DNA of 64,000 bases, taken from NCBI GenBank assembly GCA_015489175.1, contig WGAI01000072.1:2828-66827 (forward strand). Reading direction: 5' to 3'. Below are positions 1-64,000 of this stretch, piece after piece (positions within the stretch are counted from its first letter, which is position 1; every line of letters starts with the position of its first letter). The notes below the pieces were generated by a model. The model made no database searches, was not told where the DNA came from, and worked only from the letters and a program-made list of their open reading frames with translations. The translations under genes and the position numbers were made by a program. The stretch is from a candidate division WOR-3 bacterium (GTDB taxonomy: Bacteria > Hydrothermota > Hydrothermia > B15-G9).

Positions 1-36
1 CGGCCGCCGCAGGTTTTTCCTTACCGCTGAACCGGA

Positions 37-1761
37 TTAGCGGATGAACACAACCCTCTTGGTCAGGCTTTCGCCGTTTGTGGAGAGCCTGTAGATGTAA
101 ACGCCCTCGGACACGGTTCTGCCGCTGTTGTCGGTTCCGTTCCATGTGACTGTGTGACGGCCAGCATCCACACTTCCGTTGACGAGCGTCCTGACCAGCC
201 TTCCTGTCGCGTCATAGACATCGAGCCTGACATTGCTTCTGTGAGGCACATAGAAGCTGAGCTGTGCCCTGTTCCTGAACGGATTAGGAGTAGCAGCATA
301 GAGCTCGGCGGTTGAGCCTTTCGGCGGGAGAACAGTCCATTCCTCAACACCGGTGAGGCCATACTCTACGACCTTGAGGAAGCCGCAGGCATAAGGTATG
401 CGGGAAACGCTTCCGCTCTCGTAAAGAACCAATGTGACCTCGCCGTTGCCATCGCCATCGAGATCGCCAACTGCAATGTTGGGGCCGATCTGAGTTCTGA
501 CTGTGAGTGTATCCTGAGTAGGTGCGCCAGAGCTGTCGGTTGTGTCGATTATAAGGGTGTCAGCGCGGAAGTTGTTCCAGATGACCTCTTTCGACCAGTT
601 TGCAGGATCGGAGACCGTGCCGCCGTTGAAGGTGTAATCGACGATACCCTCTGAAAGGCTACCAATATAAAGATCAGGTGTATTATCTCCGTCAAGATTG
701 CCCGCCCTCAAACCATAGATTAAGAGGGTGGTGTCGATACCAGTAAGGTCCACAGTATCAACGACGAATGTGTTGTCACCAGTGGATCTAACCACATAGA
801 AATACTGCCTCAGAAGGCCGCCGATCACAAGATCGCCTGCACCATCACCATCTATGTCCGTATATCCCACAGCCTTGCCGTAAGGATAACGGTCAGATGG
901 TGCGAGGCCCTCTGCATGGAATGTTATCTCATACTGATCAGGGCCTACTCCCTCAGCAAGTGCAACACCGATGTTGTTCCATATCGTTATCACGGCTTCA
1001 GGTTTGCCATCGTTATCAATGTCAACAGGTCCAAAGCCAGATGCGGTGCTTCCACCGAACCCCTCAACCGATCTCCTGATAACGGTTTCTGGCTGAGTGA
1101 CATAGAAGCCGCTTACATCGCCCATGATCGAGAAAATGTAAGCGTTATCAAAAGGTGTGCTTGCGTTGTTGACCCACAGCACTTCCTGAACGCCATCGTT
1201 ATCGAAATCGCCAACAGCTATATCTTCAGATCTGTATCTGTCGGGATAAATAAGGTTTCCCGTGGAATCGTATTCAAACGCAAAGTCGATAATCTTGGTG
1301 CTGGGAGTGCCGTCGGGGTTGCCGTAGCTGTTGTCTGCACCGTTCCACTCAAACACATACAGGCCTGCATAAGTGGTGTCACCGCTCGGCCCTGTGTATT
1401 CAACGAGGATCTCGCCGTTGCCGTCGCCATCGAGATCGCCGACTTTAACGCTACGGGCAGTTGAATAATAACCTGAGTTCGGAAGCTGATATGTCCAGAC
1501 TTCCTGAAGGGTCTCAGGAGCGACCAGCTCAAACACATGGATGCGACCGCCGTTCTTGTAGTCTGTGAAGATGACCTCAGGCTTGCCATCCTGATCGAGG
1601 TCGGACCCTACGACTATGTCGCGGACATACTGGTTAAAACCAGAAGTATCGGCATAAACGCTGTCATCAGGGCTGTCCGTAGCCCATTCATGCCAGTTCT
1701 GCGCATAGGCATATCCAACCATCAGCGACACAACAACTGCTACTTTTAGCCACTTCATCAT
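37..1761 (-). CDS. Secreted FG-GAP/VCBS-repeat protein with a T9SS type-A C-terminal sorting domain
   Basis: N-terminal signal peptide MMKWLKVAVVVSLMVGYAYA with AGGAGG 6 nt upstream. Repeated DxDGDG/DFDNDG calcium-binding FG-GAP-like motifs. C-terminus PNPF...VRLDVYDATGRLV...GVYIYRL...KRVVFIR matches the T9SS CTD pattern. Confidence 0.7.
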   Translation of the reverse strand: MMKWLKVAVVVSLMVGYAYAQNWHEWATDSPDDSVYADTSGFNQYVRDIVVGSDLDQDGKPEVIFTDYKNGGRIHVFELVAPETLQEVWTYQLPNSGYYSTARSVKVGDLDGDGNGEILVEYTGPSGDTTYAGLYVFEWNGADNSYGNPDGTPSTKIIDFAFEYDSTGNLIYPDRYRSEDIAVGDFDNDGVQEVLWVNNASTPFDNAYIFSIMGDVSGFYVTQPETVIRRSVEGFGGSTASGFGPVDIDNDGKPEAVITIWNNIGVALAEGVGPDQYEITFHAEGLAPSDRYPYGKAVGYTDIDGDGAGDLVIGGLLRQYFYVVRSTGDNTFVVDTVDLTGIDTTLLIYGLRAGNLDGDNTPDLYIGSLSEGIVDYTFNGGTVSDPANWSKEVIWNNFRADTLIIDTTDSSGAPTQDTLTVRTQIGPNIAVGDLDGDGNGEVTLVLYESGSVSRIPYACGFLKVVEYGLTGVEEWTVLPPKGSTAELYAATPNPFRNRAQLSFYVPHRSNVRLDVYDATGRLVRTLVNGSVDAGRHTVTWNGTDNSGRTVSEGVYIYRLSTNGESLTKRVVFIR

Positions 1762-2017
1762 TTATTCCTCCTGTTATTTTGGGTGATTGCTATTTTAAGA
1801 ACTATATGGGCGTTTATCAAGGAATCCGAGGATATCGTTAAAAACATGCGATTTTTGTTATCCACTCTTTGTTCTTCCGCGTCTCATCTTTGCAGAAATT
1901 GTCCTCTTGATCCCAGCTCAAAAATCGACATTTGGCTCAATTCGAACTTTATTTGTTCAGGTTTAAAGAGCTTATCCCTTTGCTTTAAAATCACATTCAA
2001 ACAAAAGGAGGGTTGCT

Positions 2018-3478
2018 ATGGCAGGAAGGAGATGGAACGGTCCTCTCGAAAAAATCGACAATTACAGATGGATGATACCGAAGAGTTACAAACCCGGCAT
2101 GCGCGTTCCGGGGATTATTTACGCTTCGGAAAAGCTGGTTAAGTCCATTGTGCAGGATCAGGCGCCTGAGCAGGTTGCCAATGTGGCTCATCTTCCGGGC
2201 ATCGTGAAGTATTCCCTTGCCATGCCCGACATACACTGGGGGTACGGCTTCCCGATAGGCGGCGTTGCTGCGATGGACTACGATACCGGCGTCATATCTC
2301 CGGGCGGTGTAGGATACGACATCAACTGTGGCGTCCGCGTCGTCCGCACAGATTTGACTAAAGAAGAGGTTATGAAATACATCGATAAACTGCTCGATGC
2401 TGTTTTCAGGAATGTGCCGGCCGGTGTAGGTGTGCCCGGAAAGCTCAGATTTACCGAGTCCGAGCTTCGCGAGATCATGGTTCAGGGTGTCAAATGGGCT
2501 GTCAGAAAAGGATTTGGATGGGATGAGGACCCTGAGCGTATCGAAGAAGGCGGCCAGATGAAGGGCGCTGATCCGTCCAAAGTGTCGCATCGCGCCATTC
2601 AGAGGGGAAGGCCACAGCTCGGTTCACTCGGCGCAGGCAACCATTTCCTCGAAATTCAAGTGATAGACGAGATCTTCGACAAAGAGGTGGCGAAGGCGTT
2701 TGGTCTCGAGAAAGGGCTTGTCACCGTCATGATTCACACCGGATCGCGCGGGTTCGGGCACCAGATCTGCGACGACTATGTCCGAAAACTCGGCAGCGCA
2801 ATGCACAAGTATGGGATTCAGGTCCCTGACCGGCAGCTTGCCTGCGTCCCTATAACTTCACCTGAGGGGCGCGCATATTTCGGCGCAATGGCCGCCGCTG
2901 CCAACTACGCATGGACAAACCGTCAGTTTATCACGCATTGGGTTCGCGAGAGCTTCGAGAAGGTGCTTGGAGTTAGCGCAGAAAAGCTTGGAATGCACAT
3001 CGTTTACGATGTGGCTCACAACATAGCGAAGATAGAGGAGCATATCGTTGATGGCAAAAAGATGAAGCTCGTCGTGCACCGTAAGGGTTCAACCCGCGCA
3101 TTTGCGAAGGGCAGGCCTGAACTCTCTCCGATTTACAGGAATGTGGGACAGCCTGTGCTGATACCGGGCGACATGGGATCCGCATCTTACATACTCGTCG
3201 GGACGGAAAAGGCGATGAAGGAGACATTCGGCTCGACCGCGCATGGCGCGGGCCGCGTGCTTTCCAGAAAGGCCGCTATTCGGGCGACAAGGGGCAGATC
3301 CATCGTGCAGGAGCTCAAGCGGAAAGGCATCAAAGTGCGTGCTCACTCGGATGAGACGCTCAGGGAGGAGGTCCCTGAGGCCTACAAGGATGTTGACATA
3401 GTGGTTGATACCGTCCACAGGGCTGGAATTGCCAGAAAGGTGGCGAGAATGAGGCCGCTTGCCGTGATAAAGGGATAA
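2018..3478 (+). CDS. rtcB: RNA-splicing ligase RtcB
   Basis: Full-length (486 aa) with characteristic RtcB motifs: DINCGVR, GAGNHFLEIQ, HTGSRGFGHQ, GSTAHGAGR. AGGAGGG SD site 6 nt before the ATG. Confidence 0.9.
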   Translation: MAGRRWNGPLEKIDNYRWMIPKSYKPGMRVPGIIYASEKLVKSIVQDQAPEQVANVAHLPGIVKYSLAMPDIHWGYGFPIGGVAAMDYDTGVISPGGVGYDINCGVRVVRTDLTKEEVMKYIDKLLDAVFRNVPAGVGVPGKLRFTESELREIMVQGVKWAVRKGFGWDEDPERIEEGGQMKGADPSKVSHRAIQRGRPQLGSLGAGNHFLEIQVIDEIFDKEVAKAFGLEKGLVTVMIHTGSRGFGHQICDDYVRKLGSAMHKYGIQVPDRQLACVPITSPEGRAYFGAMAAAANYAWTNRQFITHWVRESFEKVLGVSAEKLGMHIVYDVAHNIAKIEEHIVDGKKMKLVVHRKGSTRAFAKGRPELSPIYRNVGQPVLIPGDMGSASYILVGTEKAMKETFGSTAHGAGRVLSRKAAIRATRGRSIVQELKRKGIKVRAHSDETLREEVPEAYKDVDIVVDTVHRAGIARKVARMRPLAVIKG

Positions 3479-3488
3479 AAATTAAATT

Positions 3489-3515
3489 GCGGGCAGGCGC
3501 TTTGCGCCTGCCCGC
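3489..3515. terminator. GC-rich hairpin between the convergent rtcB and S8-peptidase genes; putative bidirectional terminator
   Basis: gcgggcaggcgc-tttg-gcgcctgcccgc perfect stem. On the minus strand it is followed by AATTTAATTTTTAT, a T-rich tract. Confidence 0.5.
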
Positions 3516-3523
3516 ATCAAAAT

Positions 3524-5440
3524 CTACCTTCCAATTACCACCCTGTGCGCTTCCATGAGATGCCCATCGTTGAAAGCTGTCAGAAAATAGACGCCTGATC
3601 TCATTCCGCTGAGTGACATCGAGAAATGGCCGGGCTGCCTGATTTTCTTCTCTCTGACGGTGCGGCCGGCCACATCGATCAACCTGATGCAGTTAACCTC
3701 AGGGCTTTTGACCTCGAACTCAAGCATGTCCGAACCGATTTTCAGGTCGGAACCCACGATGAGAATATCCTTCATGTCGTGTTCCACATCCTCGTTGACA
3801 GCTGACCTCTGGGTTATGATTGCCCTGATGAAGTAGTTGCCATCGGTGTCGTAGCTCCACGATGCCCCTCCGTCCGAGCTGTAAGCGTTGTCCAACGGGT
3901 TCGATACATTGTCCTGCCTGAGGTATGGTGCGTGAGATGTCTCCTGAGAAACGCCAATCCAGAATGTCCCGTTCAATGTTATGCCCTGAGATGTGAGGTC
4001 GATCGTGATCCACTGGTCAGTCCCAACTGCCACAGCTGGAATCTGGAAGTCGCCGTAAGCCAGCAGACTGCCGGGTATGCCTGAATTATCGCTCCATACG
4101 AAGTAGTGCCCGGTCTGGGCGTAAGGTTCAAATCCGATCGGGGTGCCGAAGTAGGCGATTATGGACTGGAGCTGGGAGCTGCGGCTTACCGAATACCTCG
4201 AGGCTTTGATGTATGAGCCCCATTCATTTGCGCAGTAATAGTAAGGCGAGCCATTGTCGTTTGCGAGCGTGTCAATGGACGGATAGGATGCCGCTGCGTT
4301 CACCGCCGCAAGCGCATCGACAACGCCATATCCATAGTAGATATCCCGTCCGGGCGTCCCCATGTCCATTGCTGTCGAGTCCAGAATTGCCCTCACTGCA
4401 GCGCCGTTCAAAGCGGGGTTTTCGCTTATCACGAGGGCAGCCACTCCCGAAGCCATAGGTGTGGCCATGGATGTGCCGCTCATGTAACCGTAGTCGCTGT
4501 AAGGTATTGTTGAATAGATGTTTGTGCCGGGAGCCGTGAGCTCGACCTCAGGGCCGTAATTGCTGTAACCTGCCACCGATGAATCGATATCTATTGCTCC
4601 GACTGCCACGACCGTCGGATATCGCGCAGGATAGTCCACCGAGTCGGCGGCATCGTTTCCGCTCGCCGCAAATGTGATAACACCATGATTTGCAGCGTAT
4701 TGACATGCTTCATCCAGTAGATAATGGCCAGATGGCCCGCCAAGGCTCATGTTAATCACACGCGCTCCATGATCAACTGCCCATGTGATGCCGTCGGATA
4801 TATCATCGACTGTGCCAGAACCCTCTCGATCGAGCACCCTCAGGGAATACAGGCTCACCTGAGCTACACCCGCAATGCCCATGTTGTTGTCCATCTCAGC
4901 TGCGATTATCCCTGCGACATGCGTGCCGTGGTCCTCTGTCACATCGGAGGGCAGCGGGTCGTTGTCGTCGTCCACGAAATCGTATCCCTTGACCGTTCCA
5001 AAATGGCCATCCAGATCCGGATGCGTGTATTGGACACCCTGATCGACGATTGCTACTTTGACATCGGCGCTACCTGTCGTGCTGTCCCATGCCGCAGGCG
5101 TGTGAATGAAAGGTAGCCCCCATTGAAGGTTCCAGAAAGGATCGTTCGGGATGTGCGATGCGTGGTAGTATGTCGTCGGTTCAACATATCTCACTCCCTT
5201 GATGCCCATCAATCGGCTGTAAATCCCGCGATAGTCCTTCGACTTTATCCTGACCACAACATAGTGGAACGGTTTTGTCCTGACCTTTTCTATCCTCAGT
5301 TCATTGTCAAGCGATTTGATTGCGGATACCATTGAAACGGAGTCGATTTCGTGGCTATCGGCGAACCTCACTATTATCCTTGAACTATCCAAGAACGGAT
5401 TGGCTGTTGTCATAAATACGCTCAACACAACACCCATCAT
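3524..5440 (-). CDS. Subtilisin-like serine peptidase (S8 family) with a T9SS C-terminal domain
   Basis: Catalytic triad motifs present: VAIVDQGV...D, DHGTHVAGIIAA (H) and GTSMATPMASGVAAL (S). C-terminal GVYFLTAF...RVVIGR matches the CTD sorting domain. Confidence 0.85.
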   Translation of the reverse strand: MMGVVLSVFMTTANPFLDSSRIIVRFADSHEIDSVSMVSAIKSLDNELRIEKVRTKPFHYVVVRIKSKDYRGIYSRLMGIKGVRYVEPTTYYHASHIPNDPFWNLQWGLPFIHTPAAWDSTTGSADVKVAIVDQGVQYTHPDLDGHFGTVKGYDFVDDDNDPLPSDVTEDHGTHVAGIIAAEMDNNMGIAGVAQVSLYSLRVLDREGSGTVDDISDGITWAVDHGARVINMSLGGPSGHYLLDEACQYAANHGVITFAASGNDAADSVDYPARYPTVVAVGAIDIDSSVAGYSNYGPEVELTAPGTNIYSTIPYSDYGYMSGTSMATPMASGVAALVISENPALNGAAVRAILDSTAMDMGTPGRDIYYGYGVVDALAAVNAAASYPSIDTLANDNGSPYYYCANEWGSYIKASRYSVSRSSQLQSIIAYFGTPIGFEPYAQTGHYFVWSDNSGIPGSLLAYGDFQIPAVAVGTDQWITIDLTSQGITLNGTFWIGVSQETSHAPYLRQDNVSNPLDNAYSSDGGASWSYDTDGNYFIRAIITQRSAVNEDVEHDMKDILIVGSDLKIGSDMLEFEVKSPEVNCIRLIDVAGRTVREKKIRQPGHFSMSLSGMRSGVYFLTAFNDGHLMEAHRVVIGR

Positions 5441-6066
5441 GTTATCATCCTCCCGTTTTTAGTATTTTGTGGGATTATAATGCACAGATTAGGGAAGGTT
5501 CTCAACTGTGAGTTGTATTCCTTTAACCTAAATGTCTTTCTGCGGCGGATGATGTTACTCTAAAAAAGCTGACCATGTCTCGCAAGGTAATACAAACGAT
5601 TAATAAAATCCTGCCCAAGTTTAACGCGAGAAGAGTTTAGGAATTATGAGAAGCAAAGTTGGAATGGGGGGATTACTCAGGATAAAAATAGATAGAAGTT
5701 TTGAGAGGGTATCAGGTCAAATAGAGTTGAAATTTTCCCTGCTGATAAACGGGATATGTGGCATTTAAGTTATTGTGGCACAGGATATAATATGGATTTG
5801 GGTAACATACTTGTTTAGAGAGCGCTCTTTTAATTCCTTGTGTCATAATGATACACTTTGCCAAAGACAAGTTGTGGCTATTTAAGGGATTATGGCAAAA
5901 ATAATACGAGGCAGCATAAACCACCCCGTATCACCTCAGTTTATTTTCAAATTTATATTCCATTGCACGCGTAAACGCATATTTGATAGGAATTTACCCC
6001 ACAAGCGCATTCATAATGACTTACATAACATCCGCTTGGTGCCTGGCATCCTCATAAAGGCTGTGG

Positions 6067-6249
6067 TCAATAGTCATCTGCCTTGCCCAATGAAGTTGCA
6101 CCGGATTTTTTCAACTCTCTCATGCGTTTGAACATGCCAGCCGGAACATGCAAGGGGTGTTCTGGAACCACTGTTTCATTACCTATAACAAGCTCAGGAA
6201 ATACTGTAACCATTTCCGTAGTTTCGAGGTCAACCAGTTTCACTGCCAT
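6067..6249 (-). CDS. Hypothetical small ORF (60 aa) directly downstream of the 74-aa secreted ORF
   Basis: ATG preceded by a weak AAAGGA. It lies in a different frame from the upstream ORF, so it may be a separate small gene or the 3' part of a frameshifted gene. Confidence 0.2.
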   Translation of the reverse strand: MAVKLVDLETTEMVTVFPELVIGNETVVPEHPLHVPAGMFKRMRELKKSGATSLGKADDY

Positions 6250-6276
6250 CTCGATTTTAATGGCATGTTTTTCCTT

Positions 6277-6501
6277 TTAACCCAGCTGAGTTTCAAAAAG
6301 CACATTACCGTGAGCATCTTTAAACCTTAATGTCATAGGGGCACCTATTTGGCCTTTTTCAGTGGACATTTTGAAAGTCACAAGCTTATATGCGGAAGGG
6401 CCGAGATCAGGCACCTCTACTTTACCGGATTTGTGAATCTCCTGTCCCATAAGGGATAACACACCCGCCAACATTACCATTACTGCCATACATTTCTTCA
6501 T
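6277..6501 (-). CDS. Small secreted hypothetical protein (74 aa)
   Basis: AGGAGGTG immediately upstream of the ATG. N-terminal signal-like MKKCMAVMVMLAGVLSLMG. No recognisable family. Confidence 0.4.
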   Translation of the reverse strand: MKKCMAVMVMLAGVLSLMGQEIHKSGKVEVPDLGPSAYKLVTFKMSTEKGQIGAPMTLRFKDAHGNVLFETQLG

Positions 6502-6847
6502 GACTCACCTCCTTGATTTCATATCCAAACTCTATCATTAAGGATGAAAAAAGCAAGAGTTAAAGACACTGTTCGCACCATAGCTAATACATTCGGCCAT
6601 CCGACTTTAGAGCAACTAAAACCTGCTTTTTATACACTGCTCGGTTTTGATAGTCTCAAGGAACCGTGGTCTGATCAAAGCGCAAAACTTGAAATGAACG
6701 GAAAAACCAACAAAACTTCGACCTTCCCCATAGAATTGACGAATTGACGGAGGAGGTATTATCTGAGGGAACAATATCAAACTGGAAGTTAACATATTCC
6801 AACAATTTTTCCATTACTTTATACGGGTTACTTTATATGGGCGGTGA

Positions 6848-6873
6848 GTGGCTCCCGCTCTCGCGGGAGCCAC
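6848..6873. terminator. Perfect 11-bp inverted repeat (gtggctcccgc / gcgggagccac, 4-nt loop) just 3' of pckA
   Basis: Seen directly in the sequence. Downstream on the plus strand is GATGTAGGATTTTAG, which is moderately T-rich. It sits between the convergent small ORF at 6544-6747 and pckA. Confidence 0.35.
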
Positions 6874-6895
6874 GATGTAGGATTTTAGAAGGGTG

Positions 6896-8647
6896 TCAGT
6901 TCACTACGGCTTTTATGATCTCGGGATCCGTTCCGAGCGATTCCAAGAACTCTTTGCGTTCCTTTTTCATGCGTTCCACCCATTCCCTGTATTCGTCGAG
7001 GCGTCCCTGTTTCTCAAAAAGGAGTTTTGGCTGGAGTATTTCGGCAGGAACCTTCTCAAGTAGCTCACTGTTTTCAGGTGCGTTGACATCCACGATCAGG
7101 TATCCGAAATCCGGGTCCTTGATCCATTTGATCGCATCGCGCAGCATGGCCTCAAGCATAGCCGACGAGTGCCTGATTTTGACTTTCAATGCGCGGCCTG
7201 CCTTTTCGTCGAGCGCATCTCCTCCGACATAGCCCGTGTTCATCATCCACGCTACAAGATCTGGCATGTCGGAAGTCAGTTCGAGGTAGCGCTCAGCCAT
7301 CAGGCTGAATCGTCTCGGGAAGAACGGATTTGTGAACGGAGAGCGGGTCTTGCCGCGCTCCTTGCCGGCTGCCGATGTCTTTGATGTCTCGCCCAACAGG
7401 AAATAGCCGGCCGCCTGTGCAGCGGATGAGAACCTCACGATGCCCGGTGTAGCGGCATCATGTCCCTCGTCGCGATTTAATATGCCGATATACTTGAGTG
7501 GCGGTATGTTGTGGAGGTCGGCGGCGTCCTCGATTATCGACATCGGGATGATTGAGCGGCCGTTCTGAGTCCATACCACGAAATCCCATCCGTCTTTGGG
7601 GACGAGATAGCGGTCAACCACATCCTCGGCCTTCACCTCGCCTCTGATGTATTTCTCTACATTCTCCGGCGGCGCGCCAGTGGCTATGAGGATGTCTTTC
7701 CAGCGCTCAACTTCTTCAGGAGTAAGGACATCCTTGGAGAAGTCGTAAGTGCCATCCTCGTTCATGTAAACGTTTTCGACCCAAGCATCGGGATGGACGG
7801 TCCCTTTGTAGATGACCGGCTCAGACTCCGGTTTAAGCCCATAAGTCTTTGCAAAACAGCCGTTTTCTGTGACATTTATCTGTTTGTCGGGCCAGAGGGA
7901 GATCATGTCATCCTGAATTGGCTGTGTCAGTTCCCCCTGCTTCGAGAATGTGGTCGTTGTCTTGCCAGTGCCGGACAGGCCCATTATAGCCATGGTCACG
8001 ACCTTATCGCCTATCTTGACGGCCTTTGCGCCTGCGTGGAACACGAGCCCGCCGAGTTGATACACATAATCGTTCAACAATCTGAGTGCGCCTTTCTTGC
8101 TCTCGCCGAAGTAGTCCGAACCCATCACATAGTTTATGTAGTTATCGAGGTCAACGACCACCGCCATTTTGCCGGGCATATCCTCCACGATAAATCCCGA
8201 TGTATATACGACGGTCAATTTGGGCTGAAACGGTTTTGCAAGCTGCTCAGGTGTCTCCACTTCTTCGCGCGGGAATGCCAGAACCTGCTGCATCCCTGCT
8301 ATATTCGCCGACTCCGGTGTGAAAAGCCACAGGACAGGCACCGCCTTTTCGCCAAGCCCAAGGTAACCCTGAATTTCTATCAGGAATTCGCTGTTTTCAA
8401 TGTATCTTCTTTGCCTCTCGATAAGCTCTTTTGCCTTCTCTGCGTCGATGATGTTATGAGAATACTTATCTTTATCGCTCGGCGGTGCAATCACATAGGT
8501 GTATTTCGCCATCCTTGCTTTAAATCGGGTTATACGGTCAAGATTGCCGTATGCTGATTTGAGTATTGGATGGGAATATTTGATTGCAAGCTCCCTTAAC
8601 TCCTTCTGTGACGGATTTACTATCCTTTTTACTTTGTAGTTAAGCAT
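6896..8647 (-). CDS. pckA: Phosphoenolpyruvate carboxykinase (ATP-dependent family)
   Basis: Kinase-1a motif GLSGTGKTT, the DD..W / NGCFAKTYGL block (compare E. coli LIGDDEHGW...GGCYAK) and FTNPFFP. Length 583 aa. The N-terminal ~200 aa diverges from the enterobacterial PckA. Confidence 0.8.
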   Translation of the reverse strand: MLNYKVKRIVNPSQKELRELAIKYSHPILKSAYGNLDRITRFKARMAKYTYVIAPPSDKDKYSHNIIDAEKAKELIERQRRYIENSEFLIEIQGYLGLGEKAVPVLWLFTPESANIAGMQQVLAFPREEVETPEQLAKPFQPKLTVVYTSGFIVEDMPGKMAVVVDLDNYINYVMGSDYFGESKKGALRLLNDYVYQLGGLVFHAGAKAVKIGDKVVTMAIMGLSGTGKTTTTFSKQGELTQPIQDDMISLWPDKQINVTENGCFAKTYGLKPESEPVIYKGTVHPDAWVENVYMNEDGTYDFSKDVLTPEEVERWKDILIATGAPPENVEKYIRGEVKAEDVVDRYLVPKDGWDFVVWTQNGRSIIPMSIIEDAADLHNIPPLKYIGILNRDEGHDAATPGIVRFSSAAQAAGYFLLGETSKTSAAGKERGKTRSPFTNPFFPRRFSLMAERYLELTSDMPDLVAWMMNTGYVGGDALDEKAGRALKVKIRHSSAMLEAMLRDAIKWIKDPDFGYLIVDVNAPENSELLEKVPAEILQPKLLFEKQGRLDEYREWVERMKKERKEFLESLGTDPEIIKAVVN

Positions 8648-8739
8648 GACAGCCTCCTATTGGCCTGAAATTTTATCTCAAATAGCTCCAGATAACCACA
8701 TTTTTAAACAGGTTTAACCTTATTCGATTTTCTCGTCTA

Positions 8740-9927
8740 TCACTCGATGACCTCTGTTACGATACCGACGCCGATTGTTTTGCCATCCTCACGGACAGAA
8801 AACCTGAGCCCTCTCTCGATCGCGACGGGATAATCAAGTTCAATTTCAAGGGTAACATGTTCGCCGGGGATAACCATCTCGTGGGTATCTGGCAGTTTGA
8901 TGGTGCCCGTAAATTCTCTTGTCCTGAAGTAGAACCCTGGACGATAGCCGTTGAAGAACGGCGTGTTACGGCCGCCCTCTTCTTTTTTCAAGACATAGAC
9001 CTGAGCTCGGAACTTTTTGTGAGGGCTGATGTTGCCGGGCTTTGCGACAACCATGCCGCGCTCGACATCATCCTTCTCAATTCCACGGAGAAATATACCC
9101 ACATTGTAATTAGGAAACGCCTCATCGAGGATTTTGCGGAACATCTGGATGGATGTCACAACTGTCCTGATAGGTTTGTCCCTAAATCCAACCACCTCAA
9201 CTTCTTCCCCAAGAGCAAGTCTGTCGCGTTCAACATGACCGGTCACCGCTGTGCCACGACCGGCGATTGAGACGACATCTTCAATTGCCATGAGGAATGG
9301 TTTGTCAAGTTCGCGGACAGGAGCAGGAATGTAATTATCGAGAGCGTCTAAAAGCTCCTGAATAGGTTTATACCACTTGCAATTGGGGTTATCGCCGCAC
9401 TCTTCGATCGCTTTAAGAGCGGAACCTTTGATCACAGGAACCTCATCCCCCGGGAATCCATACTCGTTAAGCAGGTCGCGAACCTCCATCTCGACCAACT
9501 CGACGAGCTCAGGATCATCGACCATATCGATCTTGTTGATGAACACGATGATGTAAGGCACATTAATCTGACGGGCGAGGAACACATGCTCATGAGTTTG
9601 AGGCATAACGGACTCCGTGGCGTCAATTACAAGGATAGCGCCGTCCATCTGTGCGGCACCGCTGATCATGCCGACAATGTAATCCGTGTTTTCTTGATAG
9701 TCTATGTGACCGTATCTACGCCCACGTGTTTCATACTCGATCTGCATTATTGTAACCAAACCACGAGCGTCTATCCTGCTCATCCTTTTAATTTCACTAT
9801 AAGGAACATAATTGGTCGTTCCATGAAGGGACAGATATCTGGTTATGGCAGAAGCGAGAGTGGTTTTTCCATGTCCAATATGCCCTATCGTCCCTACAAG
9901 CAGATAAGGTTTTATTCTTACTGTCAC
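8740..9927 (-). CDS. EF-Tu-like GTPase paralog with a degenerate switch II (DCPGH replaced by DYQEN)
   Basis: Roughly 50% identity to EF-Tu along the whole length: GHIGHGKTT (G1), NKID (G4), SAL (G5), [22 protein letters not shown] and a GGR.TPFF.GYRP.FYFRT C-terminal domain. The universally conserved HVDCPGHADY is [10 protein letters not shown] here. The likely start is GTG at 9927 with GGAGGTGA upstream; the ORF-track extension to 9996 has no RBS. Confidence 0.85.
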
Positions 9928-10303
9928 GGCAATCACCTCCAGACTTTTGAACCGTTTTATCCAACACAGTACATTGCAAATTCCTTTCCAGCGCACAAGG
10001 TAATGCGATTAGTTTTTATTTAACTTTAAGCGATCGCCGCGTGTCAAGCTTGTGATGGGCAGAGCGTGGCATGTGGAAGTGGGGATTAGAAAAGCTCTTA
10101 GTGGATGAATTCACAGGAAGTAGGTTTATTAGTCCAGCCTCACAATTTGCACAACAGGTCGATGCATAAACTGGTTCTGGGATCAAAACAAACTCCCCTT
10201 GAAAATCGGTATTCCGTTTCTAAGAAATTTTGCAGGTAACAATTGAGCTCTATAAACTTTTTAAACTTAATTTTGAACTCATGTTAAAACGAGGAGGTTG
10301 GTC

Positions 10304-10927
10304 ATGTATAGACGGCTCAAAATGTTAGGTGTTTATTCATATCTGGTGTTGCTTTTATTTGTTGCCATTTTTGGAGCGGGATGTAGCTCCTACATACTGC
10401 AACAAAGTCCGGAAACGCTTCCCCAAGGTGAAACTTCCCTGCGGTTTGGTGTGACAGGGATACGCGATAAGGATACCTCTGATTACAATGTATATCCACA
10501 TGTTTCTTACAGGAGAGGACTCTCGCCAAAAGTTGATATGGGCATAGAAGGAGTCATATTGCCAACTGGATGTGGCACATACATCGATTTTTCATCCGAT
10601 ATCAAAGTCAGGCTCTTCAGATACAGGAAGTTTAACATCAGCATGGACCATCAGGTTTCTCTTGTGAGGTATAAGGATAAAACCAACTTGTTTTTTGCAC
10701 CGAGCATCCTGTTTGGCTGGCGAAGGTTTTTCGGTGCGGTGAAATTTATCTCATTTTACGGGGGATTCGTGCCAGCGTATTATGTGGGAACAGACCTCAG
10801 GGTAGGAAAAGTAGGATTTGTCTTTGACATTGGTATGATAGGAAAAAGGTCCATAAAGGAAAATGGATACATTTTTACATTCTCCAAAACGATGTTACCG
10901 GAATTCGGCGTCTATATTAACTTCTGA
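10304..10927 (+). CDS. Putative outer-membrane lipoprotein or small beta-barrel protein (hypothetical)
   Basis: GAGGAGG SD site. Lipobox-like signal ...LLLFVAIFGAGC. Alternating amphipathic beta-strand-like composition with a C-terminal Phe. No family recognised. Confidence 0.5.
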   Translation: MYRRLKMLGVYSYLVLLLFVAIFGAGCSSYILQQSPETLPQGETSLRFGVTGIRDKDTSDYNVYPHVSYRRGLSPKVDMGIEGVILPTGCGTYIDFSSDIKVRLFRYRKFNISMDHQVSLVRYKDKTNLFFAPSILFGWRRFFGAVKFISFYGGFVPAYYVGTDLRVGKVGFVFDIGMIGKRSIKENGYIFTFSKTMLPEFGVYINF

Positions 10928-11342
10928 GATAACTTTGATGTGCAGACACTTACAGAAGATTGACTTTTTGAACCAAGAGATGATGAACTGACAATTGCGT
11001 ATCTGGCTGGAGTGTCACCTCCCATCCATCAATATAAACGACAGGCGGATTATATGGGTTGCGCTGTGTCGAAAGCGAGACTTTGCCGCGTTCACAGGCC
11101 AATTATGTTGGTTATTGATTCGGAGTTGATGCCTATCGATCGCCACATTTCGGGATATTTCAAGCGAACATGTGGATCATTTCGCCGCCTTTTGATGCTC
11201 TCTCGCTTGCTTGATAACCATTTTGAAGGGTTTAAGATTTTCAGCCGATTTTAATGTTAAGTTTGCTTTTAATGAGGATTTATAGGGGGATGTGGGAGTA
11301 AAACTTGACAGGTTCTTTATATCGATGAAAAGGAGGTGTGTT

Positions 11343-11576
11343 ATGATAAGCATTGTTCTTGTGTTGATGGTGGTTCAGTCGCTTGGTGCGAGGAAGGCAT
11401 ACCTTGAGGAGGAAGCCGGGCGGGACGGGATGAAGTCCGTTCCTTACACGATAAACTACCAGGGATACCTGCCCGCCTTTCGGATAATTTTGAGAGGCAA
11501 ATTTGGAATGAAAAATGCGGCTCTGACATTTTGTGCCAGTTTGTCGACTTCATACAGGATTTTGGTATTGTTTTAA
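11343..11576 (+). CDS. Small hypothetical membrane protein (77 aa)
   Basis: AGGAGG 7 nt upstream of the ATG. N-terminal hydrophobic segment MISIVLVLMVVQSLGA. Confidence 0.3.
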   Translation: MISIVLVLMVVQSLGARKAYLEEEAGRDGMKSVPYTINYQGYLPAFRIILRGKFGMKNAALTFCASLSTSYRILVLF

Positions 11577-11777
11577 GAGTATCAGGGAACGACCTGAATT
11601 GCTTTGCATTTTGTTTGCAATTATTTTCTGGTAAGTTTTCCTTCAGCAGTTGTGCATGCTATTACGGTTCGCTGCTATGTAGTCCGTTTGGCTTTGGTAT
11701 GCTCATCTAATTATGCATGAACATGAGGTCGCCTTTTTGACTGGCCACCTTGTCCAGATAATCTCTGAATTTCGTCT

Positions 11778-11806
11778 TTGACTTCATAAAAAATTCGCTA
11801 TAAATT
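11778..11806 (+). promoter_or_regulatory. Putative sigma70-like promoter upstream of the merR-uppP pair
   Basis: TTGACT, then a 15-17 nt spacer, then TATAAAT. It sits only about 10 nt from the ATG, which would imply a near-leaderless transcript. The organism's consensus is unknown. Confidence 0.25.
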
Positions 11807-11815
11807 TATCCGTCG

Positions 11816-12157
11816 ATGGCTAAAGCTTATTACACGATATCAGAGGTCTCAGAATTAGTTGGTGTCAAACCGCATGTCTTGAGATATTGGGAGGCAACTC
11901 TTGGCATGCCTCGCCCAAAACGGAAAGGCGGGAAGAGATTTTATTCGGCCGAGGACATAAGGGTTTCCTACCTTATAAAAATACTCCTTTACAAACACGG
12001 CTATACACTTGATAAAGTCTCTGAGATGCTGAAGCAGCATGGTTTCGATCGCCTTTCCCCTGTCGTTCTTGACCCGCTAATAAGAGATATAAAGGAAGAA
12101 CTTTATCTGGCACTTGAAGAACTTGCTGCCATAAAAGAGATACTGGAGGAGAGATGA
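11816..12157 (+). CDS. MerR-family transcriptional regulator
   Basis: N-terminal HTH YTISEVSELVGVKPHVLRYWE is typical of MerR. ATGA overlap with the downstream uppP suggests translational coupling. Confidence 0.8.
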   Translation: MAKAYYTISEVSELVGVKPHVLRYWEATLGMPRPKRKGGKRFYSAEDIRVSYLIKILLYKHGYTLDKVSEMLKQHGFDRLSPVVLDPLIRDIKEELYLALEELAAIKEILEER

Positions 12158-12909
12158 AAGCTATAATACTTGGACTGGTGCAGGGGATTACTGAATTCCT
12201 GCCTGTATCGAGCTCTGGACATCTTGTCGTCATGAAGACTTTGCTCGGATTTCACTCGCCTGGGATAACATTTGAAGTGCTGCTGCATCTTGCGACTATG
12301 CTCTCGGTTCTCGTTTACTTCAATCGCATCGTTATCGATGTACTGCTTGATCTCAAATATCTGCTGTTCATAGTGATCGGTTCGATACCGGCTGGGATTG
12401 TAGGTGTGTTTTTCGGCGACTACATCGAGCAGATGTTTAACGGTGTGGGTTGGGTCGAGCTGTTCTTTGTTCTCAACGGCGTGCTGCTGATGGGGGGATG
12501 GTGGCTGGCCTCTCGAAGATCTACAAACAGAGAGCTTAGTTACGGACTGGCATTTTTGATAGGGCTTGCTCAGGCGCTTGCCGTTCTTCCGGGCATATCG
12601 AGATCGGGGATGACGATAACTGCCGGTGTTTTGTTGGGTTTGAGGAGGGGAGAAGCCTTTAAGTTCTCGTTCTTCCTGTTCCTGCCAGCCGTCTTTGGGG
12701 CTGGTCTGCTCAAACTCAAGGATATAACGGAATTTTCATCAAATTGGGGCGAGATAGGCGGTTTTGTCGTTGCCTTTTTCGTCGGAATAGTAGCACTTTC
12801 GATACTCAAAAACACATTGTCCAGGAATAAGTTCTCGATTTACGGCGCTTACACCGCTGCGCTGGGAATGATCCTCATTGTCGTTGACAAAATATTTGGC
12901 ATGGTCTAA
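12154..12909 (+). CDS. uppP: Undecaprenyl-diphosphatase (UppP/BacA)
   Basis: MKAIILGLVQGITEFLPVSSSGHL and the PGISRSG motif. 251 aa polytopic membrane protein. Confidence 0.9.
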   Translation: MKAIILGLVQGITEFLPVSSSGHLVVMKTLLGFHSPGITFEVLLHLATMLSVLVYFNRIVIDVLLDLKYLLFIVIGSIPAGIVGVFFGDYIEQMFNGVGWVELFFVLNGVLLMGGWWLASRRSTNRELSYGLAFLIGLAQALAVLPGISRSGMTITAGVLLGLRRGEAFKFSFFLFLPAVFGAGLLKLKDITEFSSNWGEIGGFVVAFFVGIVALSILKNTLSRNKFSIYGAYTAALGMILIVVDKIFGMV

Positions 12910-12989
12910 AATCAAATTTTGAAATGCATTCGCATTGCTTAGGCATTGTAAGACAAACAAAAACAAGGATAAAAGGGAGGTAAAATGAT

Positions 12990-13619
12990 ATGAGCTTGGT
13001 CGATTATTTTAACAAGGGTGGCTCAATGATGTGGCTCCTGGCCCTGGTAGCACTTTGGGCTCTTGAGATCATTGTCGAGCGCATAATTACTCTGTGGATA
13101 GTGCACAGGAAGAATCCCTTAACCGTTTTCGAGGAGTTCAGAAACATATTTGAGTCCGACGGAATGGAAGCGGCTCGCGAATATCTTGCCAAAGATAAGT
13201 CTCCAATGGCAAAGATATTGCTGGTTGGACTTGAGAAGATCGATAGAGGCCGCACGGTGGTTGAGGAGAGCATGACGATGAAAGCTTCCAATGTGCTTGC
13301 ATTCCTTGATCGCGGCATGATTTACCTCAACGCATCTGCAACCCTCGCCCCGATCCTTGGATTCCTTGGAACGGTTACGGGAATGATCAAGGCGTTCAAC
13401 GCCATAGCCCTTGCGGGTGAGGTTGAGCCGACCCTTGTGGCCGCCGGTATATCCGAAGCTCTGATCACGACAGCGACAGGTCTTCTTATAGCCGCACCGG
13501 TGGCTATCTTCTACGCAGCCTTCGCTTCCACAATTAACGGTTATGCAAGGAAGGCCGAAGAAGCATCCAATGCTTTCATTGAATACCTCCTTGAAAAGGG
13601 CTTGCTTAAAGCTGAATAA
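12990..13619 (+). CDS. exbB: MotA/TolQ/ExbB proton-channel family protein
   Basis: Three transmembrane segments with a conserved C-terminal LGFLGTVTGMI..F...A block. First gene of an exbB-exbD-exbD-tonB cluster. Confidence 0.85.
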   Translation: MSLVDYFNKGGSMMWLLALVALWALEIIVERIITLWIVHRKNPLTVFEEFRNIFESDGMEAAREYLAKDKSPMAKILLVGLEKIDRGRTVVEESMTMKASNVLAFLDRGMIYLNASATLAPILGFLGTVTGMIKAFNAIALAGEVEPTLVAAGISEALITTATGLLIAAPVAIFYAAFASTINGYARKAEEASNAFIEYLLEKGLLKAE

Positions 13620-13637
13620 GCCCGGAGGTGATTTACT

Positions 13638-14066
13638 GTGGCATTAGTTGATAAAAAAATTAAACAGGATGAGGTCGAGATACCGACCGCCTCCATGTCC
13701 GATATCGCTTTCTTGCTCATAATTTTCTTCATGACTACTTCTGTGTTCTCGCGCGATAAAGGCCTTAAACTTGTGCTTCCGGAAAAAGGACAGGAAGTGA
13801 AGGTCGCATCGGAAAACCTCATTAAGATAGCCATTAACCCTCAGGGTGAGGTGTTCTTCGGTGATGAGCCTGTCACTGTCAGCCAGATACCTGAAAAAGT
13901 TAAAGCCAAACTTGCGGAGAATCCCAAGTATGTTGTTCTGATAAGAACCAATGAGCTTGCACCATACGAGAAGATGATCGAGGTGTTAGATGCGGTAAAA
14001 TCGGTGCCTGAAGCCAAGCGGATATCGCTCAGTGTGATTAAGACAGAACAGGCTCAAGGAGGGTAG
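13638..14066 (+). CDS. exbD: ExbD/TolR biopolymer transport protein
   Basis: GTG start with GGAGGTG SD. N-terminal IPTASMSDIAFLLIIFFM TM helix typical of ExbD. Confidence 0.8.
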   Translation: MALVDKKIKQDEVEIPTASMSDIAFLLIIFFMTTSVFSRDKGLKLVLPEKGQEVKVASENLIKIAINPQGEVFFGDEPVTVSQIPEKVKAKLAENPKYVVLIRTNELAPYEKMIEVLDAVKSVPEAKRISLSVIKTEQAQGG

Positions 14067-14070
14067 GCAG

Positions 14071-14478
14071 ATGAAGATTAAAGGTAAAAGGGAACAAAAG
14101 GCACAGATACCAACCGCTTCCATGTCCGATATAGCTTTCTTGCTGATAATCTTCTTCATGCTGACAACTGTGTTCCGCAAAGAGACAGGCCTTAAAGTTA
14201 TACTCCCGAAGGCGAAGATGACCGAGCGTGTCCTCAAAAGCCGCGATGTAGCTAATATCTACATCGATAAAGACGGTCGGATCTCGGTTGACGATAAGCT
14301 TGTGGCGCCAGAGCAGGTCAAGATGGCGTTCAAGGTTAAACTTGCGGAGAATCCAGCTGTGCTCGCTCAGCTCAAAGCGGATAGGCGTGTGAAGTATGGG
14401 ACTGTCAACGATGTGCTGGATGCGCTGCGTGACGCTCAGGCTTTCAGAATCATATTCGCAACGGAATACAAGCGATGA
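14071..14478 (+). CDS. exbD: ExbD/TolR biopolymer transport protein (second copy)
   Basis: Same ExbD N-terminal TM signature (IPTASMSDIAFLLIIFFM) as the adjacent copy, with GGAGGG SD. Confidence 0.8.
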   Translation: MKIKGKREQKAQIPTASMSDIAFLLIIFFMLTTVFRKETGLKVILPKAKMTERVLKSRDVANIYIDKDGRISVDDKLVAPEQVKMAFKVKLAENPAVLAQLKADRRVKYGTVNDVLDALRDAQAFRIIFATEYKR

Positions 14479-14504
14479 GGATAAACCCTTAAGGGGGTGA
14501 GAAA

Positions 14505-15155
14505 ATGGCAGAAGAAAAGGAAAAAGATCAGGAGTTGGAAGTTTACGAGCCGGAACAGGATTACCCGCTTCACCTGAATATCGCCCTCACTATCACGCTT
14601 GCAATGTTTATCATCCTGCTGACTTCGATCAAAGTCGAGGTTAAGCCTTACAAGCCGAAGAAAGAGATTGCTGTGATGACGGAGGAGGTTTCCACAGAGG
14701 TGGAGCAGATGCAGGAAGAGGTGAACATACCTAAGCCCAAGCTTCCAGTTCAGGTTGAAGAGGCTGAGGAAGGCGAGGAAACGGCTGACCTTAACGAGCT
14801 TGAAGGCCTTGAGACATCCGATTTTAATGAGTTGACGGCTCCGCCACCGCCCAAAACCGATACGGCGATCGATTTCTATGCCGTTGAGATAAAACCTAAA
14901 GTAATTAAGAGGATTGAACCTCAATATCCTGATGTTGCCCGCAGGGCGGGCCTTGAGGGCGATGTATTTGTGCTGCTTATTGTCGATGAGAAGGGCAATG
15001 TGGCGAGTGCTCAGGTTGTTAAAAGCACCAATCCTATATTCAATGAGGCTGCTCTTAAGGCAGTTAAGCAGTGGAAATTTTCGCCCGGCTATCAGCGCGA
15101 TAAACCCGTTAAGGTGCGCTTGATGCAGCCTATTCACTTCAGGCTTACTAAATAA
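14505..15155 (+). CDS. tonB: Energy transducer TonB (C-terminal TonB domain)
   Basis: N-terminal TM helix, Glu/Pro-rich linker and a C-terminal TonB_C block VEIKPKVIKRIEPQYPDVARRAGLEGDVFVLLIVDEKGNV...KFSPG. Confidence 0.75.
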   Translation: MAEEKEKDQELEVYEPEQDYPLHLNIALTITLAMFIILLTSIKVEVKPYKPKKEIAVMTEEVSTEVEQMQEEVNIPKPKLPVQVEEAEEGEETADLNELEGLETSDFNELTAPPPPKTDTAIDFYAVEIKPKVIKRIEPQYPDVARRAGLEGDVFVLLIVDEKGNVASAQVVKSTNPIFNEAALKAVKQWKFSPGYQRDKPVKVRLMQPIHFRLTK

Positions 15156-15205
15156 TTTGTTCGGGCATTGTGAATTTGGTAAAAGCAAATAAGGAGGTTT
15201 TGAGG

Positions 15206-18200
15206 ATGTGGATCAAAAAGAGGGCATGGGTGATAGGCGTTGCCATGATCTTCGGATTGGCAACGTCTCTCATCGCAGGTACTACCGGTAAAATCGTGGG
15301 TAGGGTGGTTGATGCCGATACCAAAGAAGGACTACCGGGTGCCAATGTCGTAATAGAAGGCACCCACATGGGCACAGCCACCGACATGGATGGTTACTAT
15401 GTGATCCTGAATGTGCCGCCAGGAACCTACACCATCAAAGCTTCGATGCTTGGCTACCAGACCATGGTGGTTAAGAATGTGGTTGTCGAGGCAGACCGCA
15501 CGACAGAGGTTAACTTCAAACTGAAAGCCACCGTCATAAAAGAGAAGGAGATCGTTGTCGTCGCTAAGGCACCTACTATCAAAAAAGACCTGACAGCGAG
15601 TGTAAATATCGTTAAAGGTGAGGATGTGCAGACATTACCTGTGTCTGATGTGGCTCAGGTTGTGTCTCAGCAGGCCGGTGTTATCGCTCGTGGCGGACTC
15701 CATATCCGTGGCGGTCGTGCTGGTGAGGCTGTTTATGTCGTCGATGGTGTCGAGGTTCGTGACCCTTATGGAGGTGCTACTCAGGCGTCAATACCACTCC
15801 TCGCTATGGAAGAGACAGAGATCAGCAAAGGCGGTTTCGATGTCGATCAAGGAACAGCTGCATCGGGTGCAATCAATGTTATTACCAAAGAAGGTGGTCC
15901 CAGATATGAAGCTGCGGTTTATTTCAACACAGGCGATTTCTCCTTCCTTGGCGATAAGTTTCAGGCCCTTATGGATGCAAACACCGGTGACCCTTATTAC
16001 CACCTGCTTAAAGATATCGATGCAGGCAAACTTGATGGTGTTGTGAAAGATTCCGCTTCACTCCTTGATTACCTGAATGACCCCGTTGGAAAACATAAAT
16101 CTCTACCAAAGCATTTTGAGTTTGCCGTTGGAGGCCCTATCCTTCCGACAAACAGAAAAGGCGCTAAGTTCTTTATTTCAGGTTATTCCGATAGAAATAA
16201 AGGAAGATTCCCGGTCTCCGATAATCCTAAATGGAACAATTGGGAGGAGAGGTATCAGTGGAAGTTTAGTCTCCCTGCATCAAACTTCAAATTCTTTACC
16301 AGTGGATTTCTCACTCAAACTTACAGCAAAGGTTATTCAGCTGGATGGAGACTTGCTCTTGACCACCTCGCCGATTTCTCACAGAGGCTTTCTCAGTTTA
16401 TCTTTGGAGTGAATTATCTGTTTGGAACCAAGGCATATCTCGAGGTTAGAGGTGGCTATTTCGATAACGATTTCCTTGATAATGTAGTTGAGGATGTGGA
16501 TAAGGACGGCATCGATGATTTCGCTGACAGAGATCAAGACGGTTACATAGAGGTTGACGACACATACTTTGTTGATGCTAACGGGGATACTGTTGATATA
16601 GCTGCCCTTTATGGTGGTATCCTTGACAGAGGTAACGGCTGGGTGGAGCTGCCCTTCCATTGGTGGGATAACGAGATAGTCAGCCTTTATCCTACCATCG
16701 GCACAGGCCCATCCTGGTGGGCTTCCGATACATCTCAGTTCCCCAACACCTATGGATGGGGTCATAAGACCAGAAAGGACCTTATAGTTGTGCTTCTTCC
16801 GGATGGCAGGCTTGTGTATGGTGAGCAGGGCAACGGAGACACAGTTGTTACCCTGAATGGAGAAAAGCTTGCCTATCAGTCACTGCTTCTCAAGATAGGT
16901 AACCAATACATAGGTGATGCACATACATGGCCGAGAAGCCAGTGGTATTATGGGCATAGCCGCACATATTCCTTCACGACAAGGTTTACCGGCCAGATCA
17001 CAAAGGCTCATGAGATTCTCGCTGGCTTCGAGTACAGAAAGTTTGATATTAAGCGCTATGGTGCAGACTACGCTTCAGGTGGTAACTTCTATTTCACATT
17101 TGTTAACCTCCCGTTTGTTGAGACGAAAGGCGTAAAGTGGTTCGAGAAATATCCGACCAGACCTTATACATTCGCTGCTTACCTCAGGGATAAGGTTGAA
17201 ATCGAGGGAATGGTCGCTAAGGTCGGTGTGAGATACGACTACCTCAACTCCGATGGATGGGTGCCGGGCGACACAACTGATCCGTTCGAGTTCGATCCGG
17301 TTACCAACTGGGGCTTTATCAAGAACCCTGTTAAGGCAAAACCGAAATGGCATCTCAGTCCTCGTATAGGTATTTCACATCCTATTTCGGAAAGGGATGT
17401 TTTGCACTTCACATACGGCCATTACTATCAGCTTCCACCGCTCGCTTACATGATTCGTGACTATGTGTTCTCAGGAGCGTTCCCAATTCTCGGTAACCCT
17501 GACCTGAGCCCTGAGAAGCAGATCGCTTACGAGGTCGGCGTCAAGCACGCCTTCACCAATACTGTGGTTCTCGGTGTCACAGCTTATTACAAGGACATTA
17601 AGGGATGGTCAAGGATTAAGATGATCCATCTGCCCAACGGAAGGAACTATTCGACCTATGTGAACGAGGACTATGCTGATGTCAGGGGGCTTGAATTTGA
17701 CTTCAACAAGCGTCCCGGTGGGACGATGTTCCCGTATCTCGGAATTGGCGTTTCCTACACTTATCAGATAGCTAAAGGTAGTTTCTCCAATCCGGGTGAT
17801 GCTTACAACTGGGCATGGCGTGGATATCCGATGCCCGATCAGGAGCATCCGCTCAACTGGGATCAGAGGCATACCCTTATGCTGAACCTCTCTCTCATTT
17901 CACCTAAAGGCAAACCGCTTGGGCCGATTGACGACTGGGGTATCACGATCCAGCATTCCTATGGAAGCGGTTATCCTTACACGCCTCCGATCAGGACGCC
18001 GCGTGAGGCTATGGAGCTCATTAACTCCAAACGTCTTCCGCCTACGCATAACACGAACCTCAGGATATACAAGAACTTTGCCCTAGGCCCTGTGAGGATC
18101 AGGACATTCTTTGATGTCTATAACCTCTTTAATGTGAGGAATCTTACCGGGTTCTCCAGCGTTGAGTGGTATGAGCAGTTCGGTGATCCCGAAGGCGAAG

Positions 18201-18274
18201 AGAAAACACCCACAGTCTGGTCTGCTCGCAGGACTGTCCACTTTGGTATTGAACTCAGGTGGAATGAGGGATAG
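15206..18274 (+). CDS. SusC/RagA-like TonB-dependent receptor with an N-terminal carboxypeptidase-regulatory-like domain
   Basis: AAGGAGG SD before ATG 15206. CarbopepD_reg-like segment GKIVGRVVDADTKEGLPGANVVIEG...DGYYVI. Plug domain followed by a long beta-barrel ending ...GIELRWNEG; about 1020 aa. Lies immediately downstream of tonB. Confidence 0.8.
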   Translation: MWIKKRAWVIGVAMIFGLATSLIAGTTGKIVGRVVDADTKEGLPGANVVIEGTHMGTATDMDGYYVILNVPPGTYTIKASMLGYQTMVVKNVVVEADRTTEVNFKLKATVIKEKEIVVVAKAPTIKKDLTASVNIVKGEDVQTLPVSDVAQVVSQQAGVIARGGLHIRGGRAGEAVYVVDGVEVRDPYGGATQASIPLLAMEETEISKGGFDVDQGTAASGAINVITKEGGPRYEAAVYFNTGDFSFLGDKFQALMDANTGDPYYHLLKDIDAGKLDGVVKDSASLLDYLNDPVGKHKSLPKHFEFAVGGPILPTNRKGAKFFISGYSDRNKGRFPVSDNPKWNNWEERYQWKFSLPASNFKFFTSGFLTQTYSKGYSAGWRLALDHLADFSQRLSQFIFGVNYLFGTKAYLEVRGGYFDNDFLDNVVEDVDKDGIDDFADRDQDGYIEVDDTYFVDANGDTVDIAALYGGILDRGNGWVELPFHWWDNEIVSLYPTIGTGPSWWASDTSQFPNTYGWGHKTRKDLIVVLLPDGRLVYGEQGNGDTVVTLNGEKLAYQSLLLKIGNQYIGDAHTWPRSQWYYGHSRTYSFTTRFTGQITKAHEILAGFEYRKFDIKRYGADYASGGNFYFTFVNLPFVETKGVKWFEKYPTRPYTFAAYLRDKVEIEGMVAKVGVRYDYLNSDGWVPGDTTDPFEFDPVTNWGFIKNPVKAKPKWHLSPRIGISHPISERDVLHFTYGHYYQLPPLAYMIRDYVFSGAFPILGNPDLSPEKQIAYEVGVKHAFTNTVVLGVTAYYKDIKGWSRIKMIHLPNGRNYSTYVNEDYADVRGLEFDFNKRPGGTMFPYLGIGVSYTYQIAKGSFSNPGDAYNWAWRGYPMPDQEHPLNWDQRHTLMLNLSLISPKGKPLGPIDDWGITIQHSYGSGYPYTPPIRTPREAMELINSKRLPPTHNTNLRIYKNFALGPVRIRTFFDVYNLFNVRNLTGFSSVEWYEQFGDPEGEEKTPTVWSARRTVHFGIELRWNEG

Positions 18275-18289
18275 TAAACGGGAGGATTT

Positions 18290-20431
18290 ATGATGCGCAA
18301 GATTGTAGCATTTTTGACGCTGTTCCTCGTTGGAACAGCACTTCATGCAAGGGTTTATCACATGGTGCCCTCGGGTGATGGCACCTATCAGATGATGGGA
18401 GGCAAAGCCCGCCCGAATGCTGCTTACTACAACATGACCACCGCAGAAGTCTGGAACGCAATGAGCAATACCGGGGGACTTGGCGGTGAAATGGGAAGTG
18501 GTTATTACGGATATACATGGCCTGGCGGAGCTCCTGTCAATAACTATTACCTGTGGAACAGCTATTTCTGGGTCGGAGCAAAAGTGAACGGAGAGGTGTA
18601 TGTCACAGCACACGATTATCCCGCTGGAGAGTGGCGTCCGTCGGATGGCCCATCCCCCATATTCCAGGGGACTGGCAAAGCCGTGTATGATGTTGTTGTG
18701 GCATGGGATGATTACAACGATAACCCTGGTAATGCTCCCGGTAAGCATCTGGGCGTTAAAGTGATAATCAGGACTATGCAGTGGCCTCATGACCCGTTCA
18801 ACAAGATAATTCCATACGAGATCTTTATAACCTATGACTCTACGAAATGCGATATAGATGGACATACAGGGGTGCTGGATAGCCTGATGCTGGGCATAGT
18901 GTTTGACGCCGATGTCTCAGGTGCCGACCAGTCAGATCCGCACATCGATGACCTCGTTTCTTTTGATGGTTGGGTGAACCATGAGTGGGATAATAACAGG
19001 TTTTTCCGTTCACCTACGGATAGCTTTGCTATTTTGCCCGATAGTTTTGAAACCGTTCCCGATGGCATTCCTGATCAGTATGTCATCTGGGGCGACGAGC
19101 CAAGCGAACATGTGATAGCTGAGGATGCAGATACCATCGTCATTCACAGGGCTGAGGGTGATACCACGATACTCGGTTATATCTTCCCGCGTGGAATGTC
19201 TTATGTCTATGACGGTGATAACCCGAATGTGCCCGGAGACGACACTGGCGAAGGTGGCATGTGCGCTGGATATATAGGTGGTGCATGGATATACACCCCG
19301 CCAGCTCCGTCGGATTCTGTTGTTACACTTCCCAATGGCCATCAGCTCAGATTTGTGAGACCGTGGTCACATAACTGGTGGAACTGGGAGACTGACCCTG
19401 CTGGAGACGAAGAGCGTTATAACTACATGATGGGACGCCATCCCGGAACTAAATTCCACAGATATGCTCCTCATCCATGGGATATAGGCGCTCAGGAATT
19501 TGACTATCGTTTCCTTTCCTCCGTTGGTCCTTTCCAGCTTCATCATGGTGACACTCTGAAGTTCGTGTTTGTTGGTGTTGTTGGTCAGGGACTTACAGGT
19601 GGCGCCGATAACTACTGGCATGGCGGCCAGTGGATACCCGGTGCAAGGCAGCTGGTTGATTGGGCGTTCAAAGCTTACTACACGGGTGACACGCTTGCTG
19701 ACCCGGCACATCCAACTCCGCCTGTGATTGGAAGGCCGCTCGGCCCTGCCGATCATGAGCACTGGCAGATACCAATTCCGCCTACTTCGCCAACCCTTGT
19801 GTATTCCGCTACGAGTAAAGGCGTTAGCCTTCTCTGGGATGCAACTCCTGAATACACCGTTGACCCTCGTAAAGGATATTGTGACTTCAAGGGTTATCGT
19901 ATTTATCGCGCAAAATATGTGCCTTCTAACTGGGAACTTGTGGCAGACTTCAACAAGGACAGCCTTGGTGGAGAGGTGCCTCACTCTTACACGGATTCAG
20001 TCAATGTTGTAGCTGGGTTCCCTTACTACTATGTTGTTGTTGCCTATGACGAGGATGGTCTCGAAAGCCCTAAAGACAACTACAAGAAAGATGCCGCTGG
20101 TAACCCTGTTGATGTTGTGATACCGACAAAGAGCCAGGAAGACCTCGATGAGGTCTATGTCACGCCCAATCCGTATCTTGGATCTGCACCTTGGACAGCT
20201 ACTGAGCTTGCCGACAAGATCGAGTTCCACAATCTGCCATCGAGCTGCCGCATTAAAATCTTCACTCTCAGCGGTGATCTCGTGAAGGATATTGTGCATG
20301 TTGGATCCGGTTCTGAGGCATGGAACCTGCTTACCGATGAAGGGATAAAGGTCGCGAGTGGTGTTTACATCTACAAGATCGAGACCCCGGATGGGAAATA
20401 TAAGATCGGTAATTTCGTGATTTTGAAGTAG
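18290..20431 (+). CDS. Secreted hypothetical protein (713 aa) with a T9SS C-terminal sorting domain
   Basis: GGGAGGA SD. Signal peptide MMRKIVAFLTLFLVGTALHA. C-terminus VYVTPNPY...IKIFTLSGDLV...SGVYIYKIETPDGKYKIGNFVILK. It occupies the SusD position 16 nt after the receptor gene. Confidence 0.6.
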   Translation: MMRKIVAFLTLFLVGTALHARVYHMVPSGDGTYQMMGGKARPNAAYYNMTTAEVWNAMSNTGGLGGEMGSGYYGYTWPGGAPVNNYYLWNSYFWVGAKVNGEVYVTAHDYPAGEWRPSDGPSPIFQGTGKAVYDVVVAWDDYNDNPGNAPGKHLGVKVIIRTMQWPHDPFNKIIPYEIFITYDSTKCDIDGHTGVLDSLMLGIVFDADVSGADQSDPHIDDLVSFDGWVNHEWDNNRFFRSPTDSFAILPDSFETVPDGIPDQYVIWGDEPSEHVIAEDADTIVIHRAEGDTTILGYIFPRGMSYVYDGDNPNVPGDDTGEGGMCAGYIGGAWIYTPPAPSDSVVTLPNGHQLRFVRPWSHNWWNWETDPAGDEERYNYMMGRHPGTKFHRYAPHPWDIGAQEFDYRFLSSVGPFQLHHGDTLKFVFVGVVGQGLTGGADNYWHGGQWIPGARQLVDWAFKAYYTGDTLADPAHPTPPVIGRPLGPADHEHWQIPIPPTSPTLVYSATSKGVSLLWDATPEYTVDPRKGYCDFKGYRIYRAKYVPSNWELVADFNKDSLGGEVPHSYTDSVNVVAGFPYYYVVVAYDEDGLESPKDNYKKDAAGNPVDVVIPTKSQEDLDEVYVTPNPYLGSAPWTATELADKIEFHNLPSSCRIKIFTLSGDLVKDIVHVGSGSEAWNLLTDEGIKVASGVYIYKIETPDGKYKIGNFVILK

Positions 20432-20447
20432 TCAGGAGGAGCAGATA

Positions 20448-21440
20448 ATGAAATCAATCAAATATTTTGTGCTTCTTGGAATTATGATCAGTGGACTTGG
20501 CGCCCAGACCTTCACCAAGGTCGCCACTGCGGGCGCCAAGTTCCTCAACATAGGACTCAGTCCCCGTGCCATGGGGATGGGAGAGGCTTATGTGGCCGTG
20601 GCAAACGACCCATCAGCGGTATTCTGGAATCCGGCAGGACCGGCTAACATCAAGGGAGATGCCGTGTTTATCGGATACACCAACTGGATCCCCAATATGG
20701 TTACACCCGCTGTTGCATACACCAAGGACATAGGGCTGATGGGTAAGATAACGGCCGTTATTAGCGGAACCAACATTGGTGGAATGAAGGAAGCTGTCAT
20801 TGACGATGATCCTAATACGCCTGAGCTTACGGGAAACGAGTTCGCCTATTCTGCCGGTCAGGTTGGTGTTGGTTATGCAAGGTATTACACGGATAAATTC
20901 GCCGCTGGTGTTGTAGCAAAGCTCGTTTTCGAGAGATATGGCTCTTACACAAGCGCTTCCTCCTTCGCTATTGACGCAGGCACTTACTTCTGGACAGGCT
21001 ATAAGACCCTGAGGATAGCGATGACGCTTCAGAACCTCGGCGCTGATATGAAACCACATGGCACATATCTTCAGACCGTTATGCAGGGATCCGATCTTGT
21101 GCAGCTGGAATATGACTACAGGTCATATCCACTGCCGATGGCGTTTAAAATCGGTGCCGCAATGGAAGCCATAGATAGGCCTGACATGAGACTTACCCTC
21201 TCTGTTGAAGCACTTCACCCCACAGATAATTCTGAGACGGTATCTTTGGGCGCAGAGTTCGCTTACAACAATATGATTTACCTCAGAACTGGTTATAGAT
21301 TTGCTGATCCCACAAGTTATGTCTGCGGACTTGGTGCTGGTGTAGGCGTGAAGCTCGGAAAACTGGATGTTGACTATTCCTTTAGTGATATGGGCTACCT
21401 TCCAGATGTGCACAGGATTGGTATTTCCTATAACTTTTAA
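20448..21440 (+). CDS. PorV/PorQ-like outer-membrane beta-barrel protein (T9SS-associated)
   Basis: Signal peptide, then FLNIGLSPRAMGMGEAYVAVANDPSAVFWNPAG, the conserved N-terminal motif of the PorV/LptO family. About 330 aa with a C-terminal ...ISYNF. Confidence 0.5.
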   Translation: MKSIKYFVLLGIMISGLGAQTFTKVATAGAKFLNIGLSPRAMGMGEAYVAVANDPSAVFWNPAGPANIKGDAVFIGYTNWIPNMVTPAVAYTKDIGLMGKITAVISGTNIGGMKEAVIDDDPNTPELTGNEFAYSAGQVGVGYARYYTDKFAAGVVAKLVFERYGSYTSASSFAIDAGTYFWTGYKTLRIAMTLQNLGADMKPHGTYLQTVMQGSDLVQLEYDYRSYPLPMAFKIGAAMEAIDRPDMRLTLSVEALHPTDNSETVSLGAEFAYNNMIYLRTGYRFADPTSYVCGLGAGVGVKLGKLDVDYSFSDMGYLPDVHRIGISYNF

Positions 21441-21457
21441 AATTAGGAGGACGGACA

Positions 21458-24400
21458 ATGCTTAACATTATTTTGGCGCTAACTCTGATTAACGGTGGGG
21501 GCGGCGGAGGCGGAGGAGGCCTCCCACAGGTCGGAGATACTCTCACCGTTTGGGTGGACGAGTTCAATCTAATTCTTGGAAGGCACCCCGAAACCGCTCA
21601 GGTTAGAGGTATTACTGATGATGCTTATATCCTGTTGCCTTATGCTGAAGTGGATATCTACTCAATAAACTCATTTCACGATTATATTATTGCTGGATCG
21701 GAAGGTTCAAACTTTTACACCTCAGATAACGGCGGAGAAGTATGGAATGGCGTGAGCTATGTCGCGGATTACGCTAAGCATGTAATTATAGACTCAGTTC
21801 TGTTGGGTTCTGCTACAAATGTTATGACCTTCGTAGCTGGAACAGATACAATCGGATATGCGGTGGCATTTGGTGGGCCAGCTACGATGGTTGTTAACGA
21901 CACGCTCGGAAGAGTTTACGATATCGCACTCACATTCCCTAATCCTACACACAACATCATGGAAGGTGTGATGTATGCCGCTACTGAACACGGTATAGCT
22001 ATGATCAACACCCATGTCGCTCCTCCTCTCTGGCGTTTTACCTTCTCCATAGGCGGTGACGAAAGTCCAACTTACGCCGTTTATGTTTCCTCCGATAGCG
22101 TTTATGCAGGTAGAGATAATGGCCTCTTCGTGTATGACGGAAGCTCATGGGCTCAGATAGCAGGTGTCGATGGTAAAGTGGAAAAGATAGAGGGTTGTCC
22201 ATCGGGCATCCTTATTGGAAGCGATCAGGGTCTCTACCTTTATTCTGGTGGCAGTGTTCAGCAGATTCTTTCAGGTGAAATTACCGACTTTGCCACCGTT
22301 AACGGCAGAATAGCAGTTGTGCAGAACGATACGCTTTACATCAGGGAGAGCGGTGGCTCCGATTTCGTGGCTCAAGATATTCCTGTTACCGTCTACAGTG
22401 TTGGCATACTCGAGGACGAAGGAGAATTCCTTGTTGGGACAAATATGGGGGTTTACAAATACAATAATGAAAATGGCGAATGGTGGAATATAAGCGATGG
22501 TATAGGTAGCATAATTAGTGATTCAAGGGCAACGATGTACATCAATGCAATTCAGGAGGCATTTAACGGCATACCCAATGCAATGCTCAACGCCATCGGA
22601 ATAGATCCTGATACGGCCAACCTTTACGATGCTGATGGGGATCCACATGTTTATATCTATATCACATTCCTTACAAAGAGCAGTAACATTAGTGTCCGCT
22701 ATATTCCCGCCTATTTCGATCCGGCAGATGAGGATACGAGTGCAGAAGATACAATATCCAATAAGAAAGAGATCATAGTGATTAACAAAGGTGATTTCTT
22801 CGACTTTGATGATCAGGAGGCAATGGAGAGACTGCTGGCCTACTTCTATGGTCGCTATGTCGTATGGGCACTCGATCACGATGAGGATCCCTGGGCAGCG
22901 GCTGGTATGGCCTCTCTGGCTGCATATCTTGCAACAGGGCTTGACATGAAAGTCGGTATTGACGGAGTGTGTAGCTTCGAAAGCAATCCTAACCAATACA
23001 TATTCAGTTATCCGACGGATTGGCGTCCTACTCCGATTGTGGCGGACAAGGATCGCGACAGACTATTCCTCTTCTATGAATACCTCAATGAGAGGTTTGG
23101 CTCCGACTTCATAAATAGCCTTTACACAAACGAGGACAACGGCTTTACACCCATTCAGGAGAAACTGAGGCTTGAGGACATAGATTTTGCTGACTTTATG
23201 AACGATTGGTATTTTGCGACTTACTTTGATAATCCTGATCCAAACTTCCACGATGGCAAATACGGATACGAGAACATAGATGTTAACATACAGCCGTCTG
23301 CTTTCTCCCCTGATGGCCAGTTGCTCACACTTCAGCCTTACGGTTCTATCTTCCTGCAAAATGAGGGAACGGATGTGCTGCCATTTTTGTTCAACGGTGA
23401 GGATGACAAGAATTACAGGGTTTACAAGATGGATTCGACTGGCAACATAACCTCCATCACGCTGGATGAAAGAAACAGGGCGAGATTTGACCTCCAGTCT
23501 GGCGAAGTGGTTATGGTGTATCAGCCTGATGCTGCCATTCCTAAATTCTACGCTTCAAGCGATACGGTTGCTCCTTCCGACACAGGCTTCTTCGTGGTTC
23601 AGAACGGCCTGATTCCGCACCGTATTGATGCATATTTCGCTACTACATATCTTGTTTACAGTGACCTCCTCAATCCGATGCCTGAGCTATGGGCGATAGC
23701 CGATCAGGAGACAACTAAATACACCATGTCGCTTTACACCTATCACGACATTTACATCTACAATGTGGATGCTGCTCTCGATGTTCAGGGCGGAGAGGAA
23801 AAGAGGTTCACCCTCCTTATGTATTATCAGGATCAGAGTGGAAATGAGACCATTTCCGATACCACTGAGTTAGTCGTGAGGAGATTTATGCCTCAAGGTG
23901 GAACACTCACGCTTGACAATGGTGGCGTTGTTGTCTCGGTCCCATACAATGCCTTCGATTATGCCACGACCGTTATGGCGGTTAGCAACCCCAAAGTTAA
24001 TCCTGTTGTCGATGGAAGAGATGGAATATCAAGGATTTATGCTATTGGAAACAGCAATATGGTTCTGAATGCTCCTGCGACTATAAGGGTATCTGTCCCG
24101 AATGAGGTTTCCGGCACACCATCATTGTTCAGATGGGAAAACGGCACATGGACGGCTGTTCCCACCGTCTATGACCCTGTGAACCACGAGGTCAGGGCTA
24201 CCGTGGATAGGCTTGGCGTATTCCAGGTCCGTTCCGGTGCTTCTTCACTTGCCCTCAATTTCGCTCTCAGAAACAGAATTGTTCGTGGCGATGTGGTAAC
24301 AGTCGATTATTCACTGCCGAAATCCGAGCATGTCCAGATAGCCGTCTATGACATGACCGGACGCATTGTGGGTCAGGTTTACGATGGCATGCTGAGTGCT

Positions 24401-24511
24401 GGCAAGGGATCCATCCATTGGAACACGCACAATGTCAGGAGCGGTGTCTATTTCCTCAAAGTGAAAGCCGATGACTTTAACAGTGTAAACAAGGTCGTGG
24501 TAATTAAATAA
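21458..24511 (+). CDS. Large secreted hypothetical protein (1017 aa) with an N-proximal poly-Gly tract and a T9SS C-terminal domain
   Basis: AGGAGG SD. MLNIILALTLIN followed by nine consecutive Gly codons. C-terminus VQIAVYDMTGRIVGQVYDG...SGVYFLKVKADDF...KVVVIK. Confidence 0.6.
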   Translation: MLNIILALTLINGGGGGGGGGLPQVGDTLTVWVDEFNLILGRHPETAQVRGITDDAYILLPYAEVDIYSINSFHDYIIAGSEGSNFYTSDNGGEVWNGVSYVADYAKHVIIDSVLLGSATNVMTFVAGTDTIGYAVAFGGPATMVVNDTLGRVYDIALTFPNPTHNIMEGVMYAATEHGIAMINTHVAPPLWRFTFSIGGDESPTYAVYVSSDSVYAGRDNGLFVYDGSSWAQIAGVDGKVEKIEGCPSGILIGSDQGLYLYSGGSVQQILSGEITDFATVNGRIAVVQNDTLYIRESGGSDFVAQDIPVTVYSVGILEDEGEFLVGTNMGVYKYNNENGEWWNISDGIGSIISDSRATMYINAIQEAFNGIPNAMLNAIGIDPDTANLYDADGDPHVYIYITFLTKSSNISVRYIPAYFDPADEDTSAEDTISNKKEIIVINKGDFFDFDDQEAMERLLAYFYGRYVVWALDHDEDPWAAAGMASLAAYLATGLDMKVGIDGVCSFESNPNQYIFSYPTDWRPTPIVADKDRDRLFLFYEYLNERFGSDFINSLYTNEDNGFTPIQEKLRLEDIDFADFMNDWYFATYFDNPDPNFHDGKYGYENIDVNIQPSAFSPDGQLLTLQPYGSIFLQNEGTDVLPFLFNGEDDKNYRVYKMDSTGNITSITLDERNRARFDLQSGEVVMVYQPDAAIPKFYASSDTVAPSDTGFFVVQNGLIPHRIDAYFATTYLVYSDLLNPMPELWAIADQETTKYTMSLYTYHDIYIYNVDAALDVQGGEEKRFTLLMYYQDQSGNETISDTTELVVRRFMPQGGTLTLDNGGVVVSVPYNAFDYATTVMAVSNPKVNPVVDGRDGISRIYAIGNSNMVLNAPATIRVSVPNEVSGTPSLFRWENGTWTAVPTVYDPVNHEVRATVDRLGVFQVRSGASSLALNFALRNRIVRGDVVTVDYSLPKSEHVQIAVYDMTGRIVGQVYDGMLSAGKGSIHWNTHNVRSGVYFLKVKADDFNSVNKVVVIK

Positions 24512-24525
24512 TTTCGGGAGGTTCT

Positions 24526-25419
24526 ATGATGAAAAGGCTCGCCCTTTTATCTGCAATCTTTATCCTGATCGCGGGATGTGGGGTCAAAATGGATACCCCA
24601 TCCCCGTCCGTTGATGCTGACATACTTATCGAGCATGGCTGGAATTTCTATGATGCCGGCCATTTTGAAGAAGCAAAGGCAGCTTTTGACTCCGTTTTCC
24701 TCTTCGCTATTGATAAGCCTGAGGCATTCACAGGTCTTGCGTGGTCGCTCATTCAGCTTGGAAATTACAGTGAAGCTCTCCCTTATCTCAGGCTTGCTAT
24801 GACTGCTGATCCTAACTACTACAAGCCAATTGTCACACCGGTTACGGACGAAATTGATACCGCCCATCTCGACTCCATCGTATATGATGCTTACACCGTC
24901 ATGATTTACGAGGTTCCCGTTAAGCATAGACCGGTGGCTGCTTTCAAAAAGATAAAGCTTGGTAGTAACCCGGTAGATGTCTACTGGATGACTGATACAT
25001 CTGTGGTGATAATTGCCCCGACCAATGCTCGTGATTCGGCCGTCTGCACCGTAACTTACGACCACATCGATACATCGCCCGAGGGCCTTAACCTCGGCAT
25101 AGTTCCTGAGGTCGGCATCGGCATAATGGCTGCTAACCAGGGACTTGGTGAATATGATGAGGCCATTTCGGGAGCCAAAGCGGCTATCTACTACTGGGGC
25201 GATTCTCTTCGTCTCAATCATTATCCGGGACTCAACAGACGGGATATTGACATATCGCTTGCGACAATATACCTTAAAGCAGGTTATTATATGAATGTGG
25301 TTCAGTTGCTGGAGCAGCTTGACGAGAATTTCACATTTCCGGCAGGATTGGATCCTTACGATGCAAACAATGTGTATATTTTGCTTGAGGAGTTGGCACG
25401 CTTAAGAAGCGGCAACTAA
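24526..25419 (+). CDS. TPR-like repeat lipoprotein (hypothetical)
   Basis: GGGAGG SD. Lipobox LIAGC. Helical repeat composition (...AKAAFDSVFLFAIDKPEAFTGLAWSLIQLGNYSEALPYLRLA...). Confidence 0.55.
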   Translation: MMKRLALLSAIFILIAGCGVKMDTPSPSVDADILIEHGWNFYDAGHFEEAKAAFDSVFLFAIDKPEAFTGLAWSLIQLGNYSEALPYLRLAMTADPNYYKPIVTPVTDEIDTAHLDSIVYDAYTVMIYEVPVKHRPVAAFKKIKLGSNPVDVYWMTDTSVVIIAPTNARDSAVCTVTYDHIDTSPEGLNLGIVPEVGIGIMAANQGLGEYDEAISGAKAAIYYWGDSLRLNHYPGLNRRDIDISLATIYLKAGYYMNVVQLLEQLDENFTFPAGLDPYDANNVYILLEELARLRSGN

Positions 25420-25434
25420 ACAGGAGGTAGAATT

Positions 25435-27063
25435 ATGCGTAAAGTGATGTATGTTGTGTTGACACTCTTGTTTGTTGTGGGCACAGTCAATGCCTACAAC
25501 ACAAGGGCATATTCGATAACCGGCGATGATGGCCCGGTTGGCCACAGCAACGGCAGCAAGCTCGTATGGGGCTATACTTTCGGGCCTGCTGGCGATATAA
25601 GGTCGAACCTCGGCACACCCGGCAAGAACATAGCTGCATATCAGGGCAACATAGCGGTTGTGTGGGCTGACACCCTTGGCTGGGATCCTGCAAACGGTTA
25701 TGTCCTCGGTTATCTCAGGGCTTCTTATTCCACCGACGGTGGTCGTACATGGGTGGGGCCGTTCAACCTTACCACCTATGGCATGAGGCGTTACTATCCT
25801 GGCGTCACCTTTGATCAGGTTACCGGCAAAGTCTGGTTTGTCTGGCAGGAGGGACCTCCTGGTTATCCGAACAGCTTGATCAAAGTGGCCACGGATATCG
25901 CTTATCCTTATGGCGTCTTCCAGACCTACACAATGGACACAACCATCAACAACAATGTCTGGCTCCCGGCCATAGACGCCAACGGTGATACCATCATCGT
26001 TGACGGTGTGGATATAGGTTTCGGCGGCACTATCGCTGCATACTACTGGCTGAGCACGGATGGTGGAAACACATGGTCTCCTCAGAGGGTTCTCGTTGAA
26101 AACGGCGGAGATTCGCCTATTCCGAGGATTGGCCCTAACGGATATGTGGCTTTCTACGGCCAGACGATGAATGTTTACGGCGCTGACACGGTCGATGCAC
26201 CTTACTTCATAGAGGCGCATGTAGATGGCGATAGCCTTGTCATCGACAGGGTTGTGGACCTCTTCACAGAGCTTGGCGGCCCGCTTTATCCTGGTGCTAC
26301 AGGATGGTGGTACACCTACGACTTTGTCCTTGACAACAACAACAAACCTCACATCGTCGTGAAGTTCGGATCCGGTAACTACGAGTATGGTGATGTGTGG
26401 CACATCTATCCTACCACAGGTGCTCCTGGCAACTGGGGTGGCTGGCAGGCTGATCTGCTTGTCGGTCTTGGCAATGGTGCCACTGTCGCCACACAGCCGA
26501 ATGTCGGCTTTGATCCATCCACAAACAGGCTCCTTGTTATCTACAAAGCCATCTTCCAGAGGGACAGCACGGACACGACCGGTGCACCTGATATTGGTAA
26601 AGGCACACTCGACCTTAACACCAATGAGTGGTATGATGAAGGCGCATTTGCCGGTGTTGATGATGCAGATGAGGAAGCTGTCGAGCTCGCTCGCATAGTT
26701 TACAATGGTTATGGATTTGCCACTGGTATAGAGGATCAGAATGCAGATGTGCTTCAGGTCGGATATGTCCAAGTTCCTATGGGCGTGGAAGAGGAGCCGA
26801 TTAACAGGAACGAGTTCGGTCTGAGGGCTTTCAACAACCTGACCGAGGGCAACATAGGTGTGTCGTTCGCGCTTCCGAGAAGCGGCAGGGTGGAGGTGAG
26901 CGTGTTCGACGCAGCCGGCAGGAAAGTGGGCACTCTGTATAGCGGCGAGATGGATGCTGGAGATCACAGCCTCACATGGCAGGCTCCGAAATCCGGCATC
27001 TATTTCGTGAACCTCAAATTCGGAAATAGGGAAGCTTCGACCCGCGTGATTGCTGTGAAGTAA
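25435..27063 (+). CDS. BNR/Asp-box repeat (sialidase-like fold) secreted protein with a T9SS C-terminal domain
   Basis: Signal peptide. Asp-box motifs YSTDGGRTW and LSTDGGNTWSP. C-terminal RVEVSVFDAAGRKVGTLY...SGIYFVNLKF...RVIAVK. Confidence 0.65.
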   Translation: MRKVMYVVLTLLFVVGTVNAYNTRAYSITGDDGPVGHSNGSKLVWGYTFGPAGDIRSNLGTPGKNIAAYQGNIAVVWADTLGWDPANGYVLGYLRASYSTDGGRTWVGPFNLTTYGMRRYYPGVTFDQVTGKVWFVWQEGPPGYPNSLIKVATDIAYPYGVFQTYTMDTTINNNVWLPAIDANGDTIIVDGVDIGFGGTIAAYYWLSTDGGNTWSPQRVLVENGGDSPIPRIGPNGYVAFYGQTMNVYGADTVDAPYFIEAHVDGDSLVIDRVVDLFTELGGPLYPGATGWWYTYDFVLDNNNKPHIVVKFGSGNYEYGDVWHIYPTTGAPGNWGGWQADLLVGLGNGATVATQPNVGFDPSTNRLLVIYKAIFQRDSTDTTGAPDIGKGTLDLNTNEWYDEGAFAGVDDADEEAVELARIVYNGYGFATGIEDQNADVLQVGYVQVPMGVEEEPINRNEFGLRAFNNLTEGNIGVSFALPRSGRVEVSVFDAAGRKVGTLYSGEMDAGDHSLTWQAPKSGIYFVNLKFGNREASTRVIAVK

Positions 27064-27093
27064 CGCACGCGAGAGTTGAACGCGCTTGTTATG

Positions 27094-27124
27094 GAGGGGC
27101 CTTGATCGGCCCCTCTTTTTATTT
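27094..27124 (+). terminator. Rho-independent terminator after the BNR gene
   Basis: gaggggcc-ttgatc-ggcccctc hairpin followed by TTTTTATTTT. Confidence 0.6.
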
Positions 27125-27194
27125 TGCACAAACTTAATCGTCCTGCTTTATACTCAATATCTATCGATGAAACCAACAAAATCAGGAGGTGTGT

Positions 27195-30035
27195 ATGTTT
27201 AGATGGCTGATAGCAATAGTTATGAGTATGTCAGCGCTGTCTGCTGGAGTTATAGAGCCCGGTTTCATGGCCAAGCTCAACTCCATGGACGATCATGATA
27301 TGGTCAGGGCAATAGTAACCATGAGAGAAAGCCCTGATTTCGCCACATTGAAGTCTCTTGGAAAGCGCAATGTGGCGGCATATCTGAGAGATCTTGCCAG
27401 TAGGTCTCAAAAAGATGTCCTTGCGTATCTTGATACTCAAAAGGATGCGATTGACTACATATACCCGTTTTGGGTCATAAATGGATTTGCAATTCGTGCT
27501 GAAAAACAGGTCATACTTCAGCTTGCTGCTCGTGATGACATCGGGATAATCGAGGAAGATCGCAAGGTTGAGGTATATCGTGACAGAGCACATGATGGCG
27601 GGAACAGCTCTCCCAAGACTGTGCAATGGAATATCAGAAAGATCAAAGCTGACTCGGTTTGGGCCCTTGGATACGATGGCTCAGGTGTGCTTGTCGGTAT
27701 AATGGACACGGGAATAGACCCGGATCATCCTGCACTTGAGGGCAGATTTTCCGGATTGTGGAAGGATTGCATAAATAACAACCCGATGCCATACGACCCG
27801 GATTCGCACGGCACACATGTGGCAGGAACTATTACCGGAGACGGCCCTTATGGCATAGGCGTGGCGCCTGGGGCACAGTTTGCAATGGCAAGGGTAGTCG
27901 GATCAGGTGGTGGATACGGCTATCAGATTCTGCAAGGGTTCCAGTGGTATGTCTCGCTGGTTTCGGACTCCGGTTATAATATTCCTCTTGTCAGCAACTC
28001 ATGGGGCAACTCTAATACCACCACGACATATTTCTGGAATGCAGTGCTTTCGTGGAGAGCCGTAGGCATAATCCCTGTGTTCGCTATCGGAAACGATGGC
28101 CCAAGTTCAGGCACGGCTGGCACTCCCGGCAACTTCCCCACGGTCATCGGTGTGGGCGCAACAACCTATCAGGACAGGGTTGCAAGCTTCTCAAGTCGTG
28201 GTCCGGCGCCTCATCAGTCTCCGTGGAGCGACACCACATACTGGCCCATACCGGATTGGAACTACATAAAGCCTGATATTTCGGCACCGGGTCAGGGCAT
28301 AATGTCCTCCGTTCCTGGCGGTCGATATGCCACATGGGATGGGACATCTATGGCTACCCCGCACATTGCAGGCGTTATCGCTCTCATGTTCTCGAAGAAC
28401 CCCGATCTTGATTTCGATCAGGTTTACAACATCCTTACGACAACTGCGGACAGACCTGCATCTGGCGGAAGCTATCCTAACAACAGTTACGGCTGGGGTA
28501 GGGTTAACGCTCTTGCCGCTGTCAACGCTGTTCCAGCTCCGACAGACCCCAATCTTGTGCTCATCGATTACACAGTAACCTCCCCCTCAGGCGGGCATAT
28601 CGTTCCCGGCGATACGGCTAATATCGTCGTTCAGGTGACCAACATCTCATCTGTTGTGGCCAATGGCGTGACAGCCACCCTTACGACTGACGATCCGCAT
28701 GTTACCGTTATCAATGGCTCCTGCTCGCTTGGCGACATCGCAAGAGGGGATACAGTTAACAACAGCTCATCTCCCTTCACCTTCGCCGTTTCCCCGACCA
28801 CACCTGATGGTTACGATGTTACTTTCCAGCTCAGGCTTCAGGCGAGCAGCGGCTACACCAGAGATTTTGCTTTAACTGCTACCATAGGTGTTCCGAGGAT
28901 GGATGTTGCTGACATACACACAGTTAATGCCACATTCTCGCTTGTTTCCAACGGCGCTCTCGGATTTGCAGATGATAACCAGAGCGCAGGTAGCGGATTT
29001 GTTTACAGAGGCACTCAGACCCTGTTCTACGGCTCACTTGCTGCCGGTAACGCCTCAGACTATGTAGTTGACAACTGGTATGAGCATAGCACCGATGACG
29101 GCGATTGGATGCCGACGAGCGATCCACCGGGGCGCCTCTACTACATGGATCCGGGCGCAGCACCATGGTATGGTGACGAACAGGTGTGGGGCATGGTGAT
29201 AGATTCCGGACATGCAACTCCTAAAGGACTTGCGGCCGAATTTATTGGATTTGCTCAGAATGAGGATGCTTATGGCGATTTCGTTATAACTGCCTATAAA
29301 TTCAGGAATCTTGGAACCGAGACGCTTAACGATCTCTATTTCGCATGGTTCATCGATTTCGACATAAACGATGCGGCGAGCAACTATTCACGCACAGACA
29401 CGCTCAGGCGTGTGGCCTATATGTGGGGCGGTGCCACTTACGCCGGCATCTCCGTCCCTGATACATCTCTGCCGATAGCCAACCTCAGCGTGATAAACAA
29501 CCAGACCTATGTTTATCCCGATACGGGCATGGTCGATACCAACCAGTGGCATTTCATGAATGGCTCTTATCATTTTTCACAGGGCAACTCTGCTGGTGAC
29601 TGGTCGGTTGTAGTTTCGGTTGGTCCGATTACACTCAACCCTGGCGATTCGGTCTGTGTGCCGTTTGCGATAGTGGGCGGATACGGCATGAACAACTTCC
29701 TCGCCCATGTCGATAGTGCGCGTGTGCTCTACTACAACCCGCTTCTCAACATCGAGGAGGAGCCGGTTTACGGGACGAAACCTTACGGCATTATGCTGTC
29801 CGCCAATCCGTTGCTTCCAAACGGCGTGATAAGCTTCTCCGTGCCTTCTGCCCGTCATGCTGAGGTGCGGCTCTACGATGCGGCTGGCAGACTTGTGGCT
29901 GTGCCGTTCAATGGCATGGCTGAGGCTGGCATTAACAGCGTCAGGCTCCCGTCCAGCTTAAGCAACGGTGTCTATTTCGTGCAGCTCAAAGCGGCTGACA
30001 TCTCCGACACGAAGCGCATCGTCGTCGTCAGGTAA
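27195..30035 (+). CDS. Subtilisin-like S8 peptidase with an N-terminal I9-like propeptide and a T9SS C-terminal domain
   Basis: AGGAGG 6 nt before the ATG. GVLVGIMDTGIDPDHPAL (D), DSHGTHVAGTI (H), GTSMATPHIAGVIALM (S). C-terminus AEVRLYDAAGRLVAV...NGVYFVQLKA...KRIVVVR. Confidence 0.85.
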   Translation: MFRWLIAIVMSMSALSAGVIEPGFMAKLNSMDDHDMVRAIVTMRESPDFATLKSLGKRNVAAYLRDLASRSQKDVLAYLDTQKDAIDYIYPFWVINGFAIRAEKQVILQLAARDDIGIIEEDRKVEVYRDRAHDGGNSSPKTVQWNIRKIKADSVWALGYDGSGVLVGIMDTGIDPDHPALEGRFSGLWKDCINNNPMPYDPDSHGTHVAGTITGDGPYGIGVAPGAQFAMARVVGSGGGYGYQILQGFQWYVSLVSDSGYNIPLVSNSWGNSNTTTTYFWNAVLSWRAVGIIPVFAIGNDGPSSGTAGTPGNFPTVIGVGATTYQDRVASFSSRGPAPHQSPWSDTTYWPIPDWNYIKPDISAPGQGIMSSVPGGRYATWDGTSMATPHIAGVIALMFSKNPDLDFDQVYNILTTTADRPASGGSYPNNSYGWGRVNALAAVNAVPAPTDPNLVLIDYTVTSPSGGHIVPGDTANIVVQVTNISSVVANGVTATLTTDDPHVTVINGSCSLGDIARGDTVNNSSSPFTFAVSPTTPDGYDVTFQLRLQASSGYTRDFALTATIGVPRMDVADIHTVNATFSLVSNGALGFADDNQSAGSGFVYRGTQTLFYGSLAAGNASDYVVDNWYEHSTDDGDWMPTSDPPGRLYYMDPGAAPWYGDEQVWGMVIDSGHATPKGLAAEFIGFAQNEDAYGDFVITAYKFRNLGTETLNDLYFAWFIDFDINDAASNYSRTDTLRRVAYMWGGATYAGISVPDTSLPIANLSVINNQTYVYPDTGMVDTNQWHFMNGSYHFSQGNSAGDWSVVVSVGPITLNPGDSVCVPFAIVGGYGMNNFLAHVDSARVLYYNPLLNIEEEPVYGTKPYGIMLSANPLLPNGVISFSVPSARHAEVRLYDAAGRLVAVPFNGMAEAGINSVRLPSSLSNGVYFVQLKAADISDTKRIVVVR

Positions 30036-30064
30036 TCTGGAGAGTGAACTGACAGGAAATTTCA

Positions 30065-30094
30065 GGCGGGAGCGAAGCTCCCGCCTTTTTGTTT
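30065..30094 (+). terminator. Rho-independent terminator after the S8 peptidase gene
   Basis: ggcgggagc-gaa-gctcccgcc hairpin followed by TTTTTGTTTT. Confidence 0.65.
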
Positions 30095-30096
30095 TC

Positions 30097-30456
30097 TCAC
30101 CTCAAAAACCCAATTCTCAGTGGCCCCTCAAACCTTTCGACTATCTCAACGCCTCTTGCCCGCTGAAACCTAACAGGATATGACACCACCCATGCAAAAA
30201 GCCTCTGGCCAGCGGCATATTCCCTCAAAAATTTCGGATCCGCTAAATGCCTGTCGTGATAGTTTGCCAGTTCACTGAGGTCAAAAGGGCCAAGAACATC
30301 TGTAATCTGGAGCTTCCCGATTGCCATTCCACCGGTGACGATGATTACCTCTCCCCGATATTTTATCGGTCTCTTGCGCAGCTCCCATGTCTTCAAGCCG
30401 TCCACGAGATAGCTGGCGTAAGGCTCCTTTACCGTCAAAATCACAACCCTGTCCAT
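30097..30456 (-). CDS. ASCH (PUA-like) domain protein
   Basis: 119 aa. MDRVVILTVKEPYASYLVDGLKTWELRKR resembles the ASCH beta-barrel N-terminus. Overlaps the gpsA stop by 16 nt. Confidence 0.5.
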   Translation of the reverse strand: MDRVVILTVKEPYASYLVDGLKTWELRKRPIKYRGEVIIVTGGMAIGKLQITDVLGPFDLSELANYHDRHLADPKFLREYAAGQRLFAWVVSYPVRFQRARGVEIVERFEGPLRIGFLR

Positions 30457-31454
30457 TTCAGGTAATACTCAGGTTTTGGCTCTCTGTGTGTGAGTTCCCT
30501 AACAGCGTGCATTGGCGTCCATTCGCCCTTTAAGATCATTAGCACGGCGTGTGTCAGAGGCATATCGATGCCGAGCTTGACCGAGAGTTTATAGACAGCC
30601 TCAGTCGTCGGCACTCCTTCAGCAACCATGACCATCTCGGACAGGATTTCGTTCAACTTTCTGCCTTTTCCCAATTCCTCGCCGACATGCCTGTTTCTGG
30701 AATGTCTGGAGAATGAGGTCGTGATGAGGTCGCCCATGCCGGATAGTCCTGCGAATGTAACGGGCTTTGCCCCAAGATGGATACCAAGCCTCATGATTTC
30801 GGCAAGTCCTCGCGTTAGAAGTGCGCCCTTGGTGTTGGCACCAAATCCCATACCATCGGAGATGCCAGCCGCTATCGCAACGATATTTTTCAGAGCACCG
30901 CCAATCTCCACTCCGATTATGTCTTCCGATGTGTAAACACGGAACAGGGATGAGTGGAACAGCTCCTGAACCTCGCGCGCGAAATCCCCGTTTTCCGATG
31001 CTGCGACCACCGATGCGGGCAGTTTTCTGGCGACCTCGATGGCGATCGACGGCCCCGAAATCGCCGCTACCGCGACATCGCCAAGCTCATCGATTATGAC
31101 CTGACTCATCCTCAACCCGGTCTCGATCTCAATCCCTTTTGTCGCGGATATGACCTTCGTTGGGTAGCTGCCCGCTTTCCTGACGAGTTTTGCAACTGAA
31201 CGGAGAGCCTGCGATGGCACCACAATCAACAGATATTCAGCGCCTTCCATAGCTTTAAAGAGCTTATTTGTAAATGAGATCTCCCTGGGAAGTTTGATGC
31301 CGGGCAATCTCCGAGGGCACTCCCTCTCCCGTGTAAGCTTTTCAGCCTTTTCGGCCGTCCGCGTCCAGACGACGACATCGTGTCCAAGCGATACGAGATG
31401 GTTTGCGAGGGTCAGCCCCCAGCTGCCACCACCGAGCACGGAAATCTTACTCAT
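30441..31454 (-). CDS. gpsA: NAD(P)H-dependent glycerol-3-phosphate dehydrogenase
   Basis: MSKISVLGGGSWGLTLANHL Rossmann motif. Full-length 337 aa. Overlaps plsY by 8 nt, the typical plsY-gpsA operon. Confidence 0.9.
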   Translation of the reverse strand: MSKISVLGGGSWGLTLANHLVSLGHDVVVWTRTAEKAEKLTRERECPRRLPGIKLPREISFTNKLFKAMEGAEYLLIVVPSQALRSVAKLVRKAGSYPTKVISATKGIEIETGLRMSQVIIDELGDVAVAAISGPSIAIEVARKLPASVVAASENGDFAREVQELFHSSLFRVYTSEDIIGVEIGGALKNIVAIAAGISDGMGFGANTKGALLTRGLAEIMRLGIHLGAKPVTFAGLSGMGDLITTSFSRHSRNRHVGEELGKGRKLNEILSEMVMVAEGVPTTEAVYKLSVKLGIDMPLTHAVLMILKGEWTPMHAVRELTHREPKPEYYLKWTGL

Positions 31455-32046
31455 CTTCCCTGTATTTCAGCTTGAATTTCGGCTCTTTGCCCTGAATTAG
31501 CCGTTTGATGTTGGAATGGTGTCTCAGGACGACTAACAGTCCGACGATGACGGCAGCGGCGCGGAGCAGGGGAGTGGATGCGGTCAAACCGCCGTAAATT
31601 GCGAAGACTATCGCCGCGGTTATCGAGCTGAGCGACACGATTCTTGTGATTGCGAACATTATGAGCCATGCTATGAAAGCGACGCCTATGGCCGACGGCA
31701 GGAGCACAAGAAAGCTGCCGAGCGTGGTGGCAACGCCTTTCCCGCCTCTAAACGAAAGGAATGGCGTAAATGAATGGCCGACGACCGCCATGATGCCTGC
31801 AAGCACGCCCAAATCCACGCCGCCGTAACGCATTGCGATGTAAACCGGGATTGCCCCCTTCAACGCATCCAGCAGCCCGACCAGCAGCCCGATGCCTATC
31901 CCTGCCGCTCTTGCTGCATTTGTGCCGCCTACATTGCCGCTTCCAATTGTCCGTATGTCCTTGCCCGTCTTTAACTTTACCAGAATGTAGGCAAAAGGTA
32001 TCCCACCGATCAAGTAAGAACAAACTATCGTGCATACATATTTCAT
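31447..32046 (-). CDS. plsY: Glycerol-3-phosphate acyltransferase PlsY
   Basis: YLIGGIPFAYILVKL...GSGNVGGTNAARAAG, the hallmark PlsY motifs; 199 aa membrane protein. Confidence 0.9.
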   Translation of the reverse strand: MKYVCTIVCSYLIGGIPFAYILVKLKTGKDIRTIGSGNVGGTNAARAAGIGIGLLVGLLDALKGAIPVYIAMRYGGVDLGVLAGIMAVVGHSFTPFLSFRGGKGVATTLGSFLVLLPSAIGVAFIAWLIMFAITRIVSLSSITAAIVFAIYGGLTASTPLLRAAAVIVGLLVVLRHHSNIKRLIQGKEPKFKLKYREDE

Positions 32047-32083
32047 TGCGTAACCTCCGTTTAATTCCCTGTTCTACAAAGTC

Positions 32084-33886
32084 TTACATAATCAGCTTCA
32101 GGCTCAGATTTATGCTCCTCGCATTGATCGGATATCCCCCTTTGAAGTCCATAGGGGCGTTGAATGGGTTTCTGATCTCGGTCTCAACCGAAAGCCTGCG
32201 GGTTAACCTGTAACCTATCTGGAAAGATGCCCATGTCGATGATGGAATTTCGTAGCGCCGCATCGTCAGGAAGTCGATGACGGAATGTTTTGCCACCCAT
32301 TCCGCCCTGAGCGCTCCGTATAGGCCCTTGAAATCGTCGATACTCGCAGTTGCCGACAGTTTGTTGGCGACAAACGGGAGCCTCACGCCGTTTTTGTCTC
32401 GCGCATCGATCAAACTGCCTCCTATCCCGATGGTTAACGGGCCGGGCGAATAATTCAGATAGAGGTCAACGCCTTTGAAACTGCCCTCTCCAGCATTCTG
32501 AGCTCGATACAGAACGGTTGAGTCCGGCATCGTGTCCGGAGCGTAAACGATTAGCTGATACATGTGACGGTAGTAAACTGATGTCGTTGCCTTGAACCTG
32601 CTGCCTCTGATGTCAAATCCCAGCTCGATTTCGTCCCCTTCTTCAGGCTTTAGCTCTTGATTTGAGAGGTAGAGGTCGTAGAAATTTGGCAGATGCCATA
32701 CATGTGAGAACGCCATGCGTATTGAGTATATCTTTGGTATGTCGTAACTTACCGATGCGAACGGCAAAATCTTGTGGAATTTTCTATCCCTATCTTGGGG
32801 AAAGTCGAATGAGATGACGATTGGAGCTCCGATTGAGACCGCAGCTTTCTTGCCGATGGGCAGCGTCAGGCCGTTGTCTATTTCGGCCTTTATACGAGCT
32901 GTCGGCTCCAGGAGATAACTCGGCTCGAACACGCGCAACTTTATTTCGCCACGTGTGTATGATGCCGTTGCCATGAGATGGGCTAATTTGTATCTGAACT
33001 CGCGCGTCCGCAAGCTCAGCGCTGTTGATGCCCAAGTCATAGAATAGCCCCATTGCATCTCGTTCGTGGAGAAATCGAGGCGTTTGGTGTAGATGTTGAT
33101 CTGAGCCACATCGGGAATTTTCATGCTGTATGTCAGTAGGTTGTCCCACTGTTCCCGTCCTCTCGCGAAAAAATTGGATGCCGGATTTTCATACAGCAGG
33201 TCGCGATAAGCTCTTATCCCCATTAGGGTGTGTTGTATTCCGCCGAGTTTGAACTTCAGATAGCCAGAGTGATGGTGATAAGCGGCTCCATAGGTGATCG
33301 TGTCGTTGTTCGGCGTGAACCCGATCGTGGTCGGCACCACGGAGTTCTCAGACCAGAATGCGTGTGCAATGGATTTCCCTGAGCCCGCATATCCCAGTTC
33401 GAAAACGGGTTTGCCTGTGAGCCCGCTTTTCGATGGCAGGAATGTGAGGCCTGCGACAACGCGGACACCTTTCTCGTTAATTCCCAATGGATTCAGCTCC
33501 AGCGTGCCCCAGAAGCTCTTTCGCGCTGTCAGGTCTATCGTGGCGTCGTGGATGAAAAACGATGGGATCAGCCACAGGTCAAACGATGGATCGACGGGAT
33601 TGTTGAGTTCCACGCCGTCGAACATCACCCTGGTGCCGCCTGCGGCACCGCCACGAATTTGCAGGGTGTTTAAAAGGTGCTCTGCCCCGCTGTTTATGAC
33701 CTGAATGCCGGGGATGGCCGCCCCGCGCAACGCAGATGAGATTGACGATGGAGAGACCATGAATGTGCTCGAATCCACCTTGATGCGGGTTACGCCCACC
33801 GATTCGGGCGTTGTCCATACATTTAGCGGCTCAAGCCATATCGCCGGCTGATTGATTGTAAGCATCGCCAGAATTGCCAGTTTCAT
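32084..33886 (-). CDS. TonB-dependent receptor-like outer-membrane protein (short, about 600 aa)
   Basis: AAGGAGGG SD before ATG 33886; the ORF-track GTG start at 33910 lies upstream of the RBS. Signal peptide MKLAILAMLT. Plug-like LRGAAIPGIQV...LQIRGGAAGGTRVMFDGV. Beta-barrel ending ...LSLKLIM. Confidence 0.6.
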   Translation of the reverse strand: MKLAILAMLTINQPAIWLEPLNVWTTPESVGVTRIKVDSSTFMVSPSSISSALRGAAIPGIQVINSGAEHLLNTLQIRGGAAGGTRVMFDGVELNNPVDPSFDLWLIPSFFIHDATIDLTARKSFWGTLELNPLGINEKGVRVVAGLTFLPSKSGLTGKPVFELGYAGSGKSIAHAFWSENSVVPTTIGFTPNNDTITYGAAYHHHSGYLKFKLGGIQHTLMGIRAYRDLLYENPASNFFARGREQWDNLLTYSMKIPDVAQINIYTKRLDFSTNEMQWGYSMTWASTALSLRTREFRYKLAHLMATASYTRGEIKLRVFEPSYLLEPTARIKAEIDNGLTLPIGKKAAVSIGAPIVISFDFPQDRDRKFHKILPFASVSYDIPKIYSIRMAFSHVWHLPNFYDLYLSNQELKPEEGDEIELGFDIRGSRFKATTSVYYRHMYQLIVYAPDTMPDSTVLYRAQNAGEGSFKGVDLYLNYSPGPLTIGIGGSLIDARDKNGVRLPFVANKLSATASIDDFKGLYGALRAEWVAKHSVIDFLTMRRYEIPSSTWASFQIGYRLTRRLSVETEIRNPFNAPMDFKGGYPINARSINLSLKLIM

Positions 33887-33902
33887 CGTTTCGCCCTCCT
33901 TT

Positions 33903-34976
33903 TCAATCACATTCGCAGGTTATTCCAAGCTCCTCCCCGATGGATTTCAGCATATCCGAAGTCTTTGAATCAAGTTCGATGCCTTCTCTCAGGCTTCGCT
34001 CCATGGCCTCAAATTCCTTTTCGCCGTGGATGTAGATGCGATTTTTGCCGTGAGCTCTGGGCGAATTTTTGACTGTTTCAATGAGTTCGTCCATGTTTTT
34101 CAGAAATTGTTCTCGTGGCAGAAACAGCTCCGGGTCAATGGCTGCAAAGAAGTGCCCGATGCCGCTGCCCCTGCCCGATGGGTAGCTTTTCGCCGAGATG
34201 CTTGCTCCTGAGAGCGTAGCAGATAGGATTTCGACGATCATTGCGAGGCCATAGCCTTTGTGGCCGCCTGTCAGCTCGTCCCCGCCGCCGAGCGGCAGGA
34301 GGCCGCCGTAAGCCCGCTTTTTGAAATTTTCGAGGATATGCGACGGTTCAGTGCAAGGGTTTCCATCCTCATCCGCCGCCCATTGCGGAGGTATCGGCTT
34401 ATCCTTTCGAGCATAGACCTCAAGTTTGCCCCGTGTTACAACGCTTGTTGCCATATCGAGCACGAAAGGACGGCCTGTCCCTGTCGGAACCGCCAGAGCT
34501 ATCGGGTTGGTTCCGAGCACGGCTTTCCGCCCAAATGTCGGCAGCACAAGCGGGTAGGTGTTGGTTGTTGCGAACCCGATGAGCCCGTGTTCCAGTGCCA
34601 TCATGGCGTAGTAGCCCGCAATGCCGAAGTGGTTGGAATTGAAAACGGTCACCATGCCGATGCCGTTCGCTTTTGCCTTCTCGATAGCCAGTTTCATGGC
34701 CTTGAACGAGACGGGCTGACCGAGCCCATCTCGCCCGTCAATTCTGGCTGAGACAGTGGTCTCATGCACAATGCGCGGTTTGCTGTCAGGCACCATGACG
34801 CCATTGCGGATGCCGTCGATGTAGCGTTTGAGCCGTGCCACTCCATGTGACGGGATGCCGCGCGCGTCAGCCGCCACAAGCACATCGGCGATGATCTCCG
34901 CCTCGCTTTCGGGCACACCTATCCGCTCAAATACTGAGCTGACGAACTCCGTGAGGCTCTGAACGCTGCAGCGCAT
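33903..34976 (-). CDS. Ldh_2 family (malate/L-lactate/sulfolactate dehydrogenase type 2) oxidoreductase
   Basis: ARGIPSHGVARL...NGIGMVTVFNSNHFGIAGYY...HKGYGLAM blocks are characteristic of the Ldh_2 family; 357 aa. Confidence 0.75.
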   Translation of the reverse strand: MRCSVQSLTEFVSSVFERIGVPESEAEIIADVLVAADARGIPSHGVARLKRYIDGIRNGVMVPDSKPRIVHETTVSARIDGRDGLGQPVSFKAMKLAIEKAKANGIGMVTVFNSNHFGIAGYYAMMALEHGLIGFATTNTYPLVLPTFGRKAVLGTNPIALAVPTGTGRPFVLDMATSVVTRGKLEVYARKDKPIPPQWAADEDGNPCTEPSHILENFKKRAYGGLLPLGGGDELTGGHKGYGLAMIVEILSATLSGASISAKSYPSGRGSGIGHFFAAIDPELFLPREQFLKNMDELIETVKNSPRAHGKNRIYIHGEKEFEAMERSLREGIELDSKTSDMLKSIGEELGITCECD

Positions 34977-34982
34977 AGCGGC

Positions 34983-35945
34983 TTACTGACCCTCTAACAG
35001 CCCCTTGAGATCCATGATTGTCGCCTGATCGGACACGATGACCTTAACCTTGTCAGTCAGCTTGTCAACATACAGGTATTTGATATACAGCGGGTTGCGT
35101 TTGAGCTCCTGAGACACAATCTGGATGGCTTTGGCCTTACCTTCCGCTTCTATCGCCTTTCTCTGCGCCTCAAGCTGCTCTTTTTCAAGGACATACTTCA
35201 TGCGCTCCGCTTCCTGCTGGGCGATCTGTTTCTCCTCTATGGCCTTTGCGAAGTCCTTGGTGAAGTGCACATCGCGCAGCACAATCTCCTCAATCGTGAA
35301 GCCGTCAGGCTCAAGCAACTGCTTGACGCGTTTAAAAATTTCCTGCTGGATCTCCTTGCGCTTCGACGAATACACATCCATGATCGGGTATTCGGAGATC
35401 ACCAGTCGGACGATGCCCCTTATGGCCGGCCTGATAACCTTCTCGTCGTAGTCAGGGCCGATCTTCCTGTGAACCCTTATCAGGCTGTCCGGGTTAATCC
35501 GATACCAGCATGTCAGATCAATACCGACCTGAAGTCCCTCTTTCGTAGGCGACCACAGACTGTCGTCGATGTTGGCCTTCTTGCCCTCGCCCTTCCTCGC
35601 CGTCATCGTGTATTCCTGACGCCTCAGGTCGTAGATGTATGTCTGATAAATGATCGGGGGAACGAGTGTTATCCCTTCTTTGGCTGTCGAAAACTTCTTG
35701 GTTATGATGTTGAACTTGACCATGCCGTGTCCGACAGGCACGACCCTGATGCTGACGGCGATAAATGCCGCAATTATGAGCACCACAGCGATGATGATGC
35801 CTGTCTTCGATGACATCTTCTGCCCCAACCGCACCCTCTTGCCATCTTCGATTACAACGACCTTCTTGTTGCCATGTGGAAAGAAGATCGCCACAAAAAT
35901 GATCAATATGATTACAAACAAAATGAGACCAATCATGAGAATCAC
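34983..35945 (-). CDS. SPFH/band-7 (prohibitin/HflC-like) membrane protein
   Basis: N-terminal TM MILMIGLILFVIILIIFVAIFF. Band-7 core and a C-terminal coiled-coil (QQEAERMKYVLEKEQLEAQRKAIEAEGKAKAI). Confidence 0.7.
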   Translation of the reverse strand: MILMIGLILFVIILIIFVAIFFPHGNKKVVVIEDGKRVRLGQKMSSKTGIIIAVVLIIAAFIAVSIRVVPVGHGMVKFNIITKKFSTAKEGITLVPPIIYQTYIYDLRRQEYTMTARKGEGKKANIDDSLWSPTKEGLQVGIDLTCWYRINPDSLIRVHRKIGPDYDEKVIRPAIRGIVRLVISEYPIMDVYSSKRKEIQQEIFKRVKQLLEPDGFTIEEIVLRDVHFTKDFAKAIEEKQIAQQEAERMKYVLEKEQLEAQRKAIEAEGKAKAIQIVSQELKRNPLYIKYLYVDKLTDKVKVIVSDQATIMDLKGLLEGQ

Positions 35946-36087
35946 CTCCAGAGTTATGGCTCAATGATAATCTTAAAATCTCTACATTTCACTTCGGCGA
36001 TGTGAAAGTTTAAGCCATCTAAGCCTTTCAGCCAAAATTCGTAGTTTTCTGTGGCGAGGACAGGGCTATTTCGTTAAAATACGGCCT

Positions 36088-38184
36088 ATGCCGAAGATTG
36101 GGCTTGAGACTGATATCCAGTATGTCAAGGGAGTGGGGCCGAAACGAGCTCGCCAGCTTGCAAGGCTTGGAGTTAAGACAGTTTACGACCTGCTTTACCT
36201 TCCGCCAAGGAAATACCTCGATAGGCGGGATGTTACCCCTATCAGGAACCTCAGGCACGGCCATGAAGCGGTCGTCATGGGCGAGGTGTTGACCAAAGGG
36301 ATTGACAGGTCGAGGCGAGGTGACAAGTGGTTTAAGGTGGTCATAGGCGATGGGACGGGCTGGCTTGAACTTGTCTGGAAGACCACGAACGAGGGATTTT
36401 TGAGCGGTCTTGATAAGGTTTTTCGCAAAGGTGACCGTGTTATCGTCAGTGGCAAAGTGATCATCGTCCGGGGCGGCATAAAACAGATATGGTTTCCGGA
36501 GTATGAGATGGTGGACGACATCTCTCAGAGCAACATCGCCGGCCGAATAATACCTGTTTACCCCGCCACCGAAGGGCTGAAACCCCGTTACATACGCAAA
36601 CTTGTCAGGTATGTGCTTACGGAGCTTGAGGGACGCATACCTGAAACGATACCGGGTTACATCCGCAAGAAGCGCGGCCTGTATTCGCGTGAGGTCGCCA
36701 TTCGCAGGCTCCATTTCCCGAACGACATGGATGAGGCCAGAAAAGCACATCTAACACTCGCTTATGAGGAGCTGCTTTACTTTTTCATAGTGGTGCTCGG
36801 CCGAAGGATGCGCACAATGGGCAAGGGCGTTCCTATCGTGCTTAACGGGAAACTAACCGAGAAGTTCATCGAGGAGTTGCCTTTCGAGTTCACCGATGCC
36901 CAGCAGCGCGTCATCTCCGAAATCGAGGATGACATGGCGCGATCGGTGCCGATGCACAGGCTTTTGCAGGGGGATGTCGGGTCGGGCAAGACCGTTGTGG
37001 CGCTGTATGCGATGCTGATGGCCGCTGAAAACGGGTTTCAGGCTGCGTTGATGGCGCCAACGGAGATACTCGCAGAACAGCATTTCATCGTTATCGGCGA
37101 TTTCCTGAAGAACCTGCCGATTAGGATGCGACTCCTGACCGGTCACATGAGGAAAAAGGAGCGTGAAGCCGCACTCTACGAGATTTCAAACGGCGAAGCG
37201 GACATCGTTGTCGGCACACACGCCATCATTCAGGAGGATGTCAGATTTCACAAGCTGGCTTTTGCAGTTGTCGATGAGCAGCACAAGTTCGGCGTGGTGC
37301 AGCGCGCAAAACTGCTCGAAAAGGGGATAGATGGCACTGTGCCCCATTTCCTCGTTATGACCGCAACGCCGATTCCGAGGACGCTTGCCATGACGATTTA
37401 CGGCGATTTGGATGTCTCCGTGCTCGATGAGAAGCCGCCGGGCAGGGGTAAGATCGTCACAAAACACCGCACGGAGGAGAAGCGTGCCGACATCTACCGC
37501 TGGCTGTTCGAGCGCGTTCAGGACGGCGATCAGGCGTATGTCGTAGCCCCATTGATAGAAAAATCGGAGAAGCTGGAGGTCAGGGCAGTTGAGGAGCTGT
37601 TCGAGGAGCTGAAATCGATGGCCCCTGAGGGCGTCAAAATCGGGCTGATACACGGGCGGATGAAAAAAGATGAGCGCCAGTTCGTCATGCAGGCCTTCAG
37701 GGACGGCCAGTTCCACATCCTTGTGGCCACGACGGTCATCGAAGTCGGAATTGATGTGAAAAACGCCACCATCATGGTCATCGAGCATGCCGAGAGGTTT
37801 GGCCTCGCACAGCTGCACCAGCTCAGAGGCAGAATTGGCAGAGGCGAAAAGACATCCTATTGCATAGTCGTTACACCTAAAAACATAAGTGAGGACGCCC
37901 GAAAGAGGATTCGTGCATTTGTCAGCACGACAGATGGCTTCAAACTCGCAGAATACGATCTCCAGATCAGGGGACCGGGCGAGCTCTATGGAACAAGACA
38001 GCACGGGATACCTGATTTCAGAATCGTTGACCTCGTGAAGGATCAGTTCGTGATGTCAATTGCCAGGCAGGATGCGCGCGACATCCTCAGGGTTGACCCT
38101 CGCCTCCAGAAACCGCAACATCAAATCATCAGGAAGCATTTCAGGATTTTAAAAGAAAAGGAGGTGTCTTATGTCGTGGCGTAA
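36088..38184 (+). CDS. recG: ATP-dependent DNA helicase RecG
   Basis: Wedge domain N-terminus (VKGVGPKRARQLARLG). Helicase motifs GDVGSGKTVVA, DEQHKFGV, TATPIPRTL and HQLRGRIGRG; 698 aa. Confidence 0.9.
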   Translation: MPKIGLETDIQYVKGVGPKRARQLARLGVKTVYDLLYLPPRKYLDRRDVTPIRNLRHGHEAVVMGEVLTKGIDRSRRGDKWFKVVIGDGTGWLELVWKTTNEGFLSGLDKVFRKGDRVIVSGKVIIVRGGIKQIWFPEYEMVDDISQSNIAGRIIPVYPATEGLKPRYIRKLVRYVLTELEGRIPETIPGYIRKKRGLYSREVAIRRLHFPNDMDEARKAHLTLAYEELLYFFIVVLGRRMRTMGKGVPIVLNGKLTEKFIEELPFEFTDAQQRVISEIEDDMARSVPMHRLLQGDVGSGKTVVALYAMLMAAENGFQAALMAPTEILAEQHFIVIGDFLKNLPIRMRLLTGHMRKKEREAALYEISNGEADIVVGTHAIIQEDVRFHKLAFAVVDEQHKFGVVQRAKLLEKGIDGTVPHFLVMTATPIPRTLAMTIYGDLDVSVLDEKPPGRGKIVTKHRTEEKRADIYRWLFERVQDGDQAYVVAPLIEKSEKLEVRAVEELFEELKSMAPEGVKIGLIHGRMKKDERQFVMQAFRDGQFHILVATTVIEVGIDVKNATIMVIEHAERFGLAQLHQLRGRIGRGEKTSYCIVVTPKNISEDARKRIRAFVSTTDGFKLAEYDLQIRGPGELYGTRQHGIPDFRIVDLVKDQFVMSIARQDARDILRVDPRLQKPQHQIIRKHFRILKEKEVSYVVA

Positions 38185-39181
38185 TGCGTGGAAGATGATG
38201 CTAATTTCCATGGTCGGATTTTTGCTTGTGACAGGATGCAAGCGCGGGAAAACGCCCAATAGCGGGGTCGAATTTGAGCGGTATGGCATGGGCAAAGTGC
38301 GGGATGTGGTGATTGTATCCGACAGCACTGCACGCGATATCGCCGAGTATCTGGCCTCGTTCCTCTCTATCGACACATTTTACACACCACACCCTGAACC
38401 GCTTTTCTTCGTTCATGTTGTTGATATCTCCGCATATCAGGATTCGCTAAGAGGGTTTCGGAACAGCATCGTGCTTGCGACGGACGGCTCGGCCTCACTC
38501 GCCCTTGTTCGAGAGGCGTTTGGCGGCTCGGTTAAATACGGCATCCACTCGCGCAAAGAGGCGCTCACTGAAGGCGGCTACATGGTCGGAATTTACGAGC
38601 CTGATCTGGCCGTTCTGAAGAAGGTCATCGACGATTCCGCCTTTGCCGTAAGGGATAACCTGCTCGCACGGATTTACGACCAATATCGCCACATGGAATA
38701 TTTTGCAGGCGTCAGAAAGGACATACCAAAAGAGCTTGCGAAAAAATACGGTTTCACGCTCGAACTGCCCAACGGATACGCTTACGCGATCCAGGACACC
38801 GACTTTGTGTGCCTCGCCAAGCACTATCCAGACAGGTTTATGTTTTTCTACATGTCCGATCACAAGAGGTCGCTTGACCCCGATTCCCTTATGGCGCTCA
38901 GGGATTCGTTGACCAAAAAGTATTACGATGGCGATTACATCCTGAGAAACTTGTGCGTGGTTGAAGCGGATACCTTCCTCGGGCACAACGCCGTCCGTGT
39001 CACAGGCCCGTGGCAAAACGGTAAGACGGTGATGGGTGGCCCGTTCCGCTTCTACGCCTTCAACGCAAACAACAGGTTCTACATGGTCGATGCGGCCGTC
39101 TATGCGCCGGATAAGCTTTACAAGCTTGGCTACATCATGCGCATGGAGACGGTCGTAAGGACGATGAGGTTCACAAAATAG
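38171..39181 (+). CDS. Hypothetical lipoprotein
   Basis: AAGGAGGTG SD. Lipobox LLVTGC. 336 aa with no confident family; overlaps the recG 3' end by 14 nt. Confidence 0.5.
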   Translation: MSWRNAWKMMLISMVGFLLVTGCKRGKTPNSGVEFERYGMGKVRDVVIVSDSTARDIAEYLASFLSIDTFYTPHPEPLFFVHVVDISAYQDSLRGFRNSIVLATDGSASLALVREAFGGSVKYGIHSRKEALTEGGYMVGIYEPDLAVLKKVIDDSAFAVRDNLLARIYDQYRHMEYFAGVRKDIPKELAKKYGFTLELPNGYAYAIQDTDFVCLAKHYPDRFMFFYMSDHKRSLDPDSLMALRDSLTKKYYDGDYILRNLCVVEADTFLGHNAVRVTGPWQNGKTVMGGPFRFYAFNANNRFYMVDAAVYAPDKLYKLGYIMRMETVVRTMRFTK

Positions 39182-39316
39182 CGGCCATTCCACGAGGTCA
39201 AAATTCTGTTCGTTTCTTGCTGGTGGGGGCGCAAGTCCCTCAATGTGTGTTATATGTCCATGTTGATAACATTTCAGGCCTGATGGTAAAATTTGCGCGT
39301 TCAAAGGGGGGTGATC

Positions 39317-41485
39317 ATGGTTATGTGGCTTGCCATGATGATATTTGCTTTTGGTCAGGTTGGGATGTCCCACTCTGGCCTATCCGCTCTGCCCGATGTG
39401 GCTGAGGAAGAGTATTCTCCTGAGTTCGACTCATCCAATGTCAGATTTGTAGGTGCATGGTCGTTTGGAGCAGCATCTTATGCGGTCTATGGCCATGACA
39501 ACATAGTTTTCATGGGTGCAGGCGGCGGCATCTATGTGCTTGACATGAACGATCCTTCCAATCCTCAAAAAATCAGTGAGATAGGCACGAGGGGGTTTGT
39601 GCATGGGTTGTTCTATCTGGACGGTAAGTTGTTTGTTGCCGATGGGACCGGCGGCCTTGAGATATGGGATGTCAGCGATTTATCCACTCCTGTGAGGTTA
39701 AGTTCAGACCTAACATCGGGCTTTGCGAGGAGTGTCTATGTGGTTGGAAATTACGCCTATGTGGCAGATGATTGGGGTGGCCTGCGGGTGTTCGATGTCA
39801 GCGACCCGTCAAATCCGCATCAGGTGGGCCGTTGCTCTGTCCCATTGGACCCGTATGATGTGTTTGTGTCCGGAAATTATGCTTATGTGGCCGACGCCCA
39901 TTTCGCCCTGCATGTCATCGATGTAAGTGATCCGACAAATCCGCATGAGGTGGGTTCCTACGGGTTCAGAAGTGGTGCAATGGGTGTTTATGTCGCTGGC
40001 AATTACGCCTATGTTGCCGCTGATTGGTCAGGGTTGAGAGTGATTGATGTTAGCGACCCAATTCACCCTCGCGAAGTTGGCTTTTACAATTTAAGTGAGG
40101 CTTACGATGTCCATGTTGAAGGCAATTACGCCTATGTGGCAGATATGTGGGGTGGCCTGCGTGTTATAGATGTCAGCGATCCGACAAATCCGCATGAAAT
40201 AGGCCATTTTACCGTTGAACATGCCCCTGCACGCTGCGTCTATGTATCCGGCGGTTACGCTTATGTGGCTGCACAGGACAAAGGTGTCAGGAGCATCGAT
40301 GTCAGCGATCCATCAAATCCGCAGGAAGTGGGCCATTACGACACACCGGGTTATGATCAGGATGTCTTTGTAAGGGGAGATTATGCCTATGTGGCCGAAT
40401 ATCCAACGGGTTTGCGGATAATAGACATCAGCGATCCCGCGTATCCACATCAGGTCGGGTTTGTGGGTGTCCTTGATGTGGGAGCCTATGCGGTGTATGT
40501 AGCCGATAATTATGCCTATCTCGCTTCAGGCTTTCAGGGGCTGCGCGTGGTGGATGTGAGCGAACCTGCGAATCCTCATGAGGTTGGGTATGACTATACG
40601 CCGGGTATCGCACAGGATGTCTATACCGTCGGGAATTACGCCTATATCATTGCAAGCGGTCATCTTAGCGTTGTGGATGTTGGCGATCCATCGAACCCAC
40701 ACGAAGTTTCACGCTTCACCCCGCAGGGAAATTTGACCAGCCTGCACATCGCTGGCAGTTATGCCTATGTTACTGACGATTGCTGTCAAGGAAAATTGAG
40801 AGTAGTTGACATCAGCGATCCGTTGAACCCGCGTGAGGTAGGTTATTGCTCCACGGCAAACGAACCTGAGGATGTTTATGTCGCTGGCAATTACGCTTAT
40901 GTTGCAGCTGCCGATTCGAGTCTGCGAGTGATAGATGTCAGTGACCCGTCAAATCCGCACGAGGTAGGATACTACCGCACATCGGATGAGGCGTTGGGCG
41001 TCCATGTTGTTGGCGATTACGCTTATGTTGCGGTCAGTGATTCGGGTCTGTTGGTGATAGATGTCGGCGACCCGTCAAATCCGCATCAGGTGGGTTACAC
41101 TAAGCCGCCCGGCAAGGCTGTTGGCATTTTTGCCGATAGCAATTATGTCTATCTGGCGGATAGGGATGTCGGGCTTCACATCTACCAGTTTTATGGGCAG
41201 GGGATCGATGAAGGGGATGTTGTTCAACCTGTGCCTCGCAGGTTTGAACTGATGGTGAATTCACTCAGCAGTTTTGACATCGCCTTTGAGGTCGTGGACT
41301 GTTCGGAGGTGGAGCTTGAACTATACGATGTGGCGGGCAGAAAGGTCTGGAGTGGGAAGTATCGCGCCGGACACCACAGCGTCAAGATGCCGATGGCCTC
41401 CGGCGTTTACATCCTGAAGGTTGAGATAAGAAGCGGCTCTGAAATGCTAAGTTACACGAAGAAGCTGATCATCCTGAGCAACTGA
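39317..41485 (+). CDS. LVIVD-repeat (beta-propeller) protein with a T9SS C-terminal domain
   Basis: GGGGGTGA SD before ATG 39317. About 15 tandem copies of a ~45-aa unit GNYAYVAD.WGGLRV.DVSDPSNPH.VG. C-terminal ELELYDVAGRKVWSG...SGVYILKVEIRS...KKLIILSN. Confidence 0.7.
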   Translation: MVMWLAMMIFAFGQVGMSHSGLSALPDVAEEEYSPEFDSSNVRFVGAWSFGAASYAVYGHDNIVFMGAGGGIYVLDMNDPSNPQKISEIGTRGFVHGLFYLDGKLFVADGTGGLEIWDVSDLSTPVRLSSDLTSGFARSVYVVGNYAYVADDWGGLRVFDVSDPSNPHQVGRCSVPLDPYDVFVSGNYAYVADAHFALHVIDVSDPTNPHEVGSYGFRSGAMGVYVAGNYAYVAADWSGLRVIDVSDPIHPREVGFYNLSEAYDVHVEGNYAYVADMWGGLRVIDVSDPTNPHEIGHFTVEHAPARCVYVSGGYAYVAAQDKGVRSIDVSDPSNPQEVGHYDTPGYDQDVFVRGDYAYVAEYPTGLRIIDISDPAYPHQVGFVGVLDVGAYAVYVADNYAYLASGFQGLRVVDVSEPANPHEVGYDYTPGIAQDVYTVGNYAYIIASGHLSVVDVGDPSNPHEVSRFTPQGNLTSLHIAGSYAYVTDDCCQGKLRVVDISDPLNPREVGYCSTANEPEDVYVAGNYAYVAAADSSLRVIDVSDPSNPHEVGYYRTSDEALGVHVVGDYAYVAVSDSGLLVIDVGDPSNPHQVGYTKPPGKAVGIFADSNYVYLADRDVGLHIYQFYGQGIDEGDVVQPVPRRFELMVNSLSSFDIAFEVVDCSEVELELYDVAGRKVWSGKYRAGHHSVKMPMASGVYILKVEIRSGSEMLSYTKKLIILSN
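39700..41160 (+). repeat. Intragenic tandem array of ~135-nt LVIVD repeat units
   Basis: Recurrent ...gatgtcagcgatcc(g/a)(t/a)caaatccgca(t/c)(g/c)a(g/a)gt(g/a)gg... blocks spaced about 135 nt apart inside the CDS. Confidence 0.6.
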
Positions 41486-41801
41486 CACATAGCGTTTGAG
41501 CAACAGGCTGGATCGTTGCGCCTACCGTGCCCGTCAGGTCAGATTTTGAAGGTGCGGTTGGGAACTCCTCAGGCGATGGGCAGGCTAATCGTCTGTTGAA
41601 TGACCTCGTCCTTAATGGCGTCGTGGTTCGGCTCGCCATCTTACGGTCGATTCTGTCCGGTCTTCGGGGTGAATTCATTTTAGTCTAACGCAAAACTCCA
41701 GAATAAAGCTGGATTGAGCAGCAGGGGGCTTCTCGCATGTTGGTTTGGCCTGCAATAGCGAAAAAGTTTATCATTAAGCACTTAAAATCAGGAGGTGTCA
41801 A

Positions 41802-42365
41802 ATGGGATATAACTTTAACTGGATGCGAAAAAACATTGAAGAATGCAAGGGCACCACATGTGAGGTGCTTTTCGGATGGGGACTTGACCGGGGTGAAGCT
41901 AACCCGTTGAGACAGTCCGTCCGCAAATCAGTCTTTGACTACATAAATTCGTTGATAAAATCGGACAGAGTCAAAGGGCTTTGCCTCAAAGCGCCCGTGG
42001 ATGTTGTGTTGTCGGAAAGGGATCTCGTGCATCCCGATGTCGTATTTCTGACAACTGACAAGATGGAGCTCTGGGATGGAAACGAGGTCAAAGGTGCGCC
42101 AACCCTGATAGTGGAAGTGCTTGAGGATGAACATGATTACATTCAACTGCTCCTGAAAGCTGCGCTTTACGAAAACTATCAGGTACCTGAATTCTGGGCA
42201 GTCGATCCATTCAAGAAAGAGATAAATCACTATGTCTATCGCGGATTTGACATGAAGCCGTTTCTGAGCTTTGAAGGCGCTCACAGCATAGGCGATACCT
42301 TCGTCTCGGATTCGCTTGGAGGCGTTGAGATAAGCGTTGAGAAAATCTTTGAGGTGCTGGAATGA
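41802..42365 (+). CDS. Uma2-family (DUF820) putative restriction-endonuclease-fold protein
   Basis: PD-(D/E)xK-like blocks HPDVVFLT...PTLIVEVLEDE...YQVPEFWAVDP are characteristic of Uma2. AGGAGGTG SD. ATGA overlap with the next gene. Confidence 0.6.
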   Translation: MGYNFNWMRKNIEECKGTTCEVLFGWGLDRGEANPLRQSVRKSVFDYINSLIKSDRVKGLCLKAPVDVVLSERDLVHPDVVFLTTDKMELWDGNEVKGAPTLIVEVLEDEHDYIQLLLKAALYENYQVPEFWAVDPFKKEINHYVYRGFDMKPFLSFEGAHSIGDTFVSDSLGGVEISVEKIFEVLE

Positions 42366-44992
42366 CATCGTTGCTCCTGTGGATCGCATTTGCGGCTGCT
42401 CCGTGGCAACAGGGAGTCCGTTATTGGATTCACGCGACGCTGGACGATTCCCTCAACTCCATTATCGGACATGAGGATGTGATGTATGTCAATAATTCAC
42501 CAGACACCCTCCAATTCATCTGGTTCCACCTTTACCCGAACGCATTTCGCCCGAACTCGGTTTATTTCAAGGAAAGGGAGGAGCTTTTGGGCGACTACTC
42601 ATGGAGGTCAGCTGACGATTCGGATTTCGGTCGGATAGATGTGCTCAATGTGGTTGTCGATGAGGACACTGTGCGCGACATCTCGGTGAACGATACCGAG
42701 ATGAAAATTCCTTTTCCTGCTTCCCTTGCTCCCGCTGACACCGCCCATATCTCGATGGATTTTGTCGTGAAAATCCCGAAAGTGTGGGAAAGATTTGGTC
42801 ATGAGGGGCACCATTACGCCATAACTCAGTGGTATCCAAAAGTCGTTGTTTACGACGAAACCGGCTGGCATCCCGACGGTTATCATCTGATGGGTGAGTT
42901 CTACGGCGAATTTGCGCACTACGATGTCTCACTAACACTTCCGATCAGGTATGTGATCGGAAGCACCGGTCGGATTGTTGCCCCGTCCAGCTACATCGAA
43001 CGGCTTGATTCCATCATGTCCGGCGTGGAGGTGGATACGACAGCCGATGCGATAGTCAATGTTCATCTGGTTGCCGATAGCGTGCACGATTTCGCAATCG
43101 TGGCGGCCCCCGATTATAGGATGCATCGACAATTGTGCGGCTCAACTGAAGTGCTGACCATGTTTTACAGGGATTCGTCCCTGTTTAGTTCTGTTCCGAG
43201 GTTTGTCTGCACCGTTCTCGACAGCTATCAAAGGTGGTATGGCCCATATCCTTACGGGAAATTAACTGTGTCTCAGGCCCCCCACAAAAACGCAATGGAG
43301 TATCCGAAACTCGTCATCATTCCACCGTCTATCGGAAAGGGCAACCCTTCGATCAAGCGTCTCAACAAATTCAAAGAGACCGTTGCGCATGAGATCGCAC
43401 ATCAATGGTTTTACGGCGTCCTTGCAAACAACGAGATGGCCGAATCATGGCTCGATGAAGGCTTTGCCACATTCACTCAGGTCAGATTTATGAGGACAGT
43501 GGACACAATACCGAAGAAGAGGCCGCCGATGGATGCACTGCTCATTCATGGGGTCATGGGAACACCGTTTGATAAGCCTATACTCGACACAAAGCCATAC
43601 ACAGGCCAGATATACTGGATCAACTCCTACATCAAAGGCCGCAGAATACCATCGATGGTCAGATGGATCGTGGGGGACACTGTATTCGATTCCATAATGC
43701 ACACATATTACCGTGATTATGCCTTCAAACATATCCGTTCATCAGATTTTCAGCATGTTGTGGAGGAGGTCACAGATTACGATTGGGATTGGTTCTTCAA
43801 CCCGTGGCTCAGGACGACCACATACCCCGATTTCAGCTTCAGGAAACAGGGCGATGGCAGGATAACCCTCAATGTGAAAGGGCCTGTTATGCCCGTGCCT
43901 ATTGGATGCGGAGACTCGTCTTTGAGAGCTGAAAGTGGGCAGCAAACGGTCACGCTTCCGTCTGAATGCCGTCCAATTCTCGATCCGAAGGACATCTTTG
44001 TCGAGACCGATGAGACCAACAACGGGAAACGGCCACGAATTGGCTTCCTGTTACCGGGATTTGACTACATGCGCGACGATTGGGTCATTGTGCCCATGCC
44101 GAGCATTAGGATGCCGGGCGTTAGCATCCTGAATCTGAAATATCAGGATCTTCGCGGCACCCTGCTGTCCGCCCTTTACGATTGGGATAAAAAGAGGACA
44201 TTCCTGTTCGGTAGTTCCATGAGCTTAAAGCCGGGCATCTGGAACACAGCTTGGAGGTTCGACGGTTATCCGCCTGAGGTGCTGACGGCTGACATCGGCA
44301 TCTTCAAACTCTCGTCAAAACACCTTGTCGCGACAAACGGCCACATCGACAGAACCGGCCTCAGATTTGTCAGGGTAGCGAATGCCAACATCAACATCGT
44401 GGGAGAACAGTATTCAGATAGCACATTCAGCTCGACGACCCCAAATTATCTGGTCACAGGGATTTATTATTCAGGCGGCTGGTGGCACAAATATCCTTAC
44501 TTTTCATTGAACTCAGGAGGGCACATCGAGCTCAACTACTCCTTTAAAGATCACAGCGGGCCTTACGCCAGATTGAACCTCAGCGCCATGCTGTCACTCG
44601 CCCGCCCGTTAAACATCTCGTTAGAAGGGGAATCGGAATTTATCGTGGGGAAAGATGTCCCTCGCTTCGACATGGCATCGGTGGGCGGGCATCGTATCTA
44701 CCGGTTTTCGTGGACTCAAGGGCCTGCACTCCCGGGTTATTACCGACATCAGCTTTTGGGAAGGAGTATGGTCGATATAAAGGCCTCCGTTCAGGCTGTG
44801 CCCGGGATAAGCCTTTACGCTGCCGCGGCCTGGCTGGATTTTCAGCCGCACATCTATCGCGAATTCGGCATAAGGTTGGCCATCCCGATTGGCAACGCTG
44901 CTCCTGCCCTGTATTTCCCAATCTGGATATCGGATCCGCTTGAGGGCGAACAAAATTGGGGTCTGCGTGCCGTTTTTGTCGTGTATCAATGA
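42362..44992 (+). CDS. M1-family (gluzincin) metallopeptidase-like protein with a long C-terminal extension
   Basis: HEIAHQWFYG followed 18 residues later by WLDEGFATF, giving the HEXXH-X18-E signature. 876 aa. N-terminus MTSLLLWIAFAAAPW is a possible signal peptide. Confidence 0.65.
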   Translation: MTSLLLWIAFAAAPWQQGVRYWIHATLDDSLNSIIGHEDVMYVNNSPDTLQFIWFHLYPNAFRPNSVYFKEREELLGDYSWRSADDSDFGRIDVLNVVVDEDTVRDISVNDTEMKIPFPASLAPADTAHISMDFVVKIPKVWERFGHEGHHYAITQWYPKVVVYDETGWHPDGYHLMGEFYGEFAHYDVSLTLPIRYVIGSTGRIVAPSSYIERLDSIMSGVEVDTTADAIVNVHLVADSVHDFAIVAAPDYRMHRQLCGSTEVLTMFYRDSSLFSSVPRFVCTVLDSYQRWYGPYPYGKLTVSQAPHKNAMEYPKLVIIPPSIGKGNPSIKRLNKFKETVAHEIAHQWFYGVLANNEMAESWLDEGFATFTQVRFMRTVDTIPKKRPPMDALLIHGVMGTPFDKPILDTKPYTGQIYWINSYIKGRRIPSMVRWIVGDTVFDSIMHTYYRDYAFKHIRSSDFQHVVEEVTDYDWDWFFNPWLRTTTYPDFSFRKQGDGRITLNVKGPVMPVPIGCGDSSLRAESGQQTVTLPSECRPILDPKDIFVETDETNNGKRPRIGFLLPGFDYMRDDWVIVPMPSIRMPGVSILNLKYQDLRGTLLSALYDWDKKRTFLFGSSMSLKPGIWNTAWRFDGYPPEVLTADIGIFKLSSKHLVATNGHIDRTGLRFVRVANANINIVGEQYSDSTFSSTTPNYLVTGIYYSGGWWHKYPYFSLNSGGHIELNYSFKDHSGPYARLNLSAMLSLARPLNISLEGESEFIVGKDVPRFDMASVGGHRIYRFSWTQGPALPGYYRHQLLGRSMVDIKASVQAVPGISLYAAAAWLDFQPHIYREFGIRLAIPIGNAAPALYFPIWISDPLEGEQNWGLRAVFVVYQ

Positions 44993-44993
44993 G

Positions 44994-46142
44994 ATGATAG
45001 TCGCAACGGAAGGCAGGGCAAAGCTACATTACGAAGAACACGACGAGGTGTTTTTCAATCCCAGAGGTAGATTGGCGAGGTCGATGGGCGTCCTTGCCGC
45101 GAGGGCTTTCTCTAAGATGACATTGAACGACAGGCTTGTGATAGCCGATGCTTTTACGGGCATAGGCGCCAGAGTTGTCCGTTATCTGCTTGAGGACGAT
45201 GATCGCATAAGCGTGGTGCACGCAAACGATTCATCCATGCCCGCCCTTGAGTTCGCCATTCGCAATGTGAGGCTGAACGGAGTGGCCGAAAAAGTCAAAT
45301 TTCACTGCCTTGAGGCGCGTAGGTTCTTCTGGCGAAGCGTTCAAGCCAATCTGTTTTACGACATAATCGACATAGATGTTTTCGGCACGCCCATGCAGTT
45401 CATCCCATTTGCCGTCAATGCCTTAAAACACAAAGGGGCTATCTATGTGACATCGACGGACACGGCGCCACTTTGCGGCATAAATCGGAGGGCAGCGTTC
45501 CGAAATTACGGGGCTGTCGCTGAGAACTTTGAGTTTTGCCACGAGACAGGCGCACGCATTGTTATCGCCGCCGTTGTGAAAGCAGTTGCTCAACAAGCCT
45601 ATATTGCAAGGCCGCTTTTTACGCTTTTCGATGGCTATGCCTTCCGCATCTTCGTGGCCGTGCAAAAGGGGCGGCGCGGGTTTCCTGTCGATAAATTTGG
45701 ATTCGTCGTCAGATGCCCGTCCAGCGGCAGGGTAATGGTTTTCAAACAGAAACATGCAGGTAGGTTCTCACTGGATTGCAAAAGTGACCTTCAGATAGCG
45801 GGGCCGCTTTGGATCGGGGAGCTCCACGACGCCGAATTTTTGAATCAGATGCTCGATGAGCTCAATGAAGATTGGTTCTCTGAAAGGGACAGATCGAAGC
45901 TTAAGAAGACGATAAAGCTAATGGAAGCCGAGGTAGGCATGCCCCCGTTTTTTCACGACATAAGTGCTTTATCCGATCGACTCAATATCAACACGCCTCG
46001 CAAGGCCGACCTCATAAACGAGCTGAGGCGCAGAGGGTTTAAGGCCGGGATGACGCATTTCAGCGGACTTGGCATTAAGACCGATGCCGATTTCGACACA
46101 CTTGCCGATATAGCCGTATCGGTAGTAAAAGGCGGCAGATAA
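44994..46142 (+). CDS. tRNA (guanine26-N2)-dimethyltransferase Trm1-like methyltransferase
   Basis: FNPRGRLARSMGVLAARAF...DAFTGIGARVVRY...IIDIDVFGTPMQFIPFAVNALK matches Trm1 SAM-MTase motifs (D.FG.P..F). Start placed at ATG 44994, just after the upstream stop; the ORF-track 5' extension overlaps the previous gene. Confidence 0.6.
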   Translation: MIVATEGRAKLHYEEHDEVFFNPRGRLARSMGVLAARAFSKMTLNDRLVIADAFTGIGARVVRYLLEDDDRISVVHANDSSMPALEFAIRNVRLNGVAEKVKFHCLEARRFFWRSVQANLFYDIIDIDVFGTPMQFIPFAVNALKHKGAIYVTSTDTAPLCGINRRAAFRNYGAVAENFEFCHETGARIVIAAVVKAVAQQAYIARPLFTLFDGYAFRIFVAVQKGRRGFPVDKFGFVVRCPSSGRVMVFKQKHAGRFSLDCKSDLQIAGPLWIGELHDAEFLNQMLDELNEDWFSERDRSKLKKTIKLMEAEVGMPPFFHDISALSDRLNINTPRKADLINELRRRGFKAGMTHFSGLGIKTDADFDTLADIAVSVVKGGR

Positions 46143-46207
46143 GGTTGTAAGTCAGTAAAATTTTTGAGGAATGATAGATATTGGATAATGTGCAGTTAGA
46201 AAGATAA

Positions 46208-46324
46208 GCTTTGGGAGTCGCATATGGCAATTCAACTCAGGAGGTAGCTAATTATCTTGGAATTAGTGTGAAGGAAGTTCATTATTTAGAGAAGCGCATC
46301 CTTAAAGATGTCGTGAAAGCATGA
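46208..46324 (+). pseudogene. Orphan sigma-70 region-4-like HTH remnant (about 38 codons, no credible start)
   Basis: Translates to ALGVAYGNSTQEVANYLGISVKEVHYLEKRILKDVVKA*, the classic C-terminal HTH of ECF/sigma-70 factors. It is bounded upstream by an in-frame TAA, and every frame upstream is full of stops. Confidence 0.3.
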
Positions 46325-46435
46325 AAAGGACATGCCTGGGTCGCTTTCTGAACAAATTTGTGACAATTCTTGAGGAGATGAAAGGATAAATCGGCTCGGA
46401 TTTGTGCTTTTCGGGGCAAAGTTGCCTCCCTCTCC

Positions 46436-47461
46436 TCATCTTTTCCTCTTTTGCAGGAAATAGGCCTTTCTTTTGTTGGCCAAATGTTGCTTGTAGGTTC
46501 GAGCGAACAGGTGGGTGCCATCTCCTTTCGATACAAAGTATAGATATGGAACTCTGGCGGGCTCGAGCACGGCCTTTATGGAGTTCAGACCCGGCGAACA
46601 GATTGGCCCGGGCGGCAATCCAGTGTGGATGTAGGTGTTGTAAGGAGAATTTATCTGGAGGTCGCGATATGTAAGCCTATTTTTGTGATGGGGGAGCGCA
46701 TACTCCACAGTGGCGCATGATTCAAGCGGCATCCCACGCTTCAATCTGTTGAGGAAAACCGCCGCTATCACAGGCCGCTCGGAATCAACCGCAGCCTCAC
46801 ACTCTACAATCGAGGCAAGGGTAAGTAACTCGTGGAGGGACATTTTTCTGCGGCTCATCTCCACCAGCAGCCCGTTTTGACGCAGTACCTCTATGAGCCT
46901 ACCCACCATCCTGTCTATGATGACAGCTTCATCCTCGAAATAGGAAAACTTGTAGCTGTCAGGAAACAGATACCCTTCAAGCGATTTAGGAGGTGGAAAA
47001 CCGTATTTTTCGGCGATACGCCTTATGAAAACCGAATCCTCAGCCAATCTCAAAAACCTGATGCTGTCGTTGCCCAGCCTCCTCGCAACAATACCGGCTA
47101 TGGCCTGTAACCTTTTGCCTTCCGGAATTGTAACAAGCACTCCCTTGACATTCGGCCCCTTGTAAAGCCGCCATGCAACTCTCAAAACGGGGGAATTTTT
47201 ACGGAACCTGTAAACCCCGGATTTGATCTTGCGGTCGATTTTAGTGAGTTTGAGTACGAATTCCAGCGCATCGGGATCGGACACCACGCCGCTGTCAGCA
47301 AGCATTTGAACAACATGAGTAGCTGCCTCGCCTTTCCTGACAACGACTTCAACCTCAGTCCCTTCCTCTCCGAGAAAACCGAAACAGACAAAACCTCCTA
47401 AAAACAAAATCAAGGTGAAAAACACAAACAGCAGGGCTATTAAGGCGTGCTTCCGCTTCAT
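46436..47461 (-). CDS. mltG: Endolytic murein transglycosylase MltG (YceG-like)
   Basis: N-terminal TM. YceG-like domain with NTYIHTGLPPGPICSPG near the C-terminus. Overlaps the upstream gene by 4 nt. Confidence 0.85.
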   Translation of the reverse strand: MKRKHALIALLFVFFTLILFLGGFVCFGFLGEEGTEVEVVVRKGEAATHVVQMLADSGVVSDPDALEFVLKLTKIDRKIKSGVYRFRKNSPVLRVAWRLYKGPNVKGVLVTIPEGKRLQAIAGIVARRLGNDSIRFLRLAEDSVFIRRIAEKYGFPPPKSLEGYLFPDSYKFSYFEDEAVIIDRMVGRLIEVLRQNGLLVEMSRRKMSLHELLTLASIVECEAAVDSERPVIAAVFLNRLKRGMPLESCATVEYALPHHKNRLTYRDLQINSPYNTYIHTGLPPGPICSPGLNSIKAVLEPARVPYLYFVSKGDGTHLFARTYKQHLANKRKAYFLQKRKR

Positions 47462-48375
47462 TTTCTCCTTTCGACATCGCTTTGTGGATACTTAGCCTTC
47501 ATCTTTTCGAGCAGTTCGTATGTTTTTGAGTCATGTCTGTATCCGCTAGCCCACGGGATATCGCTCTCATAGCCAAATTTGGCGTTAATCAGGTGCATGA
47601 ACAGCTCTCTCAAGTATTTCCCCACAATCGAGGCCATCGCTATGGGCAGAAACTTGCTGTCTCCATCGAGAATAAAATGTATCTCGCGGCCGTCATGAAG
47701 CCTGTAAACAGATGCGCTACGACTCTCCCTGACTTTCTCCACATCCAAACCGACAAGATTGAAAAGTGGAAGGTAATATTTCGTCCCTCCAATCTTACCG
47801 CACATCGCAATATCGAAATCCGACAGCCTCTCCATCACCTCGAAGAACTTGATGAAGTCGAGCTGTAGCTTGGACGACAGTGCTTTAAGCATTTCGTTGA
47901 ACTCGGTGGACGAAATTACCTCGACTTTGACATCTACGAGCTTGATGTTCATGCCAGTCAGCCATTTCCTGAGCGGATCTTCGTCAACAAATTTAGCCCA
48001 GATCGGCAGATTCACATCGTAATCGAGAGAGCTCAGTAACGGGGAAACCATGATGCGTGATAAGCCGCCATCCACAATCAGGTCAACAAGTTCTCCAATT
48101 GTTGATGCGTCCCTGTCATAGGCCAGCTGAACTATCGAAAGCGCGGTTATCTCTCCGAGTGAATAGCTCGTTTTCGACCTTGTAAACACCTTTTTGCTGT
48201 CTGCGAGTCCTCTGGGAAGCGACATATTGCGCATATCAAGATACAAAGTCGGGTCATCGGGAACTTGAAGCACCACACCTGAGACGGTCATCGGGCCAAT
48301 GATGGGGCCAAAAGCATTTTCATCAATCCCGGCAACACGGTAATTTTTATCTTCGCCAAAGACAAAAAGCTCCAT
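47458..48375 (-). CDS. RNase HII-family-like protein with a ~110-aa internal insertion (divergent)
   Basis: AGIDENAFGPIIGPMTV (compare AGVDEVGRGPLVGAVV), LADSKKVF (DSK), IVDG, then after the insertion AMASIVGKYLRE (compare SAASILAK) and ASGYRHDSKTYELL. Catalytic D/E/D/D positions appear retained. Confidence 0.45.
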   Translation of the reverse strand: MELFVFGEDKNYRVAGIDENAFGPIIGPMTVSGVVLQVPDDPTLYLDMRNMSLPRGLADSKKVFTRSKTSYSLGEITALSIVQLAYDRDASTIGELVDLIVDGGLSRIMVSPLLSSLDYDVNLPIWAKFVDEDPLRKWLTGMNIKLVDVKVEVISSTEFNEMLKALSSKLQLDFIKFFEVMERLSDFDIAMCGKIGGTKYYLPLFNLVGLDVEKVRESRSASVYRLHDGREIHFILDGDSKFLPIAMASIVGKYLRELFMHLINAKFGYESDIPWASGYRHDSKTYELLEKMKAKYPQSDVERRK

Positions 48376-48376
48376 C

Positions 48377-49426
48377 TCAGAATTTGCGTGATATGTATGG
48401 CAATATCCTGCTTTCTATCAAGGCCTTGATGCCATTCGCCACGAGTTTGACAAAGGGGTAGCCTCTGCCAACAGGGTCAGGGATGTCATCCCCCGACAGC
48501 AAAGCGGCTTTGTGTGCGGCATTGAGCTGCTCCAGCTTTTCAAGATGGCGCCTTTCCATGACATAGATCATGTCGGAATTCTCCAGCAGCTGAGGCGTAA
48601 TCCGTTTTGACCTCCTGTCGCCTGCCGTGATCCCAAGCTCGTTGAGCACCCTTACGACCTCCGAAGGCACAGGCGCGCCGTTAACCGCCGATGTGCCAGC
48701 TGAATCAACATTAACCTTGCCTCTAAGATGTTGGGGCAACAGATGTTGTAACACGGCAGCTGCTATCTGACTGCGGTATATGTTGCCGGTGCAAACAAAA
48801 AGGACATTGAGATCGAGCTGAGTCGAGAGCTTAACCTCGCGATTGATTAGGTTTTCTATCTGAAAGATGGAAATGGGGCCTTTTCTGAGAATGAGGGGCT
48901 CAGAACCACTCATATCAAGCACAGTTGAAGGCGGAGCACCACCGGATGTGCCCATCACAATGAAATCCACGGCATGATTTAGCTGGTCGATCACCTCTTT
49001 CGATGTTCGCGCTGGCGGCATTCCGGAGATATTCGCACTCGTGGATGCAAGTGGAACACGGAGGGCTTTGAGCAGCATCATGACAAGTTCATCATCTGGT
49101 ATCCTGATCCCGATCGTCCCTTTATCGGTCACAAGAAGTTTGGGAGCCTCCGGTTTCGCTTTCAGAACCAGTGTCAGCGGACCCGGCCAGAATTCCTCAC
49201 CGAGAGCGTAAGCTTCTTCCGTGAATTCTGCAAATTTAGCCGCCTCATCGATAGAACTTGCAAACAAGACGAGAGGCTTCTTCAACGGCCTTTTCTTGAT
49301 ATGGTAAATCTTACGGATTGCGTTTTCGTCAAGAGCATTGCCGATGAGCCCATACACGGTGTCCGTTGGGATTGCTACAACACCTCCATTGAGTATCGTG
49401 TCGATAGCTTTTCTGAGTGATTCCAT
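48377..49426 (-). CDS. Fusion of threonylcarbamoyl-AMP synthase (TsaC/YrdC domain) and low-molecular-weight protein tyrosine/arginine phosphatase
   Basis: N-terminal YrdC/Sua5 block GGVVAIPTDTVYGLIGNA...KKRPLKKPLVLF. C-terminal LMW-PTP with P-loop LFVCTGNIYRSQIAAAV (CX5R) and a DSAGT/DP motif. Confidence 0.75.
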   Translation of the reverse strand: MESLRKAIDTILNGGVVAIPTDTVYGLIGNALDENAIRKIYHIKKRPLKKPLVLFASSIDEAAKFAEFTEEAYALGEEFWPGPLTLVLKAKPEAPKLLVTDKGTIGIRIPDDELVMMLLKALRVPLASTSANISGMPPARTSKEVIDQLNHAVDFIVMGTSGGAPPSTVLDMSGSEPLILRKGPISIFQIENLINREVKLSTQLDLNVLFVCTGNIYRSQIAAAVLQHLLPQHLRGKVNVDSAGTSAVNGAPVPSEVVRVLNELGITAGDRRSKRITPQLLENSDMIYVMERRHLEKLEQLNAAHKAALLSGDDIPDPVGRGYPFVKLVANGIKALIESRILPYISRKF

Positions 49427-49439
49427 ATCTCCTCTATTG

Positions 49440-50105
49440 TCAATATTTTACCATAGCCCCTATGTAAAGCGGTGGATACGGCTGAATGGGAACACCGAAC
49501 TCCACCAGCAATTTAACCGGTATGTGATTTATGTAAACATTGGTAAGCTCCACTCCTCCAAATGCCTCAAGGAAGAGGGTAAATCTTGTCAAATCATCAT
49601 ATTTTAGTTTTCTGGCATCATCAAAAATGATGCCGATCCTGCGATAATCCGGCATCCTCATAAACGAGAACCCGAAATAGGTGGTGCTGCTCTGAACAAC
49701 CGATGTCGAGAAAATGAGGTCGCTACGCAATGTCATTCCGAGCGCAAACGGCTGGAACCCGAGGCCAAGCATGAGCGCACCGTTAAATGTCCTCAAATTG
49801 AGGAATTGCAGCTTGGTGTAAACGCCGATCCCCTCGCCGAAATTGGCGCGAAATCCGGCGTCGATGTTATCCGACACGCCGTATGTGTATGTATATCCTA
49901 AAGTTGGGATTATGTGGGCGCCTCTATTCTTGACAACTGAGCTGTCGAGATACTGCCGATCAAAATAGACAGGGAAGTTGAAATACCAGCCATAACTTGT
50001 ATTCTGGTAACCGACCGTCTTGGCCGTTTGAAATGTCCCCATAAAACAACCTGAGGAAACGATTACGATTATTGAAGATATAATCAAAAGTCTGACCACT
50101 TTCAT
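49440..50105 (-). CDS. Putative outer-membrane beta-barrel lipoprotein (hypothetical)
   Basis: Signal/lipobox IVIVSSGC. Alternating beta-strand pattern with a C-terminal ...GAMVKY. Located directly downstream of the tRNA cluster. Confidence 0.45.
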   Translation of the reverse strand: MKVVRLLIISSIIVIVSSGCFMGTFQTAKTVGYQNTSYGWYFNFPVYFDRQYLDSSVVKNRGAHIIPTLGYTYTYGVSDNIDAGFRANFGEGIGVYTKLQFLNLRTFNGALMLGLGFQPFALGMTLRSDLIFSTSVVQSSTTYFGFSFMRMPDYRRIGIIFDDARKLKYDDLTRFTLFLEAFGGVELTNVYINHIPVKLLVEFGVPIQPYPPLYIGAMVKY

Positions 50106-50141
50106 TTGAAGCCCCCTGTTTGGGGATATTATAAGACAAAA

Positions 50142-50217
50142 GTGGAGCCCACGCCCGGATTCGAACCGGGGACCTCTTCCTTACCAAGGAAGTGCTCTGC
50201 CTCCTGAGCTACGTGGG
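50142..50217 (-). tRNA. tRNA-Thr (anticodon GGT)
   Basis: Cloverleaf GCCCACG/CGTGGGC acceptor stem, anticodon loop TTGGTAA, T-loop GGTTCGAATCC, CCA encoded; 76 nt. Confidence 0.9.
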
Positions 50218-50231
50218 CATAGGAAGGGGAA

Positions 50232-50305
50232 AAGCGGGAGACGGGATTCGAACCCGCGACACCCAGCTTGGAAGGCTGGAACTCTACCAGGCTGAGTTAC
50301 TCCCG
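50232..50305 (-). tRNA. tRNA-Gly (anticodon TCC)
   Basis: GCGGGAG/CTCCCGC acceptor stem, anticodon loop CTTCCAA, T-loop GGTTCGAATCC; 74 nt, CCA not encoded. Confidence 0.9.
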
Positions 50306-50314
50306 CCTGTTTAA

Positions 50315-50396
50315 ATGGAGGGGGGAGGATTCGAACCCCCGAAGGCTGAGCCACCGGGTTTACAGCCCGGCCCCTTTGGCCGCTTGGGTACCCCTC
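50315..50396 (-). tRNA. tRNA-Tyr (anticodon GTA)
   Basis: GGAGGGG acceptor stem, anticodon loop CTGTAAA, long variable arm, T-loop GGTTCGAATCC, CCA encoded. Confidence 0.9.
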
Positions 50397-50407
50397 CATT
50401 TTTGGTC

Positions 50408-50480
50408 AAGCTGGCGGAGGGACTCGAACCCCCGACCTGGTGATTACAAATCACCTGCTCTTCCAGCTGAGCTACGCCAG
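50408..50480 (-). tRNA. tRNA-Thr (anticodon TGT)
   Basis: GCTGGCG/CGCCAGC acceptor stem, anticodon loop TTTGTAA, T-loop GGTTCGAGTCC; 73 nt. Confidence 0.9.
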
Positions 50481-50679
50481 CACATATTGTCAAAGAACAT
50501 TGTCGGGCTAATAATGTAAGGTAGAGCCCCAACGGTGTCAACTGGAAAATGCCGCCAAATTGGTGAAAACCATACGGTTAAACGGCTCGAAATCGGTCAT
50601 ACTCTGACTGCATGATGGTTCACACCCAACATCGCCACATAAGTGTCGATTGAGCTAAATCCACGCCTCTATGAAACTT

Positions 50680-52743
50680 CTATTCGACCACTCTGTGCGG
50701 ATGTTTCACAATTCTGCGACCGATGATAAATCTCTTCCTCAACCTCTCGTTGTAGTGAGTTTCCTCGGGATCGAACGAGTTTATCGCAACACGCCCCCGC
50801 TCAAGGCTTGCGTGTATGAACTCCATGTTTCCGAGGTAAAGCCCTACATGCCTTGGGAAGAAAACGAGATCGCCGGGTCTAAGTTTCTCGATCGCTTCAA
50901 TCGGCTCGCCGACATTTATCTGATGCTTCGTATCGCGCGGCAACTCAATGCCAAACCTGCGATACATTGCCTGCACAAAACCTGAACAATCAAATCCGAA
51001 CGGAGTTGTCCCGCCCCAGAGATAAGGGACTCCGATGAACCTCAGGGAGAAATTCAGCATTTCCTTGAGGTTGAAGCGAATTTCGTCCTTCCCAAGCAGA
51101 TGTTTACTCTTCACAAACGCCAGATCGCCGCCCGGCAAACGGATGGCCGAGAATTCGCCCACCTCATGGTCAACTATAACACGGGAATTTAGCGGCAGTT
51201 TGCCTATGGGCTCTGACGATTCCGATGGGCCGTCCCTGAGCATGGCGAAATCGTCCGCAACGATGTGAGTCCATTCACGAGGCGCATCTATGTAACGGAT
51301 ATGAGCTGTCTGAACCCATCCCGCATAGCCTTCCTGCGATGTGCGGATAAACGCCCACTCCCCCCTTACCTCGATTACTTTCATCTCGAAACCGTAGATT
51401 ATTTGACTGAACCGCTCGGAGCGGAATGTCGGCAATGCCCGAATATCGGTAACGCCGACCCTGATGGTCGCAAGTTTAGTCTTTTTCTCCTCGTCAGATG
51501 TGACTATCGGTGCGAAAAGTCGCTCTTTGGCGACAAGATCAAAAAATGTCTCCCTGTCCCTCGTGGTAACCCACTTGTCGCCTTTAACAACCGCCTCAGG
51601 TGCCCTTGCACGGCCATTGTAATTGCATGCCATCACGGAGACATAGGCTCCGACATTGGTGAATGATAAAAGTTCGCCCTGTTCAGGCATGGGTATGGGA
51701 TAATTTTTTGCAAGATAATCGCTTGGCTCACAAATCGGCCCAACAATATCGACTTCGACCGGCTCATCATGTTTTTCCTCAACAGGGATTGCCGTATGGA
51801 CAGCTCCGTAAAGCTTCGGCCTTATCAAATCGTTCATTGCAGCATCTACGATCACATACCTCACGCCGCCGGAAAGCTTCCTGTATAGCACTTTGGTGAC
51901 CAGAATCCCGGATGAAGCAACAACAGCACGCCCAGGCTCGATTATCAGCTTTTTGCCGAGCGATTTCACTACCGGCGATATGGCTTTTCCATACTCGGAC
52001 AGGGGCACGAAGTCGGTCTCCTGCTCAGATGTGTATGGAATGCCAAACCCTCCACCGATGTCGATGTATTCGATCTCAGAGAACTCGGTTATCAACGGCC
52101 GAATTTTCTCTATTGCGTCAAGATACGGTTCAGGCGAACGAATCTGCGAGCCGATATGAACGTGTATCCCAACGGGTTGAACAAGTTCCTCGTTTTGAGC
52201 CAGCGTGTAAATCTCGTAGGCTGCATCTGGTGAAACACCAAACTTGGTGCCCCTTTTGCCAGTGGCTATCTGCTCATCGGTGCCAGGCTCTATCTCAGGG
52301 TTCACACGAACAGCTATCCTGACAGGCTTATTGAGCCTTTTAGCTACCTCCACCACCTTGAGGTATTCCTCACCGGACTCTATGTTCAAGAGCAGGATGT
52401 TTTTGTTGATGGCCTCCTCGATCTCGGCTTCCGTCTTCCCGACGCCAGCAAAAACGATCTTTTCAGGCGGGAAACCAGCGAGTATAGCCTTCTTGAGCTC
52501 GCCTCCCGACACAACATCAGCTCCACACCCAAGATGCGTCAACAGATACAGGATGTTGAGGTTGGCATTTGCTTTCAGAGAGTATGCGATAAGTGTGTCT
52601 TCAGGGAACCCAGAGCGCAGTTCGCGTATGCGCCGTTCGATTTCGTCAAGGCTGTAGATATAAAGAGGAGTGCCAAGCTCCTCCGCCACATCCCTCACCG
52701 CTACATCTTCAATATGAAGCTGCCCATTTTTGTAGGAGAGCAT
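50680..52743 (-). CDS. lysA: Fusion of diaminopimelate decarboxylase (LysA) with two SH3b domains and an NlpC/P60 (C40) peptidase domain
   Basis: N-terminal ~410 aa is a PLP fold-III decarboxylase: LGTPLYIYS, SLKANANL, HVHIGSQI, EPGRAVVA, CEPSDYL. Two SH3b-like segments follow. The C-terminus has the NlpC/P60 core GVPYLWGGTTPFGFDCSGFVQAMY...GDLVFF...HVGLYLG. Single uninterrupted 687-aa ORF. Confidence 0.75.
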   Translation of the reverse strand: MLSYKNGQLHIEDVAVRDVAEELGTPLYIYSLDEIERRIRELRSGFPEDTLIAYSLKANANLNILYLLTHLGCGADVVSGGELKKAILAGFPPEKIVFAGVGKTEAEIEEAINKNILLLNIESGEEYLKVVEVAKRLNKPVRIAVRVNPEIEPGTDEQIATGKRGTKFGVSPDAAYEIYTLAQNEELVQPVGIHVHIGSQIRSPEPYLDAIEKIRPLITEFSEIEYIDIGGGFGIPYTSEQETDFVPLSEYGKAISPVVKSLGKKLIIEPGRAVVASSGILVTKVLYRKLSGGVRYVIVDAAMNDLIRPKLYGAVHTAIPVEEKHDEPVEVDIVGPICEPSDYLAKNYPIPMPEQGELLSFTNVGAYVSVMACNYNGRARAPEAVVKGDKWVTTRDRETFFDLVAKERLFAPIVTSDEEKKTKLATIRVGVTDIRALPTFRSERFSQIIYGFEMKVIEVRGEWAFIRTSQEGYAGWVQTAHIRYIDAPREWTHIVADDFAMLRDGPSESSEPIGKLPLNSRVIVDHEVGEFSAIRLPGGDLAFVKSKHLLGKDEIRFNLKEMLNFSLRFIGVPYLWGGTTPFGFDCSGFVQAMYRRFGIELPRDTKHQINVGEPIEAIEKLRPGDLVFFPRHVGLYLGNMEFIHASLERGRVAINSFDPEETHYNERLRKRFIIGRRIVKHPHRVVE

Positions 52744-52744
52744 G

Positions 52745-53455
52745 TTATTCCTCTCCGCTTAGCCTAAGAATCCATTGCTCAAAGAAATCCTTGGGCGCAT
52801 ACCCAATCTGGCGATATCGAACATGGCCTTTTTTGTCTATGATGAATGTGGTCGGGATGGCCCTTATGTTTGAAAATTCCTTGATCTTCAAAAGCTCCCG
52901 AGTGGGCAATGCTACTGGATAATTCATCTGATATTTTTTGTAAAATGCAGCAATCCGTTCGGGTTTATCCGATACAGCTATGCCGATGAACTGCACCTTG
53001 TCGGGATATTTCTTCTGCAACTCTATGAAGGACGGAATTTCCATGCGACATGGGCCGCACCATGTAGCCCAGAAGTCGAGCACAACGACTTTGCCTCGAT
53101 AATCTTTTATTGAGAGCTGTCCGCCATTTAGCAAGGGCACGGTGAAATCCAGCCCCGTGTCTTTCTCAACCACCTTCTTCTCAGCTTTTTTACCATTTTC
53201 ATCTTTTGCAGTCTTCTGGGAAGCAGTGGCTTTTTCAGATTTCGCTTTTTTCTGCGTTTTTCTAACTCTCTTAACTGTATCTACCTCAACCTTAGTGGTT
53301 TCAATCACGGTAGAATCGCCTTCATGTTTGTCAAGCGTATCGGTCGCAACGCTCGTAGTATCTTTCCCCGCGGTTGTCTCCGGCGATTTGTGCTTCTTGC
53401 AACCGAAAACGGCTAAAATAACCACAACTATGAGTAACAATAGCTTATTTTTCAT
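52745..53455 (-). CDS. TlpA/ResA-family thiol-disulfide oxidoreductase lipoprotein
   Basis: Lipobox LAVFGC. Lys/Glu-rich linker. Thioredoxin fold with VVLDFWATWCGPCRMEIP (CGPC active site). Confidence 0.8.
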   Translation of the reverse strand: MKNKLLLLIVVVILAVFGCKKHKSPETTAGKDTTSVATDTLDKHEGDSTVIETTKVEVDTVKRVRKTQKKAKSEKATASQKTAKDENGKKAEKKVVEKDTGLDFTVPLLNGGQLSIKDYRGKVVVLDFWATWCGPCRMEIPSFIELQKKYPDKVQFIGIAVSDKPERIAAFYKKYQMNYPVALPTRELLKIKEFSNIRAIPTTFIIDKKGHVRYRQIGYAPKDFFEQWILRLSGEE

Positions 53456-53650
53456 GCTGTTTGACCTCCGTGTAAGTTGGTGCCGATTTTATCGGTTCAT
53501 GTGTTATCAGTCAATTTTGTGCTTTGCTTAAGCTCAAAGATTTGTGCCTCTCATCGTCAAAATAAATTCACATCCGACTATGGGCCATTTACAATGGCGA
53601 AGGCGCAACTGCGTTTGACCTGAACTTTGAGAATGTTCTATAATCAAAGT

Positions 53651-55081
53651 ATGGAACTTGCTCGATTGACTATCCACGAACTCCAAAATGGGCTGAAAAA
53701 GAGAGAAATCACCATCGCAGATATCGTCCGTGATGTCTTCAAAAACATCCAGAAGAAGGAGCCCCAGGTCAACGCATACATATCCGTATTTGAGGAAGAG
53801 GCGATAGAGCGTGCAGTTGAGCTTGAGAACAACATGGGATCTGAAATAAGCGTGCTTTATGGGATTCCCATTGGTGTCAAAGATAACATCGTCACGAGAG
53901 GACACGAAACAACCTGTGCATCAAAGATATTGCTTGGCTATATACCACCTTACAATGCAACAGTTGTCGAGAAGCTGATTTCCAACGGAGCAATCATCAC
54001 TGGAAAGACGAATATGGACGAGTTCGCCATGGGCTCATCGGGTGAGTATTCTTATTTTGGCCCAACGAGAAACCCGATCAACACTGAGTATGTTCCAGGA
54101 GGTTCATCGAGCGGTTCAGCGGCGGCAGTTGCAGCAGGTGAGGCAATAGCTGCACTCGGTTCGGATACGGGCGGATCCGTGAGATTGCCAGCAGCGTTTT
54201 GTGGCGTGGTGGGATTTAAACCGACTTACGGCACAATATCGCGCTATGGCCTGATAGCGTTCGCATCATCGCTCGACCAGATAGGTTTCCTCACAAAAGA
54301 TGTCACTGATGCCGCCATCCTTTACTCACTTCTTGGCGGTTTTGATCCCCATGATTCAACATCTTTTGAGATTGAACTGCCGCATTGGTCGGAGATGGTC
54401 AAAGAGCAAAAAGTGAAACTTAAGATCGGCGTGCCCAAAGAGTTCATGAACGAGAAAGTCAATCCTGAGATCTTCAAGAAGGTCGAGGATTTCATCTCCG
54501 AGGCAGAGAGATACGGACATGAAATCAAAGAGATAAGTTTGCCACACAGCGAATACGCCATCGAAACATACTACCTCATAGCGATGTCCGAAGCATCATC
54601 CAACCTCGCGCGTTATGACGGTGTCAGGTATGGCTATCGTGTGGAATCCGATGACCTTGAAGAGATGTATGTGAAGACAAGGACCGAAGGGTTCGGCCCT
54701 GAGGTGAAGCGCAGGATAATGATGGGCACATTTGCGCTATCCTCAGGTTATTACGATGCCTATTACCTCACAGCGACGAAGGTTCGCAGGTTGATAAAGG
54801 GCGACTTTATCGACGCCTTTAAAGAGATCGATGTAATAATTGGCCCCACTTCCCCTGAACCTCCGTTCAAACTCGGGGAAAAGCTTTCCGACCCTATATT
54901 CCTTTACATGACGGATGTGTTGACTGTCACCTCAAACCTTGCCGGACTGCCATCGATATCGATCCCGCTCGGATTTAACTCAAAAGGGTTACCCATCGGA
55001 TTGCAGGTGATAGGTAACGCATTTGAAGATGTTAAACTTCTCAATGCAGCTTACAATTTTGAAAGAATAATAAACTCCTAA
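53651..55081 (+). CDS. gatA: Glutamyl-tRNA(Gln)/aspartyl-tRNA(Asn) amidotransferase subunit A
   Basis: Amidase signature GGSSSGSAAAVAAG and GSDTGGSVRLPAAFCGVVGFKPTYG. Start at ATG 53651 (MELARLTIHEL...); alternative upstream starts at 53633 and 53627. Confidence 0.85.
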   Translation: MELARLTIHELQNGLKKREITIADIVRDVFKNIQKKEPQVNAYISVFEEEAIERAVELENNMGSEISVLYGIPIGVKDNIVTRGHETTCASKILLGYIPPYNATVVEKLISNGAIITGKTNMDEFAMGSSGEYSYFGPTRNPINTEYVPGGSSSGSAAAVAAGEAIAALGSDTGGSVRLPAAFCGVVGFKPTYGTISRYGLIAFASSLDQIGFLTKDVTDAAILYSLLGGFDPHDSTSFEIELPHWSEMVKEQKVKLKIGVPKEFMNEKVNPEIFKKVEDFISEAERYGHEIKEISLPHSEYAIETYYLIAMSEASSNLARYDGVRYGYRVESDDLEEMYVKTRTEGFGPEVKRRIMMGTFALSSGYYDAYYLTATKVRRLIKGDFIDAFKEIDVIIGPTSPEPPFKLGEKLSDPIFLYMTDVLTVTSNLAGLPSISIPLGFNSKGLPIGLQVIGNAFEDVKLLNAAYNFERIINS

Positions 55082-55096
55082 ACAAGGAGCATTTGT

Positions 55097-56824
55097 ATGG
55101 CCACAAACGGTGAAAGTGGAGCAGCCAATGTAGCAGGTGGCCTGCCTGACAGCTTATGGGGAAAATTAGTGTATTTCTGGGAAAAGCAATCAGGTATCGT
55201 AGGCCTTATCGAGCTATATCTGGTAGGTATCTTATGGGGTATCGGCACAATCATAGCCAAGTTGTTCTTCTTTGCAGGATTTAACGCTCTGCAGGTCGCT
55301 TTTATAAGGGCGTTTGTAGGTGCAATTGGCCTTTTTGCGCTCGTAGTAATTCTTAAGAAGCTCGACACTCTTAAGCCTCGCAAGGATTTATGGCTCCTTA
55401 TCATGAATGGGGTCAGCTATGCGTTTATGTATTTTGCGTTTTTGCTCGCTATAAAAATAAGTGTTGCTCACGGAACAATTTTGTTGATAGCGGCTCCCAT
55501 ATTTGTCGCAATTCTAAGTCCAATTTTTCTCGAAGAAAATCTTCATAAGAACACAATTTACGCCGTCATATTCACAGTTGTCGGAATAGCATTTCTAATT
55601 TCATCCAGCGTTAGCGAGGAAGGGCCAATATCGGCGACAAAAATGTTATTTTCTGATTTGATGGGTATAAGTGCTGGCTTCTTCGCCGCATTCTACATAA
55701 TGAGCGGTAGGAAGCTAAAAAGGTCTTATGAACCACTCTCAATATCTTTCTGGAGCATGGCAGTAGCAAGCATACTGTTTGCGATCCCGTTCATCTTCTC
55801 TAAGTTTCCTAAAACAGAGACTTTGCTAAGAGGGGATTTGATATTTTGGGCGCTGTTTATGGGATTCGTTATAAACGGATTGGGGACATATCTTAACATG
55901 GACGGTGTGAGAAAGGTCATCGCTCAGCGCGCCGTCATAATCCAGATGATACTCGACCCCCTCGTTTCAATCTTGCTTGCATGGGTATTTTTCAATGAGG
56001 TCCCTAACTGGGGTGTTTTTCTTGGTGGCATTTTTATGGTTATAGGATTGTTTATAGCCACCAGAGAAGAGGCTGCGGTCCATCTCGAAGTTGAAAAACT
56101 CGACATTGATCCTGATGCCAAACGCATATTGCTGGCTATTAAGCAGCTCGGCTCTGCCTCAGTGTATAGAATAGCTGAGGAAACCGGTCTCCCTGATGAA
56201 GTGATAAGCGAAAAGATAAAGTTCTTGCTCGAGAAGGGCTATCTTGTTAAGCGCGAAGATGTAGGTCACTATTGGGAAAAGATCTACGAAGAAGAAAAGG
56301 CCTTAATAGACAAGACGAGAGAGAAACTCAATCCAGAAGTGCTTGAAAACATAGTGAAAGAGCTTGCAAACGCTCGGGTCGTGTTTGTTGGCGAGAAATC
56401 CGTGGGGCTTAACTTCTCAAGAATTATCCCATCCTACCTAAAATCGGCCGGTGTAGTTTCTGTCGCTGTCCCGGCCACCAATCAGGAGGCTATGATCACT
56501 GTCCTAAGAAGTATGAAAAAGGGGGATGTGCTTTTGATAACGGATTATGTGTTCCATGAGAAAAGTCTCGATGTTATGATCGCGTATGCTAAAAGGCTTG
56601 GTGTAAAAACAATAGCCATTGCCGATGGATTTACGATCAAGTCTGTTGAAGGAAAAGTTGATCTCGTCCTTGAGGTTGAGACCAAAAAACTTGGACTACC
56701 GATATCGCTCGTCCCGCTTCTTGCAACAATAGATGCTATAGTCATCGGGGTGGCTATACACAAGAGGAAACTCATTCAAAAGGTTGCAAGTAAAGGAGCT
56801 GACATCCATGAAGGGAAAATTTGA
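55097..56824 (+). CDS. EamA/DMT-family transporter fused to C-terminal cytoplasmic winged-helix and SIS-like (RpiR-like) domains
   Basis: AAGGAG SD. Residues 1-300 hold about ten TM helices in an EamA duplication pattern. Then RILLAIKQLGSASVYRIAEETGLPDEVISEKIKFLLEKGYLVK (wHTH), followed by a Rossmann-like VVFVGEKSVG...GDVLLITDY...GVKTIAIAD block resembling SIS. Single 575-aa ORF. Confidence 0.55.
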   Translation: MATNGESGAANVAGGLPDSLWGKLVYFWEKQSGIVGLIELYLVGILWGIGTIIAKLFFFAGFNALQVAFIRAFVGAIGLFALVVILKKLDTLKPRKDLWLLIMNGVSYAFMYFAFLLAIKISVAHGTILLIAAPIFVAILSPIFLEENLHKNTIYAVIFTVVGIAFLISSSVSEEGPISATKMLFSDLMGISAGFFAAFYIMSGRKLKRSYEPLSISFWSMAVASILFAIPFIFSKFPKTETLLRGDLIFWALFMGFVINGLGTYLNMDGVRKVIAQRAVIIQMILDPLVSILLAWVFFNEVPNWGVFLGGIFMVIGLFIATREEAAVHLEVEKLDIDPDAKRILLAIKQLGSASVYRIAEETGLPDEVISEKIKFLLEKGYLVKREDVGHYWEKIYEEEKALIDKTREKLNPEVLENIVKELANARVVFVGEKSVGLNFSRIIPSYLKSAGVVSVAVPATNQEAMITVLRSMKKGDVLLITDYVFHEKSLDVMIAYAKRLGVKTIAIADGFTIKSVEGKVDLVLEVETKKLGLPISLVPLLATIDAIVIGVAIHKRKLIQKVASKGADIHEGKI

Positions 56825-56841
56825 AAATAAGGAGGATCTCA

Positions 56842-57771
56842 ATGGGGATTAAAGAATCAAAATACATCTGGCTTTCAGGGGAATTTGTGCCCTGGAAAGA
56901 AGCTAAGGTCCATGTTCTTACACATGCGTTGCACTATGGTTCTGCTGTGTTCGAGGGGATCAGGGCATACAATACAAAAAGCAAAGGGACAGCTGTTTTC
57001 AGGTTGAGAGATCACATAAGACGTCTTATCGATTCCGCCAAGATTTACAGGATGGAAGTCCAATACACTATCGAAGAGATAGAGGAGATCATCAAAGAAC
57101 TCATAAGGAAGAACGAGCTTAGAGAATGCTATATCAGGCCGTTGGTATTTCGTGGTTATGGAGATGTAGGTGTTAACCCGCTGAACAATCCTGTCGAGAT
57201 GATGATAGCCGTGTGGGAATGGGGGGAGTATCTGGGAGAAGGTGCGCTTGAGAATGGAGTGGATGTCATGATTTCAAGCTGGTCTCGGATGGCTCCAAAC
57301 ACATTTCCGGCACTATCCAAAGCCACAGCTAACTACGCTAACGCTCAGCTCATAAAAATGGAGTCGCTTGAGTATGGATTTATCGAGGGTATCGCCCTGA
57401 CAGTCGATGGACTTGTCGCTGAAGGGTCGGCAGCCAATGTTTTTGCTGTAAGGGACGGCGTTATCTATACTCCTCCTTTCTACGAGTCGATATTGCCTGG
57501 AATAACAAGGGATAGTATCATAAAAATCATCAAAAAGCTTGGCATGCAAGTTATTGAGACCCCTATGCCGAGAGAATTTCTGTATATCGCCGATGAGGTG
57601 TTCTTCGTTGGCACCGCTTCTGAGGTTACACCCATAAGGTCCATCGACAAAATCCGGATCGGCGATGGGCATAGAGGCCCCATAACCGAGAAGATTCAAA
57701 AAGAGTTCTTTGCGATAGTTCACGGCGAGAAAGAAGACGAATTTGGCTGGCTGACTCCAGTTTACGAGTAG
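56842..57771 (+). CDS. ilvE: Branched-chain amino acid aminotransferase (class IV)
   Basis: AAGGAGG SD before ATG 56842. IWLSGEFVPWKEAKVHVLTHALHYGSAVFEGIRAY and a C-terminal EVFFVGTASEVTPI block typical of IlvE. Confidence 0.85.
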   Translation: MGIKESKYIWLSGEFVPWKEAKVHVLTHALHYGSAVFEGIRAYNTKSKGTAVFRLRDHIRRLIDSAKIYRMEVQYTIEEIEEIIKELIRKNELRECYIRPLVFRGYGDVGVNPLNNPVEMMIAVWEWGEYLGEGALENGVDVMISSWSRMAPNTFPALSKATANYANAQLIKMESLEYGFIEGIALTVDGLVAEGSAANVFAVRDGVIYTPPFYESILPGITRDSIIKIIKKLGMQVIETPMPREFLYIADEVFFVGTASEVTPIRSIDKIRIGDGHRGPITEKIQKEFFAIVHGEKEDEFGWLTPVYE

Positions 57772-57850
57772 CCGGCATAAGATAATATGTGACCTTGACA
57801 CACTGATTTTCAGGTATTAACCTCAATAAGCATAAACAAGGAGGTTTGTT

Positions 57851-60800
57851 ATGAGGTTTCGGTGGTTAGTCGTGGTGACGGCAATTATGGCATTTGGGCA
57901 GGCTTATGGCGTTAGTGACCATAAGCCCATTGTTAAATATAATGGCAAGCGGGGAATAGAATACAAAGTTGATTCCAAAGCTACCGGCGGCGTGGCAGTC
58001 GGTTACTATTTCTGGGAAGACGGTGCAACAAATGAATACTGGCTCGATGAATCAGATCCAGGGAACTGGACTAATACTGCGATCTTAACGGGGCAAGATG
58101 ATGATACAACATCTCTGCTAACAAGCAACAATTTCACATTTAAGTATTTCGGTACAAGTTATAATTTGAGGAAATCGCGCATAAGGATATGTAGTAACGG
58201 TTTTATTACCCTTTATTCCATTATCGGTGACCCGGAAGTTTCGTATTCTGCTGATATGCCAAATGAAAATGCACCTAATAACACAATAGCGCCCTTCTGG
58301 ACAGACCTCGAGTTGAAAGATGCCTCAGGAGCAAACACATCGATCTATTTCGCTGATAGCAGTGGGAGTGATATCCAAAAGGCCATTTTCTATTACGCTG
58401 CCAGACATGTAAATGACAACAGCAAAGTCTATTACTTCCAGATATGGCTTATTGAAGGCGACACTATAGTCTTTTCCTACAAAAACAATTCTTCAGATTA
58501 CACCTATCCAAGCAACAGAGAGCTTGGCGTGGAAAATTCGGATGGTTCTGTCTCGATAGAGATAGACCCCACTTCGATTGACAACGCTCTTTCCAGTAAC
58601 ACATATTATTGGGTCAAATTCTATTACAAAACCCACTATGAGCAGAGTTTCGAAACGGCGTCTATTCCAGATGGATGGAGCATTGGAGCAGGAAGCGGCT
58701 CGTGGACGTTCGGTGACAATACTTATTCACGGCTTGGTAGTGCTTCTGCTAAATTCAACTCCTCAACATTTACCGGTTCAGGAACACCACTTGTTACCCC
58801 GCGCCTCGATCTGAAATACGCTGGAGCTCCATACCTCATTTTCTATATGCATCATGATGAAGTGAACCCGAACAATTTGGATTCACTTTATGTGGACATA
58901 TCCGTTGATGGCGGAGCTACATGGTCAACTCTGACAGGTTACAGCCGCTACGATTACTATGAGGGATGGGAGAAAATCATGGTAAACCTCGATGCTTACA
59001 AAGGTTATTCAAATGTGAAAATAAGACTGCGTCCGGTGGCCAAATCCGGTGGTGATATATATATTGACGCCGTTGAGATTTACACAGATTATACGAAGGA
59101 TATTGATGCCCAGTATGTTTATTATCCGGAACAATATCTCCTTCCTATAGATGGGGATACACCAGACTCTATGCGTCTGAAAGTGAAAAACTGGGCGGAT
59201 TCCCTGAATGCGGGGGTGTATTGGGGGTATCACGATGGTTCTGGTTGGCACCGTTACAGCGTGTCGGCAGTAGATAGACCCTTCCCCGCTTTCTCAGAGC
59301 TGGATACAACAATCCAGATATTTGGAACTACTCCGTCTGGTTTAGATTCTCTCGAAATTTATGTATACTGCCCCGGAGATCAAGACACTCTTGGAGATGT
59401 GATTGTATGGCCAGTTTATGTATCACCATGGGCCAGATGGGATGACGGAGTTCCTGAATCGCATACCGAAAATCCCAAGATTGCTGTCAGATTTAAGAAT
59501 CCTTACAGCGGAACGAACATTGATTCTGTAGGGTTATTTGTAGCCGCACTTACCAAAGGCACAATAGACTCCATCTACATAGCAGATGATAATTCAGGAG
59601 AACCTGGTAATCCTCTTGATGTAGTCACCAATGTAGATGTCTCCACTTCTGGGTGGCTCTGGGTGGCTCTGGACAGCGCTCTCAATACAAGCAATTCTCC
59701 ACTGTGGCTTGTGGTCGTGAATTCCGACAGCTTAAGCATAGGTGTTGATAAATCTCATCCTAACGGGTTCTCAATGTATTACGATCCATCAAACGGATGG
59801 ACTACTGTCAACAGTGGCGATTACATGCTCAGGATGAAGATAAACAAGAGAGCCGCTCATGATGCAACTATCAGTGGCTATGAGATAGACAAATTCGTTG
59901 ATTCCCATGTGAAATCCGGATACACCAGCGACTACACCATAAAACCGACTGTAATAGTTAAGAATGTGGGAACGAATTCGCTTGACGATGTGGAAGTTGA
60001 CTTTTCAATTAGTAGGGATGGCGGCACCTCATGGTCAACGGTATCAACAGAAACTATAGGAACAGCGCTTGATCCTGATTCAAGTGCATCTTACACATTT
60101 TCAACCGGATATGATGCTGGAGGTGATATAGATACATCGCACTATATGATCAGATTCACAGTCACTCAAGTTTATTATGGCGGTTCATGGCAGGCGGACG
60201 ATAACTCATCCAACAACGAATACACAGTTCCTGATACTATTACTAAAGATACCGTTCACGCAGGTGAGAGTTCATCTGGATGGAAATGGGAAGACGACAT
60301 TGGTAATGTGTATGACGATATAACGGTCGATAATAGCTGGTGGGATTATGTCTCTTCGGCTCCCGCAGGTGTTGAAGTTGACACTATTGCTCTTGGAGAC
60401 TACGGAACCGTTAAAGTTGCTTTGCCCTTCCTTGTCAACTTCTTCGGCGTCAATTATGACAGCGTGTATGTTGGCGCAAACGGCGCTCTTGATTTCGTGA
60501 ACAGCCAGATACCTGACGAGAATGTTGACCTTTCCACCTATAACGAAAGCAACAGGGCATTGATAGCACCGTTTTGGGATGACCTAATGACGAAAGCAAG
60601 CGTGTTCAATCCTCCTGATGAACTCATTTTTGTTGCTAAGTCGGCCGATGAGAATCTTCCTGATACATTCGCTGTGACATGGTATAATGTCAAGATCAAG
60701 GCAACAGATGAACCTGTGAAATTTCAGGTTCTGATCATAGATAACCCCAATACTTACACCGATATCATCTTCAGATATAATAACATCTCCTACACAACTG

Positions 60801-61249
60801 ATCAAGCTGATCCCACAATCGGTCTCTACAACAATGTCGGGAGCGGAACTTATTACGCTCAATACAGTTACGACGAATATCCTATCGGGCTTTGTGGCAA
60901 CAAGTGGCTCACTGCGCCAAATGCAATTTACTGGAAGAACCCCACAGCCACAGAAGTCAGCGAGGACAACAGCTCGGATGTCCCGAAAGTATTTGCTCTT
61001 AGCGACATCAGGCCCAACCCTGTGTCCGGCAGAGCGTCAATATCCTTTGCGGTTCCTAAAGATGCTCGTGTGAGAATTGATCTCTACGATGCTGCTGGCA
61101 GGAAGATTCAAACACTTGCAGATGGCAGGTTCAACGCTGGTTATCACTCTGTCACGCTCAACACTTCCCACATCGCCAACGGCGTTTATTTCGTCCACAT
61201 GAAAGCCGATAACTTCCGTCAGACCAAACGCATCATTATCATGAAGTAA
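57851..61249 (+). CDS. Very large secreted hypothetical protein (1132 aa) with a T9SS C-terminal domain
   Basis: AAGGAGG SD. Signal peptide MRFRWLVVVTAIMAFGQAYG. C-terminus IRPNPVSGRASISF...RVRIDLYDAAGRKIQTL...NGVYFVHMKADNF...KRIIIMK. Confidence 0.6.
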   Translation: MRFRWLVVVTAIMAFGQAYGVSDHKPIVKYNGKRGIEYKVDSKATGGVAVGYYFWEDGATNEYWLDESDPGNWTNTAILTGQDDDTTSLLTSNNFTFKYFGTSYNLRKSRIRICSNGFITLYSIIGDPEVSYSADMPNENAPNNTIAPFWTDLELKDASGANTSIYFADSSGSDIQKAIFYYAARHVNDNSKVYYFQIWLIEGDTIVFSYKNNSSDYTYPSNRELGVENSDGSVSIEIDPTSIDNALSSNTYYWVKFYYKTHYEQSFETASIPDGWSIGAGSGSWTFGDNTYSRLGSASAKFNSSTFTGSGTPLVTPRLDLKYAGAPYLIFYMHHDEVNPNNLDSLYVDISVDGGATWSTLTGYSRYDYYEGWEKIMVNLDAYKGYSNVKIRLRPVAKSGGDIYIDAVEIYTDYTKDIDAQYVYYPEQYLLPIDGDTPDSMRLKVKNWADSLNAGVYWGYHDGSGWHRYSVSAVDRPFPAFSELDTTIQIFGTTPSGLDSLEIYVYCPGDQDTLGDVIVWPVYVSPWARWDDGVPESHTENPKIAVRFKNPYSGTNIDSVGLFVAALTKGTIDSIYIADDNSGEPGNPLDVVTNVDVSTSGWLWVALDSALNTSNSPLWLVVVNSDSLSIGVDKSHPNGFSMYYDPSNGWTTVNSGDYMLRMKINKRAAHDATISGYEIDKFVDSHVKSGYTSDYTIKPTVIVKNVGTNSLDDVEVDFSISRDGGTSWSTVSTETIGTALDPDSSASYTFSTGYDAGGDIDTSHYMIRFTVTQVYYGGSWQADDNSSNNEYTVPDTITKDTVHAGESSSGWKWEDDIGNVYDDITVDNSWWDYVSSAPAGVEVDTIALGDYGTVKVALPFLVNFFGVNYDSVYVGANGALDFVNSQIPDENVDLSTYNESNRALIAPFWDDLMTKASVFNPPDELIFVAKSADENLPDTFAVTWYNVKIKATDEPVKFQVLIIDNPNTYTDIIFRYNNISYTTDQADPTIGLYNNVGSGTYYAQYSYDEYPIGLCGNKWLTAPNAIYWKNPTATEVSEDNSSDVPKVFALSDIRPNPVSGRASISFAVPKDARVRIDLYDAAGRKIQTLADGRFNAGYHSVTLNTSHIANGVYFVHMKADNFRQTKRIIIMK

Positions 61250-61275
61250 CAAACTTATTCAAGTGGGCTAACCAC

Positions 61276-61315
61276 CGAAAGCGCTCGGTCTTTGTACCGG
61301 GCGCTTTCGTTTTAT
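61276..61315 (+). terminator. Rho-independent terminator after the 1132-aa gene
   Basis: cgaaagcgc...gcgctttcg stem with an internal ccgg...ccgg sub-stem, followed by TTTTAT. Confidence 0.55.
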
Positions 61316-61421
61316 CGGGAATTTAAGGCCCTGCCAATTCGGATTTTCGTCAATCTTTCCCATTTTAAATCCCCCATCAGTGTTCAAACATCCTTGAGCT
61401 GGCTTTAAACTCAAAGCGGCC

Positions 61422-64000
61422 ATGATAAGGGACAGGATAGGCAAATATAAGATCGAAAGCTGGATAGGCGGAGGCGCTTTCGCTGATGTTTTTCTCGGCT
61501 TCGATACCATCACGGAGCAGAGATATGCGCTCAAAGTCTCCCGTCAGAGGCAAAAAGACATCGATATGCTCATTCATGAGGCAAAACTACTCGCATCGCT
61601 TGAGCATCCCTACATAGTCCGTTTTTACAACGCTGACATAATAGATGGTCGGCTTATCCTCGTCATGGAGTATGTCGAGGGAATGTCGCTTCGCACATTG
61701 ATGGAAGAAAAGCAAATATTCCCGCTTCAGGATGCCATTCAGATCATGGGGCAGCTGCTGGAAGGATTGGACTACGCGCACAGGCGCGGCGTGCTCCACA
61801 GGGATCTGAAGCCGGAGAACATCCTGATAACAGAGGACGGAATTGTGAAGATAACCGATTTCGGGCTCGGCGTATTTTTCGGAGGTGAAAAGGCCTCGCT
61901 CTCCGTCGCTGGAACTCCAACCTACATGCCACCTGAGGCATGGAAAGGCGAATACAGCCCCGAATCCGACATCTGGTCGGCTGGTGCCATCTTCTATGAA
62001 ATGCTTGCCGGGCGGCCGCCTTTCTTCGACGAAACGCTTGAAGGCCTGCGCATGAAGATAAAAAATGGGAAACCGCCGAAAATTCCGAATGTCCCACCAG
62101 ATGTGTTCTCGATAATCAAAAAGGCTCTAAACAGGTCGCCTGAAAAGAGGTTCCACAGCTCATCTGAGTTCAGAGCGGCGATATTCAACCATCTGCGCAA
62201 CAGGGAGCTCCCTTTAATTCAGGTCGAGCTGGGAAGAAGACGCTCGAAGACGCTTCAGGGGTTAACAGATGAGCAGGTTGAAGCCGCTACAATCTGGAAA
62301 CCCGCGGTCATGCTGATAGGTGGAGCTGGCACAGGGAAAACCACCACGATAGCGCATCGCATCGCTCACCTTATCAAAGACGAAGGGGTTCCGGCCGAAA
62401 GGATTGTGGCCGTGACATTCACCGGCAAGGCAGCGGCGAAACTGAAAACGCGCGTCGAACACCTCATAGGAGAAGGGCTGGCGCGTCAGCTCTGGACAGG
62501 AACATTTCACATGCTGGGTTTTCGGATAATCTCGTATGGCGCCGACAGGCTCGGCCTCCCGGAAGATCTGATGATAATAGGCAGGGAAGAATCCCTGAGA
62601 ATTGCCATGATTTTGAGCGGCAACGAAAACGCTAATCTGGTCAAGGGGATGCTGAAGGAAATCAGCCTCGCCAAAAGCAAGCTCATTGACCCTCAACAGT
62701 TCTCAGGCAAAGCACGGGGAAAATGGGGCTTTGAAGTGGCCAAACTTTACAAAGCTTATGAGGCATACAAATTTGAGCGCGGCCTTCTGGACTACGATGA
62801 CATGATCTCTATGGCCATAAAACTGCTTAAGGAACACAGCGACATAAGGGAAATTTTCAACGAGAGATTCGATCACCTCATAGTGGACGAGTTTCAGGAC
62901 ATAAATCTCGCCCAATACGAACTTATCATGTATCTCATTCTGGACAGCGTAGGCAAACTCAGGACATCGATATTCGTCACGGGTGATGACGACCAATCGA
63001 TTTACGGCTTCAGGGGGGCATCCATAAAATTCATAAAGAAAATCAGAAAGGATCTGCCTGAAATTGTCGAATTGAGGCTGACCCACAACTTCCGATCGCC
63101 GCCCGACATCATGAAAGCAGCTGAGACATTAATCTCTCATAACAAAAACAGGATACCCAAAGTGATAATCCCCATCCGAAAGGCCTCCGAAGACAAATCT
63201 CTCATATTCTATGCTGCGGCCGATGAGAACGATGAGGCGGAATATGTGGCATGGAAGATAATGACGGAGCATGAAAACGGGTTCGCATACGAGGAAATGG
63301 CTGTGGTAATGCGCATAAACAGCTATTCGAGGGCGTTTGAGGAGGTGCTTGCGAAGAAACAGATACCCTATAACCTCCCGTTCAGCGGCGGGTTCTACGA
63401 GAGAGCGGAGATACGGGAAGCTGTTGAGTTCCTGAAACTTCTGCTGGACATGGCCGACAAATCCATTTTAAAAGCGGCGTTCAGGCGATTTTTTGGCTTC
63501 AACGCATCCGAGGCGGCCGATGCGTTCAGGAATTTCAATCGCACAGGTCGTCCTACATTCTCTAAAAAACTGCCTCAGGAAAAGCTCGACCTTCTGAAGG
63601 CGTTCTGGGAGCTGGTCGAAAACAGGAGAAATGAGCTCGAAATCATATCCCCTGCCGATTTTCTGGAAGAAGTAATCAATCTGAGCGGTTTTCTCAGCGA
63701 GGACAACAAAAACAGCTCTCTGTCGGTTGAGGAGCGGAAAGAGAACATCCGAGAGCTTCTCAACATTGCGGGTTCCTTTGGTCGCGGTGGAATCCGCAAC
63801 TTTCTGACCCACATTGAGATATCGAGAGAGCTGGGCTCGCAGTCCCAATCGTCGGGCGGGGTGCAGATCATGAGCATCCATTCCGCAAAAGGGCTGGAAT
63901 TCCCGATAGTTTTCCTCGTCGGCATGGCCGAAGGCATTTTTCCATCAAACAGGTCAATTGTGGATCCCGTTCAGCTTGAGGAGGAAAGGCGGCTATGTTT
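61422..64000 (+). CDS. Hanks-type Ser/Thr protein kinase fused to a UvrD/PcrA-like SF1 DNA helicase (3'-truncated by the window edge; absent from the supplied ORF track)
   Basis: Read directly from the sequence: ATG at 61422 with in-frame TGA at 61395, then no stop through position 64000 (859 or more codons). Kinase motifs: IGGGAFADVF (Gly loop), YALKV (Lys), HRDLKPENIL, ITDFGLG, GTPTYMPPE, DIWSAGAIFYEML. Helicase motifs from about residue 290: LIGGAGTGKTTT (I), VTFTGKAAAKL (Ia), IVDEFQDINLAQ (II), FVTGDDDQSIYGFRGA (III), LTHNFRSPPDI (IV), SIHSAKGLEFPIVFLVG (VI). Confidence 0.8.
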   Translation, partial: MIRDRIGKYKIESWIGGGAFADVFLGFDTITEQRYALKVSRQRQKDIDMLIHEAKLLASLEHPYIVRFYNADIIDGRLILVMEYVEGMSLRTLMEEKQIFPLQDAIQIMGQLLEGLDYAHRRGVLHRDLKPENILITEDGIVKITDFGLGVFFGGEKASLSVAGTPTYMPPEAWKGEYSPESDIWSAGAIFYEMLAGRPPFFDETLEGLRMKIKNGKPPKIPNVPPDVFSIIKKALNRSPEKRFHSSSEFRAAIFNHLRNRELPLIQVELGRRRSKTLQGLTDEQVEAATIWKPAVMLIGGAGTGKTTTIAHRIAHLIKDEGVPAERIVAVTFTGKAAAKLKTRVEHLIGEGLARQLWTGTFHMLGFRIISYGADRLGLPEDLMIIGREESLRIAMILSGNENANLVKGMLKEISLAKSKLIDPQQFSGKARGKWGFEVAKLYKAYEAYKFERGLLDYDDMISMAIKLLKEHSDIREIFNERFDHLIVDEFQDINLAQYELIMYLILDSVGKLRTSIFVTGDDDQSIYGFRGASIKFIKKIRKDLPEIVELRLTHNFRSPPDIMKAAETLISHNKNRIPKVIIPIRKASEDKSLIFYAAADENDEAEYVAWKIMTEHENGFAYEEMAVVMRINSYSRAFEEVLAKKQIPYNLPFSGGFYERAEIREAVEFLKLLLDMADKSILKAAFRRFFGFNASEAADAFRNFNRTGRPTFSKKLPQEKLDLLKAFWELVENRRNELEIISPADFLEEVINLSGFLSEDNKNSSLSVEERKENIRELLNIAGSFGRGGIRNFLTHIEISRELGSQSQSSGGVQIMSIHSAKGLEFPIVFLVGMAEGIFPSNRSIVDPVQLEEERRLC

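Follow-up and report, generated by a model that had tools for sequence, protein, structure and literature searches.

Loss of catalytic residues in a lineage-restricted EF-Tu paralog of a candidate division WOR-3 bacterium: a probable pseudo-GTPase

Introduction

Few proteins are as conserved as EF-Tu, and duplicated bacterial tuf genes are normally kept near-identical by gene conversion; dominant-negative mutants of the protein have been made in the laboratory. On canonical EF-Tu the helix C/D face is the binding site of EF-Ts and of ribosomal L7/L12. Streptomyces EF-Tu3 keeps the GTPase motifs; yeast Ski7, a paralog of EF1A relatives of the Hbs1/eRF3 type, has lost GTPase function and serves as a binding adaptor. 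EF-Tu3 (actEF-Tu, gene tuf3) is the sole clearly distinct bacterial EF-Tu-like subfamily (Atkinson 2015, PMC4342817), and Streptomyces tuf duplicates are condition-specific translation factors resistant to EF-Tu-targeting antibiotics (PMC4342817). The archaeal aSelBL proteins (MM1309) are ancient, widespread, SelB-derived paralogs of the EF1/SelB family, kept by selection, in which the GTPase motifs are disrupted and nucleotide switching is probably absent.

In canonical EF-Tu the H84A substitution removes ribosome-stimulated GTPase activity and D21A cuts the rate ~1000-fold, Asp21 being the second catalytic residue beside His84 (PMC5084732); the P-loop Asp of trGTPases is a monovalent-cation ligand (PMC4342817). 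Thr62, His67, Gly84, Lys90, Phe229, Val237, Glu271 and Leu289 of the T. aquaticus protein are nucleotide or tRNA contacts, Lys90 (Lys89 in the E. coli numbering used below) contacting the tRNA 5' phosphate (PMC4329189). The DxxG glycine senses the γ-phosphate.

The gene described here lies in a stretch of 64,000 nucleotides, analysed as a whole and called the window (contig WGAI01000072.1, assembly GCA_015489175.1). It resembles canonical EF-Tu (tufA/tufB, TIGR00485) in its three domains, length, Shine–Dalgarno sequence, G4 and G5 motifs, helices C and D and most of domain 2, and, as between tufA and tufB, gene conversion still links it to the resident tuf; it differs in the loss of His84, Asp21, Gly83, Pro82, Cys81, the switch-I Thr, Lys89/Asn90, His66, Gln329 and Gly379, in its place outside ribosomal and tRNA operons, and in evolving ~8 times faster at non-synonymous sites. 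Like EF-Tu3, it is a tuf duplicate that diverged after escaping homogenisation and is dispensable beside canonical tuf; unlike EF-Tu3, it lost catalytic and tRNA-binding residues and escaped conversion at its ends only. Disrupted GTPase motifs, probable absence of nucleotide switching and maintenance by selection are shared with aSelBL, whereas the paralog is a young bacterial descendant of EF-Tu, altered on the tRNA surface that aSelBL has kept. Ski7 is eukaryotic and carries an added N-terminal exosome/Ski-binding region; no added domain or partner is evident in the paralog.

Results and Discussion

Gene and orthologues

8740–9927, minus strand: EF-Tu paralog of 395 aa with a GTG start, comprising the G domain and domains 2 and 3 (ORF list, sequence, Pfam, NCBIfam, orthologues)
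9934–9940, minus strand: Shine–Dalgarno sequence GGAGGTG, with the 10-nt GGAGGTGATT common to canonical tuf

The start was placed at the GTG at 9927, six bases past the Shine–Dalgarno sequence; database ORF calls for the window gene begin at 9996 and give 418 aa, the orthologues being called at 393–395 aa. Homology to EF-Tu along the full length, as read in the initial annotation, was borne out: Pfam domains GTP_EFTU, GTP_EFTU_D2 and GTP_EFTU_D3 together span the whole protein, and the NCBIfam EF-Tu equivalog model TIGR00485 gave 536.5 bits, a marginal pass (cut-off 522.4). The SelB model TIGR00475 gave 125 bits (cut-off 242), which places the protein outside SelB. Its closest relatives are the EF-Tu proteins of its own lineage (~75% identity). 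The AF2 model (mean pLDDT 83) retains the G-domain fold, with EF-Tu as the best Foldseek structural matches; it is nearer the GTP form, but, with switch regions of low confidence and an input alignment of mostly canonical sequences, is uninformative on conformation.

Five orthologues were retrieved from different assemblies, four at 88–90% identity and one an identical copy of the window ORF. All sources are metagenome assemblies, and a 50-nt canonical tract in one orthologue (L091) could be chimeric assembly; an artefact of assembly, sequencing or binning is nevertheless effectively refuted already. An identical ORF is present in independent assemblies, the four further orthologues carry all the changes, the three of them with a retrieved locus keep common synteny, and orthologue divergence equals that of the flanking genes. 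The initial annotation had asked whether the switch-II replacement DYQEN is conserved: it occurs in 5/5 orthologues, its Glu (GAA/GAG) and Asn (AAC/AAT) codons varying synonymously, which rules out assembly or sequencing error and a chance event.

A canonical DCPGH tuf, whose absence would have made this gene the sole tuf, was found beside the paralog in two MAGs. In GCA_027052935.1 the identical paralog ORF lies on JALUEG010000048 and the canonical gene on JALUEG010000051, the latter in rpsL-rpsG-fusA-tuf-rpsJ; GCA_054005935.1 likewise contains both. The window gene is a true paralog, its co-occurrence with canonical tuf in one genome being known from MAG binning.

Catalytic and nucleotide-binding motifs

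9862–9885, minus strand: P-loop, GHIGHGKT versus GHVDHGKT; GxxxxGK[ST] kept, trGTPase-specific Asp (E. coli D21) replaced by Gly
9742–9768, minus strand: end of switch I, ARGLVTIMQ versus ARGVTIQLAH; net one-residue deletion at or beside the Mg2+-binding Thr, His66 replaced by Gln, low model confidence
9688–9702, minus strand: G3/switch II, DYQEN replacing DCPGH; E. coli D80 kept, C81Y, P82Q, G83E, H84N, fixed in 5/5 orthologues
9526–9537, minus strand: G4 motif NKID (guanine specificity), retained (sequence, alignment)
9415–9423, minus strand: G5 motif SAL, retained (sequence, alignment)

The reported exchange of DCPGH for DYQEN stands, all five orthologues having it; DCPGH was present in 118/118 other top matches of the protein search, and its Cys, Pro, Gly and His were each found in 194/194 diverse canonical EF-Tus. 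Asp21 of the P-loop, Asp in 194/194 of the same set, is Gly in 5/5 orthologues. The alteration of switch I was likewise confirmed, as ARGLVTIMQ with a net deletion of one residue; the Mg2+-binding Thr (E. coli T61, T. aquaticus T62) falls on a gap (HMMER) or on V/N (MAFFT), the register being uncertain and the next Thr lying one position on. The conservation of G1, G4 and G5 was borne out in that the guanine-nucleotide recognition motifs GxxxxGK[ST], NKxD (as NKID) and SAx (as SAL) are all present in the window paralog. The P-loop Lys and Thr are each kept in 4/5 orthologues, K24R or T25I occurring in single ones. Among 182 near-invariant columns (at least 98% invariant across the 194 diverse canonical EF-Tus), 32 are replaced in all five orthologues.

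With His84, Asp21 and the DxxG Gly all replaced, ribosome-stimulated GTPase activity is very probably lost, as the initial annotation had proposed, and GTP/GDP switching would be absent. The retained motifs suggest that binding of the base and of the α- and β-phosphates may persist; the Glu at the DxxG Gly argues against a normal GTP state.

Aminoacyl-tRNA contacts

9670–9675, minus strand: switch II helix, K89V and N90G, replaced versus canonical EF-Tus
8779–8937, minus strand: domain 3 stretch with fixed changes at otherwise invariant positions, Q329G, T335R, D336E, V337F, G379D, R381K (E. coli numbering)

Asn90 presumably shares the 5'-phosphate role of Lys89, and the six domain 3 positions are taken by us to lie on the T-stem face or at the domain 1–3 interface. 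Contacts to aminoacyl-tRNA were found replaced as follows: K89V, N90G, H66Q/E, F218V, V226A, L277F, E259Q (4/5), R262L (3/5), Q329G, G379D; charge is further changed by K282E (5/5) and R279S (3/5). E215, D216, T228, N273 and R288 are kept. The initial annotation had expected aminoacyl-tRNA binding; this was not upheld, residues lining the pockets for the 5' phosphate, the aminoacyl group and A76, together with presumed T-stem contacts, being replaced in all or most orthologues. On these replacements binding of aminoacyl-tRNA by the paralog is unlikely, and canonical aminoacyl-tRNA delivery would be absent.

The same residues bear on a specialised non-hydrolysing carrier or guardian of one aminoacyl-tRNA or another RNA, comparable to aSelBL/MM1309 or nematode mitochondrial EF-Tu2, which we regard as distinctly improbable. 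Domains 2 and 3 are intact, E215, D216, T228 and N273 preserve part of the aminoacyl pocket with R288 beside it, and the domain 3 changes at presumed T-stem positions could mean re-specification instead of loss; there is precedent in MM1309, which protects Cys-tRNA and is fixed in a single conformation, and in aSelBL, whose G domain is degraded and whose tRNA and ribosome surfaces are conserved. However, positive charges or contacts are gone at residues 89 (5/5), 262 (3/5), 279 (3/5) and 282 (5/5), residues 66, 90, 218, 226, 259 (4/5) and 277 are also changed, and Rfam and tRNA annotation gave no unusual tRNA or structured RNA in the vicinity; the tRNA-binding surface of aSelBL stayed conserved, that of the paralog did not.

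Still less credible, and very improbable indeed, is a functional alternative elongation factor, whether resistant to antibiotics, as Streptomyces EF-Tu3 is, or of changed catalytic mechanism. It would account for the passed equivalog cut-off and for L120F, Q329G and A375S, at what we take to be kirromycin-resistance sites; against it, neither catalytic residue survives, the DxxG glycine and the tRNA contacts have been lost too, the intact catalytic GTPase motifs of the EF-Tu3 type are absent, and a canonical tuf is present. A375T is a confirmed kirromycin-resistance site (PMC5485169). Kirromycin resistance is recessive (PMC5485169), so that a minor resistant gene would confer no benefit in the presence of a major sensitive one.

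Mosaic structure and selection

Synonymous differences from the in-clade canonical tuf, compared at amino-acid-identical codons, were 0.41–0.48 at both ends and 0.19–0.30 in the middle (heterogeneity, P = 0.0005–0.017). The N-terminus is equidistant from all canonical tufs, a distant one included; codons 121–150 show 0/25 synonymous differences from a canonical tuf, and in one orthologue 7/8 consecutive informative sites carry the tuf allele of its own MAG. The paralog is a mosaic: its N- and C-terminal parts are old, and conversion from the resident tuf has homogenised the middle. Diverged ends around a converted middle are expected if conversion tracts abort at gene ends, as in the Salmonella tuf conversion model (PMC5485169), with which this unusually clean natural case of escape from concerted evolution, from the ends inward, agrees. 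Recent conversion may by itself account for the conservation of helices C and D, which is thus no evidence of use of that surface.

Whole-gene dN/dS within the paralog clade is 0.23–0.27 (P for neutrality ~2e-7 to 3e-11) versus 0.03 for canonical tuf, a ~8-fold weaker constraint; a neighbouring ordinary gene gives 0.13–0.19, near the paralog value. The unconverted, paralog-specific ends give 0.27–0.35 (P ~1e-4 to 2e-3), one pairwise test of the N-terminal 110 codons alone giving P = 0.11. Between paralog and canonical tuf dN/dS is ~0.2 for the whole gene or the N-terminus, never above 1, and positive selection was not detected in this comparison. dS reaches ~0.24 among the four orthologues with DNA (flanking genes 0.24–0.29). 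No stop or frameshift occurs in the five paralog lineages, the only indels being two in-frame deletions common to the paralogs. The paralog, its specific parts included, is under purifying selection and is not decaying.

A scan of GTDB species representatives with the paralog listed canonical tufs only among the best 80 loci (at most 63% identity), and two 10-residue pattern scans of JGI metagenomes gave zero matches. The N-terminal 114 aa as protein query returned only short canonical fragments (at most 58%) and missed even full-length paralogs, so that this search is uninformative on distant members. With none among these 80 loci or in the JGI scans, the paralog is limited to one narrow clade, and the gene may be young and transient.

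Such a narrow distribution would suit a non-functional duplicate heading for loss, its ends drifting because conversion seldom extends that far and conversion keeping the middle healthy-looking, as would the ~8 times higher dN/dS than in canonical tuf, the single-orthologue changes K24R and T25I, the P of 0.11 in the N-terminal test, and the ready loss of unconverted tuf duplicates (Atkinson 2015, PMC4342817). We nevertheless hold this to be unlikely: selection is still measurable in the unconverted ends, the dN/dS of the paralog is close to that of the ordinary neighbour, the ORF is intact in five lineages with dS up to ~0.24 (n = 4 with DNA), DYQEN persists through synonymous change, and conservation extends to the Shine–Dalgarno sequence, the start codon and the promoter-like element.

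Locus

6896–8647, minus strand: pckA, ATP-dependent PEP carboxykinase, immediate downstream neighbour (context only)
8648–8739, minus strand: spacer separating the paralog from pckA; alignment of four loci gives 92 invariant columns out of 95 (the 95 include the paralog stop codon)
10018–10047, minus strand: inferred promoter-like element TTGACA-N18-TTAAAT, conserved at each of the four orthologous loci

The paralog has a hypothetical lipoprotein-like gene on one side and pckA on the other. Its siting beside pckA and outside any tuf context is as first described, the gene lying neither in a str operon nor behind tRNA-Thr, and the Thr-Tyr-Gly-Thr tRNA cluster at 50143–50481 indeed has no following tuf. 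The meaning implied for these two features did not hold: the tuf of the lineage is that of the str operon, and sister lineages have no EF-Tu-like gene beside pckA. A functional link to pckA was rejected, lineages with 94%- and 80%-identical PEPCK having other pckA neighbours and the pckA leader predating the insertion; the last ~44 nt of the spacer are this leader/promoter region, older than the arrival of the paralog. Derivation from a tuf once behind the tRNA-Thr cluster was also discarded, since the duplicated segment carries the Shine–Dalgarno sequence of the str-operon tuf; the shared 10-nt GGAGGTGATT marks the 5' edge of that segment. Placement beside pckA is of recent date and probably incidental.

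Counts in the promoter/terminator consensus scan were below shuffled expectation; it missed TTGACA-N18-TTAAAT because the -10 hexamer has no A at position 2, and it gave no terminator-like site between paralog and pckA. Rfam returned four tRNAs only, and nothing of a riboswitch or leader family close to the paralog; PADLOC defence models matched neither the paralog nor its immediate neighbours. Codon adaptation is 0.69 for the paralog versus 0.76–0.79 for canonical tuf, a difference that says little on expression, codon bias being weak in this genome.

Proposed origin and role

The paralog is likely to be a lineage-restricted pseudo-GTPase derived from EF-Tu, repurposed and no longer a translation factor. 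Three marks of a pseudo-GTPase are found together in it: G-domain fold kept, catalytic residues absent (H84N, D21G, G83E), purifying selection; the class is further defined by nucleotide-binding status, and here binding of the base and of the α- and β-phosphates may persist. The str-operon tuf would have been copied as a gene-sized unit (ORF and Shine–Dalgarno sequence) and the copy inserted between the lipoprotein-like gene and the pckA promoter, gaining, or landing beside, a promoter-like element of its own. The N-terminal ~100 and C-terminal ~70 codons would have been diverging for long, the middle being repeatedly overwritten from the resident canonical tuf. The diverged parts have shed the features of a ribosome-activated switch and tRNA carrier: His84 (to Asn), Asp21 (to Gly), the DxxG Gly (to Glu) and the switch-I Mg2+ Thr, together with Lys89/Asn90, His66, Phe218, Glu259 (4/5), Arg262 (3/5), Gln329, Gly379 and Arg381. 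NKxD, SAL, Asp80, the P-loop Lys and Thr (each 4/5), helices C and D and the three-domain fold are retained.

As a mode of action of this pseudo-GTPase, a conformationally locked EF-Tu look-alike that only binds, through the helix C/D face, may be put forward tentatively. EF-Ts, for example, could be held in a complex that GTP/Mg2+ cannot resolve, leaving a smaller pool of active EF-Tu; such trapping is plausible because release of EF-Ts needs Mg2+ re-accommodation (PMC5084732). The fuller version is more doubtful still: a translation brake, in which a GDP-like or nucleotide-free mimic, unable to take up the Mg2+/GTP state, traps EF-Ts or occupies the L7/L12 stalk as a dead-end complex and so tunes the active EF-Tu pool. 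Such a brake would be the natural counterpart of the dominant-negative laboratory mutants, and selection would shield the dead N- and C-terminal parts against repair by conversion from the resident tuf. If EF-Ts or the ribosomal stalk were sequestered, the protein would represent a novel type of endogenous regulator of translation. Ski7 or aSelBL would have a bacterial counterpart in a natural EF-Tu copy that has lost both catalytic residues, the DxxG Gly and many tRNA contacts and that selection nevertheless maintains; the importance of this copy is at present limited by its occurrence in a single narrow clade of uncultured bacteria. K24R and T25I, in two orthologues, point towards a nucleotide-independent function or ongoing decay.

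Family assignment and motifs

8740–9927, minus strand: EF-Tu-like ORF (the paralog), GTG start at 9927, GGAGGTG six bases before it
9688–9702, minus strand: G3 motif of the paralog, DYQEN (canonical DCPGH)

The public call of this ORF (P0001) is lengthened to 9996 (418 aa); orthologues are called at 395 aa. The full length was covered by GTP_EFTU, GTP_EFTU_D2 and GTP_EFTU_D3 (Pfam), the NCBIfam EF-Tu equivalog TIGR00485 was passed marginally (536.5 bits; cut-off 522.4), and every top solved-structure match was EF-Tu. The P-loop reads GHIGHGKT (canonical GHVDHGKT); switch I ends in ARGLVTIMQ (canonical ARGVTIQLAH), a net one-residue deletion that HMMER placed on the Mg2+-binding Thr; the NKID and SAL motifs are unchanged. 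The initial annotation had reported whole-length EF-Tu homology, replacement of DCPGH by DYQEN in switch II and an altered switch I, and this sequence observation is confirmed in every particular. Although the HMM cut-off is passed, several defining features of a functional EF-Tu are missing.

Recurrence of the paralog and presence of a canonical tuf

The ORF was recovered base for base in an ENA scaffold and in the NCBI MAG contig JALUEG010000048. Four further orthologues (88–90% amino acid identity) were found in GCA_054004895.1, GCA_054007355.1, GCA_054005935.1 and one ENA contig, giving five paralog sequences, the window ORF with its identical copies being counted once. All have in common DYQEN, Gly in the P-loop, the deletion in switch I and an N-terminus shorter by four residues; within DYQEN, the codons for Glu and for Asn vary synonymously among them, and DCPGH stands in 118/118 of the other top database matches listed. 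In a reference alignment of 194 canonical EF-Tus (116 WOR-3/Hydrothermota-like, 78 from other phyla), 182 columns were at least 98% invariant; 32 of these are replaced in all five paralogs. An assembly error does not account for the recurrence of the motif in independent assemblies and all orthologues; DYQEN and its companion changes are neither artefact nor chance.

The closest canonical EF-Tus (74–75% identity) are encoded in rpsL-rpsG-fusA-tuf-rpsJ. GCA_027052935.1 carries canonical P0008 on JALUEG010000051 and the paralog locus on JALUEG010000048, the latter differing from the window by 21 mismatches across 11.7 kb with the paralog ORF identical; GCA_054005935.1 carries canonical P0005 on JBPNIB010000146 and paralog P0123 on JBPNIB010000110. 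Since two MAGs hold both genes, a normal tuf is present in the organism and the paralog is an extra copy, not the sole, lineage-specific tuf that the initial annotation had named as a refutation of its view. Four of the five paralogs lie in MAGs whose canonical tuf and PEPCK are very similar, the fifth on an ENA metagenome contig; source names of the closest matches indicate candidate division WOR-3 or Candidatus Hydrothermota. No paralog was present among 80 loci listed from the scan of GTDB representatives, and two JGI metagenome scans gave zero matches; the distribution is narrow.

50143–50481, minus strand: tRNA Thr(TGT)-Tyr-Gly-Thr(GGT) cluster

In E. coli, a tRNA Thr-Tyr-Gly-Thr cluster is located before tufB. 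The cluster noted earlier as lacking tuf is real and does lack it; the significance attached to this falls away, because tuf of this lineage resides in the str operon. The cluster is followed (48377–50105, minus strand) by a 221-aa hypothetical protein without Pfam match and a Sua5/TsaC–low-molecular-weight phosphatase fusion.

Replaced residues

Functional residues were mapped in E. coli numbering, the numbering being checked against PDB 1d8t_A. Catalytic and switching replacements: D21G, C81Y, P82Q, G83E, H84N, A85T; the region of T61 is either deleted or shifted. With His84Ala the ribosome no longer accelerates GTP hydrolysis, and Asp21Ala reduces the acceleration by three orders of magnitude, Asp21 being a second catalytic residue (PMC5084732) and also a monovalent-cation ligand (PMC4342817); the DxxG glycine contacts the gamma-phosphate through its main-chain NH, and Mg2+ is coordinated by the Thr of switch I (PMC4329189). 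These documented roles argue strongly that ribosome-activated GTPase and normal GTP/GDP switching have been lost; for GTP hydrolysis, this upholds the expectation of the initial annotation. Guanine-base recognition residues (N135, K136, D138, SAL) and D80 are retained. K24 is retained in 4/5 orthologues, and T25 likewise in 4/5; the exceptions, K24R in P0121 and T25I in L091 (the paralog locus of GCA_054005935.1), suggest that binding of nucleotide or Mg2+ may now be dispensable; alternatively, changes seen in single orthologues may be MAG consensus errors. T25I lies at alignment codon 26 of L091 947–2134; both positions are otherwise universal P-loop residues.

On the tRNA-binding surface, K89V is adjacent to N90G; Asn90 presumably plays a 5'-phosphate role matching that of the lysine. 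In T. aquaticus, Lys90 is a documented tRNA 5'-phosphate contact (PMC4329189). Further replacements were: aminoacyl pocket, H66Q/E, F218V; A76 pocket, V226A, L277F, E259Q (4/5 orthologues); R262L and R279S (3/5 orthologues each); K282E. Those in domain 3 (Q329G, T335R, D336E, V337F, G379D, R381K) fall on positions that we take, from the ternary-complex literature, to be T-stem contacts. Such replacements make canonical aa-tRNA delivery unlikely, and the paralog is probably tRNA-blind; the retained aa-tRNA binding proposed at first does not agree with the loss of 5'-phosphate, aminoacyl and A76 pocket residues.

Selection and mosaic structure

Nei–Gojobori estimates on codon alignments gave dN/dS of 0.23–0.27 within the paralog clade (window vs L002, another paralog-bearing locus: Nd 43, Sd 47, P(neutral) = 8e-10) and 0.02–0.03 among canonical tufs. 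For the same genome pairs, flanking genes gave dS 0.24–0.29 (paralog 0.20), which fits vertical inheritance, and dN/dS of 0.018 (PEPCK), 0.057 (S8 peptidase) and 0.13–0.19 (207-aa hypothetical). The ORF is unbroken in five lineages, with the SD sequence, the GTG start and a TTGACA-N18-TTAAAT element conserved upstream. Constraint is relaxed relative to tuf, but the gene is plainly not neutral.

Nucleotide identity of paralog to canonical tuf was 50–72% in the first ~270 nt, 85–95% in much of the middle and 65–78% at the 3' end. Synonymous differences, counted solely at codons with identical amino acids, amounted to fractions of 0.46–0.48 (codons 1–100), 0.19–0.30 (101–330) and 0.41–0.46 (331–400) against in-clade canonicals (heterogeneity along the gene, P = 0.0005–0.017); canonical genes compared with one another show the reverse trend, the N-terminus being the most conserved part. 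The N-terminal part of the paralog is equidistant (0.46–0.52) from every canonical gene, the more distant tuf c_L089 included, whereas the middle is 0.19–0.34 from in-clade canonicals and 0.47–0.54 from c_L089. L091 has the canonical state at 7/8 consecutive informative sites (alignment nt 785–834) vs 9/171 overall, and the 60 nt around this tract (nt 781–840) are 97% identical to its own MAG's tuf allele vs 78–80% to the other two close paralogs. This tract could be an assembly chimera; a chimera would, however, still need paralog and tuf within one population. An older duplication with its centre repeatedly overwritten by the resident tuf is the simplest reading, and the mosaic agrees with the model for Salmonella tufA/tufB, where conversion tracts break off at the gene ends and the middle is converted oftenest (PMC5485169). 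With the centre overwritten, helices C and D may owe their conservation to conversion, and the unconverted ends are the selection tests that count; these gave dN/dS 0.27–0.35 within the paralog clade (P ~1e-4 to 2e-3), so the paralog-specific sequence is itself constrained. The evidence supports well the view of a real oddity: a selectively maintained, apparently catalytically dead gene-conversion mosaic.

Possible mode of action and related systems

The paralog is an extra, constrained EF-Tu copy without catalytic, switching and many tRNA-contact residues. Judged from these residues, it would be unable to act in elongation and would act, if at all, by binding through retained surfaces, most likely as a conformationally locked EF-Tu look-alike (pseudo-GTPase). 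Mutant EF-Tus made in the laboratory that bind nucleotide poorly exert a dominant-negative effect by sequestering EF-Ts. In the most concrete version the paralog would compete for EF-Ts or L7/L12, a mechanism that we consider rather unlikely. EF-Ts release needs Mg2+ re-accommodation in the GTP conformation (PMC5084732), which would probably be beyond the paralog. The AlphaFold model has the EF-Tu fold (mean pLDDT 83; switch I and II ~52); its likeness to GTP-form structures (TM 0.81–0.85; GDP-form 0.58–0.64) was set aside because the input alignment was mostly canonical.

Yeast Ski7 is a catalytically degraded member of the wider family; in archaeal aSelBL the G domain is disrupted, and archaeal MM1309 has one locked conformation with Cys-tRNA binding retained. 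In principle the paralog would work as these three do, but it belongs to none of them. Bacterial tuf duplicates are near-identical as a rule (PMC1780047); actEF-Tu was the sole distinct bacterial EF-Tu-like subfamily of Atkinson 2015, the Streptomyces duplicates being condition-specific translation factors (PMC4342817). In the literature searched, which was covered incompletely, no account was found of a bacterial EF-Tu paralog with a dead GTPase.

Origin and neighbourhood

10298–10927, plus strand: divergent neighbour, 207–209 aa, signal peptide/lipobox-like N-terminus (…FGAGC)

Similarity of paralog and canonical loci extends from a shared GGAGGTGATT to the stop codon; the duplicated unit is a gene-sized segment. 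The order 207-aa lipoprotein-like gene (divergent), paralog, pckA was found in 4/4 loci from independent assemblies, with an S8 peptidase next after pckA wherever the contig is long enough. The divergent neighbour, syntenic across all paralog-bearing loci, matched no Pfam or PADLOC family. Other genes lie upstream of pckA in lineages with 94%- and 80%-identical PEPCK; ~44 nt preceding the pckA start (GCTATTTGAGATAAAATTTCAGGCCAATAGGAGGCT; 4960–5000 of L096, the 94% lineage) are nearly identical in the former, with coding dS saturated. In four paralog-bearing genomes, 92/95 aligned columns of the paralog–pckA spacer (8648–8739) and paralog stop codon are invariant. The region before pckA looks like a strongly constrained pckA promoter or leader; from its retention in a lineage with other upstream genes it follows that pckA came with a promoter and leader of its own and that the adjacency is recent. 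A promoter/terminator consensus scan found no terminator-like site between paralog and pckA, so read-through is possible; no reason was seen for a functional link between the two.

The S8 peptidase (3524–5440, minus strand) matched PADLOC 'subtilase' (2e-30), IetS models more weakly. Beyond the left end of the window, NCBI MAG contig L098 (13850–21722) outruns the ENA scaffold and carries Por_Secre_tail proteins and a Transposase_mut gene; the population's assemblies therefore disagree close to a mobile element that lies ~17 kb away from the paralog. At 12990–18274 (plus strand), an ExbB-ExbD-ExbD-TonB cluster leads into a TonB-dependent receptor that has a carboxypeptidase-regulatory-like domain; a MerR-family regulator and an undecaprenyl-diphosphatase come before the cluster (L001 gene table). 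A 687-aa protein (50680–52743, minus strand) combines an Orn/DAP/Arg decarboxylase, two SH3 domains and a C-terminal NlpC/P60 peptidase, an unusual joining of a PLP decarboxylase to a cell-wall hydrolase module.

Follow-up and report, generated by a model that had tools for sequence, protein, structure and literature searches.

A minus-strand reading frame in the 64,000-nucleotide window analysed here, a stretch of contig WGAI01000072.1 from a candidate division WOR-3 bacterium, encodes a meso-diaminopimelate (meso-DAP, mDAP) decarboxylase, LysA, continuous with a YkfC-type module of two SH3b domains and an NlpC/P60 cysteine peptidase domain (Table 1). The frame has zero internal stops, and Pfam profiles recognize both parts of its product, with Orn_Arg_deC_N at residues 32-276 (4.7e-53) and Orn_DAP_Arg_deC reaching residue 365, followed by SH3_16 at 435-482, SH3_3 at 502-549, and NLPC_P60 at 571-658 (3.1e-26). 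Approximately 71 sequences display the same full-length architecture (644-690 aa), at identities to the window protein from 97% (P0001, on contig L010) down to 40%; they derive from independent NCBI, ENA, JGI, and Logan assemblies, which excludes a frameshift or assembly artefact. The earlier note on this DNA had proposed a single fused polypeptide and had named a stop or frameshift between residues 410 and 440 as the event that would split it; the uninterrupted frame and the recurrence of the full-length architecture in independent assemblies bear out the former and rule out the latter.

A signal peptide was looked for at the N-terminus and none was found, in agreement with the same note. Residue 2 of the fusion already pairs with residue 11 of Aquifex LysA, and an upstream extension of the frame is impossible because the stop codon of the neighboring gene lies 1 nt before the ATG, leaving no room for such a peptide. 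With the signal peptide absent, the protein is predicted to be cytoplasmic.

The adjoining lipoprotein gene, which is predicted to be co-transcribed with the fusion, was also recovered beside it in L007, L010, L011, and L012, that is, in the closer relatives only, and no other neighbor of the fused genes is conserved. No mechanistic link between the two genes was found, and we leave their association as synteny. Neither ldcA, ampD/amiD, opp/ampG, nor ykfB was found beside the fusion in the window or in the contigs of fused relatives. Pfam scans of 30 further window ORFs, other than the large ones at 15-30 kb, and the Pfam annotation of L010 turned up housekeeping genes only, with no second lysA, dap gene, or recycling gene among them.

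Table 1. Features of the lysA::ykfC locus, in window coordinates
Feature	Coordinates	Strand	Basis
lysA::ykfC fusion ORF, complete (ATG start at 52743, end at 50680)	50680..52743	minus	687 aa + stop codon; full-length homologues
LysA (meso-diaminopimelate decarboxylase) domain, residues 4-407	51523..52734	minus	TIGR01048; PDB 2p3e; Foldseek
Lys57, PLP Schiff-base lysine in YSLKAN	52573..52575	minus	Invariant in all fused proteins; aligned to the lysine of YAxKAN in LysA structures
C338-E339-P340-S341-D342, trans-acting CES(G/S)D motif, Pro replacing Ser/Thr	51718..51732	minus	Alignment of fused and non-fused LysAs
Inter-domain linker, residues 408-424 (RLFAPIVTSDEEKKTKL)	51472..51522	minus	Low pLDDT; gap in alignment with the split pair
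SH3b domain 1 (SH3_16), residues 425-482, with Tyr473, equivalent of BcYkfC Tyr118	51298..51471	minus	Pfam and alignment
SH3b domain 2 (SH3_3), residues 502-549	51097..51240	minus	Pfam and alignment
NlpC/P60 cysteine peptidase domain, residues 571-680	50704..51033	minus	Pfam and alignment; holds triad (Cys586, His632, His644) and S1/S2 residues (Tyr574, Trp576, Asp585, Ser587, Arg603, Asp604, Thr605)
Upstream TlpA/redoxin-like lipoprotein gene, predicted co-transcribed with the fusion	52745..53455	minus	Stop codon 1 nt before fusion ATG
GGAGAGG Shine-Dalgarno of the fusion, inside the 3' end of the redoxin gene	52750-52756	minus	Sequence
Candidate sigma-70-like promoter, upstream of the redoxin gene and lysA::ykfC	53486..53514	minus	Consensus match only

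Conservation of the catalytic residues in both halves

The N-terminal half scores 426.8 bits against the NCBIfam lysA equivalog TIGR01048 (cut-off 297.9), with residues 4-407 aligning to model positions 4-416 of 417. The LysA structure 2p3e is matched by sequence over residues 2-402 (E about 5e-103 to 2e-102), and Foldseek comparison of an AF2 model of the fusion with solved LysA structures gave target TM-scores of 0.88-0.93. Together with Pfam, the TIGR01048 and 2p3e matches substantiate the prior assignment of a full LysA of PLP fold III. We rejected an identity as the bifunctional aspartate kinase/LysA (NF006515), for which the protein scores 215 bits (cut-off 802), with the match confined to the LysA part (model positions 500-860).

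All PLP-binding residues are present, namely K57, H196 (HIGSQ), G230-232, E269 (EPGR), and Y367 (GAY), and the set that recognizes the distal L-centre is kept, comprising R272, R308, and Y312 together with C338 and E339, which are supplied in trans. In characterized LysAs, the equivalent of Glu339 binds the L-centre amine and the equivalents of R272 and R308 bind the carboxylate (PMC8277567), with the Cys-Glu of the CES(G/S)D motif acting in trans (bioRxiv 10.1101/2020.10.01.322594; PMC8277567). The active-site set as a whole (K57, H196, GGG230-232, EPGR269-272, R308, Y312, C338, E339, Y367) is invariant across the 7 aligned fused proteins.

Ser or Thr is expected at the third position of the CES motif, where the fusion carries Pro340. 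All 8 fused database proteins share this Pro (9/9 with the window protein), whereas it is seen in none of 259 non-fused LysAs, where the residue is Ser (206), Thr (44), Asn (3), Glu (2), or Gly (1), with no match in the remaining 3. Because Asn, Glu, and Gly also occur naturally there, we treat Pro340 as a variant feature rather than as a ground for excluding the protein from LysA. The idea that it is a trait of all ykfC-linked LysAs was rejected, since the unfused partners described below carry CES, CET, or CEN. Pro340 adjoins Glu339, the residue that recognizes the distal amine. The substitution could change LysA activity or specificity.

The C-terminal half (residues 425-680) matches the YkfC orthologues 3npf, 3pvq, and 3h41 by sequence (E about 1e-29 to 7.5e-23) and aligns along its whole length with 3npf and 3pvq in the order SH3b1-SH3b2-NlpC/P60; these alignments and the Pfam matches uphold the YkfC-type architecture that had been proposed. 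The catalytic triad of BcYkfC (Cys238-His291-His303), its S1/S2 residues, and the role of its Tyr118 have been defined (PMC2954226). Alignment with this enzyme places C586 (GFDCSGF) on Cys238, H632 (PRHVGLYLG) on His291, and H644 (FIHAS) on His303; the first two had already been suggested as catalytic, with the His left unchecked, and both now fall on the triad, with H644 as its third member. Among the S1/S2 residues, Y574, W576, D585, S587, and R603 are invariant and correspond to Tyr226, Trp228, Asp237, Ser239, and Arg255 of BcYkfC, and the position of its Ser257 is Thr605 in the window protein and Thr or Ser across the fused proteins. The C586-H632-H644 triad and all S1/S2 residues are unchanged in fused proteins down to 40% identity.

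A correlated pair in BcYkfC, Tyr118 in SH3b1 and Asp256 in NlpC/P60, grips the N-terminal L-Ala by its free amine (PMC2954226). The corresponding Y473 (G-Y-x-G-W) and D604 (P-R-D) are kept without exception in the fused proteins, and a 39-sequence alignment (A2) shows an invariant Tyr (Y49) and a nearly invariant Asp (D180) at these positions. [quoted passage not shown] To judge from these residues, both halves of the fusion look catalytically intact.

In the AF2 monomer model (pTM 0.71), two confident modules are joined by the ~17-residue linker, which is of low confidence (pLDDT 52-73 at residues ~410-420); pLDDT also dips at residues 301-320 and 361-380, regions that may need the partner subunit. 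A fold search with this model matched only LysA structures and returned no solved chain covering both halves. Given the low-confidence linker and the pTM, nothing points to a fixed interface or channel, and the earlier description of the route as 'channelled' is not sustained. Coupling most likely comes from co-expression, from the 1:1 ratio that a single chain imposes, and from a flexible tether that keeps the modules close, and not from a tunnel.

Phyletic range of the fusion and its unfused counterparts

The fusion is real, rare, and lineage-restricted: the ~71 fused sequences, recovered among 1.84e9, form at least 4 representative clusters at 50% identity, and all named members belong to WOR-3/Hydrothermota. 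When the C-terminal module alone served as the query, fused proteins were not among the matches, which we ascribe to the search tool and not to biology. The NCBI names of partial members refer to just one half ('diaminopimelate decarboxylase, partial' or 'C40 family peptidase, partial'), and no description of a LysA-NlpC/P60 fusion or of unfused lysA-ykfC operons was found in the literature searched, in line with the earlier impression that the fusion is undescribed. The fused LysA domains are monophyletic in an NJ tree; as the bootstrap is only 38/100, the case for a single fusion origin draws on the common architecture, the linker position, and Pro340.

Separate lysA and ykfC genes were recovered in the same order as in the fusion, translationally coupled by overlaps of 1-4 nt. 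In the WOR-3 loci L098/L099 the two overlap at TGATG, and the concatenated LysA and YkfC of L098 are colinear with the fusion (42% identity over 681 aa), with a 10-residue gap exactly at the linker. Two unrelated metagenome loci (L030, L037) have the arrangement oppA-oppB-oppC-lysA-ykfC, and in L013/L014 an MR_MLE epimerase gene (L-Ala-D/L-Glu-epimerase family) precedes lysA-ykfC, beside GntR, GH3, and an SBP gene. All intact lysA genes adjoining ykfC score above the TIGR01048 cut-off. Overall, 6 of 80 ykfC-like loci have a lysA no more than 5 kb away, where chance would give 0.18-0.36 (P ~2e-6 to 3e-8). The epimerase is present in 28 of the 80 ykfC-like metagenome loci, which marks the ykfC family as murein-peptide catabolic, and also in L013 and L016. 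In a related lineage (L018), most of lysA has been lost and ykfC retained, such that split, fused, and decayed states of the pair were all observed. The fused gene would have originated from an adjacent, translationally coupled lysA-ykfC pair joined within the WOR-3 phylum.

Proposed function and competing explanations

We consider it likely that the fusion is a cytoplasmic bifunctional enzyme performing two consecutive steps of murein-peptide catabolism. The C-terminal gamma-D-Glu-meso-DAP endopeptidase would split L-Ala-gamma-D-Glu-mDAP into L-Ala-D-Glu and meso-DAP, and the N-terminal LysA, presumably homodimeric as all LysAs are, would then decarboxylate the D-centre of the released meso-DAP to yield L-lysine. 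The substrates, the order of the steps, and the physiological origin of the peptide, be it import or the cell's own wall, are our inference. The earlier note had put forward the same route from murein peptide through mDAP to lysine, and it gains backing from the lysA-ykfC operons, the opp and epimerase contexts, and the enrichment. Its attribution to recycling of the cell's own wall fares less well, being no better favored than import; the Opp-importer contexts suggest that scavenging by import is as likely. mDAP is a fitting metabolite for this phylum, as strain sy37, a WOR-3 bacterium in culture, has the genes for DAP-type peptidoglycan synthesis (PMC12285271). The LysA domain may also be the organism's sole, biosynthetic LysA, in which case the link would be a common metabolite and not a dedicated salvage enzyme.

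An ancestral pair overlapping at TGATG fuses easily, the linker is short and of low predicted confidence, the pair is not obligatory, as the L018 lineage illustrates, and recycling genes are absent beside the fused gene. These points would suit a neutral event, in which a housekeeping biosynthetic LysA and a YkfC, each acting independently, became one chain once the stop codon separating their overlapping genes was lost, with neither selection for the link nor kinetic coupling. However, the fused state persists down to 40% identity and spans no fewer than 4 clusters at the 50% level, the clade-specific Pro340 goes along with it, and lysA-ykfC adjacency recurs in divergent loci with other partners (Opp importer, epimerase), which implies selection for co-expression at least; we regard a neutral origin as unlikely. 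Pro340 also raises the prospect of altered LysA chemistry, whereby the variant would decarboxylate peptide-bound mDAP to give L-Ala-gamma-D-Glu-L-Lys before YkfC cleavage, or would use another D-amino acid. Un-crosslinked stem peptides leave the D-centre of mDAP free, and the substitution, present in every fused LysA and in no non-fused one, sits beside the Glu that recognizes the distal amine. YkfC-type enzymes moreover tolerate Lys or DAP at P1' (PMC2954226). Yet Glu339, Arg272, Arg308, and Tyr312, which recognize the free L-centre amine and carboxylate, are invariant, the equivalog cut-off is passed comfortably, and the unfused LysA partners of ykfC retain ordinary motifs, making this chemistry very unlikely.

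That the C-terminal module acts as a non-catalytic muropeptide sensor and allosteric regulator of LysA appears most improbable: SH3b and NlpC/P60 modules do bind stem peptides, and dead NlpC/P60 proteins exist (e.g. RipD in the NCBIfam list), but invariance of the triad and S1/S2 residues to 40% identity is the pattern of an active enzyme. We give almost no credence to an artefact, already refuted by the ~71 independent copies, or to an exported wall hydrolase acting on the sacculus. The latter has in its favor the prior expectation that many NlpC/P60 proteins are secreted, and it conflicts with the missing signal peptide, the N-terminal partner, a PLP enzyme of cytoplasmic metabolism, and the Tyr/Asp pair with its need for a free L-Ala terminus.

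A bolder extension of the bifunctional catabolic enzyme is that the fusion-linked Ser-to-Pro change in the trans-acting LysA loop may allow direct capture of YkfC-released mDAP (channelling or gating) or decarboxylation of peptide-bound mDAP. Taken with the Opp-linked operons, this would have WOR-3 and further uncultured lineages draw most of their lysine from the murein peptides of dead cells. We hold this to be quite unlikely; if true, a re-tuned Pro340 loop and the Opp-linked operons would amount to a dedicated 'necromass-to-lysine' pathway, with lysA as a catabolic gene.

Accounts of peptidoglycan recycling usually have the tripeptide go back into wall synthesis (Mpl) or be degraded to amino acids by the products of unlinked genes. 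Several uncultured lineages depart from this picture, as their putative meso-DAP-releasing enzyme is tied to LysA, through an operon that follows oligopeptide importer genes and, within WOR-3/Hydrothermota, through fusion. The chemistry itself is not new; two known enzymes are newly arranged, and the link between them is real. It offers a Rosetta-stone annotation cue, in that lysA adjoining ykfC would signal murein-peptide salvage and not lysine biosynthesis alone, and it outlines a candidate salvage route from cell-wall debris to lysine in hard-to-culture organisms; to our knowledge, the sole WOR-3 isolate grows on yeast extract only. The fusion is also a predicted natural single-chain converter of L-Ala-gamma-D-Glu-mDAP to lysine, which could serve as a reagent for muropeptide assays or biosensors, and its CEP motif is a natural variant of the LysA active site that deserves characterization.

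Comparison with known systems

Stand-alone LysAs (TIGR01048; Aquifex 2p3e, H. pylori 2qgh, T. maritima 2yxx) have in common with the fusion the fold, the PLP lysine, the HIGSQ, GGG, EPGR, RPxLY, and GAY motifs, and the trans Cys-Glu, with 42-50% identity between the solved members and the fused LysA domain. They differ in lacking the 280-residue C-terminal peptidase extension, and none of those examined has Pro third in CES(G/S)D, unlike every fused member. The YkfC/DPP VI subfamily (YkfC of B. subtilis and B. cereus, the latter 3h41; DPP VI of B. sphaericus; Bacteroides DPP VI, 3npf and 3pvq; Chlamydia trachomatis YkfC) likewise matches the fusion in architecture and Cys-His-His triad, the B. 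subtilis and Chlamydia enzymes are cytoplasmic as predicted for the fusion, and clustering with a YkfB-type epimerase is found both for Bacillus ykfC and for relatives of the fusion's C-terminal module. In contrast, known YkfCs are not covalently joined to a LysA C-terminus, the solved ones are only ~30% identical to the fusion module, BcYkfC His290 is replaced by Arg or Gly, and no Bacillus-type ykfB, ykfA, or dpp neighbors adjoin the fusion in the window.

The murein-tripeptide route of Escherichia coli proceeds through MppA-OppBCDF uptake, the gamma-D-Glu-mDAP amidase MpaA, the epimerase YcjG, and LysA. Its net chemistry is the same, converting tripeptide to L-Ala-D-Glu and mDAP, the latter then open to LysA or MurE, whereas MpaA has a metallo-carboxypeptidase fold unrelated to NlpC/P60 and the genes are neither fused nor linked to lysA. 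An assay in Chlamydia has been built on the logic of this route (PMC9928106). The unfused lysA-ykfC operons (L098/L099, L030/L037, L013/L014) share the enzyme order of the fusion but encode two polypeptides, with ordinary CES, CET, or CEN motifs in place of the Pro variant.

Other LysA fusions, namely LysA-DapF (P0244, P0254, P0264, P0272) and aspartate kinase-LysA (NCBIfam NF006515), also join LysA to an enzyme of DAP/lysine metabolism. LysA-DapF is a precedent for C-terminal fusion of LysA to an mDAP-supplying enzyme, as DapF supplies meso-DAP and hangs on the LysA C-terminus just as YkfC does here. The partners in those fusions are biosynthetic, whereas the partner in the WOR-3 fusion is a putative catabolic or salvage peptidase.

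Architecture and phyletic range of the LysA–YkfC fusion

A single frame, located on the minus strand (which the earlier note had left unstated), encodes a complete LysA followed by an SH3b-SH3b-NlpC/P60 module, in agreement with the architecture first read from the sequence. Residues 4-407 score 426.8 bits against the curated lysA equivalog TIGR01048 (cut-off 297.9), residues 2-402 match Aquifex LysA (2p3e; 2e-102), and the solved relatives found for residues 425-680 are the YkfC orthologues 3npf, 3pvq and 3h41. The stop codon of the preceding gene lies 1 nt before the fusion ATG, with a GGAGAGG Shine-Dalgarno sequence within the 3' end of that gene; consequently, no start is possible further upstream. 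As the alignment to LysA begins at residue 2 of the fusion protein, a signal peptide is absent, as the earlier note had also claimed.

Features of the fusion gene, its surroundings in the window and comparison loci
Feature	Source	Position	Strand	Details
lysA::ykfC fusion ORF	window	50680-52743	-	687 aa, ATG start, 0 internal stops
Orn_Arg_deC_N	fusion protein	residues 32-276		Pfam
Orn_DAP_Arg_deC	fusion protein	ends residue 365		Pfam
SH3_16	fusion protein	residues 435-482		Pfam
SH3_3	fusion protein	residues 502-549		Pfam
NLPC_P60	fusion protein	residues 571-658		Pfam
LysA half, invariant	fusion protein	K57 (PLP lysine), H196, G230-232, E269-P-G-R272, R308, Y312, C338, E339, D342, Y367
Peptidase half, invariant	fusion protein	Y473, Y574, W576, D585-C586-S587, R603-D604, H632, H644
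TlpA/redoxin-like lipoprotein gene	window	52745-53455	-	1 nt upstream of fusion gene
tRNA cluster Thr(tgt)-Tyr(gta)-Gly(tcc)-Thr(ggt)	window	50143-50481	-	3' of fusion gene
lysA-ykfC pair	L098/L099 (WOR-3)			complete 416-aa lysA, TGATG end overlapping start of 247-aa ykfC
decayed lysA	L018	479-907	+	followed by stop codon
intact ykfC	L018	959-1681
MR_MLE epimerase (YkfB/YcjG family)-lysA-ykfC	L013/L014 (another genome)			4-nt overlaps
oppA-like SBP_bac_5-oppB-oppC-lysA-ykfC	L030; L037	243-5732; 52-5768		lysA/ykfC overlap 4 nt
alanine racemase, ykfC-like gene, Peptidase_C39_2, MR_MLE epimerase, Amidase_3	L016/L017 (Zixibacteria)	4838-10907

Six full-length proteins sharing all five Pfam domains (97, 81, 80, 55, 43 and 40% identity) emerged from a word-indexed search across 5.8 billion protein clusters, in which all other matches were stand-alone LysAs at ≤50% identity. 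HMMER, run exhaustively with a profile against 1.84 billion representatives, gave four fused clusters of full length (P0003, P0005, P0241 and P0242, the last being new and 644 aa long). When queried with the C-terminal module alone, the word-indexed search omitted the fused database proteins P0001-P0006, whose identity across the full query reaches 97%, and its negatives need caution. Together, the 90%-identity clusters hold ~71 sequences from NCBI, ENA, JGI and Logan assemblies, with partial copies named at NCBI as 'diaminopimelate decarboxylase, partial' or 'C40 family peptidase, partial'; all named members belong to candidate division WOR-3 or Ca. Hydrothermota/Hydrothermae. Given this recurrence in a few clusters confined to WOR-3/Hydrothermota, the LysA–YkfC fusion is no artefact but a real, rare architecture restricted to one lineage, the continuity of the ORF and the co-occurrence of LysA with NlpC/P60 being attested across several assembly sources.

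Active-site residues and the CEP variant

Conservation was judged on an alignment of seven fused proteins, in which the key residues of both halves are invariant; both halves look catalytically competent. By alignment to B. cereus YkfC, C586, H632 and H644 correspond to the triad Cys238, His291 and His303, which upholds the earlier choice of the Cys in GFDCSGF and of the His, and adds H644. The S1/S2 residues Tyr226, Trp228, Asp237, Ser239 and Arg255 also map onto the module, as does the correlated pair of Tyr118 (SH3b1; Y473) and Asp256 (D604), the residue roles being those described for B. cereus YkfC (PMC2954226). The YkfC subfamily is defined by this pair, which holds the free amine of the N-terminal L-Ala (PMC2954226); this suggests that the module should act on stem peptides detached from MurNAc rather than on the sacculus. 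In LysA, the Glu of a trans-acting Cys-Glu pair recognises the free distal amine of mDAP, and the distal carboxylate is recognised by the Arg of EPGR together with that of RPxLY (PMC8277567); the retention of this Glu and both Arg in the fused proteins points to free mDAP as the substrate of the LysA domain.

The motif C-E-P-x-D, with Pro340, is present in the window protein and in all eight fused database proteins, whereas the same position in 259 non-fused LysAs is occupied by Ser (206), Thr (44), Asn (3), Glu (2) or Gly (1), three having no match. This triplet falls within the conserved CES(G/S)D motif, which is supplied to the active site by the partner subunit (bioRxiv 10.1101/2020.10.01.322594). 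Unfused LysAs that merely adjoin ykfC carry CES, CET or CEN, indicating that the Pro goes with the fused state; because the fused clade is probably of single origin, it counts as one evolutionary event, not nine.

Gene neighborhoods and origin of the fusion

The fusion gene is predicted to be co-transcribed with the redoxin-like lipoprotein gene, which lies at the same 1-nt spacing in the 97, 80 and 55% relatives (loci L007, L010, L011 and L012), is absent in the 43 and 40% relatives, and shows no evident connection in function with either LysA or a cytoplasmic cysteine peptidase. On the 3' side, the tRNA cluster follows the order of E. coli thrU-tyrU-glyT-thrT and leads into a gene for a 221-aa protein of no known family, in contrast to tuf in E. 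coli; an EF-Tu gene lies far away, at ~8740-9783. A survey of 30 ORFs by Pfam, combined with the precomputed annotation of the near-identical contig L010 and excluding large ORFs at 15-30 kb, recovered housekeeping or secreted-protein genes (among them RtcB, PEPCK, EF-Tu, BacA, ExbB/TonB, GpsA, PlsY, RecG, M1 peptidase, Trm1, YceG, RNase HII, Sua5-LMWPc, GatA-like amidase, EamA and class IV aminotransferase), with no second lysA, dap genes, ldcA, ykfB or opp among the ORFs surveyed.

Three further loci were noted elsewhere in the window. At 48377-49426 (-), a 349-aa protein carries two joined domains, one of the Sua5/YciO/YrdC type (t6A synthesis family) and one of the low-molecular-weight phosphatase type (P-loop CTGNIYRS), an architecture shared with the 97% relative (L010); it may be a Rosetta-stone fusion for the ywlC-ywlE neighborhood known from Bacillus. 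At 61398-64000 (+), a frame of >867 aa running off the window end begins with a Ser/Thr protein kinase domain (HRDLKPEN), which gives way to a UvrD-type helicase (Walker A GGAGTGKT); in L010, the homolog is 897 aa long and carries Pkinase, UvrD-helicase and UvrD_C. An ExbB-ExbD-ExbD-TonB set (12990-15155) is immediately followed, at 15206-30035 (+), by seven large genes whose products have N-termini resembling signal peptides (1022, 713, 330, 1017, 297 [TPR], 542 and 946 aa).

Among stand-alone proteins, those nearest to the C-terminal module are ~247-265 aa long, have no leader and show ≤41% identity; the closest come from further lineages of WOR-3 (Ca. Stahlbacteria and WOR-3 JGI_Cruoil_03_44_89). 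When concatenated, the LysA and YkfC of the WOR-3 locus L098 align to the window protein as one HSP (42% identity over 681 residues), with a 10-residue gap exactly at the linker position. In L018, the lysA remnant joins the N-terminal YALKAN...GADVV straight to GPICKLGD...GAY..., with most of the TIM barrel deleted; its ykfC being intact, this relative of the genes found fused or paired elsewhere has lost LysA and kept the peptidase. One gene pair is found in split, fused and decayed states within a single phylum, most simply explained by the fusion, in the WOR-3/Hydrothermota branch, of neighboring lysA and ykfC genes that were already translationally coupled; such a fusion would have needed a shift in frame and ~10-17 residues of new linker. 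The fused proteins form an exclusive clade in a neighbor-joining tree of LysA domains with a bootstrap of only 38/100, so that the case for a single origin comes chiefly from the common architecture, the position of the junction and Pro340.

Among 80 loci—the best matches to the C-terminal module in a profile scan of metagenome contigs, not a random sample—28 have an MR_MLE epimerase neighbor and six a lysA-derived one (five intact, one decayed), against 0.18-0.36 loci with lysA expected by chance in 1.5-3 Mb genomes (enrichment P ~2e-6 to 3e-8); the intact neighboring lysA genes all exceed the TIGR01048 cut-off (311-489 bits). The epimerase-lysA-ykfC loci L013/L014 adjoin a divergent GntR regulator, a GH3 (NagZ-like) gene and an SBP gene. 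No ATPase genes occur in the stretch examined upstream of the L030 and L037 operons, and no description of the oppABC-lysA-ykfC arrangement was found in the literature searched. With such epimerase, lysA and importer neighbors, the ykfC family of this module is thus murein-peptide catabolic, with lysA as a recurrent partner, sometimes directly behind an oligopeptide importer. The Zixibacteria alanine racemase, which presumably handles D-Ala, represents another fold-type III PLP enzyme coupled to ykfC.

Predicted route and comparison with known systems

The most likely order of events runs from stem peptide through mDAP to L-lysine in four predicted steps: stem peptides, either imported or derived from the cell's own turnover, would be trimmed to L-Ala-gamma-D-Glu-mDAP, the gamma-D-Glu-mDAP bond would be cut by the YkfC module, and the released mDAP would be decarboxylated at its D-centre by the LysA dimer. 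DAP-type peptidoglycan in WOR-3 is indicated by the genome of the first strain to be isolated, which grows on yeast extract alone (PMC12285271). The earlier note had proposed a channelled recycling route; the route itself is backed by lysA-ykfC linkage elsewhere, but a tunnel between the active sites is without support. Both halves of the AF2 model are confident (mean pLDDT 90.9), the linker is of low confidence (pLDDT 52-73), the pTM of the model is 0.71, and Foldseek with this model found no solved chain spanning both halves; the prediction fits tethered modules. With nothing in favor of a tunnel, channelling stays hypothetical, and the link is sufficiently explained by co-expression, 1:1 stoichiometry and proximity.

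LysA and YkfC are each well known, and the fusion is not new chemistry. That LysA can be fed by mDAP released from the tripeptide is implied by the physiology of E. coli. Within the literature and curated family libraries searched, the covalent LysA–YkfC architecture appears new, as do the recurrent lysA-ykfC operon linkage, including oppABC-lysA-ykfC, and the fusion-specific CEP active-site variant. The fusion is useful and testable, and a mild surprise for a specialist in peptidoglycan recycling. Bacillus and Chlamydia are known to have a cytoplasmic YkfC (PMC2954226, PMC9928106). LysA also bears other C-terminal partners: P0262 (792 aa) and P0318 (641 aa) carry chorismate mutase, with prephenate dehydratase also in P0262, an odd pairing of lysine and phenylalanine pathways that is less common than LysA-DapF fusions. 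In the latter (P0244, P0254, P0264 and P0272), the C-terminal partner delivers mDAP, as in LysA–YkfC, and their existence indicates that LysA tolerates an mDAP-delivering partner at its C-terminus.
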